Shown: piece after piece, positions 1 through 61,736 of the stretch | Layout: each line of letters opens with the position of its first letter | How positions within the stretch are numbered: position 1 is the stretch's first letter | IMG/VR virus record: IMGVR_UViG_2974716774_000001 | Span: 1-61,736 of that record | Length of the DNA stretch: 61,736 nt | Reading direction: 5' to 3' (one strand) | DNA from: Jacunavirus JC01 | Taxonomy: Duplodnaviria; Heunggongvirae; Uroviricota; Caudoviricetes; Casjensviridae | The notes under the pieces: model-generated | What the model saw: the letters and a program-made list of their open reading frames with translations, nothing else | Database searches by the model: none | What the model was told of the DNA's origin: nothing | Program-made: the position numbers and the translations under genes

Positions 1-12
1 GGTGCGCAGAGC
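1..12. repeat. Terminal 12-bp direct repeat GGTGCGCAGAGC, left copy (putative cohesive end)
   Basis: Bases 1-12 are identical to bases 61725-61736; a lambda-gpA-like large terminase is encoded at 10651-12723. Confidence 0.6.
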
Positions 13-477
13 CGCGATTCGCGAAAAATTGCCGGTTCCTGTATAGCGCCGCCTTGAAAATCAGCAACTTACGTGGGGCCGCCGGTGGGCTTAGCGTAGC
101 TAACAGGATAATTTTTCAGAAATTCGTCGATAGCCCCGCATTGAAAGTTTTTATTTATCAGCGACTTACAGGCCGCGGTCATCTCGACGGCACAGTGTGT
201 TTCCGGAAACACAGATTTGCCGTATTAAGTGTGTCGGTCAAAAAGCCTTACTGTACAAGGATTTACTATACTCTTAACACACTAACACACAGACACACTT
301 AATGTGTATATAAGGTAAGTAGGTATTGTGTGATGATCGTAATGGCGTTTCACGTTACGTATTATATGTATGTATTAGCGAGTTTTGAGAGTAAGTGTGT
401 CATGGTGAAAGTGCCGAAAAAGTCATGCAGATCATAGGTTTACCCGGCACACCCATTTTTAGCGGAGGGTGTGTCGC

Positions 478-514
478 CCAAAAACCAAAAAACAAAAACG
501 GGGCCGAAGCCCCG
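478..514 (-). terminator. Rho-independent terminator ending the leftward primase operon
   Basis: Hairpin CGGGGC-CGAA-GCCCCG at 499-514; on the minus strand it is followed by a long T-rich run (complement of the A-rich 478-498). Confidence 0.6.
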
Positions 515-548
515 AATTGGATGTGACGCGCGGATCCGCAATGCACTT

Positions 549-3182
549 TTACGCCCACGTATCGGCGACCTCCTTCGCGGCGCAAGACGCGATTTGTTCT
601 TCCAGGTGGAGTTTCATGGCGTCGTAGTCGATGGTGTCTTTGTCCTTCATCCACTTTTCAGGGTGGCGCATCCATACTGATCCACGAACCCCGTTGACGC
701 GCAGCTGAATACGCTTAACCGGCCCTTTCGAGTACCCCAGCGCTGACAGTCGTGATGCCACTCTGCTGTCACTAGGACGTATGTCACGGGGCACGCTGCG
801 CAGTAACAGTCCTGTGTGTATTAGCTCGTCCGTGACGCCCGCCACATCGTCAGACGCAATGGCGTCTTCCACGAAGTTCGTGAAGTCGTCCTGGGCGTTA
901 TCGATCATGTCGCTGGTGGCTTCAGTGAGCGGAGCAATACCGGAAGAGTGGTCGAAGTCCTCGCTGTATTCCCAGTCACGGAACCACAGCCGCAGCTCGC
1001 CAGCGCACGCCTTGAATGCCTTCTCGAAGTCTTTGAAGAAGCCGGGCTTGTCCTTCAGGAAAGCCATCGCGTCTTCCTTACTGCGAAAGCGAGACCGGAC
1101 TATCAGGAAACGACGGTCGCCATTGCTAATCGGCAGCGCGGCGATGTCGTTGGTGTACATCATCCAGCTGGCCGTGTTCACTTCGTCCTGACCTTCGCGG
1201 TTCTTCCTCTCGATGAAAAGCTGCTCGTTAGTGATAGGCTCCTTCAGGGAGTTAATGACGTCATAGCGGTGGCCCGCAACGCTGATTTCCTCGATGACCT
1301 TCAGCATCGACCCGGCCTGCCATCCCGTGAATGGCCGGTGGATAACCTGGTTGTTGACGGTGCCGACGTTTTCGCGGCCCAGCAGGTACGACATGAATTT
1401 CTTGATAATCGTCTTGCCGGAACCCTGGCCGCCGAGAATGACCAGCGAGTACGTCATGCGTTTGTTCGGGTTATTGATAACCCATGCCAGCCAGTCCATC
1501 GCGTGCCGGTACTCTTCCGGGTCGACGAACTGCGTGCGGAAAAAGTCCTGCACAATCTCAACGGCTTTAAGGCCTTTCTTAGAGATTTTCTCCGGCACTC
1601 CCGGCATCGTTTTCGGGTCAAACGTGTTCAGCCAGAGTTTTCCCTGCCACCGGAAAAAGTCTTCGCTTGGCACGCCGACCTCAGGCTTCCATGACGAACC
1701 TGGCATCCGGCCGTGCATGTCCGGGTAGTACATCATGCCGTGGATAATCGGCACCGGCCGCAAAGCGGTGGCGAATTGCTCAGGACTGCAGCCCATAAAT
1801 GCGGTATGCTGCGCCAGCGAGTTATTGAACGCGTGCGGCACCAGCGCAACTTTCGTCTCGCGGTTGATGAAGAGGTTATCTTTCTCGGCGTACACCCACG
1901 GCTCTATCCAGGCTGGCGCATCAAACTGCTTGTGGTCGACAGACAGTGCGTTGCGTTTGGTGGAAGCAGGGATTTTCTTGCCGGTAATACGTTTGTAGTT
2001 ATCACAGGCCAGCTCTACTGCGTGATCGCGAATGGTTCCCCAGACCGGTGTTTCGCGAAGTCGCTCAGCTGCGCGATCCCATTCGTACAGGTCTTCTGCC
2101 TGTTCGAACATCGGGATAACCCGCAGTAAGATGTCCTTTTCCATACGGGCATCCTCCACTTTCTTCACCAGACTTCTGACGGTGAAGGTGGCACCGCCGG
2201 TGCGGCGGAAATTCCCGTTATCCCATTTGTCGTTAAACGCGGCCTCGTCGTAGTTCGACGCGCGCGCTGACCACTCCTGCGCCAGCTCGCGAAACTCATC
2301 CTGCTCGCGCTCAGCGTCTTTGATGGCTGCGATGACCGGGAACCAGGCAGAATAGTCTTCCGCTGGTGGCAGGTCTTCCAGCAGGGCAGCAAACTCGGCG
2401 TACGTGCCGTCCCATTTATCTTTCGCGTCGTCTGCGTCTACCCAGTCGTCCTCGTCCACTTCGCCCAGGGCATCGGAGCGGTCTTCCGGCGCGCCGCCGA
2501 CGATTTTCCCGCGCTGCGGTGGCTCGTACAGCTTGTCGCCAGGCTGGATTTTTTCCCATCCCTGCTCCATCGCATAGCGGTCAAACTCATCCACGATGCG
2601 GCGCGCGTCGGCAAGGCTCAGCACTTCGAGATCCATGTCAGCGTGCATCGTCAGCGGCGTGTCTTTGCTGACCCACTGATACGGCTTCTGGGTGCCCGGG
2701 TGGATACCGAAGGCGACGAACTGCTGGCCAGCACCGAGGATTTCCACGGCGTTCTTCTCGCCGAAGTCATCGACCCAGCTGTGCGACTTCACTTTCGTGA
2801 ACGGTTCGTCAGCGCAGTAGACGAGCAGCGTTTTTGGCGCCCGGCCCACGCGAGCGGGTGCAAACCCCACGTTGGCTTCGATGAAATCGCGCATATGCTT
2901 CGCCGCGTCGACGTCCATGCAGTCAATATCGACCGCTGGCGTGAACCAGGTGCGGATGCCGATGCCGTAGCGGAAATATTTCTTCTGCCATTCCTCCAGC
3001 GCGTCTTCGTTAACTGCAACCGACTCCCAGTTTTTCATGAGCGGCGCTTTACCGGCCGCCTTGAAAGGCACCAGCTCACCGGTCTTTTTGTCGCGGATCT
3101 TCGCGTCAAGAGGGGAGATTGGAATAAAGGCATAGCCGTTTTCTAGCAACGTCCTGCCGTATTGCTGGAGATATCTTTTCAT
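549..3182 (-). CDS. DNA primase/helicase (P-loop NTPase, D5-like)
   Basis: 877-aa ORF; Walker A-like LVILGGQGSGKT; long N-terminal region preceding the NTPase domain; sits beside the polymerase module. Confidence 0.65.
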   Translation of the reverse strand: MKRYLQQYGRTLLENGYAFIPISPLDAKIRDKKTGELVPFKAAGKAPLMKNWESVAVNEDALEEWQKKYFRYGIGIRTWFTPAVDIDCMDVDAAKHMRDFIEANVGFAPARVGRAPKTLLVYCADEPFTKVKSHSWVDDFGEKNAVEILGAGQQFVAFGIHPGTQKPYQWVSKDTPLTMHADMDLEVLSLADARRIVDEFDRYAMEQGWEKIQPGDKLYEPPQRGKIVGGAPEDRSDALGEVDEDDWVDADDAKDKWDGTYAEFAALLEDLPPAEDYSAWFPVIAAIKDAEREQDEFRELAQEWSARASNYDEAAFNDKWDNGNFRRTGGATFTVRSLVKKVEDARMEKDILLRVIPMFEQAEDLYEWDRAAERLRETPVWGTIRDHAVELACDNYKRITGKKIPASTKRNALSVDHKQFDAPAWIEPWVYAEKDNLFINRETKVALVPHAFNNSLAQHTAFMGCSPEQFATALRPVPIIHGMMYYPDMHGRMPGSSWKPEVGVPSEDFFRWQGKLWLNTFDPKTMPGVPEKISKKGLKAVEIVQDFFRTQFVDPEEYRHAMDWLAWVINNPNKRMTYSLVILGGQGSGKTIIKKFMSYLLGRENVGTVNNQVIHRPFTGWQAGSMLKVIEEISVAGHRYDVINSLKEPITNEQLFIERKNREGQDEVNTASWMMYTNDIAALPISNGDRRFLIVRSRFRSKEDAMAFLKDKPGFFKDFEKAFKACAGELRLWFRDWEYSEDFDHSSGIAPLTEATSDMIDNAQDDFTNFVEDAIASDDVAGVTDELIHTGLLLRSVPRDIRPSDSRVASRLSALGYSKGPVKRIQLRVNGVRGSVWMRHPEKWMKDKDTIDYDAMKLHLEEQIASCAAKEVADTWA

Positions 3183-3460
3183 TCAAGCACCTCGCCTTCA
3201 GCATCAAACCGCATGGCTTCCGGCGCCATTAACCAGGTCGCCTTCACTCCCGAACCGCTGGCCGCCGAGGCGAGCGCGGTGGCAACACGGTATGACATGC
3301 GTCCGGCTTCCTGTGCTTTCAGTGCTGTGTGGTAATTCACATCGGCGAGGCGGGATAGTTGCTGCATTGACCCGTCCCGGTGGGCGTAGGCAGACATAAT
3401 CATGCACAGGTACTTCAGTCGCATGTATTTGTCTTTGCGTGCCCAGTCTGGAAAGCGCAT
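3179..3460 (-). CDS. Hypothetical protein, first gene of leftward operon (possible HTH)
   Basis: 93-aa ORF overlapping primase start by 4 nt; segment SMQQLSRLADVNYHTALKAQ looks helix-turn-helix-like. Confidence 0.45.
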   Translation of the reverse strand: MRFPDWARKDKYMRLKYLCMIMSAYAHRDGSMQQLSRLADVNYHTALKAQEAGRMSYRVATALASAASGSGVKATWLMAPEAMRFDAEGEVLE

Positions 3461-3511
3461 AGTGTGTTCCTCAAAAATAAAACCCCACGCACAGGCGCGC
3501 GAGATTTGCAG

Positions 3512-3541
3512 ATACTAGGCCGCCTGACCGGCTCCCGTCAA
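3512..3541 (-). promoter_or_regulatory. Putative sigma70-type promoter for the leftward primase operon
   Basis: On the minus strand TTGACG, 18-nt spacer, TAGTAT, about 45 nt upstream of the 3460 start. Confidence 0.3.
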
Positions 3542-3627
3542 CGCAAATCTTATGGTACCGCCGTAATAAATTTGCATCCGGAAAGTAAGTTTTGATTTCT
3601 GTCACGTAAAAAATTTTAAAATACCGC

Positions 3628-3656
3628 TTGACGCTGGCCCGCCCCACGAATTACAT
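3628..3656 (+). promoter_or_regulatory. Putative sigma70-type promoter for the rightward replication operon
   Basis: TTGACG (3628-3633), 17-nt spacer, TTACAT (3651-3656), upstream of the 3704 start. Confidence 0.35.
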
Positions 3657-3703
3657 TTAGCTCGTCAAAACGACAAACCTACTAACCAATAACGGAGTGA
3701 GAT

Positions 3704-4081
3704 ATGTCTGGTTCTATTGAGCTGTTGATTGAAGCCCTGAATAACTGCACCGCTGCCCTGCAGGCCCACACCGCTGCAAACGGCAACGCCGCTGGCGCCG
3801 CAGCTGATAAATCTGCTTCTGGTGCTAAGAAAAACAACGCCAAACCGGCTAAACCGGAAACCCCGAAAGCAACGAAAACCAAGCAGGAAACCACTGAAGC
3901 GATCGTTGCGCTGAAAGACACCGTTGGCAAAGACGCTGCGGTCGCTCTTCTGAAGAAACACGGCTTTGCTAAGCTCGCGGACATCGCCGAAGATAAATTC
4001 GACGTGCTGTTCGAAGAAGCTACCGCACAGCTGGAAGCGCATAATGCCGCAGGCGACACTCCTGCTGACGACGACTTCTGA
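3704..4081 (+). CDS. Hypothetical Ala/Lys-rich protein with acidic C-terminal tail
   Basis: 125-aa ORF with RBS GGAG upstream; ends ...TPADDDF, reminiscent of SSB-type acidic tails. Confidence 0.55.
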   Translation: MSGSIELLIEALNNCTAALQAHTAANGNAAGAAADKSASGAKKNNAKPAKPETPKATKTKQETTEAIVALKDTVGKDAAVALLKKHGFAKLADIAEDKFDVLFEEATAQLEAHNAAGDTPADDDF

Positions 4082-4089
4082 TTGACCAG

Positions 4090-4110
4090 GCCCGGGCGAC
4101 CGGGCTTTTT
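4090..4110 (+). terminator. Intrinsic terminator/attenuator
   Basis: Hairpin GCCCGG-GCGA-CCGGGC followed by TTTTT, immediately before the RBS of the next gene. Confidence 0.5.
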
Positions 4111-4120
4111 GGAGTAAACA

Positions 4121-5461
4121 ATGCCCGCCAGATCCTTTCTTCTCCGCCTCATGGATGAATTTGGAAACGGCGGGCATTCTATTTTTGCGCCGTCCGGTTC
4201 GGCGATGTGGCTTTACTGTAGCGGAAGCCTTATCGCGAACCTGCTGGAAGATGACGACGGCTCGTACGAGGCTGCCGAAGGAACGGTGGCGCACGAGCTG
4301 GGAGAGCAGTGGCTGAAGTCTGGCGTTAAGCCCGACCATCGGCTCGGTGAGGTCGTCAGCGTCACGGAAGGCGAAGGCAAGCCGGTTTATGAAGTGCCTA
4401 TCGACGAAGTGATGCTGGACTTCGTTGAAGAGTACGTGCTGTGGTGTGAATGGCTCGAAGGCGACCACTTCGTCGAGCAGCGAGTCTATTTTACCGAGCT
4501 GATGCCGTACGCCAATCAGGATGAGATTGAGGAAGACCCGCTGGCGGTGCCGGTGGATTTCGTACCTCAGGGCGGTACCGCCGACCACGTTTGCTGCATG
4601 ATGGGTCTGATGATTATCACGGACTTCAAATACGGCAAGGGGATCTGGGTCGACGCGGTGGGCAACACCCAGGCGATGCTGTATGCGCTGGGATTCTTTT
4701 ACAAATGGGACTGGAAATACCATTTCGAAAAGATAGTTATCCGCATCGCTCAGCCGCGCCTGCATAACTGGGGCGAGTGGGAAATAACGCGCGACGAGCT
4801 ACTGGATTTTGCCGAGTTCGTCCGCGAGCGCGCTGCGAAGGCGTGGCAGATTAACGCGCCGCGCCGGGTGAGTGCCAAAGGCTGTCAGTGGTGCAAAGCG
4901 AAAGACAGTTGCGTCGCGAACGCCGTGGCGCTGGAAAACCTCGTCTACCGCGATTTTGATTTGCTCGCGGAAGAACTGACGGAGCACCATATGTCGATGA
5001 TGAAAGAGAAGCTGCGCGAAGAGTACAAGATGCACCTCGCCAAAGTGGCCGTGCTGGACGAGGCGGACATGGTGCGCATTCTGGAATTTCGTCGGCCCGT
5101 TGAGCAGTGGTTTAAAGCCATCAACGCAAAACTGGAGGCCGCGGCTAACGCTGGCCACACCATTCCCGGCAAGAAGCTGGTGGATGGAAAATCAAATCGC
5201 GTTTTCCGTAACCAGAAAGCGGCGATTGATCATCTGCTGTTCCTCGGCCTTGAGATGGAGGATATCGTCACCGAAGAGGTTATCTCTCCGGCTCAGGCAG
5301 AGGAAAAGTTAAGGAAGGTGGCAAAGCTGGACAGGAAGAGCATCGACGTTGCGCTTCGCAACTACGTGTTCAAGCCTCCCGGAAAACCCACACTTGTCAA
5401 TGACGACGACCCAAGAGTCGCCCTGGGAGACCACGACGAAGGTGCCTGGGACGATGAGTAA
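4121..5461 (+). CDS. DUF2800-like PD-(D/E)XK nuclease (Cas4/RecB-like fold with C-terminal Cys cluster)
   Basis: 446-aa ORF; N-terminal HSIFAPSGSAMWLYCSGS pattern and C-terminal CQWCKAKDSC cluster; typical partner of DUF2815 and PolA in phage replication modules. Confidence 0.6.
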   Translation: MPARSFLLRLMDEFGNGGHSIFAPSGSAMWLYCSGSLIANLLEDDDGSYEAAEGTVAHELGEQWLKSGVKPDHRLGEVVSVTEGEGKPVYEVPIDEVMLDFVEEYVLWCEWLEGDHFVEQRVYFTELMPYANQDEIEEDPLAVPVDFVPQGGTADHVCCMMGLMIITDFKYGKGIWVDAVGNTQAMLYALGFFYKWDWKYHFEKIVIRIAQPRLHNWGEWEITRDELLDFAEFVRERAAKAWQINAPRRVSAKGCQWCKAKDSCVANAVALENLVYRDFDLLAEELTEHHMSMMKEKLREEYKMHLAKVAVLDEADMVRILEFRRPVEQWFKAINAKLEAAANAGHTIPGKKLVDGKSNRVFRNQKAAIDHLLFLGLEMEDIVTEEVISPAQAEEKLRKVAKLDRKSIDVALRNYVFKPPGKPTLVNDDDPRVALGDHDEGAWDDE

Positions 5462-5503
5462 CTCCGTAACTCCGTAACTCCGTAACTCCGTAACTCCGTA
5501 ACC
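5459..5503. repeat. Octanucleotide microsatellite (TAACTCCG) x5 plus partial unit
   Basis: Five perfect tandem copies of TAACTCCG at 5459-5498 plus TAACC; first unit contains the stop codon of the upstream gene. Confidence 0.9.
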
Positions 5504-5510
5504 CGAAAGG

Positions 5511-6155
5511 ATGGCCAAAATGGCTGAGAAACAAAAACTGGTAGTGGCTAAGCGTATGCAGGGCGGTGTCGTTTACACGAACGGCATGATTCGTCTGGAT
5601 GAAGTTATTCTGAGCTATCCGCACCTCGATGAGATGTGGGCAGGCGAAACCGGCGATAAACCGGCGTACAGTGCTGAGTTCCTTGCGCCGAAAGAGACGC
5701 ATCGGGAAATCATCAAAGAGGCGCTCGATATCTGCCGCAAGCTGGCGTCAGAAAAGAAACTTAACATCGCTGGCGACAAGATGTTCGTGAAAGACGGCGA
5801 TAAGTGGTTCGAGCACAAGCCGGAGTGCGCAGGCCGCTTTAAGTTTACTGCCCGCGAACAGACGCACCCTACCGTTCGTCGTGCGGACGGCAGTAAGATG
5901 CACCCTAAGGATGACAAGGCAGAAATCAAAGAGATGTTCTACGGCGGCTGCATTGTATCCGCTCTTATCAACCCCTGGGTGCAGAACAACTCCTACGGCA
6001 AACGTATCAACGCCAACCTGAAAGCTGTGCGCTTCGTGCGTGACGGTGAGCCGTTTGGTGAAGGTCGTGTCGACGACGATGAGGCATGGGATGATGACGT
6101 AGGCGGCGGTGACGACTGGGATTCCGGCGACGCTGGCAGCGATGATGATTTTTAA
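5511..6155 (+). CDS. DUF2815-like single-stranded DNA-binding protein
   Basis: 214-aa ORF with RBS AAAGGA; acidic C-terminus ...DWDSGDAGSDDDF; conserved position between DUF2800 nuclease and PolA. Confidence 0.55.
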   Translation: MAKMAEKQKLVVAKRMQGGVVYTNGMIRLDEVILSYPHLDEMWAGETGDKPAYSAEFLAPKETHREIIKEALDICRKLASEKKLNIAGDKMFVKDGDKWFEHKPECAGRFKFTAREQTHPTVRRADGSKMHPKDDKAEIKEMFYGGCIVSALINPWVQNNSYGKRINANLKAVRFVRDGEPFGEGRVDDDEAWDDDVGGGDDWDSGDAGSDDDF

Positions 6156-6175
6156 AACCGCTACCGCTTAATGCA

Positions 6176-6199
6176 AGCCTGCCTTCGGGCGGGCTTTTT
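6176..6199 (+). terminator. Intrinsic terminator/attenuator upstream of the polymerase gene
   Basis: 8-bp stem AGCCTGCC / GGCGGGCT (one G-U pair), loop TTCG, followed by TTTTT. Confidence 0.45.
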
Positions 6200-6214
6200 C
6201 ATCTGGAGTTAAAA

Positions 6215-8269
6215 ATGCCTGACCACATTCGCCTTGACTATGAATCCCGTAGCCGAACCGACCTGCCCACTGCAGGCCTGGCCCGGTATGTGCGAGACCC
6301 GACCACGCAGGTGCTGATGGCTTCCTGGGAAGAGAACGATTCAGGGAAAATCGACTTCTGGGATATCCGCCAGGGCCGACGGCCGCCAAAACCGCTGATT
6401 GATGCTATCCGCGATCCGAAAGTTATCAAATGGGCCTTCAACGCGCAGTTTGAGCGCAACATGACCGAGCATGTCCTCGGCATAAAAACCCCGTATTCTT
6501 CCTGGCGCTGTACGATGGTGCTGGCGTACATGCTGGGCTTCTCTGGCGACCTCGCAATGATTGGCAGACTGGTAGGCCTGCCCGAAGAGATGCTGAAGAG
6601 CAAAGAGGGTTCGAAGCTCATCTCGCGTTTCTCAAAGCCGCGTAAACCAACAAAGGCCGACCCACGCGAATGGCACGACTGGACGACGCACCCGGAAGAG
6701 TTTGACAGTTTTGGCGGCTATAACCGACAGGACGTGCGCGCGGAGTCCGCTATCGGCCGTCGGCTCGGCAATACGGAGAAATACCCCATTCTGGAAAGCG
6801 AGTGGGATCTCTATGCGCTAGACCAGTACATCAACGACACCGGAGTCACCGTCAACGCCGAATTTGCGCGCATGGCACTTGAGGTGGCCGAGCGCAGGAA
6901 GCCGATCCTTTTTGAAGAGATGCGCGACATTACCGGCCTCAGTAACCCCAACTCCGTGTCTCAGCTGCTGCCCTGGCTGGGAGAACGCGGCTACCACTTC
7001 AGCGACATGCAGTCGGAAACAGTAAAGCAGGCGCTGCGCGAAGCCGATGAGCTGGGTCTTCCGGAAGAAGTTCGTCGCGTGCTGAAGCTGCGCCAGAACG
7101 TCAGCAAGTCGTCGCTCGGCAAATACAACACGATGCTGAGCACCATGACCGAGGAAGATAACAAATACCGCTACTCGCTGCAGATGTGGGGCGCCAGCCG
7201 CACCGGCCGCTGGGCAGGACGCGGCGTTCAGCTGCACAATTTGCCCCGCACGCCAAAAATGCTGGAAGACGAGTACATGCAGGACGTCGCCATTGAGATG
7301 GTGAAAAAAGGCGACATGGAAGGACTGGAGCTGCTGGTCGGCGAGCCGATGGACGCGCTGGTCGGTCTGATCCGCTCTGCCTTCATCCCCACCCCAGGCT
7401 ACCGTTTTGTGGTATCAGACCTGGCATCCATCGAATCGGTCGTTATCGGCTGGCTGACTGACTGCAAATGGTTCATGGACACGCTGCACGCCGGGCGAGA
7501 CCTGTACCGGGCGTTCGCCGCAGAGTGGCTGAAGATACCGTACGAAGAGACAAAACCGCACCGCAGCAAAGCCAAACCGGCAACCCTCGGCGCGGGCTAT
7601 GGTCTCGGCGGCGGCAAATTCGACCCGATTAAGAAAAAGAAAAACGGCCTGTGGGCATACGGCGAAGGTATGGGCGTATTCATGACCCAGCAGGAAGCGC
7701 ACGCGTCCGTGAATGCGTTCCGCGAGCTTTGCCCTGAAATCGTTTCGTACTGGCGCCAGCTGGAAGATGCAGCCAAGACGTGCATCAAAGAGCGCCGGTC
7801 GGTCAAGTGCGGCAAGGTTACTTTCGAGTTTCGTAAGCCGTTCATGGCCATCGTTCTTCCGTCCGGGCGCCGCCTGTATTACTTCAAGCCTTTCCTGAAA
7901 AAGAAAACCGTCGAGTACACGGACAAACACACCGGCGAGATCAAGACGTTCGAAAGCCAGGAGATTCTCTACTACGGGAAAGACGGCCCGAAATGGGGTC
8001 TCCAGCACACCTACGGCGGCAAGCTGGTGGAAAACATCGTACAGGCTATCGCGCGTGACGTGCTGGCCGGTGGGCTGAAACGCGCGCACGAAGACGGCTT
8101 CGGCATACCGTTCCACGTCCACGATGAAATCATCACGGAAGTGCCGGTCGACGACGAAGAGCGAAATCTCGATCGTCTGCGCCAGCACATGACGGCGCCG
8201 ATACCGTGGGCACCAGGTCTACCCCTCGGCGCAGCTGGGTGGGAAGGCTTCCACTACAGGAAAGACTGA
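6215..8269 (+). CDS. DNA polymerase, family A (Pol I-like)
   Basis: 684-aa ORF; motif A-like VVSDLASIESVV, motif B-like RSKAKPATLGAGYGLGG, motif C-like HVHDEIITEV; RBS GGAG upstream. Confidence 0.85.
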   Translation: MPDHIRLDYESRSRTDLPTAGLARYVRDPTTQVLMASWEENDSGKIDFWDIRQGRRPPKPLIDAIRDPKVIKWAFNAQFERNMTEHVLGIKTPYSSWRCTMVLAYMLGFSGDLAMIGRLVGLPEEMLKSKEGSKLISRFSKPRKPTKADPREWHDWTTHPEEFDSFGGYNRQDVRAESAIGRRLGNTEKYPILESEWDLYALDQYINDTGVTVNAEFARMALEVAERRKPILFEEMRDITGLSNPNSVSQLLPWLGERGYHFSDMQSETVKQALREADELGLPEEVRRVLKLRQNVSKSSLGKYNTMLSTMTEEDNKYRYSLQMWGASRTGRWAGRGVQLHNLPRTPKMLEDEYMQDVAIEMVKKGDMEGLELLVGEPMDALVGLIRSAFIPTPGYRFVVSDLASIESVVIGWLTDCKWFMDTLHAGRDLYRAFAAEWLKIPYEETKPHRSKAKPATLGAGYGLGGGKFDPIKKKKNGLWAYGEGMGVFMTQQEAHASVNAFRELCPEIVSYWRQLEDAAKTCIKERRSVKCGKVTFEFRKPFMAIVLPSGRRLYYFKPFLKKKTVEYTDKHTGEIKTFESQEILYYGKDGPKWGLQHTYGGKLVENIVQAIARDVLAGGLKRAHEDGFGIPFHVHDEIITEVPVDDEERNLDRLRQHMTAPIPWAPGLPLGAAGWEGFHYRKD

Positions 8270-8556
8270 TGGCCGCCAAAGTCGTCAAAGAGTCGAAAGT
8301 CGAGAAGGAGATCCGGCAGTACGCTCTCGCGACCGGCTGGTGGGTGGCGAAGTTCGTCGCCCCCGGCAAGCGCGGCGTACCGGATCGCCTGTTCATCAAA
8401 AACGGCTGGCACCTTTTCATGGAGATAAAAAGGCCCGGAGAGGTACCAACCGAACAGCAGTTACTTCGCCACCAGGAGATGCGCAAATATGGGGCTATTG
8501 TCGTATGGGTCGACAGCGTTGAAGAAGCTAAAAGCTGGCTTGATTTCATATGCTGA
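8269..8556 (+). CDS. VRR-NUC domain nuclease
   Basis: About 95 aa from the ATG overlapping the PolA stop (ATGA); residues PDRLFI...EIKRPGE fit the VRR-NUC pattern. Confidence 0.55.
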   Translation: MAAKVVKESKVEKEIRQYALATGWWVAKFVAPGKRGVPDRLFIKNGWHLFMEIKRPGEVPTEQQLLRHQEMRKYGAIVVWVDSVEEAKSWLDFIC

Positions 8557-10072
8557 ATACCGACACCGGAAATTTAAGCTGGTCGCCTATAAGCGGATGC
8601 AGCAGCACAAATACCAGCGAGAGGCCTATGACTTCATCATGGCCACGCCTTTCTGCGGGCTCTTCATCGACATGGGTCTCGGCAAAACAATCACCTCCCT
8701 GACCGCCGCGGTTGACCTGCTGATGAATTTCGAGGTCAGCCGCGTCTTGATCATCGCGCCCCGGCGCGTTGCTCGCAAAACATGGCCGGACGAGATTCTG
8801 GCGTGGGAACACACCTGCATGTTTGAGTTTCAGGTTATTGACGGCTCGGTTAAGCAGCGTCTGGAGGCCATCAAAAACCCGTGCAGCATTCACATTGTCA
8901 GCCGTGATAACGTCGAGTGGCTAACCGAGCAGTGGCGCCAGCGATGGCCATACGACATGGTTATCATTGACGAGAGCAGCTCCTTCAAAGACCACACTAC
9001 CAAACGCTTTAAAGCAATGCGCCGCGTTCGTCCGTACATCAAACGCCTCGTTGAACTGACGGCCACACCGGCGGCAGAGACCTACGAGCATCTTTTTGCC
9101 CAGGTCTATCTGCTGGACAGCGGCGCGCGCTTCGGCAAAAGCATCACGGTCTACCGCGAGCAGTATTTCAACTACAACCGCTGGACGTTCAAATACAAAC
9201 TGCGGGAGGGCTCGGAGCAGCAGATACTGGAGAAAATCGCCGACATCTGCCTGGTCATGCGCGCCGAGGACTATCTCGATCTGAAGCAGCCGGTGTACAT
9301 CAACCGCAAGGTGAAACTCGACCGCAAGCAGTCGAAGCTGTACGCCGAGATGGCTGAGAATTTCATCGTTGAGGTTTATGGCGCCGATGAGCAGCCGGTG
9401 ATGGTCGAGGCGGAGACAGCGGCGTCGCTTTCGGCCAAACTCCTGCAGATGTCCTCCGGCGTGCTATACAACACCTATCTGGACGGCATTAACGAGAAGA
9501 CCGGAAAGCCTATCCAGAAGCGCGACATCTACGAGATCCACACGGCAAAACTTGACATGCTGGAGGAAATCATAGAAGAGTGCGCTGGAGAGAACATTCT
9601 CGTGGCGTACCACTTCCAGTCGTCGCTTGACCGCCTGAAGAAGCGCTTTCCTAAAGCGGTTCAGATGGACAAAGAAGGCGAATGTGTCACGAAGTGGAAC
9701 CAGGGCAAGATAAGCCTGCTGCTGGCGCACCCGCAATCAGCCGGGCATGGTCTGAACCTGCAGAAAGGCGGCCACATCATTGTTTACTACGACATCCCGC
9801 ACTCGCTGGAGCTGTACATGCAGTTTAACGGCAGACTGGCGCGGCAGGGTCAGACGCACGTCGTCAAGATTATCCACCTCATCGCTGAAGGCGAGAAGCA
9901 GGATAAGCGCGGCGAGTGGGTGCCCATGCCGACGGTCGACGTCGGTGTCGTCGAATCCCTCCAGGCCAAAAAGGACGGCCAGGAATGGTTACTGGAAGAA
10001 TTGCTGCGGATACGCCGCCGACGCGCCAACGCGCGCAGGAAGGCACTGGCCGCAGCCGTAGAGGACTTCTGA
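8489..10072 (+). CDS. SNF2/DEAD-like helicase
   Basis: ATP-binding GLGKT motif, DESS (DEAH-like) box, C-terminal helicase region; start ambiguous (8489 overlaps the VRR-NUC gene, alternative ATG at 8597). Confidence 0.7.
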   Translation: MGLLSYGSTALKKLKAGLISYAEYRHRKFKLVAYKRMQQHKYQREAYDFIMATPFCGLFIDMGLGKTITSLTAAVDLLMNFEVSRVLIIAPRRVARKTWPDEILAWEHTCMFEFQVIDGSVKQRLEAIKNPCSIHIVSRDNVEWLTEQWRQRWPYDMVIIDESSSFKDHTTKRFKAMRRVRPYIKRLVELTATPAAETYEHLFAQVYLLDSGARFGKSITVYREQYFNYNRWTFKYKLREGSEQQILEKIADICLVMRAEDYLDLKQPVYINRKVKLDRKQSKLYAEMAENFIVEVYGADEQPVMVEAETAASLSAKLLQMSSGVLYNTYLDGINEKTGKPIQKRDIYEIHTAKLDMLEEIIEECAGENILVAYHFQSSLDRLKKRFPKAVQMDKEGECVTKWNQGKISLLLAHPQSAGHGLNLQKGGHIIVYYDIPHSLELYMQFNGRLARQGQTHVVKIIHLIAEGEKQDKRGEWVPMPTVDVGVVESLQAKKDGQEWLLEELLRIRRRRANARRKALAAAVEDF

Positions 10073-10073
10073 G

Positions 10074-10667
10074 ATGGTGGCGAAAAACAAAAATGCACCG
10101 ATGGCGCTAAGGGCGCGCCGGTCTAACCAGAACGACTCTGAAACCGAGTCGATGATATTCCAGGGCGCGAACATCACGCAGCTCGGGAAACTGTTTCGCA
10201 TGGATCGCCGCGACATCACGCCGAAAATAATGGACGTGGCGCCGTGTGGCGAGCGCGGCGGATACCCCATCTACTACGTCCATGAAGTCGCGCCGCACCT
10301 GGTGAAGCCGATATACGACGTCGAGACCTACCTCAAGCGAATGCACCCGAACGATCTGCCAAAACATCTGACGAAAGAGTTTTGGGGCGGGATGCGCGCC
10401 AAGCAGGAGTACGACAAGGAAGCGGGCAACCTGTGGGAGACGGATAAAGTCATCGCGATAATGAGCGAAGTTTTCAAAGTCCTGCGAATGTCTATCCTGC
10501 TGGCCGGTGACACCGTGGAGCGCGAAATCGCTTTCACCGCTGAACAACGCGAGAAGCTTCGCGTTATTCTCGACGGCGCGCTGCAGGAATGCGCTAACGG
10601 CCTGGTAAACCGCTTCGGCCCTGAGGCTGAGAAAGAGCAGGAGCAGGACGATGACGACGAAATATAA
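10074..10667 (+). CDS. Terminase small subunit (Nu1-like, putative)
   Basis: 197-aa ORF immediately upstream of and overlapping the large terminase; N-terminal region resembles the lambda Nu1 winged-HTH; acidic C-terminus QDDDDEI. Confidence 0.5.
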   Translation: MVAKNKNAPMALRARRSNQNDSETESMIFQGANITQLGKLFRMDRRDITPKIMDVAPCGERGGYPIYYVHEVAPHLVKPIYDVETYLKRMHPNDLPKHLTKEFWGGMRAKQEYDKEAGNLWETDKVIAIMSEVFKVLRMSILLAGDTVEREIAFTAEQREKLRVILDGALQECANGLVNRFGPEAEKEQEQDDDDEI

Positions 10668-12723
10668 AAACCTCGCTGCGATAGTAGCAGACCTGGCGGA
10701 GCAGCTGCGGCCGCCGGAGCGTCTCACCGTTGCCGCTGCCGCCGAGAAATATCGTTTCGTCAACCAGCCGGGTGCCTACATCGGGCCGTGGCTTAATGAG
10801 ACCGCGCCGTACATGGTCGAGCCGATGAACGTCTTCGCCAGCCGCGAGTATAACCGCATGGCGTTCGTCGGCCCGGCGCAGTGCGGCAAAACGGACTCCC
10901 TCATCATTAACGGCGTGGCCTATTCGGTGAAAGTCGACCCGCTGGACACGATGGTTTTCTGCCCCACCAGCAACGCGGCGCGCGACTTCTCGATGCGCCG
11001 TATCGACCGTCTCCACATGCACAGCCCCGAGATCGGGATGATGCTGCGCAAAAGCCGCGACGCCGACAACAAATTCGACAAGCACTATGTAAACGGCATG
11101 ATGCTGACGCTCAGCTTCCCGTCGAAAACGGAGATGGCAGGCCGCCCGGTAGGCCGCATCATCATGACCGACTTCGACCGTATGCCGATGGACGTGGATG
11201 GCGACGGCAACCCGTTTGACCTGGCGTCAAAGCGTACGACGACGTTTAACTCATTCGCCATGTGCTGCGCGGAGTCCTCGCCTTCCCTGCCGCTGACCGA
11301 CCCAAACTGGATAGCCAAAGGCGAGCATGAAGCGCCGCCCTGCGAGGGCATTTTCGCGCTCTACAACCGAGGCGACCGTCGACGCTGGCAGTGGCCATGC
11401 CTGCACTGCTGGACGTGGTTCGAGGGCAAATTCGAACACCTGCAGTGGGATACTCGCGAAGGCCTGTCCAACGCCGAGCGCGGCGAAACCGTACGCATGG
11501 TCTGCCCGCACTGCGGCGTGGAGATCCACCCTGACGAACGTCACGAGATGCAGCAGTGGGGGATGTGGGTGCCGGAAGGATGCCGTGTCAACGAGAAGGG
11601 TCAGCTCACGGGTAAGCGCCCTCGCACGCAGTTCGCGTCTTTCTGGCTGCGCGGCACGGCGGCGGCATTCGCTCAGTGGCGCAGCCTCGTCACCACCTAC
11701 CTCGACGCGCTGGATGAATATGACCGCACGATGTCCGAAGAGGCGCTGAAGAAATTCTGGAACAACGACATGGGCGAAGTCTACCGCCCGAAAAGCCAGG
11801 AGTCTCTGCGCGTACCGGAGGCACTCAAAGCCCGGGCCGAGAAGCTGCCGGAGCAGATGGTACCGAATGGCGTGCGTTTCCTCGTGGCGACCGTCGACGT
11901 CCAGCAGAACCGTTTTGAGGTTATGGTGTCCGGAATAATGCCCGGCCAGCCTTTTGACGTTGTGCCGATTGACCGCTTTAAGATCGCCAAGTCCGAGCGA
12001 CTGGACGTGGACGGCGAGCGCCTGCCCATTAACAGCTCAGCCTACCTTGAGGACTGGCGCCTGCTGGAAGAACGGGTCATCAACGCGTCCTACCCGCTGG
12101 CTGATGGCTCCGGTCGTCGGATGCGCGTCAAGATAACGGGCTGTGACTCCGGCGGTAAAGCCGGTACCACCGACAAGGCGTACGACTTCTGGCGTGAGCA
12201 GCGTGACAAAGGCAACGCTGGCCGATTCATTCTGCTGAAAGGTGAGCCAAACGCTTCGGCGCCGCGTACTCGCGTGGGCTTCCCGGACAGCCAGCGCAAA
12301 GATAATAAATCCGCAGCACGCGGCGATATTCCCGTGTTGTTCATAAACTCTAACATGATGAAGGACAGTCTTAACGGACGACTGGACGTCATGGAGCCCG
12401 GGAAGGGCATGATTCACCTGGCGACGTGGATGCCGGATGCGTTCTTCTCGGAGCTGTGCGCCGAGGTCAGAACGGACAAGGGATGGCAAAACCCGAAAAA
12501 CCTGCGAAACGAAGCGTGGGATTTGCTGTATTATCAGCTCGCTCTCTGCGCTTCGCCCAAGCTGCTGGCTGTCGAGATGATGGACTGGGAGAACCCTGTC
12601 GGCTGGGCGGAAGAGTGGGATAAAAACGACCTCGTATCGCAGCCAGATGAAGGCGAGCGCTTCCAGATGAAGGCGAGCGAGGATAAGATAGATTTCGGCA
12701 AATTCGCCGAGGCGCTTGCGTGA
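10651..12723 (+). CDS. Terminase large subunit (lambda gpA family)
   Basis: 690-aa ORF; Walker A GPAQCGKT; size and organisation as lambda gpA; followed by gpW-like and portal genes. Confidence 0.85.
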   Translation: MTTKYKNLAAIVADLAEQLRPPERLTVAAAAEKYRFVNQPGAYIGPWLNETAPYMVEPMNVFASREYNRMAFVGPAQCGKTDSLIINGVAYSVKVDPLDTMVFCPTSNAARDFSMRRIDRLHMHSPEIGMMLRKSRDADNKFDKHYVNGMMLTLSFPSKTEMAGRPVGRIIMTDFDRMPMDVDGDGNPFDLASKRTTTFNSFAMCCAESSPSLPLTDPNWIAKGEHEAPPCEGIFALYNRGDRRRWQWPCLHCWTWFEGKFEHLQWDTREGLSNAERGETVRMVCPHCGVEIHPDERHEMQQWGMWVPEGCRVNEKGQLTGKRPRTQFASFWLRGTAAAFAQWRSLVTTYLDALDEYDRTMSEEALKKFWNNDMGEVYRPKSQESLRVPEALKARAEKLPEQMVPNGVRFLVATVDVQQNRFEVMVSGIMPGQPFDVVPIDRFKIAKSERLDVDGERLPINSSAYLEDWRLLEERVINASYPLADGSGRRMRVKITGCDSGGKAGTTDKAYDFWREQRDKGNAGRFILLKGEPNASAPRTRVGFPDSQRKDNKSAARGDIPVLFINSNMMKDSLNGRLDVMEPGKGMIHLATWMPDAFFSELCAEVRTDKGWQNPKNLRNEAWDLLYYQLALCASPKLLAVEMMDWENPVGWAEEWDKNDLVSQPDEGERFQMKASEDKIDFGKFAEALA

Positions 12724-12730
12724 GGCAATT

Positions 12731-12985
12731 ATGATCGACACTACAGACCTTAAACTCAAACTGAAAGAGGCGGAGCAGGCCTATCATGACCTCATGACCG
12801 GCGGCTCTGTTCGCGTCTATGTTGACCAGAATGCTGAGCGCATCGAGTACACGGCGGGTAACAAGCAGAACCTGCTGAACTACATCATGCAGCTGCGGGC
12901 AATGATTTGCCGCATTGACCCGACCGACCCGGTATGCTTTATCGGTCTCGGCATCGCGCGCGGCCCGGTAGGAGTCATTTTCTGA
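12731..12985 (+). CDS. Head-tail joining protein, lambda gpW-like
   Basis: Short ORF with AYHDLMTGGSVRV matching the gpW core pattern (AALHDLMTGKRV); RBS GAGG upstream of the ATG at 12731. Confidence 0.6.
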   Translation: MIDTTDLKLKLKEAEQAYHDLMTGGSVRVYVDQNAERIEYTAGNKQNLLNYIMQLRAMICRIDPTDPVCFIGLGIARGPVGVIF

Positions 12986-14637
12986 TGAGCAAGAAAAACA
13001 GCAGCGGAGCCAACCTCGCCGTTATCGATCACCTGAGCGCCATCGCGGCGCCAAAGCAGTCGATGATTGGTGGCGGGCTGGAAGGGGCGAGCCGCACACA
13101 GCGAGAAACGATGAGCTGGAACCCGGCGATAATCTCGCCAGACCAGCAAATCCAGCTGGGCAACAAAGACCTGGCTGATGCCCGTGCGCGCGACATGATT
13201 CAAAACGATGGCTACTCCATCGGCACAATGGCCATTCACCGCGACAGCATCGTCGGCGCGCAGTACCGTCTGAATGCTAAGCCTAACTGGCGGGTGCTGG
13301 GCGTCAACGAAGCGTGGGCGCGCGAGTGGCAGCGAGAGGTAGAGGCGCGGTTTAACCTCGTGGCGGATTCGCCGGAGAACTACTTCGACGCCGCGGGCAT
13401 CAACACGCTGACCGGCATGATTCGTCTGGCCATCAGCAGCGTTTTGATGACCGGAGAGGTCGTGGCTACGGCAGAGTGGCTGCGCCAGGCCAACCGGCCT
13501 TTCAGCACTGCCATCCAGATGATCTCCCCGACCCGCCTGTCTAACCCAGACGGCATGATGGACAACCGCTTCCTGCGCTCCGGCGTTCGTCAGGACATGT
13601 ACGGTCGCCCCATCAGCTACTTCATCAAGAAAACTTTCCCGGGCGCCGAGTATGGCGCGGATGACTGGAAATGGATCGAGGTGCCTGCAACGAAGCCGTG
13701 GGGCCGACGTCAGGTCATCCATATCTACGAGCAGCTGCAGCCAGACCAGTCTCGCGGTGTCAGCGACATGGTGTCGGTGCTCAAGCAAATGCGCATGACC
13801 AAAAACTTCCAGGAGATCGTCCTGCAGAACGCCGTCGTAAACGCGTCGTACGCAGCGGCCATTGAGTCGGAGCTGCCGTCCGAAGTCGTTTTCAGTCAGA
13901 TGGGTCTGGGCCAGAACGGCTTCAAAGAAATGCTTGGCGGCTACATGGGCTCGCTGATGGAGTACATCGCGAGAACCAAAAACATCGCGATAGACGGCGT
14001 TAAGATCCCGCACCTCTTCCCGGGAACGCGCCTGAAGATGCAGCCAATGGGCACCCCTGGCGGCGTGGGCACTGACTATGAAGAGTCACTGCTGCGCAAC
14101 ATCGCCGCTGGCCTCGGGCTTTCGTACGAACAGTTCAGCCGCGACTACACCAAAACCAACTACTCCAGTGCGCGCGCCTCGATGGGCGAGACCTGGAAAT
14201 TCATGAACAGCCGCAAAAAGATGGTGGCTGACCGTTTCGCGAGTCACATCTACTCCCTGTGGCTGGAAGAGGAAATTGCGGCGGGCAATGTTCCGCTGCC
14301 GCCGGGCAAGACGCGCGACTGGTTTTACGCTCCGCTCGTCAAAGACGCGCTGTGCAAAGCCGAGTGGATTGGCGCGAGCCGCGGTCAAATCGACGAGAAG
14401 AAAGAAACCGAAGCTGCTATCCTGCGAATCAAGAACGGGCTGTCGACGTACGAGATTGAAATCGCAAGACTGGGCGGCGACTGGCGAGAAGTGTTTGACC
14501 AGCGCGCCGAAGAAGAGGGTATTATCAGAGAGAAGAAACTTAATTTCTCTGGTCAGCCCGTGCAGGAAGATACTGCGGAAAACGGCAGCGCCGAAGAGAA
14601 GACTACCGCAGAAACCGAGGATGCTACCAATGAGTAA
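12985..14637 (+). CDS. Portal protein (lambda gpB-like)
   Basis: About 550 aa from the ATG overlapping the gpW stop (ATGA); position between gpW and gpC-like genes. Confidence 0.75.
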   Translation: MSKKNSSGANLAVIDHLSAIAAPKQSMIGGGLEGASRTQRETMSWNPAIISPDQQIQLGNKDLADARARDMIQNDGYSIGTMAIHRDSIVGAQYRLNAKPNWRVLGVNEAWAREWQREVEARFNLVADSPENYFDAAGINTLTGMIRLAISSVLMTGEVVATAEWLRQANRPFSTAIQMISPTRLSNPDGMMDNRFLRSGVRQDMYGRPISYFIKKTFPGAEYGADDWKWIEVPATKPWGRRQVIHIYEQLQPDQSRGVSDMVSVLKQMRMTKNFQEIVLQNAVVNASYAAAIESELPSEVVFSQMGLGQNGFKEMLGGYMGSLMEYIARTKNIAIDGVKIPHLFPGTRLKMQPMGTPGGVGTDYEESLLRNIAAGLGLSYEQFSRDYTKTNYSSARASMGETWKFMNSRKKMVADRFASHIYSLWLEEEIAAGNVPLPPGKTRDWFYAPLVKDALCKAEWIGASRGQIDEKKETEAAILRIKNGLSTYEIEIARLGGDWREVFDQRAEEEGIIREKKLNFSGQPVQEDTAENGSAEEKTTAETEDATNE

Positions 14638-15994
14638 AATGGCAACGCAGGCTTTCAAACAGGCGCTGGCCCGTATGCAGCTTCAGCCCATGATGATTGA
14701 GCCGAGCGCAGTTCCGCAAATCGCCGCGTACGCTCAGGCCATGATGGCGGGTGGCGAGCTGCCGGAGGACATGACCGAAGAGCTGCTCAACATGAAGTTT
14801 GACGAGCTGTGCCAGACCTACGGCTACAGCAGCTCAACCCGTGGTAAAAACTTCGCGTTTGCCGACGGCACCGCGATCATTCCGGTGCATGGCTCGCTGA
14901 TTAACCGCTACGGCGGGTATTATTACGGCGACGTCACCGGGTATAACTTCATCCGTCGGCAGCGCGCTGAAGCGATGGCTGACCCGGACGTGGAGCGAAT
15001 TATCTATGACGTTAACAGTAACGGCGGCGAAGCTGCAGGATGCTTTGAACTGTCGGATGAATCGTTTGAAATGCGAGGACAAAAACCGACGCTGGCCGTG
15101 GTCGACTCCAACTGCTATTCGGCGGCGTACGCATTTGCGAGCAGCGCGGATAAAATTTCCGTGACGCCTTCGGGCGGAGCGGGTAGTATCGGCGTCATCT
15201 CGATGCACACGGACATCTCAAAGCTCCTGTCGGATTATGGTGTTAAGATTACACTTATCACCGCCGGGGAGCATAAGGCTGATGGCAACCCGTTTGAGCA
15301 GCTGTCACCGGAAGTGAAGGCGAACATTCAGGCGAGCGTAGACGCAACCCGCGATAAGTTCGTCGCACTGGTGGCGCGAAATCGTGGGATAGACGAGAAG
15401 GCAGTACGTGACACGGAAGCGCGCTGCTTTAACGCCAGTGATGCGCTGGCGCTGAATCTAATTGACGCGGTAGAGACGCCGACACAGGCCATCTCCGCGT
15501 TTATTAACGGGCCATCCGGCTCAACCACTGAGGACGATTCAATGACCAAAGAACAAACCACCAAGCCGGATGGCGCTAATGCGCAGGCACCAGACCCGGC
15601 AAAAATGGAACGCGAACGCATCGCGGGCATTATGAACTGCGAAGCGGCAAAGGGTAAAAGCACTCTCGCTTCTCACCTGGCTTTCAGCACCACGATGAGC
15701 GTGGATGAGGCCAGCGCGATTCTGTCCGCTGCCGCGCCTGAAGCTTCAGCAGCTGCACCGGCAGCGCCAGCTGCACCGGCAGCGCCATCCGCTCCGACTG
15801 CTGCAGCTCCGGGAGCACAGGCAAACGTTCCGGTTGTACCGGCCGCACCGGCTGCACAGACCAACTTCTTCGCTCAGGCCATGAACGCGTCACAGCATCC
15901 GCAAGTCGGCGCGGATGCTCCGGCTGACGGCAAAGGCGAAGAAGTGGACGAGCTGATGGCCAGCTTCACCCTGGCCACTGGCGAAAAGTTTTAA
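14630..15994 (+). CDS. Head maturation protease / scaffold (lambda gpC-like, S49 peptidase family)
   Basis: About 454 aa; ClpP/S49-like core (IIPVHGSLI...YDVNSNGGEA...); Ala/Pro-rich C-terminal region; start overlaps the portal stop. Confidence 0.65.
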   Translation: MSKMATQAFKQALARMQLQPMMIEPSAVPQIAAYAQAMMAGGELPEDMTEELLNMKFDELCQTYGYSSSTRGKNFAFADGTAIIPVHGSLINRYGGYYYGDVTGYNFIRRQRAEAMADPDVERIIYDVNSNGGEAAGCFELSDESFEMRGQKPTLAVVDSNCYSAAYAFASSADKISVTPSGGAGSIGVISMHTDISKLLSDYGVKITLITAGEHKADGNPFEQLSPEVKANIQASVDATRDKFVALVARNRGIDEKAVRDTEARCFNASDALALNLIDAVETPTQAISAFINGPSGSTTEDDSMTKEQTTKPDGANAQAPDPAKMERERIAGIMNCEAAKGKSTLASHLAFSTTMSVDEASAILSAAAPEASAAAPAAPAAPAAPSAPTAAAPGAQANVPVVPAAPAAQTNFFAQAMNASQHPQVGADAPADGKGEEVDELMASFTLATGEKF

Positions 15995-16009
15995 CACGGG
16001 AGCCCGAAA

Positions 16010-16405
16010 ATGCTTATGACTCTGATGGCATCTCTGCCAAACCTGCTCGCAGGTAATTTTGACCTGGGCTCCTGGGAGCCTACCCAGATTCATTCTGGTG
16101 AAGCGGATATCGTGACCGACGGCGAACCTGTCGGCGTGGCGTTCGCGAAATATCAGGTTATCGCTCGTGCTAACGCAGGCGCTAACGCTGGTAAACTCGT
16201 ACCGTGGGATCCGGCGGGCAGTGACGGCGCAGAACTGGCGATCGGCATTGCTAACGAAGCTGGCGTTCCGGGCACTTACGCTCCGTACTACTGCGGTGGG
16301 GTTTTCAACCCTGACGCGATTGTGTGGCCTGCGAGTGTCACCTCCGTTGCGGCCCGCAAAGCAGCATTTGCGCGCACCAACATCCAGATCACCACGCTGT
16401 ACTAA
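16010..16405 (+). CDS. Head decoration protein (lambda gpD-like)
   Basis: 131-aa ORF immediately upstream of the major capsid gene; similar in size and composition to gpD. Confidence 0.55.
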   Translation: MLMTLMASLPNLLAGNFDLGSWEPTQIHSGEADIVTDGEPVGVAFAKYQVIARANAGANAGKLVPWDPAGSDGAELAIGIANEAGVPGTYAPYYCGGVFNPDAIVWPASVTSVAARKAAFARTNIQITTLY

Positions 16406-16416
16406 GGAGACACAGA

Positions 16417-17478
16417 ATGGCTGGACTTTATGATACTTACCGCCTCCTCGCGACGCAGCGTAAGTTTAAACAACTCCCGACGTTCTTCCTGAACTGGTTT
16501 ACCTCTCAGGTTAACTTTCCGGAAGACAAAATTGCCTTCGACAAAGTGTCCACTGACCTGACCCGCATCGCGCCGTTCGTCGCGCCGACTGCGCAGGGTA
16601 AAGTGATCCGCGAAGAAGGCCACACCATGACGGCGTTTAAACCGGCGTACGTTAAGCCGAAACACGTCATCGATCCTAACATGATTATCCCGCGCCAACC
16701 GGGCGAAGCGCTGGCCACCGGCTCGCTGACCATCGATCAGCGTCGTCAGGCGGTCATCGCTTTCCTCCTGCGTAAGCATCGTGCCATGCACGAGAATACC
16801 TGGGAGTGGATGGCGGCGCAGGCGCTGCTGTATGGCTACGTCGACGTCGAAGGTGAGAACTACCCGAAAACCCGCGTGGACTTCGGCCGCGATCCGGCGC
16901 TGACTGGTACGGTTAACTGGGCTGCCGCAGGTTACACCTTCGAGCAGGCGATGGAAGACCTGTACATGATGCGCCGCCTGGCCAACGACAAGTCTGTCAG
17001 CGCAGCTGTGACCGTTGACCACGTTTTCGGTGGCGACGCATGGGCGCAGTTCGCGAAGATCGGCAAGGAAGCGCTGTTCGGCCGCAACGGCCTGATGGAC
17101 ACCACCGTCGGCGGCTCTGAAACGCGCATCACCCGTCTGTGGGATGGCTTCGAAGGTGTCGAATACATGGGCACCATCGCTGGCCTGAACGGCGGCGGTA
17201 AGATTAACGTCTGGGTGAACACGCAGAAATTCCGCGATGAGAAGAACGAGTCGCAGTACCTGATGCCTCAGGATTCTGTGCTCGGCGTTTCTCAGTCAGT
17301 GGACGGCGTTCGCTGCTTCGGCGCGGTACTGGACAAGGCAGCTGGCTATCAGGCTCTCGAATACTTCCCGAAAATGTGGGAGAACGAAGACCCGAGCGTC
17401 GAGTACCTGATGACCCAGGGCGCACCGCTGATGGTTCCGCGTGATCCGAACGCGACCTATCTGCTTAAAGTGCTCTAA
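16417..17478 (+). CDS. Major capsid protein (lambda gpE family)
   Basis: 353 aa from the ATG at 16417 with RBS AAGGAGA; gene order W-B-C-D-E as in lambda. Confidence 0.8.
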   Translation: MAGLYDTYRLLATQRKFKQLPTFFLNWFTSQVNFPEDKIAFDKVSTDLTRIAPFVAPTAQGKVIREEGHTMTAFKPAYVKPKHVIDPNMIIPRQPGEALATGSLTIDQRRQAVIAFLLRKHRAMHENTWEWMAAQALLYGYVDVEGENYPKTRVDFGRDPALTGTVNWAAAGYTFEQAMEDLYMMRRLANDKSVSAAVTVDHVFGGDAWAQFAKIGKEALFGRNGLMDTTVGGSETRITRLWDGFEGVEYMGTIAGLNGGGKINVWVNTQKFRDEKNESQYLMPQDSVLGVSQSVDGVRCFGAVLDKAAGYQALEYFPKMWENEDPSVEYLMTQGAPLMVPRDPNATYLLKVL

Positions 17479-17494
17479 TCGGCACTAATGAACG

Positions 17495-17514
17495 GCCCGG
17501 TTCGCCGGGCGTTT
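17495..17514 (+). terminator. Possible intrinsic terminator after the capsid gene
   Basis: Hairpin GCCCGG-TTCG-CCGGGC followed by a weak T-rich tract GTTTAAAACTTTT. Confidence 0.35.
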
Positions 17515-17537
17515 AAAACTTTTCAGGAGAGAAGGCC

Positions 17538-17942
17538 ATGCCTCAACGTAAAGTAGTCCAGACTGTAGTCCTGCTCCGCGATGGCGAGCGCATTGTGCCG
17601 CCGGTCGGCAAGCCGTTCAACTTCACCGCGGAAGAGCTGAAGCGTATCGAAGAAGTGAATCCGGACGCAGTGGCGAAGATTGTCGACCCGGGCACCGATG
17701 AAGGTAAACTGGTGACGCTGACCCAAGCTGAGATTGATCAGCAGAAGCAGCAGGCGATCGATGATGCCATTGCTAAATTCAAAAAAGAGCAGGGTATCAA
17801 AGATGATGCTGAAAACACCGATGGCGGCGCTGACAAAAACGCTGCTGGCACCACTGCCAGCAAAACGCAGCAGTCCGGCAAAACGCAGCAGTCCGGCAAA
17901 AACGACAAGTCAGCTGCTGATGCAGCGGGCGATGACATCTAA
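17538..17942 (+). CDS. Hypothetical head-associated protein (position of lambda FI)
   Basis: 134-aa ORF with RBS AGGAGAGAAGG; contains an in-frame 18-bp tandem duplication (KTQQSG KTQQSG). Confidence 0.5.
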   Translation: MPQRKVVQTVVLLRDGERIVPPVGKPFNFTAEELKRIEEVNPDAVAKIVDPGTDEGKLVTLTQAEIDQQKQQAIDDAIAKFKKEQGIKDDAENTDGGADKNAAGTTASKTQQSGKTQQSGKNDKSAADAAGDDI

Positions 17943-17944
17943 AA

Positions 17945-18304
17945 ATGTCAAGAATTGCTGAGGTGAAAGCCAAAGCGCGGAGGGCCGTACATTCGGCCTT
18001 CCGTCTTGACGCGACCTATCAGGATGCGTCTCTCGATGCCGCCGTACCTGTCACGGTTCGGTGGCATAACCGTATCGTGATCCAGGGAGATTACGACTCC
18101 AGCGGTTATGCGAACATTATCGACGGCATCGAAAGAATCATCTTCAACCGCGAAGAGCTGGACGCGCTGGGCATCGACCCGCGCAGTGGAGGCGTACTGG
18201 TCATCACTGAGCCCGGCTTTGACAACGCAGTGTTGTATCTCGACGCCCGCGAGCCTATGGTCGGGCCGATAGAAGAGAAATGGTGGGTTAAGCGGAGTTC
18301 CTGA
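17945..18304 (+). CDS. Head-tail connector protein (gpFII-like, putative)
   Basis: 119-aa ORF; C-terminal ...EEKWWVKR resembles the FII ...ENFWVDR pattern; position after the capsid genes. Confidence 0.4.
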   Translation: MSRIAEVKAKARRAVHSAFRLDATYQDASLDAAVPVTVRWHNRIVIQGDYDSSGYANIIDGIERIIFNREELDALGIDPRSGGVLVITEPGFDNAVLYLDAREPMVGPIEEKWWVKRSS

Positions 18305-18306
18305 TT

Positions 18307-18930
18307 ATGTCCGTCACCGTAGTAACCGCAGGATCTAAGGAGCTGATGACTTATCTGGAGACGGTGCCTGAGCTGGCGAAGCGCGCAATGCGCCTGGCCA
18401 TCAACGGTACCGCGAAGGGTAAGGGCATGACCGCCATCAAGCGCCAGATGCTTGACGAGGTGGCCTTCCCGTCCGGATACCTGAACGCCGACCGTCTGCG
18501 CGTCACCCGCCTCGCCTCCGACAACAATCTCGAAGCCACCATCACCGGCCGCAAACGTGCCACCAGCCTTGCGCGCTTTGTCACGGGCAACCCGGTAGTG
18601 GGCTCCGACAAAGGTGGCGGCGTCAGTGTAAGAGTGCAGCGCGGCCGCACGACCTACCTTAAACAAGCCTTCCTCGTGCGACTGAAGCGCGGCGCCAGCT
18701 TGAGCGAGGATAATTACAACCTCGGCCTGGCGGTTCGTCTGAAGCCGGGAGAGAGCCTGACCAACAAACGCACGCAGCATCAGGCATGGCTGGTGCCAAA
18801 CAAGGTGGCGCTGCTTTACGGGCCATCGGTAGACCAGGTATTCTCCGGCGTGATAGAAGAGCTGCGTCCGGTCATTGGTCAGGAGGTGGCCAGTGAGTTC
18901 CACCGACAGTTTGCGAGGCTGAGTAAATAA
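18307..18930 (+). CDS. Tail completion protein (putative)
   Basis: 207-aa ORF between head-tail connector and major tail genes. Confidence 0.4.
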   Translation: MSVTVVTAGSKELMTYLETVPELAKRAMRLAINGTAKGKGMTAIKRQMLDEVAFPSGYLNADRLRVTRLASDNNLEATITGRKRATSLARFVTGNPVVGSDKGGGVSVRVQRGRTTYLKQAFLVRLKRGASLSEDNYNLGLAVRLKPGESLTNKRTQHQAWLVPNKVALLYGPSVDQVFSGVIEELRPVIGQEVASEFHRQFARLSK

Positions 18931-19442
18931 TGGCAGAAGAGCACATCCGGCTTAAAATTCTCAAAGCGCTGACGAAGCACCTGGAAGGCATCAACGGCAT
19001 TGAGCCCTACGTCCACGACATTCGCGGCTCGGTATACCGCGGGCGCGCCATTCTGGGCGATTCCATGCCGCTTCCGTGCGTGTCTATTCTCGAAGGCAAG
19101 GCTACAGACTACGGAGAGTTTGCAGACGAGGAAGAAACTGTTAGAAAAGATAAGTGGCTTCTCTTGATTCAGGGCTGGGTGAAGGACGATCCAGCCAACC
19201 CCACTGACCCGGCGTATGGTCTGCTGGCTGATGTGGAGCTACGGTTATCCGATATTACCGCCAAAGAAGCGGGTGCTCCGAAATTTCCGGACATTCACCT
19301 TCTCGGTGGGTTAATATCCTCGCTGACTCTCGCCGCGCCGGTTGTCCGGCCGCCGGAAGATGCGCTGTCAAGCAAGGCGTTTTTCTACCTGCCGGTACTG
19401 GTAGGTTTGAAATCGGACTTAACTAAACCTGGAGGGCGATAA
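18930..19442 (+). CDS. Tail terminator/completion protein (putative)
   Basis: 170-aa ORF directly upstream of the major tail protein gene; start overlaps the upstream stop. Confidence 0.35.
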   Translation: MAEEHIRLKILKALTKHLEGINGIEPYVHDIRGSVYRGRAILGDSMPLPCVSILEGKATDYGEFADEEETVRKDKWLLLIQGWVKDDPANPTDPAYGLLADVELRLSDITAKEAGAPKFPDIHLLGGLISSLTLAAPVVRPPEDALSSKAFFYLPVLVGLKSDLTKPGGR

Positions 19443-20585
19443 ATGCCTAACTATCAACCGAATTATGTGGTCGGCCGCGGTAGCCTGTATTTCAACAAGT
19501 TTAAGAAAAACTCGAATACCCCGGAAACCGGCGAACTGTATTTCGGCAACACGCCGGAGTTCACCATTACCTCTGACTCAGAAACGCTTGACCACTACTC
19601 TTCGGAGCAGGGTATGCGTAACCTCGATGCGCGCGTGATGCTGGAATACACCCCGGGTGGCAGCTTCACCTGTGATGAAATCAACGCGGATAACCTGGCG
19701 CTGCATTTCCTCGGTGAAAACACCAATATCACCCAGCTGCAGATGACAGACCGCAAAGAGATCATCCCGGTACTGAAGCGTGCTCGCTACTATCAGCTGG
19801 GCATTGATGACGTCACCCCGAGCGGCGTGCGTAACATCAACAACCTGCAGATCGTGGTGGCCAGCGTCGATTCGTCCATCTCTCTGGGCGCAGGCGACGT
19901 GACCAGCATCCCCGGCGCTACCGTGCTTCCGGCGGACAACTACGAAGTGGATCTGGCCAACGGCCGCATCTACATCGAGCCGGACGCCTCGGCTGTCGGC
20001 GCGGAAGGTATGCAGGCGGCGGTGCAGTACGACGTTGACCCGCAGGTGCGAAATATGGTCATCGGCAAAGCGGACATGATTTATGGCTCGCTGCGCTTCA
20101 TCTCCGACAACCCGGTCGGCGGGAACAAGGATTACTTCTTCCCGAAAGTGGCGCTGACGCCGGATGGCGATTATGCTCTCAAAGGTGACGACTGGCAGGT
20201 GATGAGCTTCACCTTCAGCGCGATGAAGCTGAACAGCCGGACGGCGTACATGTACATCGACGTGCGCAGTGGCACCGAGTCTGCGACTGAAGGTACCACC
20301 CGTACCATCACCGCTACCCCGGCGGCCACCAGCTCTACGGTGGGCACTGCAGTCAACGTGACGATTACGGTTCGCGATGGCAGCAACAACCTGGTGCAGA
20401 ACGAAGCCGTTACCCTGACCGCTAACAGCGGCTCAACGGTGACACCGGCCAGCGGCAGCACCAACGCCTCCGGCCAGCTGGTTGTGCAGCTGAACCGCGC
20501 TACGGCGGGCACGGGTACGGTGACGGCTACGCTTGACAGCGGCAAGTCAGTGACCTCGGCTCAGGTGACTTTCGCCGCGGCTTAA
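19443..20585 (+). CDS. Major tail protein with C-terminal Ig-like (Big_2-type) domain
   Basis: 380-aa ORF with RBS GGAGGG; C-terminal about 90 aa is Thr/Ser/Val-rich beta-strand-like (TITVRDGSNNLVQNEAVTLTANSG...) typical of Ig-like decorations; followed by a strong terminator. Confidence 0.7.
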   Translation: MPNYQPNYVVGRGSLYFNKFKKNSNTPETGELYFGNTPEFTITSDSETLDHYSSEQGMRNLDARVMLEYTPGGSFTCDEINADNLALHFLGENTNITQLQMTDRKEIIPVLKRARYYQLGIDDVTPSGVRNINNLQIVVASVDSSISLGAGDVTSIPGATVLPADNYEVDLANGRIYIEPDASAVGAEGMQAAVQYDVDPQVRNMVIGKADMIYGSLRFISDNPVGGNKDYFFPKVALTPDGDYALKGDDWQVMSFTFSAMKLNSRTAYMYIDVRSGTESATEGTTRTITATPAATSSTVGTAVNVTITVRDGSNNLVQNEAVTLTANSGSTVTPASGSTNASGQLVVQLNRATAGTGTVTATLDSGKSVTSAQVTFAAA

Positions 20586-20605
20586 AGCCGAAAGGAAAGC
20601 AAGCG

Positions 20606-20633
20606 AAGCGCCTACGGGCGCTTTTCTTGTTTT
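20606..20633 (+). terminator. Rho-independent terminator after the major tail gene
   Basis: Stem AAGCGCC / GGCGCTT, loop TACG, followed by TTTTCTTGTTTT. Confidence 0.6.
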
Positions 20634-20687
20634 AACGGCATGGCTTTGTGCTAAATTAGCGGTGTTTAGCAAACAGGAGCGTCTACC

Positions 20688-21143
20688 ATGTCATTAGCAG
20701 ATTTTCAACCTGAAACCCGTACCGTTAAAGTCAAGAACGTCACCTTCGAAGTCCGCGGCCTTTCCTTTGCCGACATCTCCAGCCTTATCCGCACGCACAT
20801 GGATGACCTCGAAGCGGTCTTCACCATGTACGAGCGCGAGGCGCAGGGGCTTAACTTCGGCAACTTGGCGATGGCCAGACTGGCCACTGCTCTCATCTCC
20901 GATGCGCCGGGCCTCGTTGCCCACATCATCGCGCTGGCCGCCGACTCTCCGGAGTTCGTCGACAAAGCCGCACGCCTTCCCGCCTTCACGCAGCTTGATG
21001 CACTGAAGAAAATCGGAGCGATGACCTTCGAAGAGGTCGGCGGTGTAAAAAAGCTGCTGGAGATGATCGTCGAGCTGGTGGAAAACCTTCAGCCAGAAAA
21101 AAGCGAGCAGCCGAAGCGGTCGTCTCCGTCCGGGAAAAAATAA
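20688..21143 (+). CDS. Tail assembly chaperone (gpG-like)
   Basis: 151-aa ORF directly upstream of the tape measure gene with RBS AGGAG; ends at GGG AAA AAA TAA. Confidence 0.6.
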   Translation: MSLADFQPETRTVKVKNVTFEVRGLSFADISSLIRTHMDDLEAVFTMYEREAQGLNFGNLAMARLATALISDAPGLVAHIIALAADSPEFVDKAARLPAFTQLDALKKIGAMTFEEVGGVKKLLEMIVELVENLQPEKSEQPKRSSPSGKK

Positions 21144-21382
21144 TCAACTACTACGATGGAATGCGGGAGCAGGTCAGTCTGCTCCTTTCCGAAGGCCACC
21201 CACACGCCCGGCGCTACCCACTGGCGACGCTGTGGCTGGAAGCACAAATCGTAATGCGCCGTCATAACCAAAGATTTGTCACCGAATCCCTGCTGATGCA
21301 GGGCTGTATCGGAACGATAATGAATGGGAAGAAAGGCTCTAAGCATTATCAGGACATGATAAGGAAACTTAGCGATGGCTAA
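20688..21382 (+). CDS. Tail assembly chaperone frameshift product (gpGT-like, predicted -1 frameshift near 21134-21140)
   Basis: The -1 frame is open from the slippery run GGGAAAAAA through 21382 and ends just inside the tape measure gene. Confidence 0.45.
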
Positions 21383-24300
21383 CAATTCATCCCGTGACGT
21401 CGAGCTTAATATCCGGGCGAGAGACTACAGCCAGAAAACGCTGAAGCAGGTAACAGATGCCATCAGCGACATGGCCAAAGCCCAGGATGCCCAGCGCCTT
21501 GCTGCCGAGCGCGGCGAAGTCACCGCCAAAGAGCTGGAGGCGAGCTACCGCAAGCTGGAGAGCGCCGGTCAGGCGCTGCTTAAGCTCAACTCACTGGTTG
21601 AAGTGTATAAGCGACAGACGGCCGCGCTGGAAGCCCAGCAGGTCAAGCTGGAGCAGACCGTCGAGAAGCAGAAGGAGCTGCAGGCCGCGTATGACGGCGC
21701 CGAGAAAGTAACGAAGCGTCAGGAGGCAGCACTGGCCCGCGCTAACCGCGCCGTGGAGAAAGCCACGCAAGGCCTGAGCGACCAGCAGGCTCGCGTATCC
21801 CGTGCGGCCGCGGAGCTGGACAAATACGGCATCTCCACCAACGAGCTGGCCCGGAGCCAGCAGACCATCGTGGCCAACGTCGGGCGCGTTAACGCGGTGC
21901 TGGAGCGCCAGGACAACATTATCCAGCGCGTGCCTGAGGCAGTGAGGAAATACAATCAGGCGTGGGATGAGGCGATCGCGACAAACAACCGTCTCGATAC
22001 GGCGCGCCTGGAAAAATATAACCGCGCGTGGGATGAGGCGATCGCCATCAACAACCGCATGGACGCCGCCGCCAAGCTGACGCAGCAGCGCCTCGAAGAG
22101 CAGGCTTACGCGATCGATAAGGTTATCACAGGCCTGCGGCGCCAGGCGGATGAGGCCATCGCAGCATCGCGCGGCTACCAGACTCTCGGCCGTGTGGTGG
22201 CAGCGACGAACCTGAGCACCGGCGGCCGTCTGGCCACTGACCTGCAGGCCATCGTTACGCCAGCGCAGGCGGCGCGTTCTACTCTGGGCGGGCTGGAGAA
22301 ACAGGTCGACTCGCTCTCCCGGGAAATTGAGGCGGGTGGGAAAAACATCGAGGGCGCAGCCCAGAAGCTGAAAGACCTGCAGGCCGCGCAGCAGGCGGCA
22401 ATCGGCATGGCCCGTCTTATTGACCAGTTCCGGGCACAGACGACTGCCGTGCGTACCGCGCGTGCGGAGTTTCAGGCAGCACGCGCCGACGTCATGCAGC
22501 TGGCCGAGCGTATGCGTGCCGCACAGGCTGACACCGAGGGTCTGGGTCGTGAGATGCAGGCGGCGCAGCAGCGCCTTAATGCCGCGACGCAGGCACTGCG
22601 CACTACCGGCGCGGCAGCGCGACAGACGCAGGCGGCGCTACGGTCAGCCGGTGTCGACACCCGAACGCTGGGCACTGAATCCGATCGCCTGCGCACTACC
22701 GCACAGCGTACGACGACGGCCGTCGATGGGCTGGCGGGCGCAGTTCGTCGCAGCGGGGAGGCAGCACGCGACGGCGCGAAGGCATTCTCCTTCTTCACGG
22801 ACAGCGGCCGTACCACGCTGTCGGCCACACAGCGCCTCAAAGGTGAGATTCTGGCGCTGACCACGACGTACATTGGCTTCCAGGGCGCTATCAACCTGGC
22901 GGGCGGCGCGGTGGATGCGTTCAAGACCCGGCAGCAGGCGCTCATCAAGATCTCGCAGGTCGTCGGCAAAGACCAGAACCGTCTCAACGCCGAGTGGGAG
23001 TACATGGAGGGTCTGGCCAACCGGCTCGGTGTCAAGATTGAGGACGTGGCCCAGGGATACACCTCATTCGCCGTGGCGGCCAAAGCGACAGGCCTCAGCC
23101 TGCAGCAGACGAAGTACGTGTTCGAGAGCATCACCAAAACCGGCCGCGTGTTCCACCTGTCGGCCGATGACATGCAGGGCGTGTTCCGCGCCATGCAGCA
23201 GATGCTGTCGAAGGGTCAGGTCTATGCGGAAGAGCTTACCGGCCAGCTGGGCGAACGTCTCCCGGCGGCGGTGGCGTTGTTCGCTAAAGGCATGGACATG
23301 ACCACGCAGGAGCTGCTGAAGGCGATGCAGAACGGCGAGATCAGCTCGCAGGCCGTCATCAACTTCGCACGCGCCAACGCCAAAGCTATCGACGCCGAAA
23401 TCGAGACCGCCAGCAAAGGCGTGGATGCGATGGAAGCGCGCGCCCAGAATGCCATGTTTAACTTCAAACTGGCGATGGCGGACTCCGGCTTCATCGAGGC
23501 GTACGTCAGGATGCTGGAGCGCCTGACCGAGTTCCTGAACAGCCCTGACGGTGCAGAGGCCGCGAAGAAATTCGGTGATGCTTTCTCCAAAGCCGCAGAC
23601 GCGATCATCTGGTGCGTTGACAACATCGACATTCTGATTAACGCGCTGACCGTTTTCGCAGGCCTGAAGGCGGTGCAGTATGTCGCGGGTCTCGTGCAGG
23701 GGCTGCGCAAGCTGGCGCCGCTGTTCGCGCAGATCGGCAAAATCGGCGATGGCATCCTGTCGTTCTTCAGCAAATTCGCAGCGCGCCTGGCGACAGGCAC
23801 CGGCGCAGTGAAAGGCCTGGGCATCGCGCTTGGCGGGCTGGTGCGCGCCATACCGTACGTGGGCTGGGCGCTGCTGGCCTATGACATCGGGGCCATCTTC
23901 TATGAGCAGTCGCAGACATTCGCCAAAGCGGTCGACGAGGTTATCCGCGACTTCAAGAACCTCGGCAATCAGCTTATCGCACTGGCGGAGACACCGGTGG
24001 CAGCGCTGCGGGATCTGGCGTATGCCATCGTGCGGCCTATCACCACGCTCTTCTCTACCAGCATCACGGCTATCGCGAACTGGATAGCGGATGTCGTCAG
24101 CCTGATCCCGGGCGTTGGTGAAGACCTGGCCAAGTGGACGCGAGACGTGGCGAAGGAGCTGACCAAGCAAAACCGTGACATGTTCCAGAACGTGTCCGGC
24201 ATCTGGGATGACGTCAATGACAAATGGGCCAAGATGAATGACGACATCACCAAAAAATACAGCCAGACGATGAGCGAGGTCGTTCGTCAGACGCTGGCCG

Positions 24301-25883
24301 CTAAAGCCAAAATGCTGCAGACGGATCTCAGCGCGGCGATGGGCTTCCAGTTCACCGAAGACCCGGGCGGCGGGATCAGCAAGCGTGACCGTGAGGTGCA
24401 GGCGCTGACCAAAGAGTTTGAAAAACTGCAGAAGTCCGCCGACAAAGCGAAGAAGTCGGCCAAAGAAGCACTGATGCGTAAAAACCTGCCGGGCCGCCTG
24501 GCGCTGGTCGACGAAGAGTTCGCACCGCAGCTCGCCAGGGCGAAAGCGCTCGGCGGCGATGAAGGGGCCAAGCTGACCAAACAGCTGCAGGGCATCATCG
24601 CTATCCGTAAGCAGGCCGAGACCGACGAGTACAACGCGTCACAGCGTAGTTCGTCCGGCATCGACAAGCGAGCACGCGCGTTGGAGAACCTGACGCAGAA
24701 ATACAAAGAGCTGAAAGACTCTATCCAGCTCAAAGAGGTGCAGCAGGATCCGACGTCTTCGCTGGCTGACCGCACCGCGGCTGCTGTGCAGAAAGCTAAC
24801 ACCGAGATGGATAAATATATCCGTCAGGCTAATAAGCTCGGTGGCGCGGAAGGCAAAGCACTCTCCGACCAGTTTACTGCCCTGAAGACGGTTAACGAGC
24901 AGTACATCACCCAGAAGATGCAGCTGGAGGAAGTGGAGCGCCTGGAGAACAAGGTCAACAATCTGCTGGCCATCCGTAAGTCGCGGATTGAGGAAATCAA
25001 CGCCAAACGTGAAGCGGGCGTTATCAACGAAGACCAGCAGGTCGCAGGCGTCAATCAGGTCAATCAGGAAACGCAGGGGCCGCTTAATGCCGCTCTGGGC
25101 CAGCTGCAAAGCGCGGGGTCACAGGCGCAAAGCATCATGGGGCCGGAGGCATGGGCGCAGCTCCAGGCGAACATCGCTGCGGCAAAAGCCAGTATGCTTG
25201 ACCTGACAGGTACTTTCACCACGATGGACTCTACCGTCGTTAAAGGTGTTCTCGGCGGCTTTGAAGCGGCGATGGACTCTATCTATGACAGCATGGTACA
25301 GCTCATCCGCGGCACGCAGTCTCTCAGTGACGCGTTTTCGAACCTGGGCGTGGCAGTGGCCAAGTTCTTCGCCGACTTCCTGCGTCAAATCGCAATGGCC
25401 ATCCTTCAGCAGATGGTGCTCAATGCGCTTGCGGGAATGGGAGGCGGTATCGGCGCGGCGGCGCAGGCAGCGGGCGGCGTGGCCAAAGGTGCGGCCAAGC
25501 ACAACGGTGGTATCATCGGCAGCTCGACGACCGGAGGTATGCAGACACGTCAGATGCAGACGTCGTGGTTTGCCAACGCTCCGCGCTTCCACACCGGCGG
25601 GCTGCCCGGCCTGAAGTCAGACGAGGTACCAGCCATTCTGCAGAAAGGCGAGCAGGTGCTGTCCAAAGATGACCCGAACAACATCCTGAACCAGCAGCGG
25701 TCTACGTCAGGCGGTGCTGCGTCGCCGCAGATGAATCGCTTCGTGCTGGTGGACGACCGCACCAAGATCCCCGAGGCCATGAACAGCCAGGAAGGGGAGC
25801 AGGTATTCGTGCAGTTCCTTCAGCGCAACGCCGCGACAGTCCGGCAGATTGCGTCACGTAAAACGAGCGGGAGAAACGGATAA
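21375..25883 (+). CDS. Tail tape measure protein
   Basis: 1502-aa ORF, N-terminal coiled-coil-like Ala/Gln/Arg-rich region, central hydrophobic Gly/Ala-rich region; located after the chaperone pair. Confidence 0.85.
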   Translation: MANNSSRDVELNIRARDYSQKTLKQVTDAISDMAKAQDAQRLAAERGEVTAKELEASYRKLESAGQALLKLNSLVEVYKRQTAALEAQQVKLEQTVEKQKELQAAYDGAEKVTKRQEAALARANRAVEKATQGLSDQQARVSRAAAELDKYGISTNELARSQQTIVANVGRVNAVLERQDNIIQRVPEAVRKYNQAWDEAIATNNRLDTARLEKYNRAWDEAIAINNRMDAAAKLTQQRLEEQAYAIDKVITGLRRQADEAIAASRGYQTLGRVVAATNLSTGGRLATDLQAIVTPAQAARSTLGGLEKQVDSLSREIEAGGKNIEGAAQKLKDLQAAQQAAIGMARLIDQFRAQTTAVRTARAEFQAARADVMQLAERMRAAQADTEGLGREMQAAQQRLNAATQALRTTGAAARQTQAALRSAGVDTRTLGTESDRLRTTAQRTTTAVDGLAGAVRRSGEAARDGAKAFSFFTDSGRTTLSATQRLKGEILALTTTYIGFQGAINLAGGAVDAFKTRQQALIKISQVVGKDQNRLNAEWEYMEGLANRLGVKIEDVAQGYTSFAVAAKATGLSLQQTKYVFESITKTGRVFHLSADDMQGVFRAMQQMLSKGQVYAEELTGQLGERLPAAVALFAKGMDMTTQELLKAMQNGEISSQAVINFARANAKAIDAEIETASKGVDAMEARAQNAMFNFKLAMADSGFIEAYVRMLERLTEFLNSPDGAEAAKKFGDAFSKAADAIIWCVDNIDILINALTVFAGLKAVQYVAGLVQGLRKLAPLFAQIGKIGDGILSFFSKFAARLATGTGAVKGLGIALGGLVRAIPYVGWALLAYDIGAIFYEQSQTFAKAVDEVIRDFKNLGNQLIALAETPVAALRDLAYAIVRPITTLFSTSITAIANWIADVVSLIPGVGEDLAKWTRDVAKELTKQNRDMFQNVSGIWDDVNDKWAKMNDDITKKYSQTMSEVVRQTLAAKAKMLQTDLSAAMGFQFTEDPGGGISKRDREVQALTKEFEKLQKSADKAKKSAKEALMRKNLPGRLALVDEEFAPQLARAKALGGDEGAKLTKQLQGIIAIRKQAETDEYNASQRSSSGIDKRARALENLTQKYKELKDSIQLKEVQQDPTSSLADRTAAAVQKANTEMDKYIRQANKLGGAEGKALSDQFTALKTVNEQYITQKMQLEEVERLENKVNNLLAIRKSRIEEINAKREAGVINEDQQVAGVNQVNQETQGPLNAALGQLQSAGSQAQSIMGPEAWAQLQANIAAAKASMLDLTGTFTTMDSTVVKGVLGGFEAAMDSIYDSMVQLIRGTQSLSDAFSNLGVAVAKFFADFLRQIAMAILQQMVLNALAGMGGGIGAAAQAAGGVAKGAAKHNGGIIGSSTTGGMQTRQMQTSWFANAPRFHTGGLPGLKSDEVPAILQKGEQVLSKDDPNNILNQQRSTSGGAASPQMNRFVLVDDRTKIPEAMNSQEGEQVFVQFLQRNAATVRQIASRKTSGRNG

Positions 25884-27583
25884 TGGCACTGACAGGCCTC
25901 CGTCCACTCAAAGAGACCAACACGCTGGGCACCTCCGCTCAGCGCTTTGGACTACTCAATGGGGCGTACGATATTTTCGTGCAGGACACCTACACCGGCG
26001 GCGACGCTGACCAGAACTACTACGCGGCCAAGTGGCTGCGTCTGGCGGCGGGCACCTACCAGCTGCGCTTCATCGGCGATGACTCGGCGACGTTCAGCCT
26101 GAACGGGATGCAGGTGGCGTCCGGCACCTACGACGGCAGCTGGATCACGCCGGTCGTCGAGACGTTCACGGTTGGCGCGGATGACGTATACCGCTGGGAT
26201 ATCGTGAACCACAACGGCCCGGCCAATTCGCCCGCGTTCGTCTCATACGAGCTGAGCAAGGACGGCGTGATTATTGAGGTGTCTCGCGCGCAGGACTTCA
26301 TCGGCGACCTCGTACCGATCCCGGACAAAGCGCTGGGCCCGAAGCCGCCGTACAATAACGATATCCGTCTGAGCTACCCGATCTTCCTGCCGAAGCCAAA
26401 CTGGAAAGACGGCGTTACCGAGCGACTGGAGTGGAAGACCGATGTGCTGGTGTCCGAGACCGGCGCCGAGCAGCGCCGCAAGCTGCGCCAGTACCCCCGC
26501 CGGTCGCTGGAGGCGAGCTTCACCGGGCAGGGCAATTACGCCGCGCTGATCGACAGCTACCTGTCCGGCGTCGGCTACTCCAACGGCCTGGTGCCGCTGT
26601 GGTGGGATGAGACGCCGATTAGTGGCGACGTGGTGGCGGGCGCGGTAGACATCTTCGGCGACTTCAAGTGGCGCGAGTTTAACGCGAACGACGTCGTGAT
26701 TATCCGCAGGCCGGGCCGCGTCACCGACTATGAGCTGAACATTGTGGCCGAGCGCAGCGACACCAAACTGGTGCTGCTCTACGGCCTGCAGGAAGACACG
26801 CGTGCTGGCACCATCACGCCGGTGCGGGTGGCACAAATCCGCGAGCAGCTCTCCGGCACGATCCTGACCGACCGCGTTAAGCAGTACCAGCTGCGCTTCT
26901 TCACGGTGGAAGCCGCGGACTACCCGGCAGAGTGGACTTTCCCGATTTACGAGCGCACCAACCTGCCGATCCTGACGTGGGAGCCGAACTACCGCGAGTC
27001 GCTCGACCTCAACTACGACCGGCAGATCTACACCTGGGATAACGAGGTGGGCAACCCTTACACCGTTGACCCGGGCGGCACGCTGCAGCTGGGCGAGAAA
27101 ATGGGCTTCACGGTGTTCGGACGCGCGGAAATGCACGGCCTCAAGCGCACGCTGTATAAACTGTCTGGCCGGTGGCGCGAGATTCATGTGCCGTCCGGCA
27201 GCGACGAGTTTACGCTGGCCCGCGACATCAATGACAGCGCTGGCGCACTCGTGGTCTACCGCAGTGGCTATAACCAGTACCGGCTCAGCCAGCAGGCCAC
27301 CCGGCGCGACATTCTCGTCGAGCTGTATGACGGGCGCGTCCTGCCTAACACCATCATCTCCAGCCGCGTCGTGGGGGATGAAGAGTGGCTATTTCTGCAG
27401 GAGACGCTGCCGCCTGTTCCCAAAGACCAGGTGCGTCGTATAAGCTACATGCCGAGAAGCCGACTCGATATCGACGCCATCGAAATCAGCAGGCTTACCG
27501 ACGCGGACGGCGCGGCCCAGGTGGCACTGACTTTTAAAGCCATCACTGAAAGAAGGAACGCGCCGCCGATAACTTTCCAGTGA
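25883..27583 (+). CDS. Tail tip protein (distal tail / tip assembly, putative)
   Basis: 566-aa ORF immediately after the tape measure gene (TAATG overlap). Confidence 0.5.
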   Translation: MALTGLRPLKETNTLGTSAQRFGLLNGAYDIFVQDTYTGGDADQNYYAAKWLRLAAGTYQLRFIGDDSATFSLNGMQVASGTYDGSWITPVVETFTVGADDVYRWDIVNHNGPANSPAFVSYELSKDGVIIEVSRAQDFIGDLVPIPDKALGPKPPYNNDIRLSYPIFLPKPNWKDGVTERLEWKTDVLVSETGAEQRRKLRQYPRRSLEASFTGQGNYAALIDSYLSGVGYSNGLVPLWWDETPISGDVVAGAVDIFGDFKWREFNANDVVIIRRPGRVTDYELNIVAERSDTKLVLLYGLQEDTRAGTITPVRVAQIREQLSGTILTDRVKQYQLRFFTVEAADYPAEWTFPIYERTNLPILTWEPNYRESLDLNYDRQIYTWDNEVGNPYTVDPGGTLQLGEKMGFTVFGRAEMHGLKRTLYKLSGRWREIHVPSGSDEFTLARDINDSAGALVVYRSGYNQYRLSQQATRRDILVELYDGRVLPNTIISSRVVGDEEWLFLQETLPPVPKDQVRRISYMPRSRLDIDAIEISRLTDADGAAQVALTFKAITERRNAPPITFQ

Positions 27584-27590
27584 GGCGTGT

Positions 27591-28409
27591 ATGAGCTATA
27601 ACGACAGAGAGTCATCCAACTACGACGGCGAACCCATATACCTGTATGAGTTTCGCCTCAACGATCAATACTGGCGCTACACCTCCGCCGCGACGCGCAT
27701 GTCGCTCGGGGGTCAGGTGTGGGAGCCAATGGGGGTCTCCGACGACGGGATAAAACAGACGGGTGACACATCGGTGGACGCGCTAAACATAACGATGCCC
27801 ATCTCGTCTCCCGTCGTCGGACTTTTCATCGGTACGCCGCCTATCAGCCCAATCTACATCACACTGCGCCGGTTCCACATGGGTGACGATGATGCGGCCG
27901 TCTGCTACGTCGGCGAGGTGATGGAGAGTAACCAGAACAGCCCCGTGTCCGCGGTACTCACCTGCAACACCCTTTCCGCATCTCTCGAACGAAACGGCCT
28001 GCGCCTGTCCTACACGCGCGGCTGCCCGTATTCCCTGTATGACGTCTGCTGCAAGGTGGACAAAGAGCAGTTCCGCTACAACGGCACCATATCCACTGTG
28101 GGCGGCAGCCAGATAACGGTGCCGGGCATCGAGACGTTCGGCGACCGCTGGTTTGCTGGTGGCTATATTGAGTGGGTGGATCCGAAGCGCGGCGTCGACC
28201 GTCGGGCCATTGAGCAGCATACCGGAAACAAGCTGACCATTTTCGGCACGGTCTCCGGCCTGGCCGGTGGGATGATTATCAAAATCTACCCGGGCTGTCC
28301 GCGCACCACGCAGGCCTGCAAAACCAAGTTTAACAACCTGGCCAACTACGGCGGGATCCCGTCGATGCCTGACCGCTCCCCGTTCGACGGCAATCCTATT
28401 TTCAACTAA
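27591..28409 (+). CDS. Tail tip protein with C-terminal Cys cluster (hub-like, putative)
   Basis: 272-aa ORF with RBS GAGG; cysteines in RGCPYSLYDVCC and PGCPRTTQAC suggest a metal or Fe-S site. Confidence 0.5.
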   Translation: MSYNDRESSNYDGEPIYLYEFRLNDQYWRYTSAATRMSLGGQVWEPMGVSDDGIKQTGDTSVDALNITMPISSPVVGLFIGTPPISPIYITLRRFHMGDDDAAVCYVGEVMESNQNSPVSAVLTCNTLSASLERNGLRLSYTRGCPYSLYDVCCKVDKEQFRYNGTISTVGGSQITVPGIETFGDRWFAGGYIEWVDPKRGVDRRAIEQHTGNKLTIFGTVSGLAGGMIIKIYPGCPRTTQACKTKFNNLANYGGIPSMPDRSPFDGNPIFN

Positions 28410-28419
28410 GGAGTACACC

Positions 28420-28650
28420 ATGTGGTTCGCACTGGCGGCACTGGTCATATCCATCATCCTGCAGGTCGCGCTGGCGCCGAAACCGACGCAGCCAAAACCG
28501 GCCACCTTCTCCGACTTCGATATCCCGCAGGCGGAAGAGGGTACACCGCAGGCCGTATGCTTCGGCGAATGCTGGAGTGGTGACTGGCAGGTACTTGCGT
28601 ACGGCAATTTCCGTACGAAGAAAGTCAAAGCTAAGCAGGCTAAAAAATGA
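28420..28650 (+). CDS. Small membrane protein (tail-associated, putative)
   Basis: 76-aa ORF with RBS AAGGAG; N-terminal hydrophobic helix WFALAALVISIILQVALA. Confidence 0.4.
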   Translation: MWFALAALVISIILQVALAPKPTQPKPATFSDFDIPQAEEGTPQAVCFGECWSGDWQVLAYGNFRTKKVKAKQAKK

Positions 28651-28868
28651 CAGATGAACCGCGTATCTACATGCGCCATGCGCGCGCTATGAACATCTGC
28701 GGCCCGGGCGTGGAGCGCATCGCCGAGCGCATGGGGGTCAACCTGATGGACTTCCTGGAGAACGGGTATCCGTGCGCACTGGCCGAGAAGTCCGCTAACC
28801 CGCTGCTGCGCAAGGCCGCGGCAATGGCACGCGAAGAGTGGGAGGCCGCACATGGGAAAGGCCAGTAA
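28647..28868 (+). CDS. Hypothetical protein
   Basis: 73-aa ORF overlapping neighbours by 4 and 17 nt in the tail tip operon. Confidence 0.35.
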   Translation: MTDEPRIYMRHARAMNICGPGVERIAERMGVNLMDFLENGYPCALAEKSANPLLRKAAAMAREEWEAAHGKGQ

Positions 28869-31800
28869 GGTTACAGTCGGCTACAAATATTATATGGGCC
28901 TGCACATGTCGATCTGCCGCGGGCCGGTCGACGAGCTGTGCGAGATTACCGTGGGCGATCGGCAGGCCTGGCAGGGCTCTGTCACCGGCAACACGCAATT
29001 CAGCATCAACAAAAAGAACCTTTTCGGCGGCACCAAAGCGGAAGGTGGCATCGACGGCACGCTGGACGTGATGATGGGCGGCGCTACCCAAACTATGTCG
29101 AGCAAGCTGCGCGCGATGCTGCAGGGCGATCAGCCGGAGTTTCGCGGCCTGATGACGACCTTCTTCGACGGCATGGTCTGCGCCATGTCGCCGTACCCGA
29201 AGGCCTGGAAGTTCCGCGTTCGTCGCATCCTGTCCGGCTGGGATGGCCCGGTGTGGTATCCGCAGAAGGCAACCATTAACCTGACCGGCTATTACGACGA
29301 TGGCTCCAGTCGCCAGATTAAGGCGATGAACCCGGTTCACATCATTTACGAAGCGCTGACTAACCGCGCGTGGGGGCTGGGCCGCGACCGCTCACTCTTC
29401 CTCGATGACGCGTGGCGTAAAGCTGCCGACGACATCTACGACGAAGGCTTCGGTCTGTGTATCCGCTGGGGGCGGCAGGACACGCTGATGTCATTCGTGC
29501 AGACGATTATCGACCACATCGGCTGCGCGGTATACGTGGACAAGTTCACCGGTAAATTCAAGATAAAGCTCATCCGCAACGACTATGACGCGGATTCTCT
29601 GCCCATAGTGGATATGGACTCCGGCCTGCTGTCTATCGACGAGGCGACCAACGCGTCGACGTATAACCTCATCAACGAAGTGATCGTCAACGCGCACAAC
29701 CCTGTCACCAACAAAGACTTTCAGGCCCGTCAGCACAACCTGGCGCTCATCCAGACGCAGGGCGCGCTGAACAGTGACACCCGCGACTACCCGGGCATCC
29801 CGACGCCGGAGCTGGCCATCCGCATCGCCCAGCGTGACCTGAAGGCGGCCTCGACCAACGTCCGGCGCTTCACCGTGACCGCCGACCGTCGGTTGTGGCG
29901 CCTGCAGCCCGGCGATGTCTTCAAGCTGCGTGACCCGCAAAGCCGCGGTATCGAGACTGTGGTCGTGCGCGTTGGCAAGGTGGAAGAGACTAACCAGACT
30001 GACGGCAGTATCAAAATCACTGCAGTGCAGGACGTCTTTGGCGTTGAGCTGAATACCTTCGCTGACGTTCAGCCGCCATCCCACGTCGAGCCGACTTTCG
30101 ACCCGCAGCTGGCCCGTCGTCTGGTTTACGAGTACACCTACGCCGAGCTGGCCCGCCTGCTGCCCACCGGTGAGTTCGAGGCTATCAAACCGGCGGAAGG
30201 CTTTGTCCACGCCCATGCGGAGAAGCCGACGGCCATGTCTGCCGGTGCTGACCTCGCGGTGCGCCCGGAGGGCCAGGCTAACTTCGTCGTTAACGGCACC
30301 ACCGACTTCACGCCACTGGCCGAGCTGCAGAACCAGATTGGCTACCTCGACACGCAGCTGCAGTATTACCGCGAGATTGACTTCGACGATGACGAAGAGG
30401 TGTATGTCGGCATGTCGCTGCTGATCGGCGATGGCCAGAAGAACGAAATAGTGCGTCTCGATGCGCTTGACCGCACCACGAAGACGATGACTATCGCGCG
30501 TGGCTGCTGGGATACTATCCCGCAGCGGCATTTCGGCGGCGCGCTTATCTGGGCTATCGAGGATAACGGCGGCACCGACGCGACGAAGTACCTGTCCGGC
30601 GAGACCGTCGACGTCAAGATCCTCCCGTTCACCCTGCGCGGCGGCAGCTACCCTATCGACGAAGCGCCGATTGACAGCGTGCTCATGCGCCATCGCTTCT
30701 TCCGGCCGTACGCGCCCGGGCTGGTGGAGGTCGAGACAATCGCCCGTGGCAGCAAAGCGCCGTGGTACGTCTCTTTCGACCTGCGGGCTGACGTCGGCTC
30801 AAACGAGGTGCCGGACTTCGCGCTCATCACCTGGGCTCACCGCGATCGCCCGGTGCAGCAGGATAAGCTGATTGACCACATGCAGACCAGCATCGGGCCG
30901 GAACCGGGCACGACGTATCGCCTGCGTGTCTTCAACGCCACTGGCGCGCTGGTACGCACCGAAACCGGCATCACCGGCACGCAGTTCGCCTATACCTACC
31001 AGATGGCCGCTGATGACACGCAGGTGGAGCTGGAAGCCACAGAGTCGACCTTCGGCACCATCTTCCTCGATGCGCAGCGTGACGGCGTGGATTCGTGGAT
31101 GTACTACACGCTGACGTTCACCGTTCACAAGAAGCCGCCGCAAAACGGCGAGGTGGCGCTGCTCTCGATGCAGACGACCGCCGATGACACCGACATGACC
31201 TCCAACCCGGATAACGACCTCTCCGGCGCGCAGGTGTCGAGTATGCAGATGAACGCGACGCAGGATGACTCGGATATCGCGACAGGCGACGACAACACCG
31301 GCGGCCAGGTGGCGCTGATGAGCGAGAACGCCACGCAGACCACGAAGATCCTGCCGACCATCGACTTCTACCTGTACGAAGCGCCCTACCTGACGCTGGC
31401 GCGGGAAGGCCGCGATTTGACGCATTCCCAGATGCTCGGCTTCGTTGCGCGACCGTCTGACCGTGCTACCGATGGCTACGACTTCTGTGACCGCCTGCAG
31501 GGCGAAGAGGCCTGGCACAATAACGGCGCCGCGCCGTGGACTCCGTGGGGCGTGCTGAAGGGCTTCATGGCGCAGCTGACCAACGAGTTTGAAGTCGACC
31601 TGACCAGCGATACTGATGGCGTGCCGATCGGCTCCGTCCAGCAGGGCGACGTGCTGCTCATCGACAACGAGCTGATGGTCGTGCAGTCTGTCGACGGAAA
31701 ACGCTTCACCGTTGGCCGCGGTGCCGTGGATACCGTACCGGCCATCCACTACGCGAAAGTCGTGGTATGGCTGTTTGACCGCGCGCACGCTGCTGCCGAC

Positions 31801-32670
31801 AGGCTTTACGGCGACAACGACGTGGCCAACGCCGTCATCAGGCCACACAGCTTCGCCGAGGCTATCCGCCCTGAGGATATGCCGTTTAAGCAGCTGCAGA
31901 TGCAGTACCGGCCAATCCGGCCATACCCGCCGGGCATGTTGCTGTTTAACGGCCAGCACTGGTTCAAGCGCATCAACGCACTGGCAGACGAGAACTACGA
32001 GAAGCCGCAGGGCAAGCCGGTCATCGTGACCTGGGCGCACCGTAACCGCATCTGGCAGGACGACGAAGCGTACGACCACTACGCCACGGGCATCCCGCCG
32101 GAGCCGGGTGTGGAGTACCGTATCTGGATTGGGTACCGGTACATCGAGAATCGCCAGGAAGTGAAGGTCACTCTCGATACGCTGGTGACGTCGGATGCCG
32201 GTATCACGTTCACCAAAGAGATGGTAGAGCGCTGGGGCGAGAAAGCTGGCCGCTTCCTACAGTCTCCCGGCTTTGTCGGCGTAGAGGTGGCAGTCAACGC
32301 AGTGCGGGATGGCGTGTTTAACTGGCAGGGCTACGGCGCGCAGATGCTGCTGCCGTCTTACCCGCTGAGCCCGGGCGAGAAGCCTGGCGGCGGCACGGTT
32401 CCGCCAGACCCGGAATACCCGCAGCCCGGCGACCCGACGCCTAACCCGAACGACCCGGATCCAAACCCGAACCCGGGCGACGGCAATGGCGACACCGACC
32501 CGCTGCCAGACCCGGGCAACCCAGACCCGAATCCGGATCCGGAAGTGCCGGACACTGACCCACCGGCGCCAGAACCGGAGCCGGAGCCAGACCCGGAGAA
32601 CGTATTCGGCTGGTCGAACAACTGGGATCACGGCTGGGCATCGAAACTGCCTGACCAGAACGGAGAATAA
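28852..32670 (+). CDS. Tail tip central fibre / host specificity protein (lambda gpJ-like)
   Basis: 1272-aa ORF; internal region ELAIRIAQRDL...RRLWRLQPGDVF resembles the gpJ pattern; C-terminal Pro/Asp/Asn-rich low-complexity linker. Confidence 0.65.
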   Translation: MGKASKVTVGYKYYMGLHMSICRGPVDELCEITVGDRQAWQGSVTGNTQFSINKKNLFGGTKAEGGIDGTLDVMMGGATQTMSSKLRAMLQGDQPEFRGLMTTFFDGMVCAMSPYPKAWKFRVRRILSGWDGPVWYPQKATINLTGYYDDGSSRQIKAMNPVHIIYEALTNRAWGLGRDRSLFLDDAWRKAADDIYDEGFGLCIRWGRQDTLMSFVQTIIDHIGCAVYVDKFTGKFKIKLIRNDYDADSLPIVDMDSGLLSIDEATNASTYNLINEVIVNAHNPVTNKDFQARQHNLALIQTQGALNSDTRDYPGIPTPELAIRIAQRDLKAASTNVRRFTVTADRRLWRLQPGDVFKLRDPQSRGIETVVVRVGKVEETNQTDGSIKITAVQDVFGVELNTFADVQPPSHVEPTFDPQLARRLVYEYTYAELARLLPTGEFEAIKPAEGFVHAHAEKPTAMSAGADLAVRPEGQANFVVNGTTDFTPLAELQNQIGYLDTQLQYYREIDFDDDEEVYVGMSLLIGDGQKNEIVRLDALDRTTKTMTIARGCWDTIPQRHFGGALIWAIEDNGGTDATKYLSGETVDVKILPFTLRGGSYPIDEAPIDSVLMRHRFFRPYAPGLVEVETIARGSKAPWYVSFDLRADVGSNEVPDFALITWAHRDRPVQQDKLIDHMQTSIGPEPGTTYRLRVFNATGALVRTETGITGTQFAYTYQMAADDTQVELEATESTFGTIFLDAQRDGVDSWMYYTLTFTVHKKPPQNGEVALLSMQTTADDTDMTSNPDNDLSGAQVSSMQMNATQDDSDIATGDDNTGGQVALMSENATQTTKILPTIDFYLYEAPYLTLAREGRDLTHSQMLGFVARPSDRATDGYDFCDRLQGEEAWHNNGAAPWTPWGVLKGFMAQLTNEFEVDLTSDTDGVPIGSVQQGDVLLIDNELMVVQSVDGKRFTVGRGAVDTVPAIHYAKVVVWLFDRAHAAADRLYGDNDVANAVIRPHSFAEAIRPEDMPFKQLQMQYRPIRPYPPGMLLFNGQHWFKRINALADENYEKPQGKPVIVTWAHRNRIWQDDEAYDHYATGIPPEPGVEYRIWIGYRYIENRQEVKVTLDTLVTSDAGITFTKEMVERWGEKAGRFLQSPGFVGVEVAVNAVRDGVFNWQGYGAQMLLPSYPLSPGEKPGGGTVPPDPEYPQPGDPTPNPNDPDPNPNPGDGNGDTDPLPDPGNPDPNPDPEVPDTDPPAPEPEPEPDPENVFGWSNNWDHGWASKLPDQNGE

Positions 32671-32672
32671 TC

Positions 32673-33410
32673 ATGCCATTAAAAAATGCCCCGAGTCAGG
32701 GGCTTAACTACGGATGGGTGCGCGGCGAGGACTACTGGGGCGGCCCGGTCAACGACGACCTTATCTTCCTCGATACGCTGCTGCACCCTGTCGTCAGGTC
32801 AATGTCTTTCAGCTCGCCACCAGCCGATGCCGTGCCGGGCGACCGCTTCATCGTGGCGGCCAACCCGACAGGCCCGTGGGTGAACCACGCGGGGGATCTG
32901 GCGGCGCTGGTGGAAGGCACATGGGTTTTCTATAAACCGAAGACCGGCTGGCGTCTGCGCCTGCTCTCCACGAATCAGTTCGTCTGGTACAACGGGGATA
33001 ACTGGCAGGATGAGGTGACAGGGGATGACCCGGTTAACCCCGGGCCGGATCCAACGGTCAAGCCGACAGCGTACGACATCGCGGTGACAGTGAGCGACGC
33101 CATGTACCCGGACGAGGCGCTGGTGCATATGCCTCTGCTCGATGCGATGATGCTCCCGGCCAACATGGCAGACAGCTCGCTCGACATGCTACAGTCGTCT
33201 CAGGTTTACGCGCAGATGCGAGTGCAGAGGAACGGCACCAACGTGGGCACCATTACCGTTGAGGCAGGCTCGTACAATGCCACCTTCGCCACGGCCGGTG
33301 GAAACGCCGTTCCCTTCGCCAAAGGGGATCGCCTGACTATCCGTGGCCCGGCAGTCGCGGTGGACGCATTCAAGAATTTTGGATTCGTCATCCGCCTGAA
33401 ATTCGTGTGA
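32673..33410 (+). CDS. Hypothetical tail-associated protein
   Basis: 245-aa ORF with RBS GGAG directly after the gpJ-like gene. Confidence 0.45.
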   Translation: MPLKNAPSQGLNYGWVRGEDYWGGPVNDDLIFLDTLLHPVVRSMSFSSPPADAVPGDRFIVAANPTGPWVNHAGDLAALVEGTWVFYKPKTGWRLRLLSTNQFVWYNGDNWQDEVTGDDPVNPGPDPTVKPTAYDIAVTVSDAMYPDEALVHMPLLDAMMLPANMADSSLDMLQSSQVYAQMRVQRNGTNVGTITVEAGSYNATFATAGGNAVPFAKGDRLTIRGPAVAVDAFKNFGFVIRLKFV

Positions 33411-33417
33411 GGAAAGC

Positions 33418-34371
33418 ATGGCCACCTTTATCGACGGCTTTGAACAGTTTGACGGCGACCGCACTGCGGCGCTGATGCGCATGGCAGGCTACTCCGTCGG
33501 CGGTGTCACCCTGGCGGCGGGCAGGAAGGGCAACAGCCGCTCGGTCAGCTGCTACCGCGCCACGCTCTCCCGGGCATGGTCGATGGTCGACAATCTCCTG
33601 ACGCTGGGCTTCGCGGTCAAATTCGACCAGCGTGGCCCGCTGCTGTCCGTGGGATCCGGCGCGAACCAGCTGTACCTGTGGGTAGACCCGGAGACCGGGC
33701 TGGTTAACCTCGGCACTGGCCTGGCGGCCGGTACGCCGGGATACATCAACCCGCTGAAAAACCGCTGGTACTACTTCGAGCTGCAGCTGGACAAGTCCAC
33801 CAGCAAAGCGACGCTGTTCGTGAATGGCAAACAGGACATCTCGATACCGCTGCCATCCTTCATCACCGGCAACCTGACCGTGCTGCTCAACCCGTTTCAG
33901 CTCTTCGTGGCGCCGAAGGAGGACTACGGCACGCGGCTCTACGACGACCTGTACCTCAACGACGGCCCGCGGCTCGGCCCGATTCAGGTCACGTCGCGTT
34001 TCGCCACGGCGGATGGCAGCAAGACCGGCTGGAGTTTTGACGGTGCTGCTACGCGCTGGCAGGCGGTGTCGCCGCCGATTAACGAGCTGGACAAGTTTAT
34101 CTACACGGCGATCGACGGGAACGAGAACAGCTTCATCTCCGGCACCTCGCTGCCGGACAATAACCCTATCCGGTACCTGCAGCTGGTAACGCTCTTCAGG
34201 AAGGCCACGTCTGACCCGATGAGCCTCGACTTTAACATCGGCAGCCAGGTGAAACGTGAGTCAAACATCAGCCGCGACTGGACGTTCCGATATACGATGA
34301 TGAGCGCGTCGGGGTATGATGCCGACAGCATTAAGGCCGCCGAGTTCGGCGTCAAACTGATTCTGGGGTAA
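33418..34371 (+). CDS. Paralog 1 of a five-member tandem family (putative lectin-like tail fibre/decoration protein)
   Basis: 317 aa; N-terminal M-x-x-F-I-D-G-F-E; internal RWYYFELQL...LFVNGK; RBS GAGGAAAG. Confidence 0.55.
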   Translation: MATFIDGFEQFDGDRTAALMRMAGYSVGGVTLAAGRKGNSRSVSCYRATLSRAWSMVDNLLTLGFAVKFDQRGPLLSVGSGANQLYLWVDPETGLVNLGTGLAAGTPGYINPLKNRWYYFELQLDKSTSKATLFVNGKQDISIPLPSFITGNLTVLLNPFQLFVAPKEDYGTRLYDDLYLNDGPRLGPIQVTSRFATADGSKTGWSFDGAATRWQAVSPPINELDKFIYTAIDGNENSFISGTSLPDNNPIRYLQLVTLFRKATSDPMSLDFNIGSQVKRESNISRDWTFRYTMMSASGYDADSIKAAEFGVKLILG

Positions 34372-34375
34372 ACAC

Positions 34376-35353
34376 ATGCTGATTTTTATGGATGGCTTCG
34401 AGCAGCTGAGAGACACGGTGGCCTCCGGCTCGCCTTCCCCGCTGCTGACAGTTCTCAACGCCTCCGGCTACACCGCCTCAGGCAATATCACCGTTGACCC
34501 AGCGCGCGTTCAGACGTCGCGCTGCCTGACGCTGGTGGACACGGCGACGCTGAAGCGCACCTTCACCTCGACGCAGGGCAAGGTCGTTATCGGCTTTGCG
34601 TACAAAGGCGGCACCCGCACGGATATCACGAATATCACGAACGTCGGCGCGCTGCAGTGGGATGCGACCACGGGCAAGCTGAAGATGGCCAATGGCACCG
34701 GCACGGCCACGGTGCTGCTGGACACGTGGTATTACTACGAGATTGTGATCGACAAGGCGAACCAGCTACTGCAGGTCTTCGTGAATAACGGAAAAGACAT
34801 CGAGGTCGGGCTACCGGCCAGCGCGCAGAACCTGTCGACATTTGAGTGCCTGTGGGCTGGCGCCGCGGCCGATAACAAAGGCGTTGATGACCTGTACTTC
34901 GTCGACAGCGCCACCGGCCGCTACGTTGACCGCATGGGGCCGATAGCCATTACCGCCCGCCTGCCCACGCAGGACGTCGACAAAGAATGGTCGCCTTCCA
35001 GCGGCACCGACCACTGGGATCTCGTCAATAACATGCCGCCGGTCGACGACCAGTATGTCCAGTCAAACACCTCCGGCGCGACTGACACGTACCTCTCGAA
35101 CGTCGGTCTGCCTCAGGGCGCCGCGATCCTGGCCGTCGGCATCACGGCGCTGAATAAGAAGTCCGATATCGACGCCCGGCAGCTGGGGCTGGTCATCGGG
35201 CGCAAGGGCCAGACGCAGAAGGAAAAGGTGGACACTCAGCTCTCCACCAGCCCAAAATACAGTTACGCCGTCTTCGAGACCGCGCCGGACAACACGGCGT
35301 GGACGGATGAAAGCGTGACCTCAGTACCGTTCGGCGTCGTCGTGCGCCCATAA
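34376..35353 (+). CDS. Paralog 2 of the tandem family
   Basis: 325 aa; N-terminal MLIFMDGFEQ; TWYYYEIVID...VFVNNGK; YVQSNTSGATD motif. Confidence 0.55.
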   Translation: MLIFMDGFEQLRDTVASGSPSPLLTVLNASGYTASGNITVDPARVQTSRCLTLVDTATLKRTFTSTQGKVVIGFAYKGGTRTDITNITNVGALQWDATTGKLKMANGTGTATVLLDTWYYYEIVIDKANQLLQVFVNNGKDIEVGLPASAQNLSTFECLWAGAAADNKGVDDLYFVDSATGRYVDRMGPIAITARLPTQDVDKEWSPSSGTDHWDLVNNMPPVDDQYVQSNTSGATDTYLSNVGLPQGAAILAVGITALNKKSDIDARQLGLVIGRKGQTQKEKVDTQLSTSPKYSYAVFETAPDNTAWTDESVTSVPFGVVVRP

Positions 35354-35366
35354 CAGGAGAAACACA

Positions 35367-36392
35367 ATGTCTCTTAAATTTCAGGACGGCTTCGACCACT
35401 ACGCCGCAACCGGAGTTAAGGGCGCGACGCTTCAGCCGTATCTCACCGATAACGGCTACGATGTGCGTAACGCCTCCGACACCACGTTCGCCGTGGTTGA
35501 TGGTCGACGTGCTGGCGCGCGGGCGCTGCAGTTCACCGTGGCGCGAAACTCAACGACGAACGCGTCGCTGTCGTGGGGCTTCACCTATCAGGGCGACTAC
35601 GCCTGCTTCGGCTTTGCGATGAAGGCCAGCGGCTCCCGTATGCGCATCTGCCGCATCGAGAACGTCATCGACGTCGACTGGGATGCCACTACCGGCAAAA
35701 TCAGCGTGGCGGGCCAGCTGGGCGTTAACCCGCTCATCCTGAACGACTGGTACTACTTCGAGATTGAATGCGACTTCACCGCGAATAACGTTAAGATCTG
35801 GGCGAACAACGAACTGCAGCTGACCGTGGATATCTCGTCCGTCGCGAAGCCCGCGAAAGCGACTATCGTGTGGGGCCAGGTAGGCACCGCGCCGGATGCT
35901 GGCGTGCAGATCCTGGATGACTTCTACGCGCTCGATGCCGGTGGCACCTCCAATACCGCACGCCTGTCGCCGATTGAAGTCGTGACCCGTGCGCCGTCAG
36001 CCGACATCACGACCCAGTGGGAGATCGTGAACGCTACGGCAGGCACGCCGCACTACCAGATCGCCGGGCAGCTGGAGCCGAACAAAGCGGGCGCGCCGTA
36101 CCTGCAGTCGAACACCGCTGGCGCCACTGACCTGTTCCGCTCCAACACCGCGCTGCCGACAGACAACACGGTCTTTGCGGTCTCCGTCATCGCGTACGCT
36201 CGCAAGGGCGACGTGGACGACCGCAAACTCGGTCTGCTGATCCAGCCTGAGGGCGGCTCTGAGTCCGAGACGCAGGTGCCGCTGACGGAGGCCTTCAAGT
36301 ATTACCAGCAGACCTTCGATAAAACGCCGAGCGGCGGCGCGTGGAATAAGAACATTGTAGAGTCGCTGCAGTTCGGCATCCGCACGCGCTAA
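35367..36392 (+). CDS. Paralog 3 of the tandem family
   Basis: 341 aa; N-terminal MSLKFQDGFDHYA; DWYYFEIECD...IWANN; YLQSNTAGATD motif; RBS AGGAGAAA. Confidence 0.55.
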   Translation: MSLKFQDGFDHYAATGVKGATLQPYLTDNGYDVRNASDTTFAVVDGRRAGARALQFTVARNSTTNASLSWGFTYQGDYACFGFAMKASGSRMRICRIENVIDVDWDATTGKISVAGQLGVNPLILNDWYYFEIECDFTANNVKIWANNELQLTVDISSVAKPAKATIVWGQVGTAPDAGVQILDDFYALDAGGTSNTARLSPIEVVTRAPSADITTQWEIVNATAGTPHYQIAGQLEPNKAGAPYLQSNTAGATDLFRSNTALPTDNTVFAVSVIAYARKGDVDDRKLGLLIQPEGGSESETQVPLTEAFKYYQQTFDKTPSGGAWNKNIVESLQFGIRTR

Positions 36393-36401
36393 GGAGCCAG
36401 C

Positions 36402-37559
36402 ATGGCCATTCTTTTCGTTGAAGGCTTTACCGGCGTGCCGCGCGTCGCAAACGGCGGGTGGGCAAACACCCATCCGCTGTACGCGCTGGGCTGGACGCTG
36501 AACGCCAAATACAACGGCTCCAGCGCCGTATCTGCGTCCGATGGCAACGTGGTGGCCAGCGTAGAGGCAGACCCGACGTTCGCCACGCGCAGTCAGGTGT
36601 CGCTGCAGAAAACGTCGGCGAATGGTTCGCTGTCGCTGGTGCAGCAGATGACGCAGGCTTTCGACACCTCCGGGTATCAGAAGTACGTCATCGGCGGGAT
36701 GTTCCTGGTGAGCCAGACGGACACCTCAGCGGCAGGCGGCTACGTGGTTATTTCGGGCGCTGTGCAGTTCCCAAGCTCCCAGGGCAGCTTCCCTACGGCT
36801 GACATCCTTGCGCAGTTCTACGTGCCGAATAACGGGGCTGACGGCACCGCGTCTGCGACCATTGTCAGTCAGTCGCTCGTCACGCCGCTGCTGAAGAAGG
36901 ACAAGTGGACGCACTTCGAGGTTTTCGTCGAACAGGACACCGACCGCATTCGCGCCTACCTCGATGGCACGCTGGTGCTGGACTACACCTACACCGGCAC
37001 CTTCGGCTCGGCAACCGGCGGACTCAGCCTGACGGCGTTGCGCTCCACGGCACAGACGGGCGTCTTCACCACGAAATTCTCTAACGTCTACATGCTGGGC
37101 TGCGACGACGTTCATACTGGCCCTCTCGGCCCGGGTGCCCGCGTGCTGGAAGTGGCGCCAGCGGCTGACTTCGCCGTGACGTGGGGCCGTCCTGCCAGCT
37201 TTGCGAGCAACGCCGCGGTGCTGCAGCAGGCCTTCAACGCCGCCGCGCCGTCGTTTCTGACCACGGCCGATACCACGCCAGACCTGTACAAAGGCCCGGA
37301 CGCAGTGGCGGCTAACGCGGCTACGGTGTACGGCGTGGCCATGAAAGTGAACGCGATGACAATGGCCGAGGGCAACCACGCGATCGCGGCCGCCGCGCAG
37401 TACGGCACCAGCAGCTCCGTGGGGCCGCGCAGCTACAACCTGCAGCTGGGTACGCTCAAGCCGCTGGTGCTGGACATCTCGAAGAACCCGGCAACGGCCG
37501 AGCGCTGGACACCTTCGGAAATCACCGCGGCCGGTATCGGCATCAAGATGCTTAACTAA
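36402..37559 (+). CDS. Paralog 4 of the tandem family (more divergent)
   Basis: 385 aa; N-terminal MAILFVEGFTG; KWTHFEVFVEQD...YLDG; RBS context TAAGGAGCCAGCATGG shared with paralog 5. Confidence 0.5.
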   Translation: MAILFVEGFTGVPRVANGGWANTHPLYALGWTLNAKYNGSSAVSASDGNVVASVEADPTFATRSQVSLQKTSANGSLSLVQQMTQAFDTSGYQKYVIGGMFLVSQTDTSAAGGYVVISGAVQFPSSQGSFPTADILAQFYVPNNGADGTASATIVSQSLVTPLLKKDKWTHFEVFVEQDTDRIRAYLDGTLVLDYTYTGTFGSATGGLSLTALRSTAQTGVFTTKFSNVYMLGCDDVHTGPLGPGARVLEVAPAADFAVTWGRPASFASNAAVLQQAFNAAAPSFLTTADTTPDLYKGPDAVAANAATVYGVAMKVNAMTMAEGNHAIAAAAQYGTSSSVGPRSYNLQLGTLKPLVLDISKNPATAERWTPSEITAAGIGIKMLN

Positions 37560-37568
37560 GGAGCCAGC

Positions 37569-38645
37569 ATGGGCGTCACCCTGATGGAAAACTTTGACTG
37601 TGACGTGGGCGCGCTGGTGGAGCGGGGCTGGGTTATGCCCGCCACCACGACGAACGTCTTCACAGCCATTGAGCAGTTCACTGAGAACGGCATCACCCGA
37701 AACTGCTTCCGCCACAGCATGTCGATGAGCTATTACGGCTTCGGCGCGTTCTACCCGTTCCGCATCCCGCTGCCCGCATCGAAAGAGTTTTTCGTGTCAT
37801 TCCGGATGCGCTACCCGAACGCCTCCCGTATCAACTCGTCAACCGCATGGAGCGTCTCTACTAACAGTGGGCGTTCAGCCGCGAACCTGGTGCTGGAGGT
37901 CTACCCGGCCGATGCTTATTCCAGCGTCTACCTGAAGAACAACGGACAGGTGGCGGGGTCTCCCAGCTACCGGTTCAACCATCAGACGTGGGCGACCATT
38001 GAGATGCAGCGCAAAGCGGACGGCTCGACGAAGGTGTGGGTGGACGACATGCTGCTCTACAGCGCAAACGCAAACACCACGGCCTCGGCGGACAACTACC
38101 TGTACATGGGCGTGGTCAATGCCGGGCAGGGCAGCACGATTGATGGATATCAGATAGCCGACGTCGTTGTCATTGACCCGACCACGGCAGGCCTGCAGAA
38201 TCGACCGGGATCCAGTGAGCGCGTATTGTCGCTGGCCGCAAGTGCCGATGTGCTGGCACAATGGACGGCGATCGGCGGCGCCACCGAGCCGCACAACCAG
38301 CTGATGAAAAACTATCCGGCCACGGTGGATACGACGAAAGTGCTGCAGGGCGACACCGCAGGGCAGCGCGAGCAATACAGCCTCGCGGATTTCCCGGCAG
38401 GCTTTGGCACGCAGCTGCTGACGCTCGGCTTTGAGCAGCGCGCGAACAACCCTGGCAGCTCGCCGCACGTCTTCACTACCGAAGTGGATCTGGGTGCCGG
38501 GCCTGTCGGTGTCGCAGATAACACCGTGGCACCCGGCGCAACGTACAGCTATCGCCCGGTGTACGTGGCCTCAAAGCCCGGCGGCGGTACATGGACAGCG
38601 GCGGACATCCCGGCGCTGAAGATAGGCTTCTCCGTTAAGTCATAA
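37569..38645 (+). CDS. Paralog 5 of the tandem family (more divergent)
   Basis: 358 aa; N-terminal MGVTLMENFD; QTWATIEMQRK...VWVDD; same RBS context as paralog 4. Confidence 0.5.
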   Translation: MGVTLMENFDCDVGALVERGWVMPATTTNVFTAIEQFTENGITRNCFRHSMSMSYYGFGAFYPFRIPLPASKEFFVSFRMRYPNASRINSSTAWSVSTNSGRSAANLVLEVYPADAYSSVYLKNNGQVAGSPSYRFNHQTWATIEMQRKADGSTKVWVDDMLLYSANANTTASADNYLYMGVVNAGQGSTIDGYQIADVVVIDPTTAGLQNRPGSSERVLSLAASADVLAQWTAIGGATEPHNQLMKNYPATVDTTKVLQGDTAGQREQYSLADFPAGFGTQLLTLGFEQRANNPGSSPHVFTTEVDLGAGPVGVADNTVAPGATYSYRPVYVASKPGGGTWTAADIPALKIGFSVKS

Positions 38646-38654
38646 GGCGCATAT

Positions 38655-40763
38655 ATGGCCGAAGCTATTAAGATGGCGGGCTACCGACTGGTAAGCCTGT
38701 CCTATAACGGCAAAACGCCGGACAAGCTGGGCGCGGCCACCGCAGGTACGCTATCCATCATCTACGTTGAGGCCGCGATAAACCGCGTCGCCTCTTTTCG
38801 TCTTACCGCCCTGAGCGCAGCTACCCGATCCCCTGACAGAATTGGTGCCGTGTCTGCGGCCACCACGGCCATGATTTACGTCGAAGCGCCGGTCAACCGC
38901 ATGGCCACGTATCGCCTGGTCGGCCTGAGTGCCACGACTCGCCAGCCGGACAAGCTGGCAGTGGCCACTGCAGGTCTCGTGGCGTTCCTGATCCGCCCGC
39001 CTTTCGGCAGCGCGCAGGCCGGGCGCTTCGGCTTCATCATCGAGCAGAAAGAGGTCGGGCCTCCGGCGTACGTGAAAGAGGCACAGCTGCTCGTTACCGC
39101 CGCGCGGCAGGTGCCGCCGGTAAGCCAGGTCATCTCGTACGAGAGCGTGCGCCAGACAGTGATGCTGACGTCCATGCTCTACGGCGCGATGCCGTTCCCG
39201 CTCTCCTACACTCGCGCGAAGCAGCTGCACCAGCTCGTGCTGCAGGCGAAGCCGATCAGCACTATCTCGTACGAGTCCGTGAAGCAGGTGCGCAACCTGG
39301 CGGCGACGCAGTTCAACTACATCATTCCGGGAGACGTCTGGTCGAAGAGCAGCGCCGCCCAGACCGTGATGCTGGTCTGTCAGTCGCTCACCATTCCGTA
39401 TACGCCGACGTCCGGCGAGTACCTCAGGCAGAACCTGATGCTGGTGGCGCTGCAAAGCGCGCCAATGCCCATCCGTATTTCCCGCGTTACCGTGCGGCAG
39501 GAGAGCGTGCTGGTGGCGCTGAAGCGTCCGCAGGAGAGACTGCCACGGTCGATTACCCGCGTGCCGCTGGTGACGACGCTGGCTTCGCAGAGACGCATCG
39601 ATCCGATGCCGCGCTCCGCCGAATTTGTGGGCGCCGTGCTTTCGCAGGCGTCAGTGCCCACGGTAATGCCGGAGCCGCACGGCCCTGACCACGTAGCGCA
39701 GCTGTATTCGCTGGCGCTGGTTCCGACCGTTATGCCCGCAGTCCAGGGCGTGCAGCAGGTTAAACAGGAGCGCGTGCTGGTGTCGCAGGCCCGCCCGGCG
39801 CCGCTACCGATTTCCCGCGAGGCTGTACCTCAGGTTACGCTGCTTGCCTCGCAGGGCACGTCATACCCGGCACCGGGATCCATGTCGAGCCTGCAGGTGA
39901 AACAGGAGCGCACGCTGGCGCTGGTGCAGTCGTCCTATCCGCCGCCGACCCGCATCTCCTATACCGCCGTGCCTCAGGTGGCCATTGCGTTCATGACCCA
40001 CCCTCCAGCGTCTTACTACCCCGACCCGGAAGTGGTGTACGAGCGCTCGCGCTATGACTTCGTGTCGCAGTTCGTCGAGCTGGTGACGATGGGTCGACCG
40101 TTGGCGCTGCCGCTGTCCTATGTGCCGGTGCCGCAGCTGGCCATGCTCACCGCGCAGCACGCGGACTACCTGTCGCCGGAAGAGATGGCTCGCTCCGGTG
40201 CCTTCACCTGGCAGGTCATCGAGAACGTCGCGACCACAGCGGACTACCCTTCCGCCGACGCACCGGCCAGCCGCGTTATCGTGCCGCAGCTCATCGAGCA
40301 CGTTGCGGTGACGGCCGACTACCCTGATGCCCATCTGCCGGTCAATTACGCGATTGTGACGCAGGTCGTGGAGCATACGGCCACGGTTGAGACTTATCCC
40401 GATCCGGGCACCCTTCAGTCAGTGCAGAATGTGTGGCAGGTATCCGAGCAGCTGGCGGTCGAAACTGATTACCCGGACGCTGGTGCGCTACACTCACCTG
40501 TGATAGCTTTGCAGCTTGTTGAGCAGGTCACTTCGTCGGCTAACTACCCGGACAAAGATTTCCCGCAGTCTTTCGTCCGGCTGGCTCAGGCGACACAGCA
40601 GGTGGCCTTCAAAGCAGCTTACCCTAACAAGGACGTTCCACAGTCCTCGGCTCGGGTAAATCAGGTGCTCCAGCATGTTGCCCGGCGCGACCTGACGATG
40701 TATCAGCTACCGGTACCGCCGCGGCGCCACAGAGTGCGGGTCGTGTGCCGATTCGTGTACTGA
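38655..40763 (+). CDS. Repeat-rich protein (putative tail fibre shaft)
   Basis: 702-aa ORF with three types of internal tandem peptide repeats (N-terminal about 38-aa units, central ISYESV-type units, C-terminal about 27-aa units ending in DYPD/TYPD/NYPD). Confidence 0.55.
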   Translation: MAEAIKMAGYRLVSLSYNGKTPDKLGAATAGTLSIIYVEAAINRVASFRLTALSAATRSPDRIGAVSAATTAMIYVEAPVNRMATYRLVGLSATTRQPDKLAVATAGLVAFLIRPPFGSAQAGRFGFIIEQKEVGPPAYVKEAQLLVTAARQVPPVSQVISYESVRQTVMLTSMLYGAMPFPLSYTRAKQLHQLVLQAKPISTISYESVKQVRNLAATQFNYIIPGDVWSKSSAAQTVMLVCQSLTIPYTPTSGEYLRQNLMLVALQSAPMPIRISRVTVRQESVLVALKRPQERLPRSITRVPLVTTLASQRRIDPMPRSAEFVGAVLSQASVPTVMPEPHGPDHVAQLYSLALVPTVMPAVQGVQQVKQERVLVSQARPAPLPISREAVPQVTLLASQGTSYPAPGSMSSLQVKQERTLALVQSSYPPPTRISYTAVPQVAIAFMTHPPASYYPDPEVVYERSRYDFVSQFVELVTMGRPLALPLSYVPVPQLAMLTAQHADYLSPEEMARSGAFTWQVIENVATTADYPSADAPASRVIVPQLIEHVAVTADYPDAHLPVNYAIVTQVVEHTATVETYPDPGTLQSVQNVWQVSEQLAVETDYPDAGALHSPVIALQLVEQVTSSANYPDKDFPQSFVRLAQATQQVAFKAAYPNKDVPQSSARVNQVLQHVARRDLTMYQLPVPPRRHRVRVVCRFVY

Positions 40764-40771
40764 TATGACTA

Positions 40772-40791
40772 ACGGGCTTCGGCCCGTTTTT
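40772..40791 (+). terminator. Rho-independent terminator after the tail fibre region
   Basis: Hairpin ACGGGC-TTCG-GCCCGT followed by TTTTT. Confidence 0.6.
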
Positions 40792-40806
40792 ACTGAAGGG
40801 GTATCT

Positions 40807-41136
40807 ATGTCCAACCAAAATGCAGACGAAGGGGCAAAATCGGGCGTGAAAGTCGACCTGACAATCAACATCCCGACAATGCTGTCTCTGTTCGCGATGG
40901 TCGCGGGATCCATCACCTATGTTAACGGGCAGATCACCGCCATCAACAATCAGCAGCTCGTGACCGTCGGCGACGTGAAAGTGCTGCAGACGCAGGTAGC
41001 GGCACAGGGAGCGGCGCAGACCGCGCTCCGCGCTGACACCGCCACCCAGCTCGCCCAGTTCCGCACCGAAGTCCGGTCAGACCTACGTGACCTGAAAGAA
41101 GGTGTGGATCAACTCAACCGAAATAGTGGACGTTAA
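40807..41136 (+). CDS. Putative holin (single transmembrane segment)
   Basis: About 110 aa from the ATG at 40807 with RBS GAAGGGG; one hydrophobic helix INIPTMLSLFAMVAGSITYV; directly upstream of the lysis genes. Confidence 0.35.
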   Translation: MSNQNADEGAKSGVKVDLTINIPTMLSLFAMVAGSITYVNGQITAINNQQLVTVGDVKVLQTQVAAQGAAQTALRADTATQLAQFRTEVRSDLRDLKEGVDQLNRNSGR

Positions 41137-41138
41137 TC

Positions 41139-41894
41139 ATGCCGAAATATACCGAGTATTTTGGAAACGCCTCTCTGCCTCGTGGGATCCGGAACAACAA
41201 CCCGGGCAACATCGAATGGGGCAGCCCGTGGCAAGGTCTGGCCAAGACCATCGGGCGCAACCGGGATGACCGATTTGCGCAGTTCGTCGACCCGGCCAGT
41301 GGCATCCGCGCCATTGCCGTGACACTCATCACCTACTATGACAAGCGCAAAGCCAAAGACGGCAGCCGCATCGACAGCGTGCGCGAAGTTATCGATCGCT
41401 GGGCACCGCCGGTCGAGAACAACGTGTCCGCCTACGCGAAGCAGGTGGCCGCGGTGCTCAACGTGCGCCCGGAGGATGAAACGCTAAACCTCCACAACTA
41501 CGACACCATGCGCGGGCTGGTGGAGGGCATCATCCGCCACGAAAACGGCGACCCGAAAAAAGCTGGCGTCACTCCGTACAACAACGCAAACCAGTGGTAT
41601 CCGGACGAAGTGATCGACGAGGCTCTCCGCCGCGCCGGTCTGGTAAAGAAGGTCGCCACGGTAGGCTCCGTTCCCGCCACTAAGACGACCGCCGCTGCCG
41701 GTACCGTCGCTGCCATTGGCGTTGGCCAGCTTGCTGAAGTCAGCCAGCCGGTCATTGACGCCGTGCGCAACTCGCAGGACAACATCACCTCAGGTCAATG
41801 GACGCGCATCGCTTTCGGTGTCGTTACCATCGGCATCGGGGCGTGGCTGACGTACCTGCAGTACCGCAAATACAAAGCGGGTCAAGCCGTATGA
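41139..41894 (+). CDS. Putative endolysin / cell-wall hydrolase with C-terminal transmembrane segment
   Basis: 251-aa ORF between the holin candidate and the spanin pair; conserved-looking GIRNNNPGNIEWG segment; C-terminal hydrophobic helix IAFGVVTIGIGAWLTYLQY. Confidence 0.4.
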   Translation: MPKYTEYFGNASLPRGIRNNNPGNIEWGSPWQGLAKTIGRNRDDRFAQFVDPASGIRAIAVTLITYYDKRKAKDGSRIDSVREVIDRWAPPVENNVSAYAKQVAAVLNVRPEDETLNLHNYDTMRGLVEGIIRHENGDPKKAGVTPYNNANQWYPDEVIDEALRRAGLVKKVATVGSVPATKTTAAAGTVAAIGVGQLAEVSQPVIDAVRNSQDNITSGQWTRIAFGVVTIGIGAWLTYLQYRKYKAGQAV

Positions 41895-42178
41895 TGGCCT
41901 TATGGTCACGGATGAAGACGGGCGTCATTCTGGCGCTCGCCTTCGTCGGCATTCTGCTCAGCGTGTGGTTCGGCGGTCGGCGCAGCGGGTCGGTCAAAGA
42001 ACAGTACGAGCGGAAGAAAGACGAGCTGGCGGCCGAGAAGAAGGCTAACCAGCAGCATACCGAAACGCGTCAGGAGGTGAATGATGTCCAGGATGAAACT
42101 AACTCTCTGCCGCCTGGCGAAGCTGAGCGTCGTCTTCGCGATGGCTGGATGCGCGGCTCCGACGACGGTCGAGACTAA
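41891..42178 (+). CDS. i-spanin (Rz-like)
   Basis: Start overlaps the upstream stop (ATGA); N-terminal TM helix GVILALAFVGILLSVWF followed by a charged coiled-coil-like domain. Confidence 0.55.
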   Translation: MMALWSRMKTGVILALAFVGILLSVWFGGRRSGSVKEQYERKKDELAAEKKANQQHTETRQEVNDVQDETNSLPPGEAERRLRDGWMRGSDDGRD

Positions 42179-42341
42179 CCCGCGAGACTTCTGCCTGGTG
42201 GCCAAAGCGATCTACATCGGCGATGGGGATAAGCTGACGGACAAGACGGCGGAGCAGATTTACAGTCACGACTGCACGGGCCAGCGGCTGTGCGGGTGGG
42301 GCGGTAAGAGGGCAGCAGAGGTATGCAGCAGGAAGCGATAA
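42081..42341 (+). CDS. o-spanin (Rz1-like lipoprotein), overlapping the i-spanin gene
   Basis: Signal peptide with lipobox-like FAMAGC, Cys-containing small periplasmic domain; starts inside the i-spanin gene in another frame. Confidence 0.55.
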   Translation: MMSRMKLTLCRLAKLSVVFAMAGCAAPTTVETNPRDFCLVAKAIYIGDGDKLTDKTAEQIYSHDCTGQRLCGWGGKRAAEVCSRKR

Positions 42342-42347
42342 AAATAT

Positions 42348-42378
42348 GCCCGCTGGGCGCCTGAATCACTCAGCGGGC
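42348..42378 (-). terminator. Possible terminator in the convergent intergenic region
   Basis: Inverted repeat GCCCGCTG ... CAGCGGGC with a 15-nt loop; T-rich only on the minus strand side. Confidence 0.35.
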
Positions 42379-42433
42379 AAACATCACACCAACAAACCGT
42401 CATTCCCGTTCTGTTCGCAGTTAAGCACTTCCC

Positions 42434-42916
42434 TCAGCTGGCGTCAACACTCTCTTTCCTGAAGCACATCCAGTGGGTGTCGACACGTTTCCCTGACCGA
42501 TGGCCAAATAACGGAGCCGCATCCACGAGAGTGAGGATTTCGCGTACGCGGTGGCTGGTGTCGTTCCACTTGAAGATTAGCGTTCCACCCGGCCGGAGAA
42601 CGCGGAAGGCTTCGCTAAAACCTTTCCTCAGGTCTTCCCGCCAGGTGTCTTTGTTGAGCACGCCGTATTTGTGGCGCAGCAAGCTGCGCGGCCCAGCGCG
42701 GGATACGTGCGGTGGATCGAAAACGACCATCTCGAAAGTCTCATCGGCGAAAGGCAGCTGGCGGAAATCTGCCTGGACGTCAGGGCGAACTTCGATGGTT
42801 CGGTCGGTCATCTGAAAAGTGCCCACACGGATGTCGCAGAAAACAACGCGCGGGTCTTTCCTGTCGAACCAGAAAACTCGGCTGCCACAGCACATGTCAA
42901 GCACGGTTTTATCCAT
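42434..42916 (-). CDS. Small DNA methyltransferase (N6-adenine or N4-cytosine type)
   Basis: 160-aa ORF; DPPH motif (VVFDPPHV) and Gly-rich SAM-binding-like LDMCCGSRVF. Confidence 0.55.
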   Translation of the reverse strand: MDKTVLDMCCGSRVFWFDRKDPRVVFCDIRVGTFQMTDRTIEVRPDVQADFRQLPFADETFEMVVFDPPHVSRAGPRSLLRHKYGVLNKDTWREDLRKGFSEAFRVLRPGGTLIFKWNDTSHRVREILTLVDAAPLFGHRSGKRVDTHWMCFRKESVDAS

Positions 42917-43343
42917 CGAGGTTCGCTCCGTGCCACAGGGCGTTATCCGCGTCTCTCTTTTTCATCAGTGCCATCAGGCTATCGGTGTAGCCGCGGACGT
43001 CTATGAGCCCGCCAGCTAGTTTTTTGTTAAGCAGATCCAGCTCCTGCTGATAGGTCATGCAGTGGTCTCCAGGCATGAACAGCATGTGCTTTTTATCCGG
43101 CACGCCGCCGTGCGGCACCATCGCTTCCGAGGCACTGATGATAAGCGCCCGCGCGTGGAAGAACGGCCAGCGGCTGTCCTCAAAGTACATGGCCGGGATG
43201 CTGACGCTTTGGGTGTGAAAGACACCCATTTTGTCGCCTTTCCACTGCCACTGGATCTTCACTGACGAACCTGTGCGCTGGATGTCCACGCGCGCTGCCA
43301 TGTTGGCCGCGTTTGCATAATCGAGAAGTCGAGTCACGTTCAT
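42909..43343 (-). CDS. Hypothetical protein
   Basis: 144-aa ORF overlapping neighbours by 4-8 nt in the leftward operon. Confidence 0.45.
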   Translation of the reverse strand: MNVTRLLDYANAANMAARVDIQRTGSSVKIQWQWKGDKMGVFHTQSVSIPAMYFEDSRWPFFHARALIISASEAMVPHGGVPDKKHMLFMPGDHCMTYQQELDLLNKKLAGGLIDVRGYTDSLMALMKKRDADNALWHGANLDG

Positions 43344-43651
43344 GGCTGTTCACCTTTGCTGATGATTTCAAGGCCGTACTCGCGTATCGCCCGGATGAAC
43401 ACCTTATGCGGGATACGACGAGTGTTTTTGTGTTTCAGGCTGCGCGCCACCACTTCGCCCAGCTCCGGCGAATGGCTCACCACAACGGCACGGAACGCGG
43501 CATCCCGGCGAGGATAATCGTTCAGTATAAACTGGGTGCCGACAGGCAGCTGCGCTTTAAACTCGTTGGCCAGGTTAAGGGCTGCTACGCGCGCCGTGGC
43601 TTCTTTGACCAGCAGCGCGCGGCCGGTGGATGTGTTGGCTTTCACAATCAT
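43340..43651 (-). CDS. Hypothetical protein
   Basis: 103-aa ORF, 4-nt overlaps with both neighbours. Confidence 0.45.
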   Translation of the reverse strand: MIVKANTSTGRALLVKEATARVAALNLANEFKAQLPVGTQFILNDYPRRDAAFRAVVVSHSPELGEVVARSLKHKNTRRIPHKVFIRAIREYGLEIISKGEQP

Positions 43652-44025
43652 TTCAGTTCCTCCGCGATTTGTCTGGCGATGTGGTACAACGGGGCGACTT
43701 TGTTTGGAGCAATGCGCATTGCCGTTTCGAGGCAGCGCGGGATCGGGTCTTCACGACGCGCTTTGGGCCAGTACCACACGTATCCGTGAATGCGCGCTTC
43801 CCAGTAGCAATAGCGCAACGATTGGAGCTGGCTAATAATGCTGCTGTAAGACCGACCGAGCAGCAACGTCATGCGCTCAATGCTGTCGCCGCGCATCACA
43901 CACTTGATGAGGTATTCACGTTCGGCGTCGCTCCAGCGCGTCCGGGCACGCGGTGCAGGCCGTGGCGCGGTTAAGTAGACTGGCTCCAGCGGATAGTCAT
44001 CAAACAGTGAGTTTCTGGCTTTCAC
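43648..44025 (-). CDS. Hypothetical protein with possible HTH (candidate regulator)
   Basis: 125-aa ORF; segment WSDAEREYLIKCVMRGDSIERMTLLLGRSYSSIISQL looks helix-turn-helix-like. Confidence 0.4.
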   Translation of the reverse strand: MKARNSLFDDYPLEPVYLTAPRPAPRARTRWSDAEREYLIKCVMRGDSIERMTLLLGRSYSSIISQLQSLRYCYWEARIHGYVWYWPKARREDPIPRCLETAMRIAPNKVAPLYHIARQIAEELK

Positions 44026-44351
44026 TTCAGATCCTCCGCGGTGAGGTTAAAAGACTTTTTGCAAGACAGCGAGTACACAAGCTCGTCATGCCGCAAGGAT
44101 ACGGTAAGGCATCCCATGACCTCGGAACCGTTCATGACTACAGAGTATTTGGACTCAGCGCCGTTTTTCTCAAAAACGGTGTTAAAAGAAGCGCCGGGAT
44201 AAAGGCGGCGCGATTCTCTCATGACCTTAATCAAGATGTTCGATATTTTTCGGGCGTGCTGTTCACGGATGGCATCGGCAATGCTTTCTGCAAATGCGCC
44301 TACATCACCATCTTTCACTTCAAAGGAGAAACGTGGCGGGATGTTTTTCAT
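44022..44351 (-). CDS. Hypothetical protein
   Basis: 109-aa ORF directly downstream of a promoter. Confidence 0.45.
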   Translation of the reverse strand: MKNIPPRFSFEVKDGDVGAFAESIADAIREQHARKISNILIKVMRESRRLYPGASFNTVFEKNGAESKYSVVMNGSEVMGCLTVSLRHDELVYSLSCKKSFNLTAEDLK

Positions 44352-44385
44352 AAAAAATGCTCCGGTAGTGTGGGTCTACAGGAGC

Positions 44386-44414
44386 ATTATGATTATACAC
44401 TTCATGTGTGTCAA
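44386..44414 (-). promoter_or_regulatory. Sigma70-type promoter with embedded dyad (family member)
   Basis: Minus strand TTGACA-CACATGAAGTGTATAAT-CATAAT; 17-nt spacer contains ACAC-N5-GTGT. Confidence 0.45.
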
Positions 44415-44421
44415 ACAGTTT

Positions 44422-44631
44422 TTACTTGATTTTCGAAAAGTCCATTTTCTGCGCTTCACGCCAGGCCTGATTCTTTGCCTGTCGAACAGACATTCCGGTC
44501 GCACGTAATTCCTCCACGCGGGTCTTTTGCCAGTCGATGTAATGGTACTGCGCCCAGGCCGGTGTCCGGCGGGCTACTGCTTCAAGCCTCTCGACGCGCT
44601 CTTCAAGAGTACGGCCCATTGCTCTCTCCAC
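44422..44631 (-). CDS. Hypothetical protein
   Basis: 69-aa ORF, basic/acidic helical composition. Confidence 0.4.
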   Translation of the reverse strand: MERAMGRTLEERVERLEAVARRTPAWAQYHYIDWQKTRVEELRATGMSVRQAKNQAWREAQKMDFSKIK

Positions 44632-44948
44632 TATTTCTGTTTAGCCACCCAGTCCGCGTTAATTGAAAAGCGGACGAACCCTTCTTTGTCCGGCGCTGAG
44701 CCGACGTCTACGGCTCGCAGGCGTCGCCACCCAAGATATTTCGCCGGAACGAAATGCGTATTAAAGCCGGGAAGCAGGTGCATGTAGTAATGCACGGGCT
44801 TAAACGGCACTTCGAGCACCGGCATGTCGTGATACGACATCTCCCGGTATGCCCGCTTCGCCTCTTTGTAGGCAAGAGCGAACAACATGTGGCGACGCTT
44901 GAGCTGTTCCACGTAGTTAAACCGTCTTATCTGAGCTGCGCTAAACAT
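44631..44948 (-). CDS. Hypothetical protein
   Basis: 105-aa ORF downstream of a family promoter. Confidence 0.45.
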   Translation of the reverse strand: MFSAAQIRRFNYVEQLKRRHMLFALAYKEAKRAYREMSYHDMPVLEVPFKPVHYYMHLLPGFNTHFVPAKYLGWRRLRAVDVGSAPDKEGFVRFSINADWVAKQK

Positions 44949-44982
44949 AAAAATCCCCTCGTTGGATTAACCTTCAAGGGGA

Positions 44983-45011
44983 ATATAGATTACACACTAG
45001 AGGTGTGTCAA
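44983..45011 (-). promoter_or_regulatory. Sigma70-type promoter with embedded dyad (family member)
   Basis: Minus strand TTGACA-CACCTCTAGTGTGTAAT-CTATAT. Confidence 0.45.
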
Positions 45012-45217
45012 CGACTTTCTCGGCTGTTCCACGGCTGCGAGATGTCAGAGTCAACAACGCATCCGGTAAACGGCGCCCAGGACGTGCGGGTCTGCTGGTT
45101 GATGCCTGTGGTAGTGCAGATTGAGGACGATACTGCCGACCACAGATAGAACACAAAGAGAACCGCGAGAACGATAGTCACTGCAGCGCCAACGCCTTTG
45201 GTATGATTGATTACCAT
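45008..45217 (-). CDS. Small membrane protein (putative)
   Basis: About 69 aa from the ATG at 45217 preceded by RBS GGAGG; one hydrophobic helix AAVTIVLAVLFVFYLW. Confidence 0.35.
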   Translation of the reverse strand: MVINHTKGVGAAVTIVLAVLFVFYLWSAVSSSICTTTGINQQTRTSWAPFTGCVVDSDISQPWNSRESR

Positions 45218-45313
45218 AGCTGGCCTCCGTCTGGTTTGGTGTATCACCGCTTTCAAAATACCAGAGCGCCACTGCCTTCCTCTTCAGATTAGTCTGCTTA
45301 ATGTAAATCTGCT

Positions 45314-46021
45314 TTACAGATCCTCCCACCTTCTGAACCACGCTTCCCGATCGAAATGCTTCTTCGCCGCCAGTGGCATCCCGATCTCCATCAGCTCTTC
45401 CCGGCGGACGTACTCTTCTGGCGCGCGGCTGGTGCTGAGGCCATCGAAGATAATCAGCGACGCGCCGAAGCCTGCGGTAGAGGCATCAGAAGACATGGCG
45501 TCTGGTCTGTACCAGCGAGGCAGGTCGAAAGCGATACGCCCTTTGATGTGGATAATCTTCGAGCATTCGCCGTCCGGCCACCAGCTCTCCGACGTCGCCG
45601 ACTTCACCAGCCAGAAAGATGGCGTGCCTTTCCGGTGCTCTTCGTACGCCTTCTTCATGATGTGCTGCATACCGGTGACGTGGGGCGCCCGACGGCCGCG
45701 CCCGGCGCGCTTGATGCTGTAAGGTGGATTGCCGAAGCATTTGACCGGCTCAGCGTCATCCGCACCCGCCAGCTCGGCACCTTTGCGCAGCGCTGCGCTC
45801 CAGTCCTGCGTCAGCGCGTTATCATCTGCCGTGAAGAACACCGGGCACTTCGCATTGGGGCCGTCACTGAACAGGTCGACGACGAACGGGCCATACAGCT
45901 CATCCAGCGCCAGGTAGAGCCAGTCCGGCGTACACCACTGGTCGCCTATCTCGTTCGGCAGGTGGGTCTGCTGGGCCTGCAGTTGCTGCAGAGCACGCAC
46001 GTACTCATTGCTCATCGGCAT
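45314..46021 (-). CDS. DNA N6-adenine methyltransferase (phage Dam-like)
   Basis: 235-aa ORF; NPPY catalytic motif (CFGNPPYS) and W-C-T-P-D-W segment. Confidence 0.65.
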   Translation of the reverse strand: MPMSNEYVRALQQLQAQQTHLPNEIGDQWCTPDWLYLALDELYGPFVVDLFSDGPNAKCPVFFTADDNALTQDWSAALRKGAELAGADDAEPVKCFGNPPYSIKRAGRGRRAPHVTGMQHIMKKAYEEHRKGTPSFWLVKSATSESWWPDGECSKIIHIKGRIAFDLPRWYRPDAMSSDASTAGFGASLIIFDGLSTSRAPEEYVRREELMEIGMPLAAKKHFDREAWFRRWEDL

Positions 46022-46490
46022 CCCCTTTGAGATACGGCGGGATGAATCCGTGTACCTGGTCTCCCTCGCGCAGCAGGCGGATCATCATTGCAAGCACGTC
46101 AACCATTTCCGACTCAACCCGGTGCCAGCTGCCTCGTCCTTCGAGATAATGGACGCATTCCTTTGTGACCTCGCCAGCCTCTTCCCCGAATTTGGTCAGC
46201 ACATAGTTGGGCTGGGGGAATTTCTGCATGGCTGCCTCAGCGCGCTCCATCGCGTCGTCCACCAGCTTGAGGAAGAGCTGCTGGCCTCTGTCCTTGTTGC
46301 TGGACAGCGCATGGAACTCATCGGTGTGGATGAAATAGTGCTTGATGGTTCCCGCGATATTAGGCGTGTGACGGCTGGTGTCGTGTCCAGCGTGGAAAGC
46401 CCAGCTGAAAAAGTCCAGCATCTGCTCGGTGGTAAAAGTCAGCGTCTTGCCTTTCTGCTCGCTGATAATTTCGTCAAATGTCTTGCTCAT
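46005..46490 (-). CDS. MazG-like nucleotide pyrophosphohydrolase (putative)
   Basis: About 161 aa; acidic motif pattern FGEEAGEVTKE...ESEMVDVLAMM resembles the EExxE...E..D metal-binding signature. Confidence 0.4.
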   Translation of the reverse strand: MSKTFDEIISEQKGKTLTFTTEQMLDFFSWAFHAGHDTSRHTPNIAGTIKHYFIHTDEFHALSSNKDRGQQLFLKLVDDAMERAEAAMQKFPQPNYVLTKFGEEAGEVTKECVHYLEGRGSWHRVESEMVDVLAMMIRLLREGDQVHGFIPPYLKGDADEQ

Positions 46491-46864
46491 TTGTATCCCC
46501 ATGATTTAACAATGTGAATCACCCGGCGGCACTGCTTGATGCTGAAGTGTCCAATGTGGCAGCGGCCCACGGAAATGCGCATGGCGCGGGCCAGCATCCT
46601 GTATGCAACGTCGCGGGAGTGCCTGCCATTGCGCCACACCTGGTCGAACAGGCGGTGCGCTTCGCTCCTGACGGCGCGCAGGTTTTTATTGGCCAGCGTT
46701 CCCATTGGGGCTTCTGTTCCCCTGTGGCAGCCGACATAGGCGTCACATGGCACGCAACGCCAGAACTTCTTGTCGGCGAGGTCTTCGCGGTGCGGATACA
46801 GGTCTGTGCCGCTGGCCAGCTCCGCAGGTTTTCCGCAGTATGTACATTTAACTTGAGATGGCAT
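46487..46864 (-). CDS. Zinc-finger protein (phage-associated CxxC...CxxC)
   Basis: 125-aa ORF; Cys pairs CTYCGKP and CVPCDAYVGCH. Confidence 0.45.
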   Translation of the reverse strand: MPSQVKCTYCGKPAELASGTDLYPHREDLADKKFWRCVPCDAYVGCHRGTEAPMGTLANKNLRAVRSEAHRLFDQVWRNGRHSRDVAYRMLARAMRISVGRCHIGHFSIKQCRRVIHIVKSWGYK

Positions 46865-46890
46865 TAAACTGCTCCCATGCTAATCGGTTT

Positions 46891-47931
46891 CTATAAATCG
46901 CTTCGTTCAGTCTCATAAGCTGCGATAACAGTTGCGCTGACGAACCGGGCAGCGATTTGAGGTACGATGGCGTTACCATATCCTTTGAGTAGCCCCACGC
47001 GGCCGGGTACCCCATGAGCCAGCGGGAATGTTCCGGGTTCAACGGGCCTGAAGCATCCATCCCGGCAGAAGAGCCAGTCAGCACTTCCCCAGTCTCCGTG
47101 ATCCGCACTGGGCAATCCGGCATAACCAGCTGCGCGGCAACGTCCAGTCTGTCCACTGACAGTTTGCCGTTGCGTATCCGTCCTCCCTGATAGCCGCCCT
47201 TGTGATCCGTCGCGCTCGATGTTGGCCATATCGCCAGCTTCGCCTCCCCGCCCAGCTTCAGGATTTTCCGGCCCGCCGATGTGCTGTAGTCGCTGCCCTT
47301 CGCATCGTTCGCTATCGCCGTATGCCAGCTGGTCATCTTCGCCTGCTGCGCCAGCGAGCTGCCCGTCATGTTGGCCGTGATGCCCGACCAACCGCGCCGC
47401 CCGTCCGAGTGACTCGGTGTCGTCCAGGCGAAAGGCCGCGAAAAATAATCGGTCGCGTTTGTGCGGAGCGCCGACGCCTGCAGCTGGCAGTACATGCGCT
47501 GCGCAGGCGTAACCTTCCTCTTCCAGCTCAATGAGTAAAGCGTCAAGCCAGTGGTCTTTTTTAACTGCCGCTGCAACCTGCTCGCCGAAGAGCATTGGAG
47601 GACGACACTCTGCGATGAGATCGAGAAGGGCCGGAGCCAAGTGACGTGAATCTCTTGCCCCGAGGCCTGCTCCAGCCACGCTGAAAGGCTGGCACGGAGG
47701 ACTACCCGTCCACAGCGGGAGATCGTCCGGGAGCCCGGCGAGTCGCAGGGCAAGCGGCCATCCGGCGATGCCTGCGAAGAAGTGGCACTGGGTGAAGCCA
47801 CGGAGGTCTTGTGGTCTGACATCTAAAATGCTCCGCGTGTCTACGATGCCCATCGGGATAAGCCCGGCGTCAATGAGAAGCCGCAGCCTTTCAGCTGCGA
47901 CCGGATCGTACTCGTTATAGTAATTCATCAC
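46891..47931 (-). CDS. DNA cytosine-5 methyltransferase, reading frame apparently interrupted by two frameshifts
   Basis: Frame A (46891-47931) carries motif I (FFAGIAGW), motif IV (GSPPCQPFSVAG), motif VIII (HKRDRLFF) and C-terminal motif X (GNAIVPQIAARF); the target-recognition region and motif IX (RWLMGYP) are in the overlapping +1 frame (ORF 46848-47822). Confidence 0.55.
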   Translation of the reverse strand: MMNYYNEYDPVAAERLRLLIDAGLIPMGIVDTRSILDVRPQDLRGFTQCHFFAGIAGWPLALRLAGLPDDLPLWTGSPPCQPFSVAGAGLGARDSRHLAPALLDLIAECRPPMLFGEQVAAAVKKDHWLDALLIELEEEGYACAAHVLPAAGVGAPHKRDRLFFAAFRLDDTESLGRAARLVGHHGQHDGQLAGAAGEDDQLAYGDSERCEGQRLQHIGGPENPEAGRGGEAGDMANIERDGSQGRLSGRTDTQRQTVSGQTGRCRAAGYAGLPSADHGDWGSADWLFCRDGCFRPVEPGTFPLAHGVPGRVGLLKGYGNAIVPQIAARFVSATVIAAYETERSDL

Positions 47932-48506
47932 AGACGCCAGGAAGCCGGTGATACGACGTTAAGCCGAGATGTGTTTTTGGCGATGCGCAGGGTCAGCGGA
48001 TTGGCCTCGCAGTAGGAGCTGAGGCCGCGCGCATATTGATCCATTGCACCGATGCGGCGGATTTCGAGGTCGGCGCGCTTCGTCATCGCCTCGACATACC
48101 GGCGGGCGCTGTTTTTGTCCGGCGCATAGACCAGCATCGCGCGTTGCATCGTCTCGTCATTGACGACGAACGCTTGCAAAATCCCGCTCAGTGGCGGTGT
48201 GGGCCAGGCACCACTGGCGACGTGGGCGAGCACCCGATTCTCAAGCTCATCATATGCCTGGGCGACCAATGGGGCGTTGCCGACTACTTTCTCCCGTATC
48301 CGATTAACTTCTTCCTGCACGCGATTTGAACGCGGAATTATTCGGTGCATCGGGAGGCCGCTGGAAAGATGCGGGCGGGAAACGCCTTTTCTTGCGGTCG
48401 GCGAGCACTCAGGCGGGTCTTTATCGTCCACAGCCCATGTTTTACCGCATACCTTGCATGAATATTCGTCGTTCATGCGTACGACGTCTTTATGCTCAAG
48501 AGACAT
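47928..48506 (-). CDS. Hypothetical protein with N-terminal zinc-ribbon-like CxxC
   Basis: 192-aa ORF; CKVCGK ... ECSP near the N-terminus; 4-nt overlap with the methyltransferase start. Confidence 0.45.
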   Translation of the reverse strand: MSLEHKDVVRMNDEYSCKVCGKTWAVDDKDPPECSPTARKGVSRPHLSSGLPMHRIIPRSNRVQEEVNRIREKVVGNAPLVAQAYDELENRVLAHVASGAWPTPPLSGILQAFVVNDETMQRAMLVYAPDKNSARRYVEAMTKRADLEIRRIGAMDQYARGLSSYCEANPLTLRIAKNTSRLNVVSPASWRL

Positions 48507-48515
48507 AGCTACCTC

Positions 48516-48710
48516 TCATTTCTTCCGCGCTTCGATGGCTTTCACCATGTCGCAGATCGCGGTGTAGTCCAGCGCGACTCGCGTCCCGCTGGGCAGTTCC
48601 AGTGACATGACGTCCAGGTCTTCGTCGACCCGCACCTCAAATGAGGCCCGCTCAGGCTCGGGCTGCCAGATTTGCCGTATGGCGCCGGGAATGATGCGGA
48701 CAGTGACCAT
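48516..48710 (-). CDS. Hypothetical small protein
   Basis: 64-aa ORF packed between neighbours. Confidence 0.35.
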   Translation of the reverse strand: MVTVRIIPGAIRQIWQPEPERASFEVRVDEDLDVMSLELPSGTRVALDYTAICDMVKAIEARKK

Positions 48711-48712
48711 TG

Positions 48713-49216
48713 TTAAAATCCTACGCCGTCAGCTTTACGTTTAGGTGGGATTCTGCGTGGCTCAGGCTCCTGAATCTCCGGCTGAACCTCTTCGCGGAAC
48801 TCATTGGCGGTTTTGATGACTTCGCGCATACCCTCTTCGCTCAGCCTGCCGTAGTCCTTCTCATTGACGTGGATGCCAATGGAGTTAGTGACTGCCCGAT
48901 TGACGATGCTGGTCACGAGCGTGGTTCCCGGGAACACGCCACCCGCAGAGAAGCCTGCCTGGTAGAGCGCATCGGCGGCGTCGCGGATATAATCACGGCA
49001 CGCGGCGCCGGACTCCGGTTTAACCAGCGCCAGCAGAATGGCGGCATAACGTTCGTCCACGACGGACACGTCGTCGCTGCACAGGATTTCCAGCTTGTCT
49101 TTCTGGCTGCAGCGCGCGACAACCTGATCGCCGTTGACCAGCTCGACGGCCAGAATGCGCGGGAACTTCGGAGCATCGGTAACGACCAGCTGGCCGGTTT
49201 GAATTAATTTAGTCAT
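48713..49216 (-). CDS. Hypothetical protein
   Basis: 167-aa ORF, 1-nt overlap with the upstream gene. Confidence 0.45.
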   Translation of the reverse strand: MTKLIQTGQLVVTDAPKFPRILAVELVNGDQVVARCSQKDKLEILCSDDVSVVDERYAAILLALVKPESGAACRDYIRDAADALYQAGFSAGGVFPGTTLVTSIVNRAVTNSIGIHVNEKDYGRLSEEGMREVIKTANEFREEVQPEIQEPEPRRIPPKRKADGVGF

Positions 49217-49965
49217 CAGATTGATTCCTCATCGGTTATTAACTGGAAGGCATCACCGCGCACAGACCACGGCTGCCAGACATCCACTACAAGACACCCG
49301 CCGAAGCCAGCGTCAAAACAATTCTGCACCTGCACCCAGAAGCGTACGCGGGAGCTGCCAGCGCAGCCCTGCAGCGGCCAGTCCCAGCTGTGCGGGGCGA
49401 TGACCGGGAAACGCAGGATGGGTGAGGGCACAGAGTAAGGGTTTGCCGCGCCCATGCGGATCAGCGCGCGCTTCAGGTCTGCCCGGCGCTGCCACATATC
49501 CACGGTGTCGGCACCGCGCAGGAAGTGGTCGTACGGCATGTGGGCGATAATCATGGCGGCCACGTCTTCCGCCGGTGCTGGCCATTCCGGGTCAAAGCAC
49601 CAGTCGGCCATCAGCGAGCGCAGCTTATCGGCACGGCCGCCGTTGTCTTTGTCGTACAGCATGGCGTCGAACGCGTGCCACGGGAAATTAACCTGCACGC
49701 CATTGCGGGTGAATCGCGGATTGGGCTCGCTGTAGAGCGACGAGTAGAGTTTCCTGAACTCATCTTCCAGCGCCAGCGAAAAGCCGTTCAGCGACGTTCC
49801 TGTGGCGTCTCCGGCGGTGTCGTAGACATGGATTTCAGTGCCGTTGGTGACAACGATGACTCGCTGCCCGTCAGGCCAGGGGAAAGGATAGAGGGTAACT
49901 TTGTCCGGGTCGCGCTGGTCAAACGGGCGGATCCGCGGAACGGGTTTGCTCAGTTTCATAGTCAT
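49216..49965 (-). CDS. Hypothetical protein
   Basis: 249-aa ORF directly downstream of a family promoter. Confidence 0.5.
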   Translation of the reverse strand: MTMKLSKPVPRIRPFDQRDPDKVTLYPFPWPDGQRVIVVTNGTEIHVYDTAGDATGTSLNGFSLALEDEFRKLYSSLYSEPNPRFTRNGVQVNFPWHAFDAMLYDKDNGGRADKLRSLMADWCFDPEWPAPAEDVAAMIIAHMPYDHFLRGADTVDMWQRRADLKRALIRMGAANPYSVPSPILRFPVIAPHSWDWPLQGCAGSSRVRFWVQVQNCFDAGFGGCLVVDVWQPWSVRGDAFQLITDEESI

Positions 49966-49988
49966 ATCTCACTGTGGTGGCAATGAGA

Positions 49989-50017
49989 ATACTAATTACA
50001 CACTCTGCGTGTGTCAA
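49989..50017 (-). promoter_or_regulatory. Sigma70-type promoter with embedded dyad (family member)
   Basis: Minus strand TTGACA-CACGCAGAGTGTGTAAT-TAGTAT. Confidence 0.45.
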
Positions 50018-50030
50018 GAAGAATCTGGGC

Positions 50031-50061
50031 AAAAGAAAAGCCCGGGTGACTAATCCGGGCT
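50031..50061 (-). terminator. Rho-independent terminator (leftward)
   Basis: Stem AGCCCGG / CCGGGCT with 9-nt loop; on the minus strand followed by TTTTCTTTT. Confidence 0.55.
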
Positions 50062-50115
50062 TTGGGTGATGCACTTACCAGTGAGTGTGATACGTCGGAG
50101 CTGGAATGCAGTAAA

Positions 50116-50385
50116 TCATATATCCGGGTTCTCGTAAATAAGTTTCCACCAGTTATATGCCTCCAGATCTATCTCGACGACGAGCGGGTCATCGAGGTAC
50201 GACATGCAGGTGCCGACGTCTTCCACCATCAGGCAGCAGCTCTCCGGGTGGTGGAGCAGACGCACCTGGCGGAACGTCTTGCGCCACAGCTCATCGCGCT
50301 CCAGGCCTGCCGGGCATTCGATAATCTGGCCAGTGCCCTTGTCCTGCCAGTATTCGGTTTCGAGGCTGACGTATCTGCCCATCAC
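50116..50385 (-). CDS. Hypothetical acidic small protein
   Basis: 89-aa ORF. Confidence 0.4.
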   Translation of the reverse strand: MMGRYVSLETEYWQDKGTGQIIECPAGLERDELWRKTFRQVRLLHHPESCCLMVEDVGTCMSYLDDPLVVEIDLEAYNWWKLIYENPDI

Positions 50386-50603
50386 GATACCCTCTTGATC
50401 CGCGTGCCGGTCTTGCCGTAAATCTCGTCGCGCTCGACGAACCGGAAAGCCAGCCTCAGGTTGAGTTTATAGCCCAGCTTGCGCAGGTACGTGCAGTGCT
50501 TGGGCAGGACGTTCTCCAGGAAGAACGAGTCGCCGATGGCCAGTCGCGCCAGCAGCTCCTCGTGCTTCTGCCTGGTCTCAGGGGAGATGTCAGATATCGT
50601 CAT
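50382..50603 (-). CDS. Hypothetical small protein
   Basis: About 73 aa from the ATG at 50603, overlapping the RdgC-like C-terminus by 14 nt. Confidence 0.4.
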   Translation of the reverse strand: MTISDISPETRQKHEELLARLAIGDSFFLENVLPKHCTYLRKLGYKLNLRLAFRFVERDEIYGKTGTRIKRVS

Positions 50604-51816
50604 CGTCGTCTTCGCTCTCTTCTTCGCCGAGATCCCACTCGTCATCCACCATGTCCTCTTCGCTTTCCGGCAGCGGCTCGCCGCCTTTCGCCTTAGCCTT
50701 CGATTCTTTGGCCACCGCGATATCGTCGCCGTCCGCGTAGTCCTCCAGCGCCGAGCGGTTAACGGTGACGCCGGTGCGATACATCGCGGTGCTGAAGGCA
50801 ACGATGGCGCGACGCATGACCCACAGCTCGCTCATCCACAGCTGGAAAGCATTGTCACCGCGATCATATTCCTGCCCGAAGTCCACGTCATCGCTCTCGG
50901 CGCTGGTGGAGAACGCTTTTACGTCGCCGTTGTGGTTCATCTTCGCCCAGATGTTCTCCATGCCAGGCAGATTGGACATGAAGCGGAACTCCATTTCCGT
51001 CGGGAAGAAGCCGGACGCCAGCAGATCGCGGTAGCGCGGCTCAGCCAGCTCGCCGTCTTTGACCGAGATGGTCTCTTTCTCATCGTTCACGAGTTTCAGG
51101 TGGCTGCCCAGCAGGAAAAGGTCTGCCACATCGGAGTGACGGAGCAGGATGCTGCGGAAGAAGCGCTGCATGGCGCCCTGGTCGACGTACGCGGGCACCG
51201 TAGGGAGCGAGCTGAACGCCTTGCGGATGAGCGCCGTGACATCTTCTGCTGCCTTCTGGCTGCCGGTGAAGACATACAGGTCAAGCCCGTCGATCATGAC
51301 GTAAATGCGGCTGCGGCGGATGGGCGCGGTGGTCAGCAGCTGCGCCGTCACCTCGTCTTTCAGGATGGCGTAGTCTTTGCGGTTCAGCTCGCGCTCTTCG
51401 CGTGCCTTCATCTCGGCGGCGCGCTCAAACAGCTTGTCGTTGATGGAGCTGGACGGCAGCACGCGCTCGCGCTTCTCGATGCACATTACCAGGGAATTGC
51501 ATTCGTGGATCTCGACGACCAGCGGCTGCACATATTTATCTTCGCCGTCTTCTTTACCCGCGTACATGTCTTCCGGCACCGCGTAGTGCGGAGGTACGAA
51601 GCCCCAGGTGCGCCACTGGCCGTGCGCCGGGTCTTTGGCCGGGTGCTCTTTCAGGCGGTCGTGGATGAGCTGAATGGCGGACTCGTGGTCGATTTCGCCT
51701 TCGTGCAGATCCAGAATGGTCAGCAGCGCCGCCGCCACGTCTTTGCCTTCGCGGACGTTCTCGGCGATCTTATCGAGGTAGTAGTGCTGGAACTTATCGA
51801 AGTGCTTCAGTTTCAT
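50590..51816 (-). CDS. Recombination-associated protein RdgC-like
   Basis: 408-aa ORF; AAEDVTALIRKAFSSLPTVP and NSLVMCIEKRERVLPSS match the RdgC pattern ([37 protein letters not shown]); acidic C-terminal tail EEESEDDDDDI. Confidence 0.6.
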   Translation of the reverse strand: MKLKHFDKFQHYYLDKIAENVREGKDVAAALLTILDLHEGEIDHESAIQLIHDRLKEHPAKDPAHGQWRTWGFVPPHYAVPEDMYAGKEDGEDKYVQPLVVEIHECNSLVMCIEKRERVLPSSSINDKLFERAAEMKAREERELNRKDYAILKDEVTAQLLTTAPIRRSRIYVMIDGLDLYVFTGSQKAAEDVTALIRKAFSSLPTVPAYVDQGAMQRFFRSILLRHSDVADLFLLGSHLKLVNDEKETISVKDGELAEPRYRDLLASGFFPTEMEFRFMSNLPGMENIWAKMNHNGDVKAFSTSAESDDVDFGQEYDRGDNAFQLWMSELWVMRRAIVAFSTAMYRTGVTVNRSALEDYADGDDIAVAKESKAKAKGGEPLPESEEDMVDDEWDLGEEESEDDDDDI

Positions 51817-52157
51817 TGGAATGTCTCCGGTGTCACGTTAATGAAGGTTTTCTCCTGCGCGCCCGGCACAACCGCCTTGCGGACATGCGTCAGCGCTTCG
51901 GTCATGCGCTCCCGTGCGGCCTGCAGGCTGGCGCACTGGCGGGAATACTGCTTATCGAGGTCATTAAACAGCGCCTCGTCTTCGGGGTTCGTCGACTCGG
52001 CCAGCTCATTCAGAAGCACCGGGTAGAAGGCGTGCAGCTCTTCCTCGATCTGCGTGAGCCACAGCTCCATGTCGGTGTCCATCCGGGTCAGGCGGTCATA
52101 GTGGGCCGCCATCGTTCTGCGGTGCTGCTTGCCCGCAACGTTAGGGTTATTCGACAT
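51813..52157 (-). CDS. Hypothetical protein
   Basis: 114-aa ORF, 4-nt overlap with the RdgC-like start. Confidence 0.4.
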   Translation of the reverse strand: MSNNPNVAGKQHRRTMAAHYDRLTRMDTDMELWLTQIEEELHAFYPVLLNELAESTNPEDEALFNDLDKQYSRQCASLQAARERMTEALTHVRKAVVPGAQEKTFINVTPETFQ

Positions 52158-52407
52158 CTTTGCTCTCCGCCTGTTTCAGTCCGTACGCCAGGTCGTTAAT
52201 AACCTGCGCCGCTGACATGCCCACGTAGCCGTGCTTGTTTGAGGCCTCCATCGCTTCTTCGTACCACTCTTTGTAGTCTTCGAGGTAGTCAATGCGAGAG
52301 AGGATCTTGCGAACCTGCCCGATATCTACCGATACGCCATCGAGACCTTGCTGCGATGCGATGCGCAAGGCCTGCAGAATCTCTTCAATGCTCAAGTTAT
52401 TCGACAT
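52147..52407 (-). CDS. Hypothetical protein
   Basis: 86-aa ORF. Confidence 0.4.
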   Translation of the reverse strand: MSNNLSIEEILQALRIASQQGLDGVSVDIGQVRKILSRIDYLEDYKEWYEEAMEASNKHGYVGMSAAQVINDLAYGLKQAESKDVE

Positions 52408-52630
52408 TACCTGGCTCCCCCAGCACTTCCAGAATCTCGTGTTGCGTTACCGCCCACTGCACTTCCGGGCTCTCAGCGTGGCCGCTGATATGCACGAGAT
52501 GGTGGACGAGGTAGACCCGCATGTCCGGGCGAGACATCGGGTGATGCGATTTAACAAGACCGCGATAGACGCGGTTGTTATAGCTGTCGCGAAAACGAAT
52601 TTCGCAGCCGATCAGATTGCAGTTCCGCAT
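52397..52630 (-). CDS. Hypothetical protein
   Basis: 77-aa ORF. Confidence 0.35.
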   Translation of the reverse strand: MRNCNLIGCEIRFRDSYNNRVYRGLVKSHHPMSRPDMRVYLVHHLVHISGHAESPEVQWAVTQHEILEVLGEPGNVE

Positions 52631-52652
52631 GGTTATCTCCTGCGGTAAGAGG

Positions 52653-53009
52653 TTATTGTCCGTACAGCCAGCCTTTGTGTTGCTGAAGCAGCTCAGTCGG
52701 GTAGTGCGTGCAGCACCAGCGCAGCAGCATGTACGCGTAGGCGCGCTGCTGGGCGCACTGCTCGTGCCCTACGGCTTTGGCCGGGGTGTAGCGGCCCTTC
52801 TCAAACACGACGTCGCCGTCGCGCTCGGCGATAACGCCTGTCCAGCTCAGGCGGATCTTGAGCCCGTGGCGGCGCTCCAGATCGTTAAACAGCGGTGCGA
52901 TGGCCACGCTTACCGGGGCCACCAGCGTGTTGATGGCCATTGCCGTTTTCGTTGGCACGGCGCCGAGCTTCCACGCCTCGTCTGACACGTTAACCTTGCT
53001 CATCTTCAT
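52653..53009 (-). CDS. Hypothetical protein
   Basis: About 118 aa from the ATG at 53009 preceded by RBS AAGGGG. Confidence 0.4.
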   Translation of the reverse strand: MKMSKVNVSDEAWKLGAVPTKTAMAINTLVAPVSVAIAPLFNDLERRHGLKIRLSWTGVIAERDGDVVFEKGRYTPAKAVGHEQCAQQRAYAYMLLRWCCTHYPTELLQQHKGWLYGQ

Positions 53010-53376
53010 CCCCTTTGGTCGGTAGTTCCACGCTGTAAAGCAGGCGGCTAAGGTCAGCCCGAGCATCCTTCACGCCGCGCACGTATTCTTTCAGGTACTG
53101 CTCGCCGTTCTTCTCGGCCTGCCCGTTGTACTGCGCCATCAGCTGCTCTTTGATGCTGGTGGACAGTGCCGTGTTCGCGCCGCCGCTGCGCACATGGCTG
53201 TCAAACACGGCATAGCGGCCCTGCAGGTAGGCGTTGATGGCCATCTGGCGGCGGAAGCGCGTGTGGTAGCGCCAGGTGTTGAACGCCATGTACACCAGCG
53301 GCGCGCAGATAAGCAGATTGCCGAACCACGCGATCGCGGTCAGCTCCGCCCGGTGCTGCAATATCCAGTCAAGCAT
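52990..53376 (-). CDS. Hypothetical membrane protein
   Basis: 128-aa ORF; N-terminal hydrophobic helix LTAIAWFGNLLICAPLVYMAF. Confidence 0.4.
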   Translation of the reverse strand: MLDWILQHRAELTAIAWFGNLLICAPLVYMAFNTWRYHTRFRRQMAINAYLQGRYAVFDSHVRSGGANTALSTSIKEQLMAQYNGQAEKNGEQYLKEYVRGVKDARADLSRLLYSVELPTKGDEDEQG

Positions 53377-54034
53377 CGTTGTCCTCCACCAGCTCGTAGA
53401 CGAGGAAGCCCGGAACTTCGGTGATGCGCATGGGCCGCGATTCGACCAGCGTTTTCAGCACCTCAGCCGTGTTGATGCGCAGCTCGGTCATGCCGTTGCC
53501 GATCATGATTTGACGAACCGTGGCTTCAAAGAAGGCGTTGAACTCTTCTCCGTGGCGCTCTTCCATCTTGTCCATCAGCGCACGAAGCAGTTCATTTTCG
53601 TCGAGCAGATCCCACTGCTTCTGGAGGCGCTCAACCTCGGCCTGCGCCTTCTCGCGGGTGTCGATGACGTCGCGACCGGCCAGCGATTCAAACTGAGCGG
53701 CGCTGGTGTCGGTTTCAGCCGCCTGCACAGGGGAATACTTAACCTCTTTTAAATCCTCCGCCATCTTGTCATAAGGCGCAGCAAATGCAGCGTACGAACC
53801 CGGCTGGCGGCCCTGCGGCGCCACGGTGGAGTTATAGGCATAGCCTGCCACCTTCGTGCCGTTAAGCAGCACGTTCAGGCGCGCCGCCACCGCGTCATAG
53901 AGCGACGGGTTGAGGTCTTTAATCCGCACTGCCACACCGCCGTTAAGCTCGGCGATAATGCTTTTGATCGGCGATACACCGTCAAATTTGTTAGCCACAG
54001 CCACGGCCAGGTTCATCAGTTCTTTCTGTTCCAT
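53369..54034 (-). CDS. Hypothetical protein
   Basis: About 221 aa from the ATG at 54034 preceded by RBS AAGGA. Confidence 0.45.
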   Translation of the reverse strand: MEQKELMNLAVAVANKFDGVSPIKSIIAELNGGVAVRIKDLNPSLYDAVAARLNVLLNGTKVAGYAYNSTVAPQGRQPGSYAAFAAPYDKMAEDLKEVKYSPVQAAETDTSAAQFESLAGRDVIDTREKAQAEVERLQKQWDLLDENELLRALMDKMEERHGEEFNAFFEATVRQIMIGNGMTELRINTAEVLKTLVESRPMRITEVPGFLVYELVEDNDA

Positions 54035-54044
54035 GTTGGTGTCC

Positions 54045-54581
54045 TTAAATCTTGTCACGGAGCCACTGGATCCCAGCGGACATGTATTTGACCTGATGAA
54101 TCGCATCATCGAGGGCGTTGTGGAATGTGCCTTCTCGTTCGAACTTCAACGGGTTTATGCCTGCCAGATCTACCGCCGTACGAACGTCGCGGATATTCCA
54201 GAATTTCCACGGTGTCGGAAGATGCAGCTGAGCGAACCACGCTTCCAGAATAGTGATGTCGAACACGGATCCGTTGCCCCAAACGAGGTCATTACCGTCC
54301 AGCCACTGAATGAATTTAAGGGCACTCTCGCGCGGGTTGTCGCTGCCATTAAACGCGTCCTGCTTAGCGGCGTCTGACTGTTTCTGCCACCATTCCAGGG
54401 TGTCGGGGTCAACGTGCCCGAAGGCGCGGGCATTTTCGTAGCCCATGCAGCAGTAGAACGTCTCACCGATCTCGCCCGTGTAGCGGTCGAAAGCCACGGC
54501 GCCGATGGACAGCACCGAACAGCCCGGGCTACGGCCGAGCGTCTCAATGTCGATCATTACGTCACGATGTTTCTTTTTCAC
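54045..54581 (-). CDS. DEDDh-type 3'-5' exonuclease (DnaQ-like)
   Basis: 178-aa ORF; Exo I IDIETLG, Exo III HNALDDA. Confidence 0.6.
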   Translation of the reverse strand: MKKKHRDVMIDIETLGRSPGCSVLSIGAVAFDRYTGEIGETFYCCMGYENARAFGHVDPDTLEWWQKQSDAAKQDAFNGSDNPRESALKFIQWLDGNDLVWGNGSVFDITILEAWFAQLHLPTPWKFWNIRDVRTAVDLAGINPLKFEREGTFHNALDDAIHQVKYMSAGIQWLRDKI

Positions 54582-55450
54582 CAGTCTTCTCCGAAAGGAT
54601 TACACTCTTCAGTGCAGTTACCCGGCGCATCTTCATACAACGGCCGGTAGTCATTATCGACTTCACTAAACGTCGCTATCAGGTCAGCGGCGCTACGGAA
54701 GCCCCGGTACATCTTGCGTGGCCCTTCGACCACATTTGGCCCGACGTCACCACAGCTTTTCTCCATTTCCGCCGCGGCGTGGAAGTATTCCGGATTGTCC
54801 TGGAAGGCCCGGAGCAGCTTCGCGTCAGACTTTTTAAAGCAGAAAACGCAGTTTCCGCAGTGCTCAGGTATCCCCAGGTCAAACGGCATAAACTCCCACC
54901 AGTCGAGCACATCTTCTTTCGTGGTTGGCCACCAGTGCGCCAGCGGGTACACCTTGTTTTGCCGGGTCTGGCGGTCAGGCTTTTTAGGCTTGATGCGCCG
55001 TGGTTCGTCAATGCGCATACCGACGGCTGTCAGGTATTCCCCTTTGGCCCAGCCCAGCGCCTCCCACAGATACCCGTGGATCGGTATCTCTTTCAGCTCC
55101 CGCGTGCAGTGCAGGTAGTTGGTGTTCGGTAGCCCATACTTCCGGCACATCTCGATGTAGGGCTCACCTTTGCGGCTGGCGGTCTCGTACGTCACTACCT
55201 TCCAGCCGGTGCGCACGCCTTTCTGCTCGTGCGTTATCGCCTCCACCCACACGGTATTGAAGCCCAGCTGAACGTCGCAGTTATGCACGAAGTCCAGCGT
55301 GGCCGGGTGCTCAAAGCCAGTGTTGGCGAAAAGCACTTTAATGTCGTACTCGTCTGACTTCTCCTGCAGCAGCCGGTACGTCATGTGCGCCGAGGTTCGG
55401 CCACCGGACATGGCGGCCACCAGCCGTGGTTTCATTTGTGATGCCCGCAC
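54578..55450 (-). CDS. PP-loop ATP pyrophosphatase superfamily protein (PAPS-reductase-like)
   Basis: 290-aa ORF; PP-loop-like AAMSGGRTSA near the N-terminus; cysteine pairs HCGNCVFC and NCTEEC. Confidence 0.55.
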   Translation of the reverse strand: MRASQMKPRLVAAMSGGRTSAHMTYRLLQEKSDEYDIKVLFANTGFEHPATLDFVHNCDVQLGFNTVWVEAITHEQKGVRTGWKVVTYETASRKGEPYIEMCRKYGLPNTNYLHCTRELKEIPIHGYLWEALGWAKGEYLTAVGMRIDEPRRIKPKKPDRQTRQNKVYPLAHWWPTTKEDVLDWWEFMPFDLGIPEHCGNCVFCFKKSDAKLLRAFQDNPEYFHAAAEMEKSCGDVGPNVVEGPRKMYRGFRSAADLIATFSEVDNDYRPLYEDAPGNCTEECNPFGEDW

Positions 55451-56208
55451 TTTGAACAGACCAGATAATCTTCCTGGTAGATGTCGGGACAGGAATGAGG
55501 AACCCAGTTGTGCTCACAGGGCTTCGTCTTTTCGCGGTCGATCCCGAGCGTCAGCGGGGCGATTTCATTCGGCATTATCTGGAAGTGGTTAGTCAGCGCG
55601 CCTGCGATGGCCATGCCTTCTTCCCGATCGATGCGTGTTTCGATGCGGGTCAGCAAGCCCTGCTGGAAGATGAATGAGGTTTCGCCCTGCACGTCGTCCA
55701 GCTGAATGACGCGAGGCATCTGATTGAGGTCGGGCAGCTTAAAGCTGGTGGTTTTTCCGCTGCCCTGCTGGCCGACACCGATGACGTCAGGACGGGATTT
55801 CCCCTGTTCCGGTGCGGCGGGCTTATATTGTCGATTCTCCATGCCGAGAAGCTTGAGTGCCTCATCGAAGAACATGATTTCCACCGAAAATCCCTCTGAC
55901 TCCAGTTTGTCGCGGGTTTTAGTGAGTTTTTCCTGACGTGCAACGTTCGTCAGAACCAGAAAGCGCCAGCCCAAAAGGGAGGTTTCGACCTGTTTGCCTG
56001 CAGCTCTGCACCGCGCAGCGAAAGAAGTCATGTTAATCAGATCCCGGAAATTTCCATCCCAGCTGTCGAGGACGCTTTTGCATTTAAGCTTCTCCTTAAG
56101 CGCATAGGCGTAGGTGGTTTTTCCGCAGCCCTGCGGGCCGACAACGATGACGAACGTCGGTCGGTCGCTGGTGACGGGAGGGATGGTGCTGCCATTATGT
56201 CGAATCAT
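55432..56208 (-). CDS. P-loop NTPase with two Walker-A motifs and C-terminal Cys/His zinc-ribbon-like tail
   Basis: 258-aa ORF; VGPQGCGKTT and VGQQGSGKTT; VIQLDD Walker-B-like; C-terminal CEHNWVPHSCP...CSKCGHH. Confidence 0.5.
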   Translation of the reverse strand: MIRHNGSTIPPVTSDRPTFVIVVGPQGCGKTTYAYALKEKLKCKSVLDSWDGNFRDLINMTSFAARCRAAGKQVETSLLGWRFLVLTNVARQEKLTKTRDKLESEGFSVEIMFFDEALKLLGMENRQYKPAAPEQGKSRPDVIGVGQQGSGKTTSFKLPDLNQMPRVIQLDDVQGETSFIFQQGLLTRIETRIDREEGMAIAGALTNHFQIMPNEIAPLTLGIDREKTKPCEHNWVPHSCPDIYQEDYLVCSKCGHHK

Positions 56209-56273
56209 TTCTCTGCTCCGGTTGGGGTGGTACGCCCGGCGAAGAGGTGCCGGGCCTATGGGTGCGCTGGCGG

Positions 56274-56684
56274 TCAGGCCGTGCGCGTTACGATGACCTG
56301 CACGTATACCACGCCGCTCGGCGTGATGGTGGCGTTGGTCTCCATTGTGAAGTTACGGTTGTCGACGCTCTTCGCGTGACGGATGGACTGATTCAGCGAC
56401 TGGCGCAGCTGGCGCTTCCATTCGTTCATGTTCTGACGAACCTCGGCCAGCGTCATGTCGTCCGGCATTTTCAGGCTGCGCGAGTAGTTTCCGCCAGGCT
56501 TGAGAGACAGCAGGTTGGAGATGGCGCTGCCCGGGCGGCCGTTGCCCGGCAGGTCTACGTCCGGCTCGGCAGACAGCAGGGCTGCGGTGATAGCCTGCGC
56601 AGTAAGGCTGGTGGCTGTGTTGCCGCCGGTCGGCGCGTCCACATCATCAGGCAGATCCCATACGTCGTCGTGCTCGTTTGACAT
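56274..56684 (-). CDS. Hypothetical protein, first gene of the long leftward accessory operon
   Basis: About 137 aa from the ATG at 56684 preceded by RBS GGAG; the longer upstream ORF extension runs through the direct repeats and is rejected. Confidence 0.5.
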   Translation of the reverse strand: MSNEHDDVWDLPDDVDAPTGGNTATSLTAQAITAALLSAEPDVDLPGNGRPGSAISNLLSLKPGGNYSRSLKMPDDMTLAEVRQNMNEWKRQLRQSLNQSIRHAKSVDNRNFTMETNATITPSGVVYVQVIVTRTA

Positions 56685-56717
56685 TTTATTACTCCGTGTG
56701 TCGTTTGAAGATGTGAG

Positions 56718-56747
56718 AAAGATATAACTACACTTCGGATGTGTCAA
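56718..56747 (-). promoter_or_regulatory. Sigma70-type promoter with embedded dyad (family member) driving the leftward operon
   Basis: Minus strand TTGACA-CATCCGAAGTGTAG...TATATC about 30 nt upstream of the 56684 start. Confidence 0.45.
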
Positions 56748-56771
56748 ACTTTTTCTGGGCGCTCGGGGGCA

Positions 56772-57024
56772 GGCTGACTTTCTGAAGTAAGGCGGCGCGG
56801 CATGGCGTTCGTCACGGAAAACCGACAGCCGGGTAACTTTTTGAAGTAAGGAAACGCCGTGGCGCCGCGCGACAACCGGCTGACTTTTTGAAGTAAGGAA
56901 GTCATTCAAAAATTTTGGAAGCGAGCGACAGCCGGGTAACTTTTTGAAGTAAGCCGGGGATTTTCCTGAACAGCCGCAAAACCTCGTCGGCTCGATCGAC
57001 AGCCGGGTAACTTTTTGAAGTAAG
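56772..57024. repeat. Array of five direct repeats (core CTTTTTGAAGTAAG; long form CGACAGCCGGGTAACTTTTTGAAGTAAG)
   Basis: Copies at about 56772-56792 (degenerate), 56823-56850, 56873-56898 (degenerate), 56926-56953 and 56997-57024. Confidence 0.85.
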
Positions 57025-57293
57025 CCCCGCGGGCGGCGCGCCTCGCGCGTATATAAAGAGGGCCGTGGCGCCGGGCGGCCCAGGGTGGCGCCGAAAACGT
57101 GTGAAAATACGCGATTTTTGCTTTTTCTATGTGAATCAAGCACTTATCGAATTTTCAGCGCCCTGGGCGGCGTGGTTTTCTTGTGAATCAATGGCTTACG
57201 AGGTGGGCGGCGCGCCCTGGTGGGCCGGGCCGTTCTGGATTTCCATATAAACCAGGCATTTAGCGAATCTGTGAAAATTTTTGTAGAAAGTCT

Positions 57294-57322
57294 TTGACAC
57301 ACTCCGGGTGTATCACTACTAT
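57294..57322 (+). promoter_or_regulatory. Sigma70-type promoter with embedded dyad (family member) driving rightward genes
   Basis: TTGACA-CACTCCGGGTGTATCAC-TACTAT. Confidence 0.45.
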
Positions 57323-57372
57323 TCATCTCATCGGGGCAGCGGCCCCCATCTAAAAACTGATGAGGCGAAAAT

Positions 57373-57633
57373 ATGGAAAAGGTCTATCACACGCTCAAAG
57401 GCGAAACCCTTCAACACTGGCTCACCATTGCCATTATCCGCGATGTTTCCGGCGATGCACGTGTTGAAACGCGCAGCACGATCCATGTTAATAAAGTCTC
57501 CCCCGTCTCCTTCACCTGGGGCGCAGATTTTACCGACGCTGACATCCTGAATGATGGCGACCTTCTGCGCGTAGTTTACCAGCGCTACGGTCGTGACATT
57601 TTCACCGGTAAATATACCCGCGATTTTAATTAA
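57373..57633 (+). CDS. Hypothetical protein
   Basis: 86-aa ORF with RBS GAGG upstream. Confidence 0.4.
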   Translation: MEKVYHTLKGETLQHWLTIAIIRDVSGDARVETRSTIHVNKVSPVSFTWGADFTDADILNDGDLLRVVYQRYGRDIFTGKYTRDFN

Positions 57634-57643
57634 GGAGATCATC

Positions 57644-58165
57644 ATGCAAACTATTCAAACTAAATATAGCAATGGTCGAGTACGTGCCGCGTGCTGGAAT
57701 GGCTCCTGTCGTATTGATGCAGACCCGGCGCTGTCCAGTGAGGCTAATCATCGTGCCGCCGCTGAAAAATTGGTCGCTAAATTAAACGCTAATCGTAACG
57801 TTTTATGGGGGATCGTATGCAGCGCGCCATCGGTGGGCGACGGCTGGACTTTCATTATTGACTACGTGCCGGATATTCGCCCGCTTAATATGTCCATCAC
57901 GGTTAAATTCATGCCCGCGACTAATACCGGCCCGGCTTATATGCGTGTTTATTCATGGTTAAAACCAAAAGGAATTAAGGTGCATTATTCGCCGAAAGTC
58001 GCGGACGGTTGCGATATTCAAGGGCACGCGTTGTATGCGGCAAATATAATGCTGGATGAAATAAACCGCCAGTGTGAGGAAACGCGCGCGGGTATCAAAT
58101 ACGGCATTAGCGAATACGTTATGACCTACGACGGCGATCGCCTGTTCACCGTCAAAGCTGAATAA
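57644..58165 (+). CDS. Hypothetical protein
   Basis: About 173 aa from the ATG at 57644 preceded by RBS AAGGAG. Confidence 0.45.
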   Translation: MQTIQTKYSNGRVRAACWNGSCRIDADPALSSEANHRAAAEKLVAKLNANRNVLWGIVCSAPSVGDGWTFIIDYVPDIRPLNMSITVKFMPATNTGPAYMRVYSWLKPKGIKVHYSPKVADGCDIQGHALYAANIMLDEINRQCEETRAGIKYGISEYVMTYDGDRLFTVKAE

Positions 58166-58277
58166 TATTTAATTCTGGCCTTTCCGCCGTCGAAATATGA
58201 AAGCCCCGCGGGCCGTGAGTAGCGGCGGAAAAGGTTTTAATTAAGTGTTAATCCGAATAACTGAAAGGGGAATTATT

Positions 58278-58901
58278 ATGCGTGCCATTAGTCTGTCTGA
58301 ATCCGCTTCTTACCGTGTCCTGTACACTTCCCTTGCGCATGTGTCGCCTGCGGATCTTGCCAACCTTAAATCTATGTGTGAGGCCGGATATTATTTCGTT
58401 CACAACGTGGAAAATGATTTTTCCGGTATTATTTGCCGCTATGGTGCCGTAACGCCTGAAAGCGATGTCGGGGAAGTGATGATCGGCGATTATGGGTTTT
58501 CTGAATCTTTCGGCGAAATGATCGCGCAGTTCAAAGACGCCGGTTTTGATGCGGTGCATTTTGACGTTGACGGGGATTTAGTGGAGGGCGTCACCTGGTA
58601 CACGGAAAATAATACTCGTGTACAGCCCATTGCTTACGGCTGTGAAATATTAACATGGTGGGATCTGGCCGTTGAGCATCAGCTCACCGCAACGGATGAA
58701 TACGGGGATGACGGCGACGCGGATTTAAAATATTTTTTGGCGGATGGCGTGCTGTACTGCCTCGATAATTTCATGCGAGTAACTGATGGCGAAATGCAGG
58801 AGATGGGCTTTCACGCGAGCGCCGGTGAATCAAACGGCAGCGCCATCTGCATTACGCTCTCGGATAATAGTGATTTTGTCGACGTGGCGCGCGTATCATG
58901 A
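58278..58901 (+). CDS. Hypothetical strongly acidic protein
   Basis: About 207 aa from the ATG at 58278 with RBS AAGGGG; very high Asp/Glu content. Confidence 0.45.
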   Translation: MRAISLSESASYRVLYTSLAHVSPADLANLKSMCEAGYYFVHNVENDFSGIICRYGAVTPESDVGEVMIGDYGFSESFGEMIAQFKDAGFDAVHFDVDGDLVEGVTWYTENNTRVQPIAYGCEILTWWDLAVEHQLTATDEYGDDGDADLKYFLADGVLYCLDNFMRVTDGEMQEMGFHASAGESNGSAICITLSDNSDFVDVARVS

Positions 58902-59104
58902 CCGGCCCGGCAAAACGTGCGGCGGTTAAATTTACCGTATGCGCCGCGCTTGCTGTATTCGGTGGAGTGGCGATCCCGTTTGCCGGGTCGCCGTATAAGG
59001 TTTTTCTTTATGTCCTGGCTATCGGCGTATGCGTTAAACTCGCATGGCCCAGCCAGGAGGAGGGCGAGGCGCTGATTAAGGCGGTAGACGATGAGAAGCG
59101 TTAA
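58898..59104 (+). CDS. Small membrane protein
   Basis: 68-aa ORF; two hydrophobic segments. Confidence 0.4.
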   Translation: MTGPAKRAAVKFTVCAALAVFGGVAIPFAGSPYKVFLYVLAIGVCVKLAWPSQEEGEALIKAVDDEKR

Positions 59105-59279
59105 GATTGAAACGCGCGGCGGCATGTTGCTACGCGCGCCGCTCGATGCGATATCCGTTATCGAGGAAACCGGATCGTTGCGCGCTGAATGGGACATGCG
59201 GCATGTGTTGATTCATAATCCGCGCTTCCTGTACACGGTCAGGCCCGGCGATATCAAATCAATTCAGTATTCCCAATAG
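59091..59279 (+). CDS. Hypothetical small protein
   Basis: 62-aa ORF overlapping the upstream gene; followed by a terminator. Confidence 0.35.
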   Translation: MRSVKIETRGGMLLRAPLDAISVIEETGSLRAEWDMRHVLIHNPRFLYTVRPGDIKSIQYSQ

Positions 59280-59303
59280 CCCGCATCGCGGGCTTTTTTA
59301 TTT
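59278..59303 (+). terminator. Rho-independent terminator
   Basis: Stem AGCCCGC / GCGGGCT, loop ATC, followed by TTTTTTATTT. Confidence 0.65.
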
Positions 59304-59372
59304 CCGATCCGCGACGAACGCCCTAGTTTTGGATAGCTCGCTAACTATCACATCACGAAAATAAATGATTGT

Positions 59373-59401
59373 TTGACACACTTCAGGTGTATCATTAATA
59401 T
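59373..59401 (+). promoter_or_regulatory. Sigma70-type promoter with embedded dyad (family member)
   Basis: TTGACA-CACTTCAGGTGTATCAT-TAATAT. Confidence 0.45.
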
Positions 59402-59447
59402 TCTCTTATCAGGCCGATTCCCGGCCCCCACTGATGAGGTTGTGATT

Positions 59448-59840
59448 ATGGATCGTACGAAACTTGCCGCTGATTTCACCCAGGGCTATATCGAGGCGCT
59501 GTTATTCTCTTCCACTGTCGAGATCAACGGCGAAACGGTGAGCGCCGATCTGGTGGGATATGTTTCAACCGCTGCGATCGGCTCATGCACTGCGGATTGT
59601 AACGATTTCCTGTCAAAGCATAAGCCGCTGGTAAAACAGGCCGCACGCATTGAAGGCTACAGCGCATCACAGGCGGGCCATGATTTCGCGCTCACCCGCA
59701 ACGGTCACGGCGCTGGATTCTGGGATCGCGAGGTGTTGCCCCAGGAGCTGCGCGACGCGCTCACAGCCGCATCACAGGCTTTCGGTGAGGTCAGCGCATA
59801 CGTGAATGATGCCGGTGAGGTCGAATTAGCCAACGCCTGA
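59448..59840 (+). CDS. Hypothetical protein
   Basis: About 130 aa from the ATG at 59448 with RBS GAGG. Confidence 0.45.
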   Translation: MDRTKLAADFTQGYIEALLFSSTVEINGETVSADLVGYVSTAAIGSCTADCNDFLSKHKPLVKQAARIEGYSASQAGHDFALTRNGHGAGFWDREVLPQELRDALTAASQAFGEVSAYVNDAGEVELANA

Positions 59841-59846
59841 AAGTGT

Positions 59847-59876
59847 TTGACACACTCGGTGTATGTCATGTATATT
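59847..59876 (+). promoter_or_regulatory. Sigma70-type promoter with embedded dyad (family member)
   Basis: TTGACA-CACTCGGTGTATGTCATG-TATATT. Confidence 0.4.
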
Positions 59877-59904
59877 CACCACATCAACTGGTGAGAGGTG
59901 ACAC

Positions 59905-60102
59905 ATGAAAACGATTTTCCTGATTTGCGGCCTGCTGGCGCTGGCTTTACTGGCTCTGAATGTTGAGTTTATCGGCGTGGCGGTCTTTGTGGTTGTCGCT
60001 GGTGCAATCGCAGCTGGTGGCGCGGCAATGATTCTTCTCCCGCTGTTCATCATGGCGCGTGACATCTGCCGCGCAGTGAGTAAGGCGGTGAGCCGTGGCT
60101 AA
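59905..60102 (+). CDS. Small hydrophobic membrane protein (two TM segments)
   Basis: 65-aa ORF with RBS GAGAGG; almost entirely hydrophobic. Confidence 0.45.
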   Translation: MKTIFLICGLLALALLALNVEFIGVAVFVVVAGAIAAGGAAMILLPLFIMARDICRAVSKAVSRG

Positions 60103-60346
60103 TAAATTCCTGATGGCCATGCGCCAGGCGGACACGTATCGCGGCCATCTGCGCGCTAAAGGCTTTACCCGCAAGGCTGGATCGGGCGACCTGATTTTCA
60201 CGCGTGGCGACGCCGATCTGCGCTATGACGGCGACGCCGATCGCTGGGTGTGTGATGTGTTCACCGTTGTTGATGGCGAGCGCGCCGTGCTGTTTACCCG
60301 CAAGGCCGCGCCCATGCTCTTAACCGTTTTGAAATCTGTTCTGTGA
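60095..60346 (+). CDS. Hypothetical protein
   Basis: 83-aa ORF overlapping the upstream stop. Confidence 0.4.
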   Translation: MANKFLMAMRQADTYRGHLRAKGFTRKAGSGDLIFTRGDADLRYDGDADRWVCDVFTVVDGERAVLFTRKAAPMLLTVLKSVL

Positions 60347-60356
60347 GGTGCTGATT

Positions 60357-60620
60357 ATGTCAATTGCTCTTATCCTGGCGGTGTGTACGCCGCTTATTTC
60401 CGGCGGTGATGAATGCACGCATCACTATGTGAAAATGTACGACACTCCCGCGCAGTGTGTGGCTGTGATGGATCGAAACCAGCAAAAGCTTGATGACCGC
60501 TATCTGGCCTGTCAAAGCGCCGATGCTATGTGGCTCATCGACCGCACCAACGGGCGCAGCGCAGAGCAAATCATCGCTGACCTTAACGCCAGCATTCCGT
60601 ATCAGGGCGGCGCTAAATGA
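60357..60620 (+). CDS. Hypothetical secreted/lipoprotein-like protein
   Basis: About 87 aa from the ATG at 60357 with RBS GAGGTG; N-terminal signal-like MSIALILAVCTPLISGG. Confidence 0.4.
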   Translation: MSIALILAVCTPLISGGDECTHHYVKMYDTPAQCVAVMDRNQQKLDDRYLACQSADAMWLIDRTNGRSAEQIIADLNASIPYQGGAK

Positions 60621-60707
60621 TGCGCCTGTTCTGTTTCGCGCTTTCCGGCGCGTATCTCGCTATCCTGGTGGCGCTGTTAGCCGCCGTATTCCTTCAGTGG
60701 TGACGCC

Positions 60708-61115
60708 ATGTCTATTGCAACTATCCCCCGTTACTATGTGCGCCTTGTGCGCCCGCATCGCCTGGAGCCGGGCCAGAAAATCATGGTTGAGGTCAAAACG
60801 CTGGTGCCGCTTGAGCCAATGACGCTAAACCGTCGTACCGTGTCGCGGTCTGACTGGCGCGTCGTTACCGTGGATGACGTGGAGTTTTTCGGCTCGCATG
60901 TCCTGGTGAATTGGTCGTATGACGATGAGCGCTACAACCGGGAAACCGAAAGATTTGATCCGCGCGTCAAATACGGCGCTATCCGCTACGATGCCGTGGA
61001 GCAATACGCGCCGCTCGTGCTTGCCTGGATCGAGGGCACCGAAAAAGAAAAACGCATCTGCATAGAAAATCGCGAGGCAAAGTACGGCATCTTTCCGCGT
61101 GACCGCTTCCGATAG
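60708..61115 (+). CDS. Hypothetical protein
   Basis: 135-aa ORF, last rightward gene before the terminal non-coding region. Confidence 0.45.
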   Translation: MSIATIPRYYVRLVRPHRLEPGQKIMVEVKTLVPLEPMTLNRRTVSRSDWRVVTVDDVEFFGSHVLVNWSYDDERYNRETERFDPRVKYGAIRYDAVEQYAPLVLAWIEGTEKEKRICIENREAKYGIFPRDRFR

Positions 61116-61156
61116 CTGATATCCATTCCTTCCCGTCTCTCATCCGGCCCGCCCTG

Positions 61157-61183
61157 CGCGGGCTTTTTTATTTCCGCTATTCC
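61157..61183 (+). terminator. Rho-independent terminator
   Basis: Stem GCCCGC / GCGGGC, loop CCTGC, followed by TTTTTTATTT; near-copy of the 59278-59303 terminator. Confidence 0.65.
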
Positions 61184-61343
61184 GCCACGCTTTGACCTTT
61201 ATCCGACTTGTGCGACGAACGCCCTGGTTTTGGATTCAATTCTAATTATCACGCATGTTATTAGTTAGCCGTGCCCGTTGCCACGTTGCAGCGTGCGCCC
61301 TGCGATGCGCCCTGTAAGCGGGCCTGTGATACGGGCCAGTGCT

Positions 61344-61445
61344 CACACACTTCGGATGTGTCATGGGTGGCTGTGGTGCTGACACTTCGGATGTATCAAA
61401 GGCGCGGTGTGATTGTGACACGTTGATACACATGGAATGTGTCAT
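61344..61445. promoter_or_regulatory. Cluster of TGACAC/GTGTCA dyad elements (operator-like or packaging-recognition sites)
   Basis: CACACACTTCGGATGTGTCA (61344-61363), TGACACTTCGGATGTATCA (about 61380-61398), GTGACACGTTGATACACA and AATGTGTCATG (about 61412-61445). Confidence 0.4.
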
Positions 61446-61724
61446 GCCTGCGGCTGTGCTGTGGTACGGATGATGCCGCGTGCCCTGGTGTGGTGGGCTG
61501 GTGGATAGCCCTGATAATACCCTTTCTCCTGATGTTCTGTGATGCGGTGTGACAACCGCACTATCTGATGCCCATAGAAGGCCGATAAACGAGGCTGTGC
61601 GGGCCGATCTATGCTGTGCCTATGATACCCTATTGCTTCTGTGCTTGCGTGGCGTGTGGTGCGCGCTGTGCGTTATTCCGCGAAAGCCGAAAAGGTACTT
61701 CCCCGGCCAGGCCGGAAAGCCGGG

Positions 61725-61736
61725 GGTGCGCAGAGC
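61725..61736. repeat. Terminal 12-bp direct repeat GGTGCGCAGAGC, right copy (putative cohesive end)
   Basis: Exact copy of bases 1-12 at the last 12 positions of the window. Confidence 0.6.

Follow-up and report, generated by a model that had tools for sequence, protein, structure and literature searches.

[quoted passage not shown] Shared C-terminal signals are also familiar from the sliding-clamp/PCNA hub, which reads a short C-terminal peptide of many unrelated DNA enzymes. The bacterial SSB C-terminal peptide (..DFDDDIPF) is a hub for at least 18 genome-maintenance proteins; it also binds the OB fold of SSB itself in competition with ssDNA, and this peptide-OB fold contact draws GFP bearing the E. 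coli peptide into SSB droplets. In phage T7, the acidic tails of the SSB gp2.5 (..GDF) and of the primase-helicase gp4 (..TDF) bind basic patches on the gp5 polymerase. The tail of the DUF2815 protein ORF6 of phage Enc34 lies in the concave sheet of a neighboring SSB molecule, where it buries 842 Å2 with its tip disordered; the same tail-in-neighbor contact is present in two other DUF2815 crystals and in gp2.5, and deletion of the ORF6 tail alters DNA specificity. In the Enc34 paper, the tail is regarded as a feature of the SSB alone, and the ending ..DEDEV on other proteins is not mentioned. The primase, gp4, the nuclease, and the small terminase of Enc34 have this ending as well.

Here, we analyzed a window of 61,736 nucleotides, the complete genome of Cronobacter phage JC01 (Casjensviridae), in which 71 proteins were counted. 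A first-pass annotation had listed five DNA-metabolism proteins with SSB-like acidic C-termini, and all five quoted C-termini were found exactly in the JC01 sequence. We found four further members: the SNF2 helicase, a small protein encoded after the capsid gene, a Dam-like methylase, and a phosphoadenosine phosphosulfate (PAPS)-reductase-like protein. The nine genes and their tails are as follows.

3704..4081, + strand: 125-aa protein, ortholog of Chi gp4 (phrog_7721, function unknown)
4052-4078, + strand: tail of the 125-aa protein, GDTPADDDF, ending ..TPADDDF
4121..5461, + strand: DUF2800 nuclease, 446 aa (PF10926, E = 7e-68)
5429-5458, + strand: tail of the DUF2800 nuclease, DHDEGAWDDE, acidic, with one Trp and without a hydrophobic last residue
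5511..6155, + strand: T7/Enc34-type ssDNA-binding protein, 214 aa (PF10991; phrog_112, Gp2.5-like SSB)
6063-6152, + strand: acidic tail of the SSB, GRVDDDEAWDDDVGGGDDWDSGDAGSDDDF, ending ..GSDDDF
8489..10072, + strand: SNF2-family helicase, 527 aa (SNF2-rel_dom, Helicase_C), ending ..AAAVEDF (10049-10069)
10074..10667, + strand: small terminase subunit, 197 aa (phrog_141, E = 1.9e-51; DUF1441)
10629-10664, + strand: tail of the small terminase, EKEQEQDDDDEI, ending ..QDDDDEI
17538..17942, + strand: 134-aa protein (DUF7443) directly after the major capsid gene, ending ..AAGDDI (17922-17939)
45314..46021, - strand: Dam-like DNA methyltransferase (PF05869, E = 3.7e-30), ending ..RRWEDL
50590..51816, - strand: RdgC-like protein, 408 aa, of which ~100 form a C-terminal extension (PF04381)
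50593-50682, - strand: tail of the RdgC-like protein, ..DDEWDLGEEESEDDDDDI, ending ..SEDDDDDI
54578..55450, - strand: PAPS-reductase-like protein (PF01507), ending ..PFGEDW

Eight of the 71 JC01 proteins have a C-terminus made of two acidic residues and one hydrophobic residue. The narrower pattern [DE]{2}[IF] ends six proteins against 0.11 expected, [DE]{3}[hydrophobic] ends four where its frequency inside the same proteins predicts 0.048 (P = 2e-7), and DDD(x)[hydrophobic] ends four against 0.004 expected. The tags are restricted to DNA-handling genes: one of the 26 proteins in the structural and lysis block is tagged, versus 7 of the 45 elsewhere, and tags are absent from the orthologous tail, capsid, and lysis proteins in all four genomes compared.

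The pattern extends well beyond JC01. Across the whole family, each genome has 6 to 11 unrelated DNA-handling proteins that share this short acidic ending, and the tagged set includes the primase, methylases, ParB, and RusA in addition to the JC01 members. The last residue is specific to the lineage. Chi-like phages end in ..D-E-V ([DE]{2}V on 9 of the 69 Chi proteins versus 0.10 expected), JC01-like phages in ..D-D-I or F, relatives infecting Aeromonas, Xanthomonas, and Pseudomonas in ..D-E-L (here, L-type; [DE]{2}[LM] on 11 of 69 proteins in phiWae15 versus 0.18 expected), and BcepNazgul in ..G-L (8 of 57 proteins versus 0.38 expected). Each tip type is at or below chance in the other three of these four genomes (JC01, Chi, phiWae15, and BcepNazgul). 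Among the control genomes, none of the 63 lambda proteins carries such a tail; T7 has none by the strict pattern, its two known tails, on gp2.5 and gp4, both ending in ..DF.

Several trivial explanations were considered and rejected. Chance or composition is ruled out by the internal-frequency tests together with the lambda and T7 controls. G+C bias does not separate the types, as genomes with V, I/F, and L tips all lie at 0.56 to 0.60 G+C. Copying of DNA between tails is not supported either: different codons are used for the same residues, and Chi uses all four Val codons. An overlap with the Shine-Dalgarno sequence of the next gene fails as well, in that the tails consist of GAY/GAR codons and several precede long gaps or terminator-like hairpins. 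Given the different codons for the same residues and the similar G+C content, selection appears to act on the protein.

The family assignments made at first pass hold. The SSB matches PF10991 with an E value of 1.6e-18 (67.5 bits; cut-off, 26) and phrog_112 with 2.6e-40, and it is a direct ortholog of Enc34 ORF6 (44.7% identity by tblastn). Its base-stacking Trp (Trp150 in Enc34) is present in 21 of 21 sequences, with ..LINPWVQNN.. aligning to ..VIRPWSQEN.. of Enc34. Of the last 30 residues, 14 are acidic and one is basic; the Enc34 tail, with 16 acidic residues in its last 29, aligns with this region. The SSB tail is kept in all 21 aligned orthologs, and its tip residue differs by lineage. 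The contig of the closest JC01 relative ends just past the DUF2800 gene and hence does not include the SSB tip. The RdgC-like protein, which matches PF04381 across residues 107 to 282 (E = 5.6e-26), is more acidic still at its end (18 acidic and no basic residues in the last 30); 44 of 46 homologs end in acidic residues followed by I, L, or V, and a distant homolog of 296 aa has no tail. For the small terminase, 75 of 78 database homologs end in the same way, with a last residue that tracks similarity to the JC01 query.

For the 125-aa protein, the DNA-metabolism label is an assumption, because no known family matched. A Pfam search gave no match. In its AlphaFold model, a helix at the N-terminus is followed by a disordered basic linker, a domain of three helices (pLDDT, ~88), and a tail that is disordered, and a Foldseek search of the PDB with this model returned nothing at E <= 0.001. 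Among 20 homologs, 17 end in ..DDI, 2 in ..DDDF, and 1 in ..GL.

The remaining members carry shorter or weaker tails. That of the SNF2 helicase is the weakest, with just two acidic residues; among its orthologs, the I clade shows the ends ..VEF or ..[DE]EW, the V clade ..VWDDEE, and L-type phages ..DL, ..EL, or ..GL. The 134-aa protein occupies the position of FI in lambda, and from gene order alone an FI-like role may be suggested. The protein ends at this position are ..AEDEV (Chi), ..PEDDL (phiWae15), and ..ASASGL (BcepNazgul), each matching the type of its genome, and so the post-capsid protein follows the tip of each lineage. The Dam-like methyltransferase has a weaker tail of a Trp-acidic type, for which the orthologous ends are ..TWDEI in SLP-22, ..MWDEI in Chi, and ..EDEDEL in phiWae15. 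The PAPS-reductase-like protein has orthologs ending in ..YDEDL (SLP-22) and ..EFEDDEV (Chi gp42). The primase of JC01 is untagged and ends in ..EVADTWA, whereas those of Chi-like (..DDEDEV) and L-type (..DDDEL) relatives are tagged.

To quantify the agreement of tips within genomes, we compared six protein families across 23 genomes. Within-genome last-residue agreement was 0.459, versus 0.167 +/- 0.018 in shuffled data, and 0 of 20,000 within-family shuffles, which ignore relatedness, reached the observed value. In a tree of the DUF2800 core, from which the tail had been removed, the V clade and the I clade each form a single branch inside a paraphyletic L-type background. Two concerted switches follow from this topology, both of them involving at least five unrelated families; independent tip-change events are few, namely, these two major switches and some minor ones. 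The tip goes with the phage lineage and not with the host: Salmonella is infected by both Chi (V) and SLP-22 (I), and phages with the V type infect Salmonella, Klebsiella, Hafnia, and Providencia.

The first-pass annotation took the bacterial tip DDDIPF as its model, and this comparison did not hold up: Pro-Phe occurs in no tail, and T7 gp2.5 and gp4 are closer. An [IL]-P-F tip is absent from all JC01 tails and from ~150 homolog tails inspected; the forms seen were D-D-F, D-[DE]-I, D-E-V, D-[DE]-L, and G-L. This bears on the idea that the tails mimic the tip of host SSB, so as to hijack or sequester host proteins that dock on DDDIPF (exonuclease I, RecQ, PriA, and the chi subunit). Both do consist of an acidic run and then a hydrophobic C-terminus, the end of the SLP-22 SSB (DFDDDDDI) resembles that of E. 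coli SSB, and the C-terminal peptide of host SSB contacts at least 18 proteins. Yet the defining Pro-Phe is missing, bacterial SSB tips are near-invariant, so that a mimic should be near-invariant too, and the last residue differs between phages that share Salmonella as host. We regard host mimicry as improbable.

The dependence of the tip on phage lineage rather than host also weighs against a role in protein turnover, in which a protease, chaperone, or other quality-control factor would read the tags as degrons or antidegrons that set how long early proteins last. Degradation tags of the ssrA type likewise work as one C-terminal signal for many proteins, and charged C-termini stabilize proteins in E. 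coli; such a role would also cover tags on enzymes unrelated to the fork. However, known bacterial C-terminal degrons are nonpolar or basic rather than polyacidic, no phage-encoded cytoplasmic protease candidate was seen besides the prohead protease, and the SSB tail has a documented binding role. Of the explanations weighed here, we give this one very little credence.

A different possibility is that there is no shared receptor and that each tail is an intramolecular DNA mimic, covering the DNA-binding surface of its own protein until substrate arrives, as in gp2.5, gp32, and HMGB1; the recurrence of tails would then merely reflect DNA binding. Consistent with this, Enc34 ORF6 without its tail binds double-stranded DNA as well as ssDNA, and nearly all tagged proteins bind or process DNA. 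What it leaves unexplained are the identical last residue across unrelated folds, the concerted switching between lineages, and the tagging of proteins that, like the PAPS-reductase-like protein, have no evident surface for DNA binding. As a general account it is distinctly unlikely, although for the SSB itself the DNA-mimic and shared-receptor models are not exclusive.

The suggestion of a shared docking mechanism fared better in part. The tails are kept in orthologs, unrelated proteins change their last residue in concert, and the involvement of at least five unrelated families in these switches lends support to the idea of a putative docking device. We consider it reasonably likely that a shared, co-evolving receptor reads the tails. 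The tails would then be short, disordered docking tags, each made of an acidic run, often preceded by a Trp-acidic motif, one hydrophobic last residue, and a free carboxylate. Casjensviridae would carry this tag on their SSB and would have grafted it onto many unrelated proteins that work on phage DNA, namely, the primase, the DUF2800 nuclease, the SNF2 helicase, the RdgC-like protein, DNA-modification enzymes, the small terminase, the FI-position protein, and the 125-aa protein. One phage-encoded receptor surface, with a basic rim and a hydrophobic pocket, would read all tags of a genome and so concentrate these proteins at phage ssDNA and SSB. Because one pocket would read them all, a change in it would force every tag to change its last residue together, which would explain V in Chi-like phages, I/F in JC01-like phages, L/M in distant relatives, and G-L in BcepNazgul. 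Precedents for such docking are the T7 tails that bind the polymerase, the Enc34 tail packed onto a neighboring SSB molecule, and the uptake of peptide-bearing GFP into SSB droplets.

The leading, though tentative, candidate for this receptor is the body of the phage SSB. Tagged proteins would in that case either be drawn into the SSB pool or compete for the SSB surface, both with ssDNA and with the tail of the SSB itself. A scan of conserved proteins for clade-differing sites showed that the SSB core has an R-to-N change in the I clade, two residues before the base-stacking Trp, and an F-to-K change at the base of the tail in the V clade; such SSB core sites map to tip type in no simple way and are inseparable from phylogeny. 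Tips can also be mixed within a genome. JC01 has F on the 125-aa protein, SSB, and SNF2 helicase and I on the terminase, RdgC-like protein, and FI-position protein; L022/L023 combine F with L, and phiAxp-2 combines L with M. One strict pocket is thus an oversimplification, and there may be two receptors or one tolerant receptor. For the small terminase, the large terminase is an ordinary alternative partner of the tail.

The closest precedent, T7, suggests another receptor. As in JC01, the T7 SSB (of the same fold family, PF10991/phrog_112) and another replication protein share a disordered acidic tail with the same last residue, and ..GDF and ..TDF of T7 are comparable to ..DDDF on the JC01 SSB and 125-aa protein and ..EDF on its SNF2 helicase. 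The common receptor could then be the phage DNA polymerase, with tails tethering the SSB, primase, and other fork proteins to basic patches; the gp2.5 and gp4 tails bind the front basic patch of gp5 and a patch in its thioredoxin-binding domain, the terminal Phe matters, three JC01 proteins share the ..DF ending, and the primase is tagged in Chi-like and L-type relatives. The T7 receptor is not conserved among the tagged phages, however. A JC01-type PolA is missing from six of nine L-type genomes. The phiAxp-2 polymerase has no detectable similarity to that of JC01 (BLASTP E = 0.46) and yet the tags are kept, and the polymerases of phiAxp-2 and FoX4, both tagged phages, have no Pfam match. The polymerase is therefore unlikely as the sole receptor, since the polymerases of tagged phages are unrelated. 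The untagged primase of JC01 also speaks against it, and polymerase tethering is hard to square with tags on the small terminase, FI-position protein, methylases, ParB, and RusA.

In a comparison of JC01 PolA with T7 gp5 aimed at the basic patch, BLASTP gave nothing significant and hhalign aligned the exonuclease region only (probability, 8%); against solved structures, PolA gave short Pol theta and Klenow matches only. We also modeled PolA joined to the SSB tail by a Gly-Ser linker with AlphaFold (106-sequence alignment). The polymerase had a pLDDT of 93 and the tail one of ~28 to 31, and the tail was not docked, a weak negative judged from pLDDT.

Beyond the receptor, the family differs from T7 in scale and in behavior. 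Two of 52 T7 proteins are tagged, versus 6 to 11 of ~57 to 71 in the JC01 family, where tags reach the small terminase, nuclease, RdgC, SNF2, methylases, ParB, and RusA and where the last residue varies by lineage (V, I/F, L/M, and GL) in concert. The bacterial SSB peptide likewise closes a disordered tail with an acidic run and a hydrophobic residue at the free C-terminus. In bacteria, though, only SSB has the peptide and its partners have pockets, whereas in the JC01 family the peptide is found on the partners as well; Pro-Phe marks the near-invariant bacterial tip, whereas the JC01-family tip is lineage specific and lacks it. Docking peptides of sliding clamps (T4 gp45 partners and PIP boxes) offer a third likeness, one hub for a short shared C-terminal peptide, but these are hydrophobic or Gln containing rather than polyacidic, and no clamp gene was seen in JC01.

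Our search of the literature found no earlier description of this family-wide shared-tail pattern. Two replisome proteins sharing a tail are known from T7; here the device is present on up to one-sixth of a phage's proteins and extends into packaging and DNA modification, and the concerted change of the last residue offers natural evidence for one reader. Going further, and with appreciable doubt, we suggest that Casjensviridae may have a private C-terminal address code, in which a single phage-encoded hub, the SSB body being the most plausible one, would gather replication, recombination, DNA-modification, and packaging proteins into an SSB-centered factory or condensate. Code and reader would co-evolve, and related phages of the same host would thus have noninterchangeable codes, suggesting a mechanism that separates the machineries of co-infecting relatives. 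If true, the docking system would span the proteome and be of a type that has been described for no phage. A single reader, if confirmed, would reveal how a siphovirus of middle size organizes its DNA factory without a clamp and would supply a portable tag with which proteins could be brought to the sites of phage replication; tail peptides used as bait would give a simple handle on the hub. The last-residue rule is also a cheap annotation cue, flagging genes such as that of the 125-aa protein as part of the DNA-handling set.

A second motif recurs alongside the acidic tip. The DUF2800 tail had been listed as a tail of the same type; it is acidic and present in the sequence as quoted, but in JC01 it has no hydrophobic last residue and instead matches another shared motif, A-W-D-D-E, similar to the conserved A-W-D-D that opens the SSB tail. 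Chi-like orthologs run on as ..AWDDEDDDDEV and L-type orthologs end in ..DDDEL; the JC01 clade therefore stops at the A-W-D-D-E motif. Enrichment of Trp-acidic motifs near C-termini is modest in JC01 (P = 0.012) and not significant in Chi, phiWae15, and BcepNazgul. By alignment and residue count, the traced end of the Enc34 ORF6 tail, ..SDAYD, is the A-W-D motif. The T7 gp4 tail also contains D-W (..STDWSNDTDF).

The window, 61,736 bases long, holds the whole genome of Cronobacter phage JC01, a Chi-like siphovirus (Casjensviridae); of the phages in the collection, Salmonella phage BAU.Micro_SLP-22 (genus Jacunavirus) is closest to it. The first-pass annotation had proposed that several JC01 proteins share SSB-like acidic C-terminal tails. 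The five C-termini that it quoted each match the sequence letter for letter, and profile matches bear out the family names it gave. The proteins are as follows.

3704-4081 (+), 125-aa protein, orthologue of Chi gp4
4121-5461, DUF2800 nuclease (family match)
5511-6155, T7/Enc34-type SSB (PF10991, E 1.6e-18; phrog_112, 'Gp2.5-like')
10074-10667, small terminase (phrog_141, DUF1441)
50590-51816 (-), RdgC domain with a C-terminal extension of ~100 residues (family match)

Profile searches placed the 125-aa protein in no known family. In its AlphaFold model, a disordered basic linker joins an N-terminal helix to a three-helix domain, after which the tail is disordered; a fold search with the model gave no match.

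The excess of acidic-hydrophobic C-termini in JC01 is real. Among the 71 proteins called with a codon-usage score, four end in [DE]{3}[hydrophobic] against 0.048 expected from the pattern's internal frequency in the same proteins (P = 2e-7). A looser rule, [DE]{2}[FILMVW], is fitted by eight proteins, four of them absent from the first-pass list: an SNF2 helicase (..AVEDF), a small protein encoded 3' of the capsid gene (..AGDDI), a Dam-like methylase (..RRWEDL) and a PAPS-reductase-like protein (..FGEDW). Tags are carried by 1 of 26 virion and lysis genes and by 7 of the 45 others. The PAPS-reductase-like gene overlaps a P-loop ATPase gene (54578-56208, minus strand), with the Dam-like methylase nearby (45314-46021, minus strand); these genes may form a DNA-modification module, several proteins of which bear the lineage tag, and Chi and SLP-22 each have two PAPS-reductase-like genes.

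The comparison set comprised 26 loci from viral metagenomes found with the DUF2800 profile, eight phage replication modules with annotation, and five whole genomes (Chi, phiWae15, BcepNazgul, T7 and lambda). Each tail type is in excess in its own proteome and does not exceed chance expectation in any of the other three.

C-terminal tail types in four whole proteomes (genome; pattern; observed; expected)
JC01; [DE]{2}[IF]; 6/71; 0.11
Chi; [DE]{2}V; 9/69; 0.10
phiWae15; [DE]{2}[LM]; 11/69; 0.18
BcepNazgul; GL; 8/57; 0.38

None of the 63 lambda proteins, Nu1, FI and NinC included, has such a tail. The strict pattern likewise finds none in T7, whose two known tails read ..EDGDF (gp2.5) and ..NDTDF (gp4).

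Orthologues keep the tails. An acidic end closed by I, L or V is found in 44 of 46 RdgC-like homologues and 75 of 78 small-terminase homologues, and all 20 homologues of the 125-aa protein have a hydrophobic last residue, preceded by acidic residues in 19. A distant RdgC homologue of 296 aa lacks both the C-terminal extension and the tail. The annotated orthologue of the 125-aa protein in BcepNazgul (gene 72; locus L036, 3627-4151) has an arginine-rich end, ..RRRRGRRRRRRQRR.., and no acidic tail; such an end would result if Asp/Glu-rich sequence were read out of frame, and the record or the annotation may contain a frameshift.

The last residue is lineage specific and common to unrelated proteins of one genome. 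In Chi, two acidic residues and V end the primase (..DDEDEV), gp4 (..EEDDV), the nuclease (..DDDDEV), the SSB (..WEDEV), the small terminase (..DDDEV), gp18 (..AEDEV), gp42 (..EDDEV), RdgC (..DDDDEV) and gp62 (..DDDEV). The tip is ..D[DE]I in JC01 relatives and ..[DE][DE]L in Aeromonas phage phiWae15, in which a gene annotated as an RNA-directed DNA polymerase (locus L041, 21398-22405) adjoins the tail-fibre genes and may be a diversity-generating retroelement. BcepNazgul has eight G-L ends (primase, nuclease, SSB, helicase, RusA-like resolvase, ParB-like protein, post-capsid protein and one more), and its small terminase, outside the gene call behind that count, also ends ..PAAGL. Individual families gain and lose the tag: Chi and the L-type phages (the Aeromonas, Xanthomonas and Pseudomonas relatives) have it on the primase and nuclease and JC01 does not, and gp62 bears it in Chi but not in JC01. 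Such gain and loss family by family fits a portable module. JC01 itself has mixed tips, F on replication-module proteins and I on the terminase, RdgC and the protein encoded directly after the major capsid gene; mixed tips in some genomes may mean that the tags have several readers, or a single tolerant reader.

In a permutation test, tails were shuffled within each protein family across 23 genomes. Last-residue agreement within genomes was 0.459 in the real data and 0.167 +/- 0.018 in the shuffled sets, and not one of the 20000 shuffles gave agreement as high as the real data. Because this control ignores relatedness, we built a tree from the DUF2800 core with the tail removed. L-type genomes are deep and paraphyletic on this tree and the V clade and I clade are one branch each, so that the data amount to two major concerted tip switches, each in at least five unrelated families. 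Minor events also occurred: in the JC01 lineage alone, F replaced I on the 125-aa protein and the SSB; phiAxp-2 and FoX4 changed from L to M; and BcepNazgul has the G-L variant. Trivial causes were considered and rejected: all tip types lie at 0.56-0.60 G+C; codons differ from tail to tail, which speaks against copying of a single DNA segment; and Asp/Glu codons are unlike Shine-Dalgarno sequences, with long gaps 3' of several tails. Mimicry of the host SSB tip is less likely, since Pro-Phe is missing and the tip tracks phage lineage rather than host, Chi (V) and SLP-22 (I) both being Salmonella phages.

By analogy with known systems, we think it probable that the tails are docking tags for a shared, co-evolving phage receptor. 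One phage-encoded surface would recognize them, and a change in that surface would change all tags of a genome together. This reading draws on three precedents. The T7 polymerase has basic patches to which gp2.5 and gp4 attach by their acidic tails. The tail of Enc34 ORF6, a Chi-clade protein directly orthologous to the JC01 SSB, lies in the concave sheet of an adjacent SSB molecule and buries 842 A2 there; gp2.5 and two further DUF2815 crystals show this contact too, and the protein can bind dsDNA once its tail is removed. In E. coli, the C-terminal peptide of SSB competes with ssDNA for the OB fold, and GFP bearing the peptide enters SSB condensates. Purely intramolecular DNA-mimic tails are less likely, as they leave the concerted tips unaccounted for; a shared degradation signal is also less likely.

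As to the receptor of such docking tags, the body of the phage SSB is the best, if still doubtful, candidate, because it is orthologous in every genome examined, always has a tail that is acidic and closes with a hydrophobic residue, and belongs to proteins with experimental evidence for tail binding in trans. Polymerase tethering exactly as in T7 is less likely. The JC01-type PolA (6215-8269) is absent from six of nine L-type genomes; the phiAxp-2 polymerase has no detectable similarity to it; and the phiAxp-2 and FoX4 proteins, though annotated as DNA polymerases, have no Pfam match, while both phages keep the tags. An AlphaFold fusion of PolA and tail left the tail undocked. Unrelated polymerases in tagged phages and the undocked fusion make the polymerase a poor candidate for sole receptor. 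The polymerase slot (6215-8269 in JC01; 6507-8600 and 7349-9400 in relatives L032 and L035) holds unrelated proteins in an otherwise syntenic replication module. Among the 150 top-ranking homologues of the JC01 polymerase in a representative library, roughly one in four has a length of 800-1040 aa and aligns in two distinct segments, which suggests inteins or other insertions in this family.

The SSB tail aligns in three parts: a conserved proximal motif, ..PFGEGR(V/I)DDD(D/E)AWD(D/E).., whose Trp is present in most SSB sequences of every clade; a variable acidic spacer; and the lineage-specific tip. Aligning the sequences and counting residues, we place the end of the traceable Enc34 ORF6 chain at ..SDAYD, which is the A-W-D motif. 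In the JC01 clade the DUF2800 nuclease terminates in A-W-D-D-E, and motifs of this type end the Chi-clade SNF2 helicase (..VWDDEE) and lie within the RdgC tail (..DDEWD..). The DUF2800 tail ..EGAWDDE is present as first reported; it had been likened to the SSB tip and instead resembles the start of the SSB tail, since A-W-D-D-E belongs to the proximal motif. Tryptophan-acidic motifs near C-termini are only modestly enriched.

Acidic tails on phage SSBs and the two-protein case of T7 are already known. The literature searched gave no account of a lineage-coded tag spread over several Casjensviridae proteins, and neither the JC01 genome paper (PMC9759504) nor the Enc34 paper mentions one.

Two further features of the JC01 genome were observed. 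Five consecutive genes at 33418-38645 encode proteins of 317-385 aa with alike N-termini (MxxFxDGFEQ..) and C-termini (..FG[IV]..) and look like a tandem paralogous tail-fibre or side-fibre family. The 49-nt gap that separates the DUF2800 stop from the SSB start is filled by a perfect tandem repeat, (GTAACTCC) x 5.6, at 5458-5502, and all five genome copies of CTCCGTAA sit in this repeat. The same gap in ~20 relatives holds 3-8 imperfect repeats of ~8 nt with a CGTAA or GTAAA core and diverged sequences. One possibility, by analogy with T4 gene 32, is a translational operator for SSB autoregulation; another is a device giving stop codons in all three frames.

Follow-up and report, generated by a model that had tools for sequence, protein, structure and literature searches.

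The locus at 14630-15994 (+) of the window, by which we mean the whole 61,736-nt stretch of DNA analysed here, raises the question of whether a single reading frame supplies both the prohead protease and the scaffold of this phage, as in lambda, where C and Nu3 overlap (Shaw and Murialdo 1980, cited in PMC8508860). The locus is one 454-aa ORF (47.5 kDa) that runs from an ATG at 14630 to a TAA stop at 15992-15994, and its start overlaps by 8 nt the end of a portal gene of the lambda gpB family (12985-14637, +; Pfam Phage_portal_2, E 2.5e-85; TAA at 14635-14637). A Shine-Dalgarno-like GAGGA (14617-14621, +) lies 8 nt before the ATG and would serve the full-length protease, with a duplex of -5.9 kcal/mol. 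Downstream are a head decoration protein of the lambda gpD family (16010-16405, +; Pfam HDPD, E 1e-12; PHROG 49) and a major capsid protein of the lambda gpE family (16417-17478, +; Pfam Phage_cap_E, E 8e-48, over its entire length; start position checked). The resulting order of W, portal, protease, gpD-like protein and gpE-like capsid protein is the lambda-type W-B-C-D-E order, and is common to lambda, BcepNazgul, 13AC503A, PMBT19 and SLP-22. On sequence grounds we assign the phage as a Casjensviridae-like (chi/BcepNazgul-like) siphophage and the gene as its lambda-gpC-type prohead protease, in agreement with the initial annotation, whose coordinates for a gpC-like protease were exact and whose choice of family is borne out by Pfam, PHROG and BLASTP to lambda gpC.

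The first 304 residues (14630-15541, +) constitute the protease-only part, and here the S49-like core that had been read from the letters is recovered by profile, structure-based sequence matches and invariant columns. Specifically, Pfam Peptidase_S49 (PF01343) matches aa 150-289 (E 3.5e-32; 112 bits vs a cut-off of 24.9), the SppA crystal structures (PDB 3rst, 4kwb and 3bez) match aa 83-283 by sequence (E 1e-17), and the gene product matches PHROG 53 'head maturation protease' (E 7e-122). Ser164 is invariant among the aligned phage sequences and lines up both with the SppA nucleophile, the 'AASGGY' serine of B. subtilis, and with lambda gpC Ser166, both positions counted by hand on the alignments. 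The lysine of the SppA 'IKSG' motif falls opposite Thr211 in the HMMER alignment, and 5 residues further downstream lies Lys216 ('GEHKADGNP'), which is invariant in 6/6 phage sequences. What SppA lacks is the scaffold tail.

A search of the 3′ third for an internal ribosome-binding site and start found GAGGA-N7-ATG at 15530-15544, in which the GAGGA (15530-15534, +) is followed by a 7-nt spacer and by an in-frame ATG at 15542, corresponding to Met305. The predicted nested in-frame Nu3-like scaffolding ORF would extend from Met305 to the stop (15542-15994, +) and encode 150 aa (14.9 kDa, pI 4.7). Both the strength of the internal Shine-Dalgarno (SD) sequence (-5.8 kcal/mol over 5 bp) and the local folding energy (-11.3 kcal/mol) are inside the range of the phage's other starts, and the other in-frame methionines of the 3′ third have a weak SD or none (Met326, -2.0 kcal/mol; Met335, -2.6 kcal/mol). 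The internal SD does not exceed the full-length one in strength, so the sequence by itself gives no reason why scaffold should outnumber protease. We searched for a + strand promoter within the protease gene and found none.

The gene belongs to the same family as lambda C/Nu3, with about 30-32% identity over aa 19-402 (BLASTP, E 2e-49), and occupies the same place, between the portal and the D/E genes. The alignment runs on through aa 305-402, and within it Met305 ('MTKEQ') stands opposite lambda gpC Met309 ('MTKETQ'), so that an internal SD and ATG occur at the aligned codon in both phages, each opening the sequence 'MTKE'. We take Met309 to be the true Nu3 start of lambda, because later lambda work places it there, because the strongest lambda SD is the AGGAGG at Met309 (-10.8), and because the BcepNazgul annotation described below agrees. 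In the GenBank lambda record J02459, by contrast, Nu3 begins at Met239 and is 201 aa long. The two proteins also differ: lambda C starts with GTG and both lambda SDs are far stronger than those of the window, the Ala/Pro linker is much longer in the window protein, and the window protein has an extra conserved C-terminal end ('FxxAM..HPxVGAD' and 'LMAxxTxATG') that aligns poorly with the lambda C-terminus, whereas its helical 'RIxGIxxCEEAxG...ILAAAP' domain is homologous to that of lambda.

Closer relatives carry the same arrangement. The Burkholderia phage BcepNazgul (Casjensviridae) encodes gp61, 'prohead protease ClpP', which is 47% identical over its full length within the same gene order, and gp60, 'Nu3 protein', annotated as nested from codon 306, which is equivalent to Met305 and preceded by the SD GGAGA. 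Its C-terminal motifs are as in the window, whereas its linker is short and without the Ala/Pro expansion; the Nu3 assignment is an annotation for which we found no experimental backing in the literature. The chi-like Salmonella phages (Chivirus and Jacunavirus, including PMBT19 and BAU.Micro_SLP-22) come closest to the window protein, at 56-71% identity over aa 1-360; at codon 305 they carry an internal AGGAG/GAGGG-ATG, and past aa 360 their C-terminal linker is too diverged for tblastn. Among the 60 phage records of the matches listed, a nested second CDS is found in the BcepNazgul records only, PMBT19 has the product name 'protease C / head scaffolding domain Nu3', and the annotated ones otherwise say protease or hypothetical protein. 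The nested CDS being confined to BcepNazgul and the Nu3 domain being named in PMBT19 alone, the scaffold of this group is usually missing from annotations. Virion mass spectrometry of PIN1/PIN2 names the 'head maturation protease' only, and gives no peptide positions.

We analyzed conservation of the internal start in 59 non-redundant relatives (pairwise identity <80%), counting an SD where the duplex was -5 kcal/mol or stronger. An in-frame ATG with an SD within the hypervariable linker was present in 57/59, and one further relative has a GTG start with GGAGG. The corresponding counts for the two other frames of the linker were 9/59 and 0/59, and control segments of equal length from elsewhere in these genes contained an in-frame ATG with an SD in 605 of 3021 cases (20%). 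Expressed per codon, 70% of the in-frame ATGs in the linker carry an SD vs 15% of those elsewhere. The SD motif has an equivalent in 55 of 58 relatives, where its GG is found in all three codon registers (38/15/2), and the pentapeptides upstream are almost all different (56 distinct among 58 sequences). The motif is thus kept in the DNA while the peptide varies, a sequence pattern that points to selection on nucleotides at the internal start. The RNA near this start is also less structured than the remaining gene (mean z +1.70; 56/58 positive; Wilcoxon p 5e-11). The A-rich codons of the hydrophilic linker could contribute partly to this weak structure.

Two candidate cases of a scaffold encoded apart from the protease were rejected. 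When 1.84 billion representatives were searched with a profile, 4471 matched, and roughly half of the best 150 are proteins of 125-160 aa that start at the internal Met, resembling short stand-alone scaffold genes; the two that we traced sit on contigs of about 1 kb that are cut within the protease gene, and we therefore regard them as gene-calling artefacts and not as independent evidence. Similarly, in one chi-like IMG/VR genome (L044) the protease ORF stops at codon 304, with the scaffold part in a different frame, as in a natural split, but the gpD gene of that genome is frameshifted too and we take both breaks to be sequencing errors.

These observations agree with the proposal of the initial annotation that a scaffold is nested here as in lambda C/Nu3, and we consider it probable, from the SD-ATG, its alignment with lambda and BcepNazgul and its conservation in 57/59 relatives, that one frame encodes two proteins, a 454-aa protease and a 150-aa Nu3-like scaffold made from the internal start. 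Protease and scaffold also share their C-terminal part in Mu I/Z, P2 gpO and herpesvirus UL26/UL26.5, in Mu and the herpesviruses via nested in-frame initiation; the proteases of all three systems belong to other families, no search with the window protein matched any of the three, and they are analogues, not homologues. P2 gpO is a single-polypeptide protease-scaffold fusion (PMC8508860), and by this precedent the full-length protein could be the sole product here, acting as both protease and scaffold with the internal ATG and SD unused. The moderate strength of the internal SD would suit such a fusion. However, a fusion leaves unexplained why a well-spaced SD and ATG recur in 57-58 of 59 lineages inside a hypervariable linker and in varied registers, and why the RNA is locally loosened, and the homologous lambda gene yields two products; we judge it distinctly unlikely.

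The C-terminal third has the features of a scaffold. It matches phrog_17040 (E 2e-23) as well as phrog_8399 'head scaffolding protein' and phrog_8940 'capsid assembly protein'. In its AlphaFold model (150 aa), 45 residues are confidently helical, 66 have a pLDDT of 50-70, and there are long stretches of coil; this predicted architecture, with its small domain of helices, its long stretches of disorder and a helix at the end, is scaffold-like. The conserved three-helix domain (aa 323-367, 'ERERIAGIMNCEAAKGKSTLASHLAFSTTMSVDEASAILSA'; 15596-15730, +) is modelled at a pLDDT of about 95, with helices at nested residues 19-31, 40-49 and 54-63, is shared by 56 relatives and is homologous to the lambda Nu3 region (BLASTP). 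Beyond the Ala/Pro tract lies the conserved motif FxxAMxxxxxPxVGAD (aa 413-429; 15866-15916, +), modelled with a short helix at nested residues 109-116, in which the Met and Pro (nested residues 114 and 120) are near-invariant over 56 relatives. An amphipathic C-terminal helix follows (aa 438-450, 'VDELMASFTLATG'; 15941-15979, +; nested residues 134-146, pLDDT about 87), a region that keeps the pattern 'ILAxxxxATGxK' among relatives and that, by analogy with other scaffolds, is a candidate capsid-binding end. The C-terminus is short and acidic, as had been noticed earlier, with 7 Asp/Glu vs 2 Lys/Arg in the last 30 residues. No solved structure was matched when the modelled scaffold was used in fold searches, and in BFVD just two proteins, both family members, came in at E <0.1: an S49 peptidase and the 119-aa 'prohead protease' of Salmonella phage 37. 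Searching by indexed words with the 150-aa product yielded a single match, probably because low-complexity Ala/Pro words dominated the selection of candidates.

A scaffold gene elsewhere in the phage would have weakened the nested reading, and none was found. In the head module, the ORF list, Pfam and PHROG reveal no separate scaffold gene, the only ORF part that matches a scaffold family (PHROG) being the C-terminal third of the protease gene; the small ORFs near the protease and capsid genes are the gpD-like protein and a DUF7443 protein (17538-17942). A PHROG and Pfam scan of the ORFs in the tail region (32673-40763) uncovered no hidden capsid or scaffold gene. The 'capsid scaffolding protein' of the chi-like phage STP11 (PMC9783114) is really a 112-aa lysis-cassette protein (phrog_7686), whose counterpart in the window is at 40765-41136. 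Phage and herpesvirus proteases are often targeted via C-terminal tails, and the C-terminal third could likewise be a mere targeting tail, with scaffolding left to the capsid protein itself or to another phage protein, such as one of the several small ORFs of unknown function that follow the capsid gene, the DUF7443 protein among them. Against this, the capsid protein is of gpE type and full length and lacks an N-terminal delta domain (Phage_cap_E covers it entirely), the sole separate 'scaffolding' label in a chi-like genome is the mislabelled lysis protein, and the region in question has its homologue in lambda Nu3, which is an essential scaffold (PMC3224144, PMC10695390), which together make a mere targeting tail very improbable.

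The Ala/Pro-rich tract had been described as a C-terminal extension; the tract itself is real, but it is a disordered linker with conserved elements on both sides and not a terminal extension. It spans aa 368-412 (15731-15865, +), and of its 45 residues 22 are Ala and 10 are Pro (71% A+P). No 45-aa segment in 27 other proteins of the phage exceeds 42% A+P, and the tract is therefore not an effect of genome composition. At 44 aa, the linker is the longest of 56 relatives (median 16, range 7 to 44 aa), and AlphaFold gives it low pLDDT and no secondary structure. Within it, an 18-bp unit is perfectly duplicated in tandem, CAGCTGCACCGGCAGCGC (15750-15787, +; 2.1 copies, 100% matches, TRF score 76); the duplication encodes AAPAAP repeats and, being perfect, suggests recent replication slippage. 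In SLP-22, the closest relative, the linker is Thr-rich in place of Ala/Pro, and some relatives have Ala/Pro- or Ala/Lys/Glu-rich runs in the same or the upstream linker. From these comparisons, the tract appears to be a lineage-specific expansion of a variable linker. That it is instead a functional module, either a rigid length-dependent spacer or a surface-exposed segment, would suit its record length, its extreme composition and the runs in other relatives, but fits poorly with a length and composition that are not conserved, with the slippage and with the lack of modelled structure, and seems scarcely credible.

Under the nested reading, initiation at 14630 would give the 454-aa protease, consisting of the S49 serine protease core and a scaffold-type tail, and initiation at the GAGGA-N7-ATG (15542) would give the 150-aa scaffold, identical to the C-terminal third of the protease. 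Lambda Nu3 interacts with itself and with C, B and E (PMC3224144), and by analogy the shared tail may let scaffold molecules self-associate, touch the portal and major capsid protein so as to nucleate and fill the procapsid, and draw a small number of protease molecules inside the shell, where they would then degrade the scaffold and themselves to permit DNA packaging. The Ala/Pro tract may act as a flexible spacer that separates the helical domain from the C-terminal motifs and evolves quickly, its length here owing partly to slippage. We infer the use of the internal start and the ratio of the two products, as well as which part of the scaffold binds what.

We further speculate that a nested Nu3-type start is ancient and near-universal in the S49 prohead-protease family, with a nucleotide signature of SD and ATG in an unstructured hypervariable linker, and that the second linker is an evolvable spacer whose length tunes the reach of the capsid-binding end and hence procapsid geometry or assembly efficiency; taken as a whole this conjecture is a long shot, and we think it unlikely to hold in full. 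The C/Nu3-type nesting proposed here is an ordinary arrangement, already known and seldom annotated, and it adds nothing new to the biology beyond the lambda C/Nu3 paradigm. Its main value is for annotation, in that the scaffold of Casjensviridae and of many uncultured relatives is usually absent from gene lists, and in that scaffolds could be called systematically from a conserved signature, namely an SD and in-frame ATG located some 300 codons from the start of an S49 protease gene, where the sequence is hypervariable and folds weakly.

The protease gene (14630–15994, + strand) runs from ATG 14630, which overlaps the final codons of the portal gene (portal TAA at 14635–14637) and lies 8 nt 3′ of a GAGGA motif, to TAA 15992–15994, and encodes 454 aa. 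We rejected a longer TTG-initiated ORF from 14276 as merely open frame upstream. The S49-like core read in this protein by the initial annotation was recovered both as a Pfam Peptidase_S49 match over residues 150–289 (E 3.5e-32) and, across the whole protease, as PHROG 53 ‘head maturation protease’ (E 7e-122), and the only related solved structures were bacterial SppA proteases. The invariant Ser164 aligns with both lambda Ser166 and the SppA nucleophile; Thr211 stands opposite the SppA ‘IKSG’ lysine, with an invariant Lys216 five residues further downstream. The gene follows a lambda-A-type large terminase (10651–12723), a small ORF in the gpW position (12716–12985) and a lambda-B-type portal (12985–14637), and precedes a gpD-type decoration protein (16010–16405) and a gpE-type major capsid protein (16417–17478), an order that is the lambda head module. 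Overall the window appears to be a phage of about 60 kb belonging to the chi/BcepNazgul group (Casjensviridae). Among deposited phages, Salmonella phage BAU.Micro_SLP-22 comes closest: half of the gene is 80% identical to it at the nucleotide level, and aa 1–360 of the protein are 71% identical.

A scaffold nested in this gene had been suggested, and the internal ribosome-binding site and start expected of it are present in the 3′ third: a 7-nt spacer separates GAGGA at 15530–15534 from an in-frame ATG at 15542 (codon 305), and the remaining Met codons there have a weak SD or none. The predicted anti-SD pairing (−5.8 kcal/mol) and the predicted fold of the surrounding 60 nt (−11.3 kcal/mol) both fall within the ranges of the phage’s bona fide gene starts (−5.3 to −9.8 and −5.6 to −15.0, respectively). 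The predicted product has 150 aa, a mass of 14.9 kDa and a pI of 4.7. No promoter-like site was found on the + strand inside the protease gene, so that a second product would arise from ribosomes initiating internally on the late mRNA, without a separate transcript.

We aligned 80 IMG/VR relatives and thinned them to 59 sequences sharing <80% pairwise identity. The linker joining the protease core to the ‘AERxRIxGI’ domain is hypervariable, both in sequence and in length, yet nearly all the relatives share a Met in one alignment column. Scoring this linker for an in-frame ATG preceded by an SD-like duplex at least as strong as −5 kcal/mol gave 57/59 relatives, one of the two exceptions having a GTG behind GGAGG; the other two frames gave 9/59 and 0/59, and windows of equal length from other parts of these genes 605/3021 (20%). 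Likewise, 70% of in-frame ATGs in the linker bear an SD, versus 15% elsewhere. The conserved signal lies in the nucleotides: the five residues preceding the internal Met form 56 distinct peptides in 58 sequences, yet an AGGAG/GAGGA/GGAG-type core lies 4–11 nt before the start in 55/58, and its GG occurs in each of the three codon registers (38/15/2). Folding is also less stable in the 60 nt surrounding the start than in the remainder of each gene (mean z +1.70, 56/58 positive, Wilcoxon p 5e-11), part of which could be explained by composition. Together, the conserved ATG and SD and the weak folding would be the footprints expected if a functional translation start had been retained throughout a deep family, and initiation at 15542 appears quite likely.

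The overlap of lambda C and Nu3 is treated as established in PMC8508860, citing Shaw and Murialdo 1980, and Nu3 is an essential scaffold whose partners are itself, C, B and E (PMC3224144; PMC10695390). Aligned with lambda gpC (BLASTP E 2e-49), the window protease places Met305 (‘SMTKEQTT’) opposite lambda Met309 (‘RMTKETQST’), and the alignment runs on through the C-terminal third, with ERERIAGIMNCEAAKGKSTLASHLAFSTTMSVDEASAILSAA in the window opposite ENSRIMGILNCEEAHGREEQARVLAETPGMTVKTARRILAAA in lambda. Met309, homologous to the family’s conserved internal start, is preceded by AGGAGG, the strongest internal SD of the lambda gene (−10.8 kcal/mol), and in BcepNazgul (Casjensviridae, 47% identical to the window protein) a nested 129-aa ‘Nu3 protein’ is annotated from codon 306. 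The strength of this SD and the BcepNazgul annotators’ choice of the equivalent codon both point to Met309, which, following later lambda work, we take to be the real Nu3 start; the lambda record in GenBank (J02459) annotates Nu3 from Met239 (201 aa, 2633–3238), whereas a start at Met309 would give 2843–3238. The internal SD and ATG, their conservation among relatives and the alignment with Met309 thus support the suggested nested scaffold.

An AlphaFold model of the nested product (56 homologues, mean pLDDT 76) predicts a three-helix domain at nested residues 19–63 (pLDDT about 95), a short helix at an FxxAM motif (109–116), an unstructured segment between the two that includes the Ala/Pro tract, and a terminal amphipathic helix (134–146). 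Scaffolding proteins typically combine a small oligomerisation-type domain with extended disordered arms and a helix at the terminus; the modelled layout fits this pattern, and its elements may bind capsid, portal or self. A fold search returned no solved structure resembling the model, and its BFVD matches with E <0.1 were members of the same family. In some relatives (P0008, P0014 and P0021, the last of 505 aa with an N-terminal protease part like lambda gpC) the ~40-aa helical module (‘..IMxLxEAKGREELAxxLAxxPGMTxEQAKxLLAAAP’) occurs in three tandem copies, suggesting that the helical domain is a duplication-prone unit.

The Ala/Pro-rich sequence quoted in the initial annotation spans aa 368–412, where 22 Ala and 10 Pro make up 71% of 45 residues, compared with at most 42% in any 45-residue window of 27 other phage proteins. 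The short acidic C-terminus was confirmed (7 D/E vs 2 K/R in the final 30 residues), but the tract is an internal linker and not a terminal extension, lying between a strongly conserved ~45-aa domain and a conserved ‘FxxAMxxxxxPxVGAD’ and ‘LMAxxTxATGxK’ end. Across 56 relatives this linker measures 7 to 44 residues (median 16), the window’s being longest; its composition is unconserved, the nearest relative having a Thr-rich linker, and a perfect 18-bp tandem duplication at 15750–15787 encodes AAPAAP. The linker is most simply read as a flexible spacer that slippage lengthens and shortens; a specific function tied to its length would be speculative. The expansion is a minor lineage-specific curiosity.

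A separate scaffold gene was absent from the places searched: the gpE profile covers the capsid protein end to end, with no delta domain, the small ORFs near the capsid gene encode the gpD homologue and a protein with DUF7443, and the large tail-region ORFs of the window carry no capsid or scaffold signatures. Roughly half of the top profile-search matches were 125–160-aa proteins starting at the internal Met, but where such stand-alone proteins were checked (L086, L087) the contigs were cut inside the protease gene, and metagenome gene callers often yield apparent ‘stand-alone’ scaffolds from such truncated contigs. A word-indexed protein search with the nested product was swamped by low-complexity words. 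In one chi-like genome (L044, IMGVR_UViG_2974570458_000001, 3001–4800) the protease ORF stops at codon 304 and continues in another frame; this apparent natural split most likely reflects sequencing errors, as the protease and gpD-like genes are both frameshifted. A ‘capsid scaffolding protein’ is listed for the chi-like Salmonella phage STP11 (PMC9783114), but this CDS (OP535471, 36223–36561) is a 112-aa gene beside the endolysin in lysis family phrog_7686 (‘Rz-like spanin’), and the window equivalent, a 123-aa ORF (40765–41136) that encodes a hydrophobic segment, lies just upstream of the endolysin (41139–41894). Further mislabelled products in the STP11 record are a ‘terminase large subunit’ and a ‘portal protein’ amid tail genes and a tape measure called ‘siderophore-interacting protein’.

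Elsewhere in the window, five adjacent paralogous ORFs (33418–38645; 317, 325, 341, 385 and 358 aa) follow a DUF2793 tail-fibre-like ORF (32673–33410) and match phrog_2448 (unknown function), three strongly and two weakly; chi-like phages have three matching places in each genome. The adjoining 702-aa protein (38655–40763; phrog_7226, unknown function) carries tandem repeats of roughly 24 aa in its C-terminal half, each with a terminal ‘DYPD/YPN’-like motif, and could be part of a chi-type tail fibre. Small ORFs at 20688–21143 and 21161–21382 lie just 5′ of the tape-measure gene (21375–25883, 1502 aa), and in the matching SLP-22 region small CDSs bear the label ‘tail length tape measure protein’; lambda-type phages have a G/GT chaperone pair with a programmed frameshift just upstream of this gene.

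Comparative sequence evidence thus supports 14630–15994 as a protease gene of the lambda C/Nu3 type that holds a putative nested scaffold, carried by a new chi/BcepNazgul-like phage. It also yields a clean signature, shared across the family, by which a scaffold gene omitted from most records can be annotated.

Follow-up and report, generated by a model that had tools for sequence, protein, structure and literature searches.

The DNA analysed here (the window, 61,736 nt) comes from a Chi-like siphophage of the Casjensviridae type, and its head module contains a small gene of the DUF7443 family in which a perfect 18-bp tandem duplication lies within the coding sequence (Table 1). As had been claimed in a preliminary description of this DNA, this gene follows the capsid gene, and the same order, with the DUF7443 gene directly after Phage_cap_E, was found in every longer context examined (the window, L007, L008, PIN1, and SLP-22), while a further locus (L009) was too short to show the gene upstream of its DUF7443 homologue.

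Table 1. Features of the head module and of the tandem array, with positions in the window.
Feature	Position	Strand	Basis
S49 protease/scaffold gene	to 15994
Lambda-gpD-like decoration protein gene	16010..16405
Phage_cap_E major capsid protein gene	16429..17478
DUF7443 gene hosting the repeat (405 nt, 134-aa protein; AGGAG ribosome-binding site upstream of ATG)	17538..17942	+	ORF, Pfam, PHROG
Inverted repeat CTGCTGGCA-CCAC-TGCCAGCAG, an 8-9 bp hairpin abutting the first copy	17842..17863	.	inverted-repeat and fold scan
Whole array: GCAAAACGCAGCAGTCCG twice plus a third partial GCAAAA (2.33 copies, 100% identity)	17860..17901	+	Tandem Repeats Finder, offset-18 run, pattern search
Copy 1 of the 18-bp unit; segment missing from the sister phage in the alignment	17860..17877	+	DNA alignment with L001-L003
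Copy 2 of the 18-bp unit; pairs with the sister's sole copy GCAAAAAGCAGCAGTCCG, 1 difference	17878..17895	+	DNA alignment
GCAAAA microhomology closing the array; with the GCAAAA at the unit start, a direct-repeat pair 18 nt apart	17896..17901	+	sequence reading, sister sequence
119-aa gene after the DUF7443 gene	17945..18304
207-aa and 170-aa genes	after the 119-aa gene
380-aa gene in the slot of the Ig-like major tail protein of PIN1 and L007 relatives	19443..20585

The array has been characterized by several scans. Tandem Repeats Finder reported a periodic stretch of period 18 with 2.3 copies, 100% matches and a score of 84, and our own scan of the window found 24 consecutive matches at offset 18 across its 42 nt, which stand in the context ...ACTGCCA GCAAAACGCAGCAGTCCG GCAAAACGCAGCAGTCCG GCAAAA ACGACAAG... 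with the two copies identical at 18/18 positions. Given the base composition, about 3e-10 runs of at least 24 matches would be expected at one offset in the window; the 24-mer, even with 3 mismatches allowed, was absent from 100 of 100 dinucleotide-preserving shuffles, and no other copy of the 18-mer was found elsewhere in the 61.7-kb window with up to 3 mismatches. The preliminary description had reported CAAAACGCAGCAGTCCGG twice in tandem as an in-frame duplication (KTQQSG KTQQSG), and both statements agree with what was found: the two copies in this register lie at 17861-17878 and 17879-17896, position 17862 is in codon phase 0, and KTQQSG-KTQQSG forms residues 109-120 of the open reading frame (17862..17897). 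Since the unit length is a multiple of three, a frameshift on/off switch is impossible, and a phase-variable (contingency) repeat was rejected because the 18-bp unit is internal to the coding sequence and both known alleles encode a full-length protein.

The host protein combines a conserved domain with a low-complexity tail. It matched Pfam DUF7443 (PF24227) over residues 1-61 with 85.2 bits against a cut-off of 27, which places it in this family, and it also matched phrog_7559; both PHROG 7559 and DUF7443 are of unknown function. All 85 aligned homologues likewise matched DUF7443, and the duplication falls beyond the part of the protein covered by the Pfam domain. From these 85 homologues an AlphaFold2 model was made, which predicted a small beta/alpha domain at residues 1-48 (pLDDT 82-89) and a helix at residues 63-84 (pLDDT about 76-82), followed by an unstructured region from about residue 88 to 134, where the pLDDT block means are 43-51 from residue 91 onward and the segments at residues 91-99 and 101-115 fall below 50. 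The repeat is thus located in the predicted disordered tail, DDAENTDGGADKNAAGTTASKTQQSGKTQQSGKNDKSAADAAGDDI, in which Ala is the sole hydrophobic residue until the terminal Ile. The preliminary description had placed the duplication in a Lys/Gln-rich C-terminal region, of which the location held up but the composition is only loosely right: the last 46 residues are rich in Ala, Asp, Gly, Lys and Thr, the repeat alone supplies all four of their Gln residues, and it is the helix at residues 63-84 that is rich in Gln and Lys.

An exhaustive HMMER search provided a broader picture of the family, comprising 164 representatives of 65-168 aa (median 102). Conservation across them was limited to the first ~50 residues, and the tails were rich in Ala, Lys, Asp, Glu, Gly and Thr. 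The C-termini carried a conserved motif of acidic residues and Ile or Leu (DDDI 16 times, DDDL 11 times, EDEL and others), and the 134-aa protein, which ends in ...GDDI, is acidic-hydrophobic at its C-terminus in the same way. Exact tandem peptide duplications have also arisen independently in other members, including KTDKS twice in P0012, AKAEADAK twice in P0033, AAAKAAADE twice in P0058, and EAQAKADA twice in P0084, as well as KAAAE twice, and near-exact hexapeptide repeats were present in P0013 (KTDKTS/KTDKTA) and P0020 (AETDAK/TETDAK). In addition, the tails of 16 close relatives gave a lag-6 autocorrelation of z = 4.3 with the duplicate in the window excluded, a value that is indicative only, as these sequences are not independent. 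The tail probably acts as a flexible spacer between the conserved N-terminal domain and the acidic C-terminal motif. In the picture we offer, this spacer tolerates changes in length and evolves through a series of small duplications, of which the event in the window is the newest.

Other features around the repeat were also considered. The 59-nt gap between the capsid stop codon and the DUF7443 ATG contains a GC-rich stem-loop, GGCCCGG-TTC-GCCGGGC followed by GTTTAAAACTTTT (17496..17530), which is kept in the sister contigs described below; it was not called by the simple terminator scan and may represent, behind the highly expressed capsid gene, a leaky terminator or a hairpin that stabilises mRNA. 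The open reading frames overlapping the DUF7443 gene (17734..17961 on the plus strand; 17738..17938, 17797..17973 and 17523..17726 on the minus strand) had no family matches. Rfam gave no match either window-wide or locally, no promoter-like site was found, and the terminator-like hits, including one on the minus strand, were within chance expectation. The possibility that the 18-bp unit is itself a DNA or RNA element was rejected, considering that it has no other copies in the genome, no Rfam match, and an ordinary local fold.

The most informative comparison was offered by a close relative of the phage. The preliminary description had proposed comparison across isolates as the way to check the duplication, and such a comparison revealed a sister phage, 98.99% identical in DNA, that has exactly one copy of the unit. 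A protein search that covered 5.8 billion protein clusters returned P0001, a protein of 128 aa, that is 134 minus 6, with 98% identity in the aligned columns. Its coding sequence is present on three short contigs from Logan (SRR33991138, SRR33991139, and SRR33991144; loci L001-L003). These three contigs are identical and come from runs with adjacent accession numbers, and the sister should be read as effectively one population. The alignment of the window with the sister contained 12 substitutions in 1184 aligned nt and a single 18-bp gap, which falls exactly at the repeat; the indel register is arbitrary within a repeat, so the placement of the gap at the first copy is an alignment choice. 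The sister reads ...CTGCCA GCAAAAAGCAGCAGTCCG GCAAAAACGAC..., with one copy that encodes KKQQSG. Both copies in the window have C (17866 and 17884) where the single copy of the sister has A, corresponding to Thr116 versus Lys at the second of these positions, and this shared C implies that the substitution either predates the duplication or arose in the sister. The one-copy state of the sister is genuine and not an assembly collapse, because no 31-mer recurs within a 42-nt array of period 18, so that a 31-mer de Bruijn assembly cannot collapse it, and because the sister copy has its own SNP.

The remaining differences between the two phages are few. Only two substitutions were found in the DUF7443 gene, both non-synonymous (P22Q and T116K), whereas all nine in the two downstream genes were synonymous. 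The non-synonymous pair might hint at relaxed or diversifying selection, and six of the nine synonymous changes are grouped within 70 nt (18046..18115), a cluster that might mark a small recombination patch; with so few changes, neither pattern can be interpreted. The window's exact protein had no 100% identical match among the 5.8 billion clusters, and the P0001 cluster has one member sequence. Exact-flank scans of IMG/VR, JGI metagenomes and GTDB genomes revealed no further close relative, and neither a peptide-pattern scan of IMG/VR nor blastn, megablast and tblastn searches against GenBank phages detected an intermediate outgroup. The nearest GenBank phage was Salmonella phage BAU.Micro_SLP-22 (Jacunavirus), at about 75% nucleotide identity.

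Slipped-strand misalignment between short direct repeats is a classical route of mutation, and the sequence at this locus is what such an event would be expected to leave. In the one-copy allele, GCAAAA (GCAAAAA, 7 nt, in the sister) occurs twice, 18 nt apart, and flanks the unit. The ancestral single-copy state would have been GCAAAA-CGCAGCAGTCCG-GCAAAA-ACGAC, in which the nascent strand, having just copied the second GCAAAA, would re-pair with the first one; the intervening 18 nt would then be copied a second time, inserting KTQQSG into the tail. The product predicted in this manner, GCAAAACGCAGCAGTCCG twice plus GCAAAA, is the sequence of the window base for base. Slippage as the mechanism is thus what we infer from the sequence. 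When the single unit of the sister was compared ungapped with the next 18 nt, 13/18 positions matched (KKQQSG / KNDKSA), which suggests that an older round of the same duplication process preceded the present one. The hairpin that abuts the first copy could have served as a pause site promoting slippage; the local fold at 17842..17863 is not statistically unusual (z = -1.0 versus shuffles).

Taken together, the repeat is a real and ordinary length polymorphism of the replication-slippage type, an instance of a well-known kind of event. We consider it very probable that it represents a recent in-frame 18-bp (6-codon) duplication that arose by slipped-strand mispairing during phage replication in a disordered tail, where it is likely to be neutral. 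The suggestion in the preliminary description that slippage or duplication recently took place in a low-complexity tail has therefore gained support from the one-copy sister, the identity of the copies, the GCAAAA microhomology, the predicted disorder, and the length variation of the family. As the tail length is free to vary in the family, the addition of six residues most likely has little or no selective effect.

The direction of the change deserves a separate discussion. It is possible in principle, although unlikely, that the two-copy state is older in this lineage and that the sister lost one copy by a slippage deletion, given that perfect tandem repeats lose copies as easily as they gain them, according to general knowledge of misalignment mutagenesis, and that the direction is not directly readable from two alleles when there is no close outgroup. 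Such a loss, however, would still require an earlier duplication and hence one extra event, and more distant relatives are without a second KTQQSG-like copy. Moreover, the tail from the GIKD motif to the C-terminus has 43 aa in the sister, as in another relative (P0002), and 49 aa in the window, which is the longest in the subgroup. A gain in the window lineage rather than a loss in the sister is therefore favoured by parsimony, though not proven, because an older gain with a subsequent loss would take one event more. The identity of the copies at all 18 positions indicates that the duplication is young under either direction.

A second alternative, to which we assign a low probability, is that the extra KTQQSG is functional and selected, perhaps tuning the length or charge of the tail or doubling a short linear motif and thereby affecting head assembly or DNA packaging. 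The conserved acidic-hydrophobic motif at the end of the tail implies that the tail probably tethers something, and the length of a tether can matter; in addition, both allele differences in this gene are non-synonymous while the neighbour genes differ only synonymously. On the other hand, KTQQSG is not conserved in any relative, the total length of family members ranges over 65-168 aa without a conserved tail sequence, which argues for weak constraint, and a unit whose length is divisible by three offers no frameshift switch. Least of all do we expect the duplication to be an assembly or sequencing artefact of the window, even though the two-copy allele has been seen nowhere else in the protein collection or the exact-flank scans, since assemblers are not prone to exact in-frame 18-bp duplications bounded by microhomology, the array has exactly the structure that slippage would make, the window contains a second perfect in-frame duplication of 18 bp, located in a different low-complexity linker (15750..15787), and many similar duplications are present in members of the family.

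This second duplication, CAGCTGCACCGGCAGCGC in 2.1 copies, belongs to the S49 protease/scaffold gene of the same head module, where it is situated in an Ala/Pro-rich linker (...AAPAAPAAPAAPSAP...), and it is the same kind of event as that in the DUF7443 gene. Imperfect in-frame repeats were also observed in other parts of the window: at 32430..32472 and 32563..32598 (within 32430..32598) the periods are 21 and 18/6 nt, and at 24430..24469 the period is 21 nt. A repeat of another type was found at 5458..5502, where an 8-bp unit, GTAACTCC, is repeated 5.6 times with 100% match and takes up the space that separates the stop codon of an exonuclease-like 446-aa gene (4121..5461) from a 214-aa gene starting at 5511. 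In the nearest relative, the gene corresponding to the 214-aa one carries the annotation of a Gp2.5-like ssDNA-binding protein, and the 214-aa product has an SSB-like acidic tail (...SDDDF). Because the same spacer in SLP-22 (L019 460..505) contains a degenerate series of GTAA-containing 8-14-nt units, this motif may have a function, such as that of a translational operator or an SSB binding array, rather than being a random microsatellite.

The annotation of the small DUF7443 gene is inconsistent across Casjensviridae records. In Klebsiella phage PIN2 (PQ803401) the homologue is unannotated (L005 3501..3770; the PIN1 counterpart is L004 3501..3770), and the 'Neck2' CDS of PIN2 begins 114 nt further upstream than that of PIN1, running into the unannotated DUF7443 gene, whereas one KPN phage record names the homologue 'tail length tape measure protein'. 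Virion proteomics of PIN1 and PIN2 (PMC12264135) was considered as evidence for the homologue and set aside, because the locus tags of PIN2 identify the 'hypothetical protein' after the major head protein as the downstream Neck2-like gene. The YSD1 capsid paper (PMC7385642) models YSD1_16, YSD1_17 and YSD1_22 only and does not mention the next gene, and a literature search for YSD1_18 or DUF7443 found no papers.

By itself, the duplication matters little, yet it is a clean, dated example of length change in the disordered tails of phage structural-module proteins, in which one slippage step between 6-nt microhomologies has been captured between genomes about 1% apart. The perfect 42-nt array is likely to be a hotspot where the copy number changes again, and it could thus be used to mark strains within this phage lineage; the case also cautions against over-reading length differences in the DUF7443 protein. 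A side result that is possibly more useful is that DUF7443, a family missed in at least one published genome and endowed with a conserved acidic C-terminal motif, is located in the slot occupied by gpFI in phage lambda. This position and the motif provide a testable hypothesis for a role in head assembly or DNA packaging.

In lambda, gpFI is a DNA packaging chaperone (Pfam Packaging_FI, PF14000) that binds the major capsid protein of procapsids and stimulates terminase-dependent packaging, and it is absent from the virion. The head module of the window is collinear with the lambda order C/Nu3-D-E-FI-FII-Z-U-V, which puts the DUF7443 gene in the position of FI, flanked by the major capsid gene and the FII-type head-closure gene. 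The two proteins are also similar in size (132 aa for gpFI and 134 aa for the DUF7443 protein), and in both of them a small globular domain is accompanied by a helical part and by a long low-complexity segment of acidic character. Reportedly, the Bacillus subtilis prophage protein YqbF (PDB 2hjq) is a structural relative of gpFI; its scores against the DUF7443 protein were not significant and the two have no sequence similarity. An hhalign comparison of the DUF7443 protein with gpFI gave a probability of 0.09%, neither the window protein nor any of the 85 homologues matched PF14000, and the fold similarity to gpFI was weak only. Foldseek searches of the DUF7443 model against the PDB returned nothing significant, and the matches of a BFVD structure search were other DUF7443 or unnamed proteins only. 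Membership in the gpFI family was therefore rejected, as there is no sequence or profile similarity and only the position and a weak fold match are left. On gpFI, PMC4493119 cites the work of Popovic et al. 2012.

That the DUF7443 protein works like gpFI is a hypothesis that we regard as doubtful. A more specific and likewise doubtful version would view DUF7443 as the domain-swapped gpFI counterpart of the Chi-like phages (Casjensviridae), composed of an N-terminal globular domain that binds the capsid, a flexible charged tether, and a conserved acidic DDDI/L docking motif. The tether length would change by hexapeptide-sized slippage, the event in the window being the newest such step, and might thereby tune the bridging between procapsid and partner.

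Compared with known indel polymorphisms of the slippage type, the array described here has no substantive difference, and it consists of two copies only and so is not a long VNTR array. The features in common are perfect head-to-tail copies, microhomology of 6-7 nt bounding the unit, a unit that is a multiple of three, a location in a disordered segment of biased composition, and a copy number that differs between near-identical genomes.

What the first reader, a model, noticed from the sequence alone, without database searches (positions are those of the whole stretch)
21120..21382. Probable programmed -1 frameshift in the tail assembly chaperone
The gpG-like gene ends TCC GGG AAA AAA TAA. 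The -1 frame is open across this site and continues 81 codons to 21382, ending just inside the tape measure gene. Slippage on GAAAAAA (21134-21140) would give a fusion product of about 231 aa, the conserved arrangement in long-tailed phages. The heptamer is not the canonical X-XXY-YYZ.
Basis: partly seen in the sequence, partly recalled or inferred. Interest (0 to 1): 0.4.

Follow-up and report, generated by a model that had tools for sequence, protein, structure and literature searches.

The report
Tail chaperone frameshift, slip site relocated

Summary
The window is the complete 61,736-bp genome of Cronobacter phage JC01, a chi-like siphophage (Casjensviridae).

The proposed slip site (21134-21140) is not the supported one. 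The -1 frame is already open from 20999.

Evidence from 23 non-redundant relatives (28-73% G identity):
- 20 have a canonical heptamer at the homologous position.
- The preceding codon ends in A in 21, against 11% third-position A genome-wide.
- The -1 frame has 0 stops in 580 codons between heptamer and G stop (about 24 expected).
- GAGG lies exactly 10 nt upstream in 17, as in E. coli dnaX.
- A -1-frame motif [ST]-x-[RK]-E-[KR] is conserved just upstream of the G stop.
- A terminal A-run occurs in only 4.

Deposited fusions for Chi, PibeRecoleta and Soft switch frame at the heptamer; Seifer's switches at the G terminus.

Verdict: a known kind of feature, with the slip site corrected. Low interest.

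The parts
20688..21143 (+). Gene G: tail assembly chaperone ('pre-tape measure' protein), 151 aa, 16.5 kDa, zero-frame product
   Evidence: ORF. Pfam PF23789 4e-55. phrog_5260 4.5e-42. 100% identical to the protein named 'pre-tape measure frameshift protein [Cronobacter phage JC01]'. Lies between the Ig-domain major tail gene 19443-20585 and the tape-measure gene.
21033..21036 (+). Internal Shine-Dalgarno-like GAGG, 10 nt 5' of the slippery heptamer (putative 5' stimulator)
   Evidence: Sequence. GAGG or GGAGG lies at exactly 10 nt in 17 of 23 non-redundant loci, always with Glu as GAG. dnaX has its internal SD 10 nt 5' of the shift site (PMC5009743). The stimulatory function is inferred.
21047..21053 (+). 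Slippery heptamer A_AAA_AAG, in register with G (GTA AAA AAG, codons 120-122): the best-supported -1 shift site
   Evidence: Canonical heptamer at the homologous column in 20 of 23 non-redundant loci. Variants are A_AAA_AAA, A_AAA_AAC and C_CCA_AAA (one codon off); the two outliers have CGA_AAG or CGA_AAA. Chi, PibeRecoleta and Soft fusions switch frame here. The fusion built on this site scores best against phrog_11703: 257 against 249.6 and 245.1 bits.
21054..21133 (+). Predicted long hairpin 3' of the heptamer (main stem about 21058-21072 with 21114-21128); possible 3' stimulator, lineage-specific
   Evidence: -31.4 kcal/mol, z = -2.41, 5 of 200 shuffles as stable. Similar closing stems appear only in the two nearest relatives, L030 and L031. 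RNAalifold finds no consensus pairs in 12 clade members. No Rfam family reaches threshold.
21053..21382 (+). -1 frame part of GT: 109 codons plus stop. Linker about 21053-21124, then the T domain. The GT product is G1-122 plus this, 231 aa, 25.5 kDa, pI 9.4
   Evidence: Translation. phrog_11703 full-length match 3.5e-76. AlphaFold2 gives a confident G domain (1-117) and T domain (148-229), with residues 118-142 at pLDDT below 50. The T ORF has no conserved start codon in relatives.
21053..21140 (+). Dual-coding overlap: the zero frame encodes the G-only C-terminal tail (LLEMIVELVENL...GKK), the -1 frame encodes the GT linker
   Evidence: -1 frame: 0 stops in 580 codons across 23 loci, against 4.1% per codon upstream and 53 stops in 557 codons of the +1 frame. 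The zero-frame pattern KK[LM][LF]xxxMxL is conserved. The -1 frame S-x-R-E-K is conserved at 21125-21139.
21134..21140 (+).
   Evidence: Non-canonical. An A-run of 5 or more abutting the stop occurs in only 4 of 23 loci. The run is explained by the conserved -1 frame codons CGG GAA AAA (R-E-K). Minor use cannot be excluded.
21375..25883 (+). Tape measure protein gene (1502 aa); its start overlaps the GT stop by 8 nt
   Evidence: ORF. phrog_2335 E = 0 and Pfam TMP_3 1e-26.
20605..20634 (+). Terminator-like hairpin plus T-run between the major tail gene and G (context: would lower chaperone and tape-measure transcript levels)
   Evidence: A terminator is annotated at the same place in phages Seifer and Soft.

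Best explanation
Gene G (20688-21143) and the downstream -1 ORF form the standard tail-assembly-chaperone G/GT pair of a long-tailed phage.

Most ribosomes read G to its TAA and make the 151-aa chaperone. A fraction slip back one base when the two Lys tRNAs sit on AAA-AAG of A_AAA_AAG (21047-21053) and re-pair on AAA-AAA. They then read GCT at 21053 and continue in the -1 frame to TAA 21380-21382. The product is the 231-aa GT: G residues 1-122, a disordered linker of about 25 aa, and an 85-aa helical T domain.

The cassette looks like E. coli dnaX: the same heptamer, a GAGG 10 nt upstream that could pair with 16S rRNA, and in JC01 a hairpin just downstream.

By analogy with lambda, G and the G part of GT coat the tape-measure protein, the T part recruits the major tail protein, and neither ends up in the virion.

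Shown here: the ORF geometry, homology, conservation of the heptamer and its register, the selectively open -1 frame, and the domain and linker layout.

Inferred: that slippage actually occurs, its efficiency, the roles of the GAGG and the hairpin, and the assembly function.
For: 1. Synteny and homology: major tail gene, G (PF23789, 4e-55), -1 ORF, tape-measure gene. Both halves match one 232-position fusion profile, phrog_11703.
2. In-register A_AAA_AAG at 21047-21053. Among 38 loci, 23 non-redundant at 28-73% G identity, a canonical heptamer sits at the homologous column in 20. L024 has C_CCA_AAA one codon off. L023 has CGA_AAG, a known shift motif (PMC5009743), and L021 has the related CGA_AAA.
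3. Synonymous constraint: the preceding codon ends in A in 21 of 23 across Val, Ala, Leu, Ile and Pro. All 14 Val codons are GTA. JC01-wide, third-position A is 11% and GTA is 12% of Val codons.
4. -1 frame stops: 113 in 2778 codons upstream of the heptamer, 0 in 580 between heptamer and G stop (23.6 expected, naive P about 3e-11), and 53 in 557 in the +1 frame. In 10 of 23 loci a -1 stop lies within 5 codons upstream of the heptamer.
5. The -1 frame motif [ST]-x-[RK]-E-[KR] is conserved upstream of the G stop with TCN/AGC and CGN/AGR codon switches.
6. Deposited fusions of Chi (234 aa), PibeRecoleta (228 aa) and Soft switch frame right after the KK. AH2 is predicted at AAAAAAG (PMC3483164). 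Salvo has an annotated slippage point G_GGA_AAC 38 codons before its G stop.
7. A_AAA_AAG is the most shift-prone heptamer tested in E. coli and is the dnaX site; dnaX has an internal SD 10 nt 5' (PMC5009743). GAGG lies 10 nt upstream in 17 of 23 loci.
8. AlphaFold2: the low-confidence linker starts at residue 118, at the slip site. There is a weak fold match to N15 GT, E = 8.5e-3.
Against: - There is no experimental evidence for this phage or, as far as I found, for any Casjensviridae member. All support is comparative.
- The slip site is 87 nt (29 codons) from the G stop, further than in lambda, so GT would lack the last 29 residues of G, including a conserved amphipathic stretch.
- The downstream hairpin is not conserved, and its z-score is modest.
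- The Chi-like, Seifer-like and L019 lineages lack the GAGG.
- The GAGG overlaps conserved Glu-Val/Ala codons, so part of its conservation is protein-level.
- Distant members (RcMaeve, Ruegeria V16, Erwinia SNUABM08) have only GAA_AAG or GTA_AAG at this position.
- The statistics treat loci as independent although they are related.
- One public record (Seifer) places the shift at the G terminus.
Confidence: 0.85

Rival explanations
1. One reading: the -1 shift happens at the last two Lys codons of G (G_AAA_AAA, 21134-21140). It would be helped by slow decoding of the adjacent TAA, and GT would contain all 151 residues of G.
For: An A6 run abuts the stop and tRNA-Lys can re-pair on AAA in the -1 frame. 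The product length is identical, 231 aa. The deposited Seifer fusion AYJ72806.1 uses the equivalent terminal position. In lambda the slip is near the end of G (PMC5009743).
Against: - The site is not X_XXY_YYZ.
- The terminal A-run is present in only 4 of 23 relatives. Chi ends GCG AAA TAG and others end TCT TAG or GGC TGA.
- The A-run is accounted for by the conserved -1 frame R-E-K codons, which a terminal slip would not translate.
- The G stop floats and lies inside the T domain in L028.
- The model gives no reason for the -1 frame to stay stop-free for 580 codons upstream of the G stops.
- It scores lowest against the fusion profile: 245.1 against 257 bits.
Confidence: 0.07
2. There is no recoding: the downstream ORF is translated on its own from ATG 21161 as a 73-aa protein.
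For: An ATG-started 73-aa ORF exists at 21161-21382. Gene callers and several GenBank records list separate small ORFs here in relatives.
Against: - Conservation in the -1 frame extends upstream of that ATG (REKIINYYDG) and upstream of the G stop.
- The Met is not conserved, and the separately called ORFs in relatives start at different places (51, 65 and 74 aa).
- I saw no SD-like sequence before 21161 in the sequence.
- The fusion profile phrog_11703 spans both parts.
Confidence: 0.03
3. The frame change is made by RNA polymerase: transcriptional slippage on one of the A6 runs deletes or adds an A in a fraction of mRNAs.
For: Three A6 runs lie within 94 nt, at 21047, 21097 and 21135. Transcriptional slippage does produce alternative products in some bacterial and phage genes (PMC5009743).
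Against: - From my own knowledge of the literature, productive slippage by bacterial RNA polymerase needs runs of about 8-9 or more A or T; six is short.
- What is conserved is the register and the X_XXY_YYZ logic (A_AAA_AAC, C_CCA_AAA, G_GGA_AAC in Salvo), not run length.
- The GAGG at the ribosome-specific 10-nt spacing argues for a translational event.
Confidence: 0.03

Closest known systems
Phage lambda G/GT tail assembly chaperone frameshift (Xu, Hendrix & Duda 2004, as cited in PMC3483164; reviewed in PMC5009743)
   Same: Two overlapping ORFs sit between the major tail and tape-measure genes. A -1 slip on an X_XXY_YYZ heptamer makes a minor fusion protein. The N-terminal G part plus C-terminal T part logic is the same. 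There is a weak fold-level match to the lambda-like N15 GT.
   Different: There is no detectable sequence homology to lambda G or T. The heptamer is A_AAA_AAG, not lambda's G_GGA_AAG (recalled, not checked). The slip is 29 codons before the G stop rather than near its end, so GT lacks a conserved G-only C-terminal segment, and the 87-nt overlap is dual-coding.
E. coli dnaX -1 frameshift cassette (PMC5009743)
   Same: The heptamer A_AAA_AAG is identical. A Shine-Dalgarno-like element lies 10 nt 5' of it. A stem-loop is predicted just 3' of it in JC01.
   Different: It sits in a phage structural-gene context. The shift extends the protein instead of truncating it. The 3' structure is not conserved among relatives. 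Efficiency is unknown; dnaX is about 50%, whereas tail chaperones typically need a few per cent.
G-T genes of other Casjensviridae: Chi (P0003), PibeRecoleta (P0002), Klebsiella phage Soft, Burkholderia AH2 gp55/gp56, Xylella Salvo
   Same: They are homologous proteins (31-64% G identity) with the same gene order. The slip is annotated or predicted at the homologous A_AAA_AAG. Salvo has G_GGA_AAC about 4 codons further on.
   Different: JC01 has no fusion CDS on record. It also has two extra A6 runs in the overlap, one of them a second in-register A_AAA_AAG for the -1 frame.
Klebsiella phage Seifer fusion annotation (AYJ72806.1)
   Same: The same gene pair.
   Different: Its sister phage Soft, with an identical heptamer and G terminus, is annotated at the upstream heptamer. 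In both phages the -1 frame opens only 2 codons before the heptamer, which fits the upstream site.

Membership tests
Tail assembly chaperone G/GT programmed -1 frameshift (long-tailed phages) | Two overlapping ORFs immediately upstream of the tape-measure gene and downstream of the major tail gene, the second in the -1 frame | tested here: met
   Major tail gene 19443-20585, G 20688-21143, -1 ORF open 20999-21382, tape-measure gene 21375-25883.
Tail assembly chaperone G/GT programmed -1 frameshift (long-tailed phages) | A slippery sequence in register within the overlap | tested here: met
   A_AAA_AAG at 21047-21053, conserved in 20 of 23 non-redundant relatives.
Tail assembly chaperone G/GT programmed -1 frameshift (long-tailed phages) | The downstream ORF lacks its own conserved initiation signal and is conserved as a continuation of G | tested here: met
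   -1 frame conservation runs upstream of the only ATG and of the G stop. The Met is not conserved. The fusion profile spans both parts.
Tail assembly chaperone G/GT programmed -1 frameshift (long-tailed phages) | Both G and GT proteins are made, in a skewed ratio, and are required for tail assembly but absent from virions | not testable with these tools
   Needs proteomics or genetics. I found no such data for JC01 or chi-like phages in the papers I searched.
Pfam PF23789 Pre_tape_measure / PHROG 5260 and 11703 | Sequence match above the curated threshold | tested here: met
   186.1 bits against a cut-off of 27. phrog_11703 gives 257 bits full length for the fusion.
dnaX-type frameshift cassette | A_AAA_AAG heptamer in register | tested here: met
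dnaX-type frameshift cassette | Internal Shine-Dalgarno-like sequence about 10 nt 5' of the heptamer | tested here: met
   GAGG at 21033-21036 with a 10-nt spacer. The same spacing holds in 17 of 23 loci. Function not tested.
dnaX-type frameshift cassette | Stimulatory stem-loop a few nt 3' of the heptamer | tested here: inconclusive
   JC01 hairpin -31.4 kcal/mol, z = -2.41. No consensus structure or covariation in 12 relatives. No Rfam match.
   An A-run of 5 or more at the stop occurs in 4 of 23 loci. The termini are heterogeneous.
   0 stops in 580 -1 frame codons, and a conserved S-x-R-E-K motif with synonymous codon-family switches.

The most novel reading that the evidence does not exclude
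JC01 may use more than one shift site in the 94-nt stretch that holds three A6 runs.
- The main A_AAA_AAG is at 21047.
- Some ribosomes may shift at the stop-adjacent G_AAA_AAA, giving a second GT isoform that keeps the whole of G.
- Ribosomes already in the -1 frame may slip again on the second in-register A_AAA_AAG at 21097-21103, entering a 54-codon dead-end frame and so trimming GT yield.

Together with a dnaX-like SD and hairpin, this would make the G:GT ratio the outcome of several competing recoding events rather than one.
Probability: 0.08. Interest if true: 0.35.

Novelty: already known. Interest (0 to 1): 0.15.

Why it matters
The G/GT frameshift is one of the best-known cases of recoding. 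For JC01 the gene is already named after it, so nothing new about biology follows from this finding.

The practical value lies in annotation:
- JC01 has no fusion CDS on record.
- Public records of sister phages disagree on where the shift occurs (Seifer at the G terminus; Soft, Chi and PibeRecoleta at the heptamer).
- The comparative evidence here settles the site for the whole chi-like family.

The correct site changes 29 residues of the predicted GT protein and removes a conserved G-only helix from it. That matters for structural or assembly work, and for engineering a phage proposed as a biocontrol agent against Cronobacter in infant formula.

Tried and rejected
- Megablast of the region against the phage collection found nothing; JC01 is absent from it.
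- A single-protein scan of viral contigs found nothing. The alignment-based scan worked.
- A conserved 3' RNA structure was sought with RNAalifold on 12 clade members: no pairs.
- Rfam returned only chance-level hits.
- Sequence search of the PDB and Foldseek against the PDB gave nothing meaningful. This is probably because the model is two small helical domains joined by a floppy linker.
- The middle A-run (21097-21102) as the primary site was rejected. It is out of register for the zero frame, is shared only with L030, and gives an intermediate profile score of 249.6 bits.
- The G_GGG_GGC/A heptamers 9 nt upstream in some relatives were rejected as general sites. They are absent from JC01 and most loci.
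- The Seifer genome announcement says nothing about the frameshift.
- I first thought the cytosine methyltransferase gene was frameshifted. tblastn against the SEN5 methylase showed it is intact in one frame.

Full report
**Identity of the window.** The window begins and ends with GGTGCGCAGAGC and is 61,736 bp at 58.5% G+C. The 151-aa product of 20688-21143 is 100% identical to a protein on a 61,736-bp contig named [quoted passage not shown]. The JC01 paper (PMC9759504) reports the same genome length and the same 12-base ends. [quoted passage not shown] JC01 is not in the phage collection I could BLAST. Relatives place it in the chi-like family Casjensviridae.

**The observation.**
- G ends TCC GGG AAA AAA TAA, with the stop at 21141-21143.
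- GAAAAAA lies at 21134-21140.
- The -1 frame passes the stop and ends at TAA 21380-21382, 8 nt into the tape-measure gene (ATG 21375).
- A -1 shift gives 231 aa.

Any -1 shift in that 47-codon overlap gives a 231-aa product, so length says nothing about the site. The overlap holds three A6 runs, at 21047, 21097 and 21135. Only the first is a canonical heptamer in register with G: GTA AAA AAG, that is A_AAA_AAG at 21047-21053. It lies outside the reported interval. An open -1 frame is not significant in itself in this genome. Homology is what shows the feature is real:
- G hits Pfam PF23789 at 4e-55.
- The extension hits the C-terminal third of phrog_11703, a 232-position profile of fusion proteins, at 2e-30, and G matches the first 129 positions of that profile.

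**Which site?** I built the three possible fusions. The one shifted at 21047-21053 scores best against the fusion profile: 257 bits, against 249.6 for the middle run and 245.1 for the terminal run. I then collected 38 homologous loci, 23 of them non-redundant at 90% identity and spanning 28-73% G identity. Five lines of evidence follow.

1. *Heptamer conservation.*
   - At the column homologous to JC01 Lys121-Lys122, 20 of 23 loci carry a canonical in-register heptamer: A_AAA_AAG, A_AAA_AAA or A_AAA_AAC.
   - L024 has C_CCA_AAA one codon off. L023 has CGA_AAG, a documented -1 motif used by IS1222 (PMC5009743). L021 has the related CGA_AAA.
   - The codon before the lysines ends in A in 21 of 23 loci, although it encodes Val, Ala, Leu, Ile or Pro. 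All 14 Val codons are GTA. In JC01, third-position A is 11% and GTA is 12% of Val codons.
   - An A-run of five or more abutting the G stop occurs in only 4 of 23 loci. Chi-type phages end GCG AAA TAG.
2. *Stop codons in the -1 frame.* Upstream of the heptamer the -1 frame has 113 stops in 2778 codons. Between the heptamer and the G stop it has none in 580 codons, where 23.6 are expected (naive P about 3e-11). The +1 frame over the same stretch has 53 stops in 557 codons. In 10 loci a -1 stop lies within five codons upstream of the heptamer. The homologous site was fixed by protein alignment, so this test is not circular. The loci are related, however, so the P value is only indicative.
3. *Protein-level selection on the -1 frame before the G stop.* Just upstream of the G stop the -1 frame encodes a conserved [ST]-x-[RK]-E-[KR] motif. 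Ser switches between TCN and AGC, Arg between CGN and AGR, and GAA is nearly invariant. This is protein-level selection on residues that a terminal slip would never translate. It also explains the terminal A-run as the codons CGG GAA AAA.
4. *Position of the G stop.* The G stop floats relative to the T domain, and in L028 it lies inside it.
5. *Public annotation.*
   - The deposited fusions of Chi (234 aa) and PibeRecoleta (228 aa) change frame directly after the KK. So does Soft (exact match).
   - AH2 was predicted at AAAAAAG (PMC3483164; confirmed).
   - Salvo carries an annotated slippage point, G_GGA_AAC, 38 codons before its G stop.
   - Seifer's deposited fusion uses the G terminus. Its sequence around both sites is identical to Soft's, so the databases are inconsistent. 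Neither JC01 fusion is on record.

**Mechanism.** A_AAA_AAG is the most shift-prone heptamer tested in E. coli. The single tRNA-Lys pairs better with AAA than with AAG, and this is the dnaX site (PMC5009743). dnaX frameshifting is boosted by an internal Shine-Dalgarno sequence 10 nt 5' of the site and by a 3' stem-loop.
- JC01 has GAGG at 21033-21036, exactly 10 nt upstream. GAGG or GGAGG sits at that spacing in 17 of 23 loci, including distant ones where the neighbouring amino acids differ. The Glu codon is always GAG, against 60% GAG genome-wide. Chi-like, Seifer-like and L019 lineages lack it.
- Downstream, JC01 folds into a long hairpin at 21054-21133 (-31.4 kcal/mol, z = -2.41). Only its two nearest relatives show a comparable stem, and there is no consensus structure in the clade. 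I treat the hairpin as possible and lineage-specific.

**Predicted products.** G is 151 aa (16.5 kDa, pI 5.5). GT is 231 aa (25.5 kDa, pI 9.4). An AlphaFold2 model built on 21 family fusions gives three regions:
- a confident G domain, residues 1-117;
- a confident helical T domain, residues 148-229;
- a low-confidence stretch at 118-142, which begins at the slip site.

The 87-nt overlap therefore divides the work between the two frames. The zero frame encodes a conserved G-only amphipathic tail (KK[LM][LF]xxxMxL). The -1 frame encodes a composition-tolerant linker and becomes conserved only as the T domain approaches. This differs from lambda, where GT contains almost all of G. The assembly role (G on the tape measure, T recruiting the major tail protein, neither in the virion) is inferred from lambda (PMC5009743). 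The only support from this work is a weak fold match to N15 GT (E = 8.5e-3).

**Rivals.**
- A terminal slip as the main event is disfavoured by all five lines above, but minor use cannot be excluded.
- Independent initiation at ATG 21161 is unlikely. Conservation runs upstream of it, and the Met is not conserved.
- Transcriptional slippage is unlikely. The run is only six A's, and what is conserved is register and X_XXY_YYZ logic rather than run length. The run-length threshold rests on my own knowledge, not on a tool result.

**Limits.** There is no experimental evidence for this phage or family. At greater distance (RcMaeve, Ruegeria V16, Erwinia SNUABM08) only GAA_AAG or GTA_AAG is found at this position, so the heptamer is not universal.

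**Verdict.** This is a real, ordinary and already-named feature. Interest is low. The useful outcome is a corrected slip site (21047-21053) and the note that public annotations of this family disagree.

Noticed in passing
window 46848-47931, minus strand: The cytosine-5 DNA methyltransferase gene (46891-47931, intact; phrog_363 2e-72; collinear with the SEN5 methylase) contains a fully nested 324-codon ORF in its +1 frame (46848-47822). That ORF hits its own PHROG families (phrog_31772 at 1e-37, phrog_1008 at 3e-25). It has methylase-like motifs (WTTPSHSD, WPTSSATDHKGG, LMGYPAAW). In phage K1ind2 it is annotated as a separate overlapping 'Mte8-like protein'. Whether this is an overprinted gene or a gene-calling ambiguity is not resolved.
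   Followed up: partly
window 21097-21103: A second A_AAA_AAG (AGA AAA AAG) is in register for the -1 frame. Ribosomes that have already shifted could shift again into a 54-codon dead-end frame. It is shared only with the closest relative, L030, so it is probably incidental.
   Followed up: partly
L001 (Seifer) and L004 (Soft), 1501-2198: Two sister Klebsiella phages have identical slip-site and G-terminus sequences but different deposited fusion proteins. Seifer AYJ72806.1 shifts at the G terminus; Soft QEM42182.1 shifts at A_AAA_AAG.
   Followed up: yes
window 20605-20634: A terminator-like hairpin (GAAGCGCC-TACG-GGCGCTTT) plus a T-run lies between the major tail gene and G. A terminator is annotated at the same place in Seifer and Soft. 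It would lower chaperone and tape-measure transcription relative to the tube protein.
   Followed up: partly
L020 1860-1880 (IMGVR_UViG_2974570458_000001): In this Chi-like genome, G is cut short at the slippery site (GTG AAG AAG TAA AAA G) by small indels relative to Chi, leaving a 124-aa G. This is either a sequencing error in the A-run or a natural frameshift mutant.
   Followed up: no
L005, L008, L032, L033, L035: 9 nt upstream of the A_AAA_AAG: Several JC01-clade relatives carry an extra in-register G_GGG_GGA or G_GGG_GGC heptamer from the Gly-Gly codons, directly before the A_AAA_AAG. JC01 itself has GGC GGT there.
   Followed up: no
window 1-12 and 61725-61736: The same 12 bases, GGTGCGCAGAGC, occur at both ends, as reported for chi-like cohesive ends. 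The window is therefore the whole deposited genome of Cronobacter phage JC01.
   Followed up: yes
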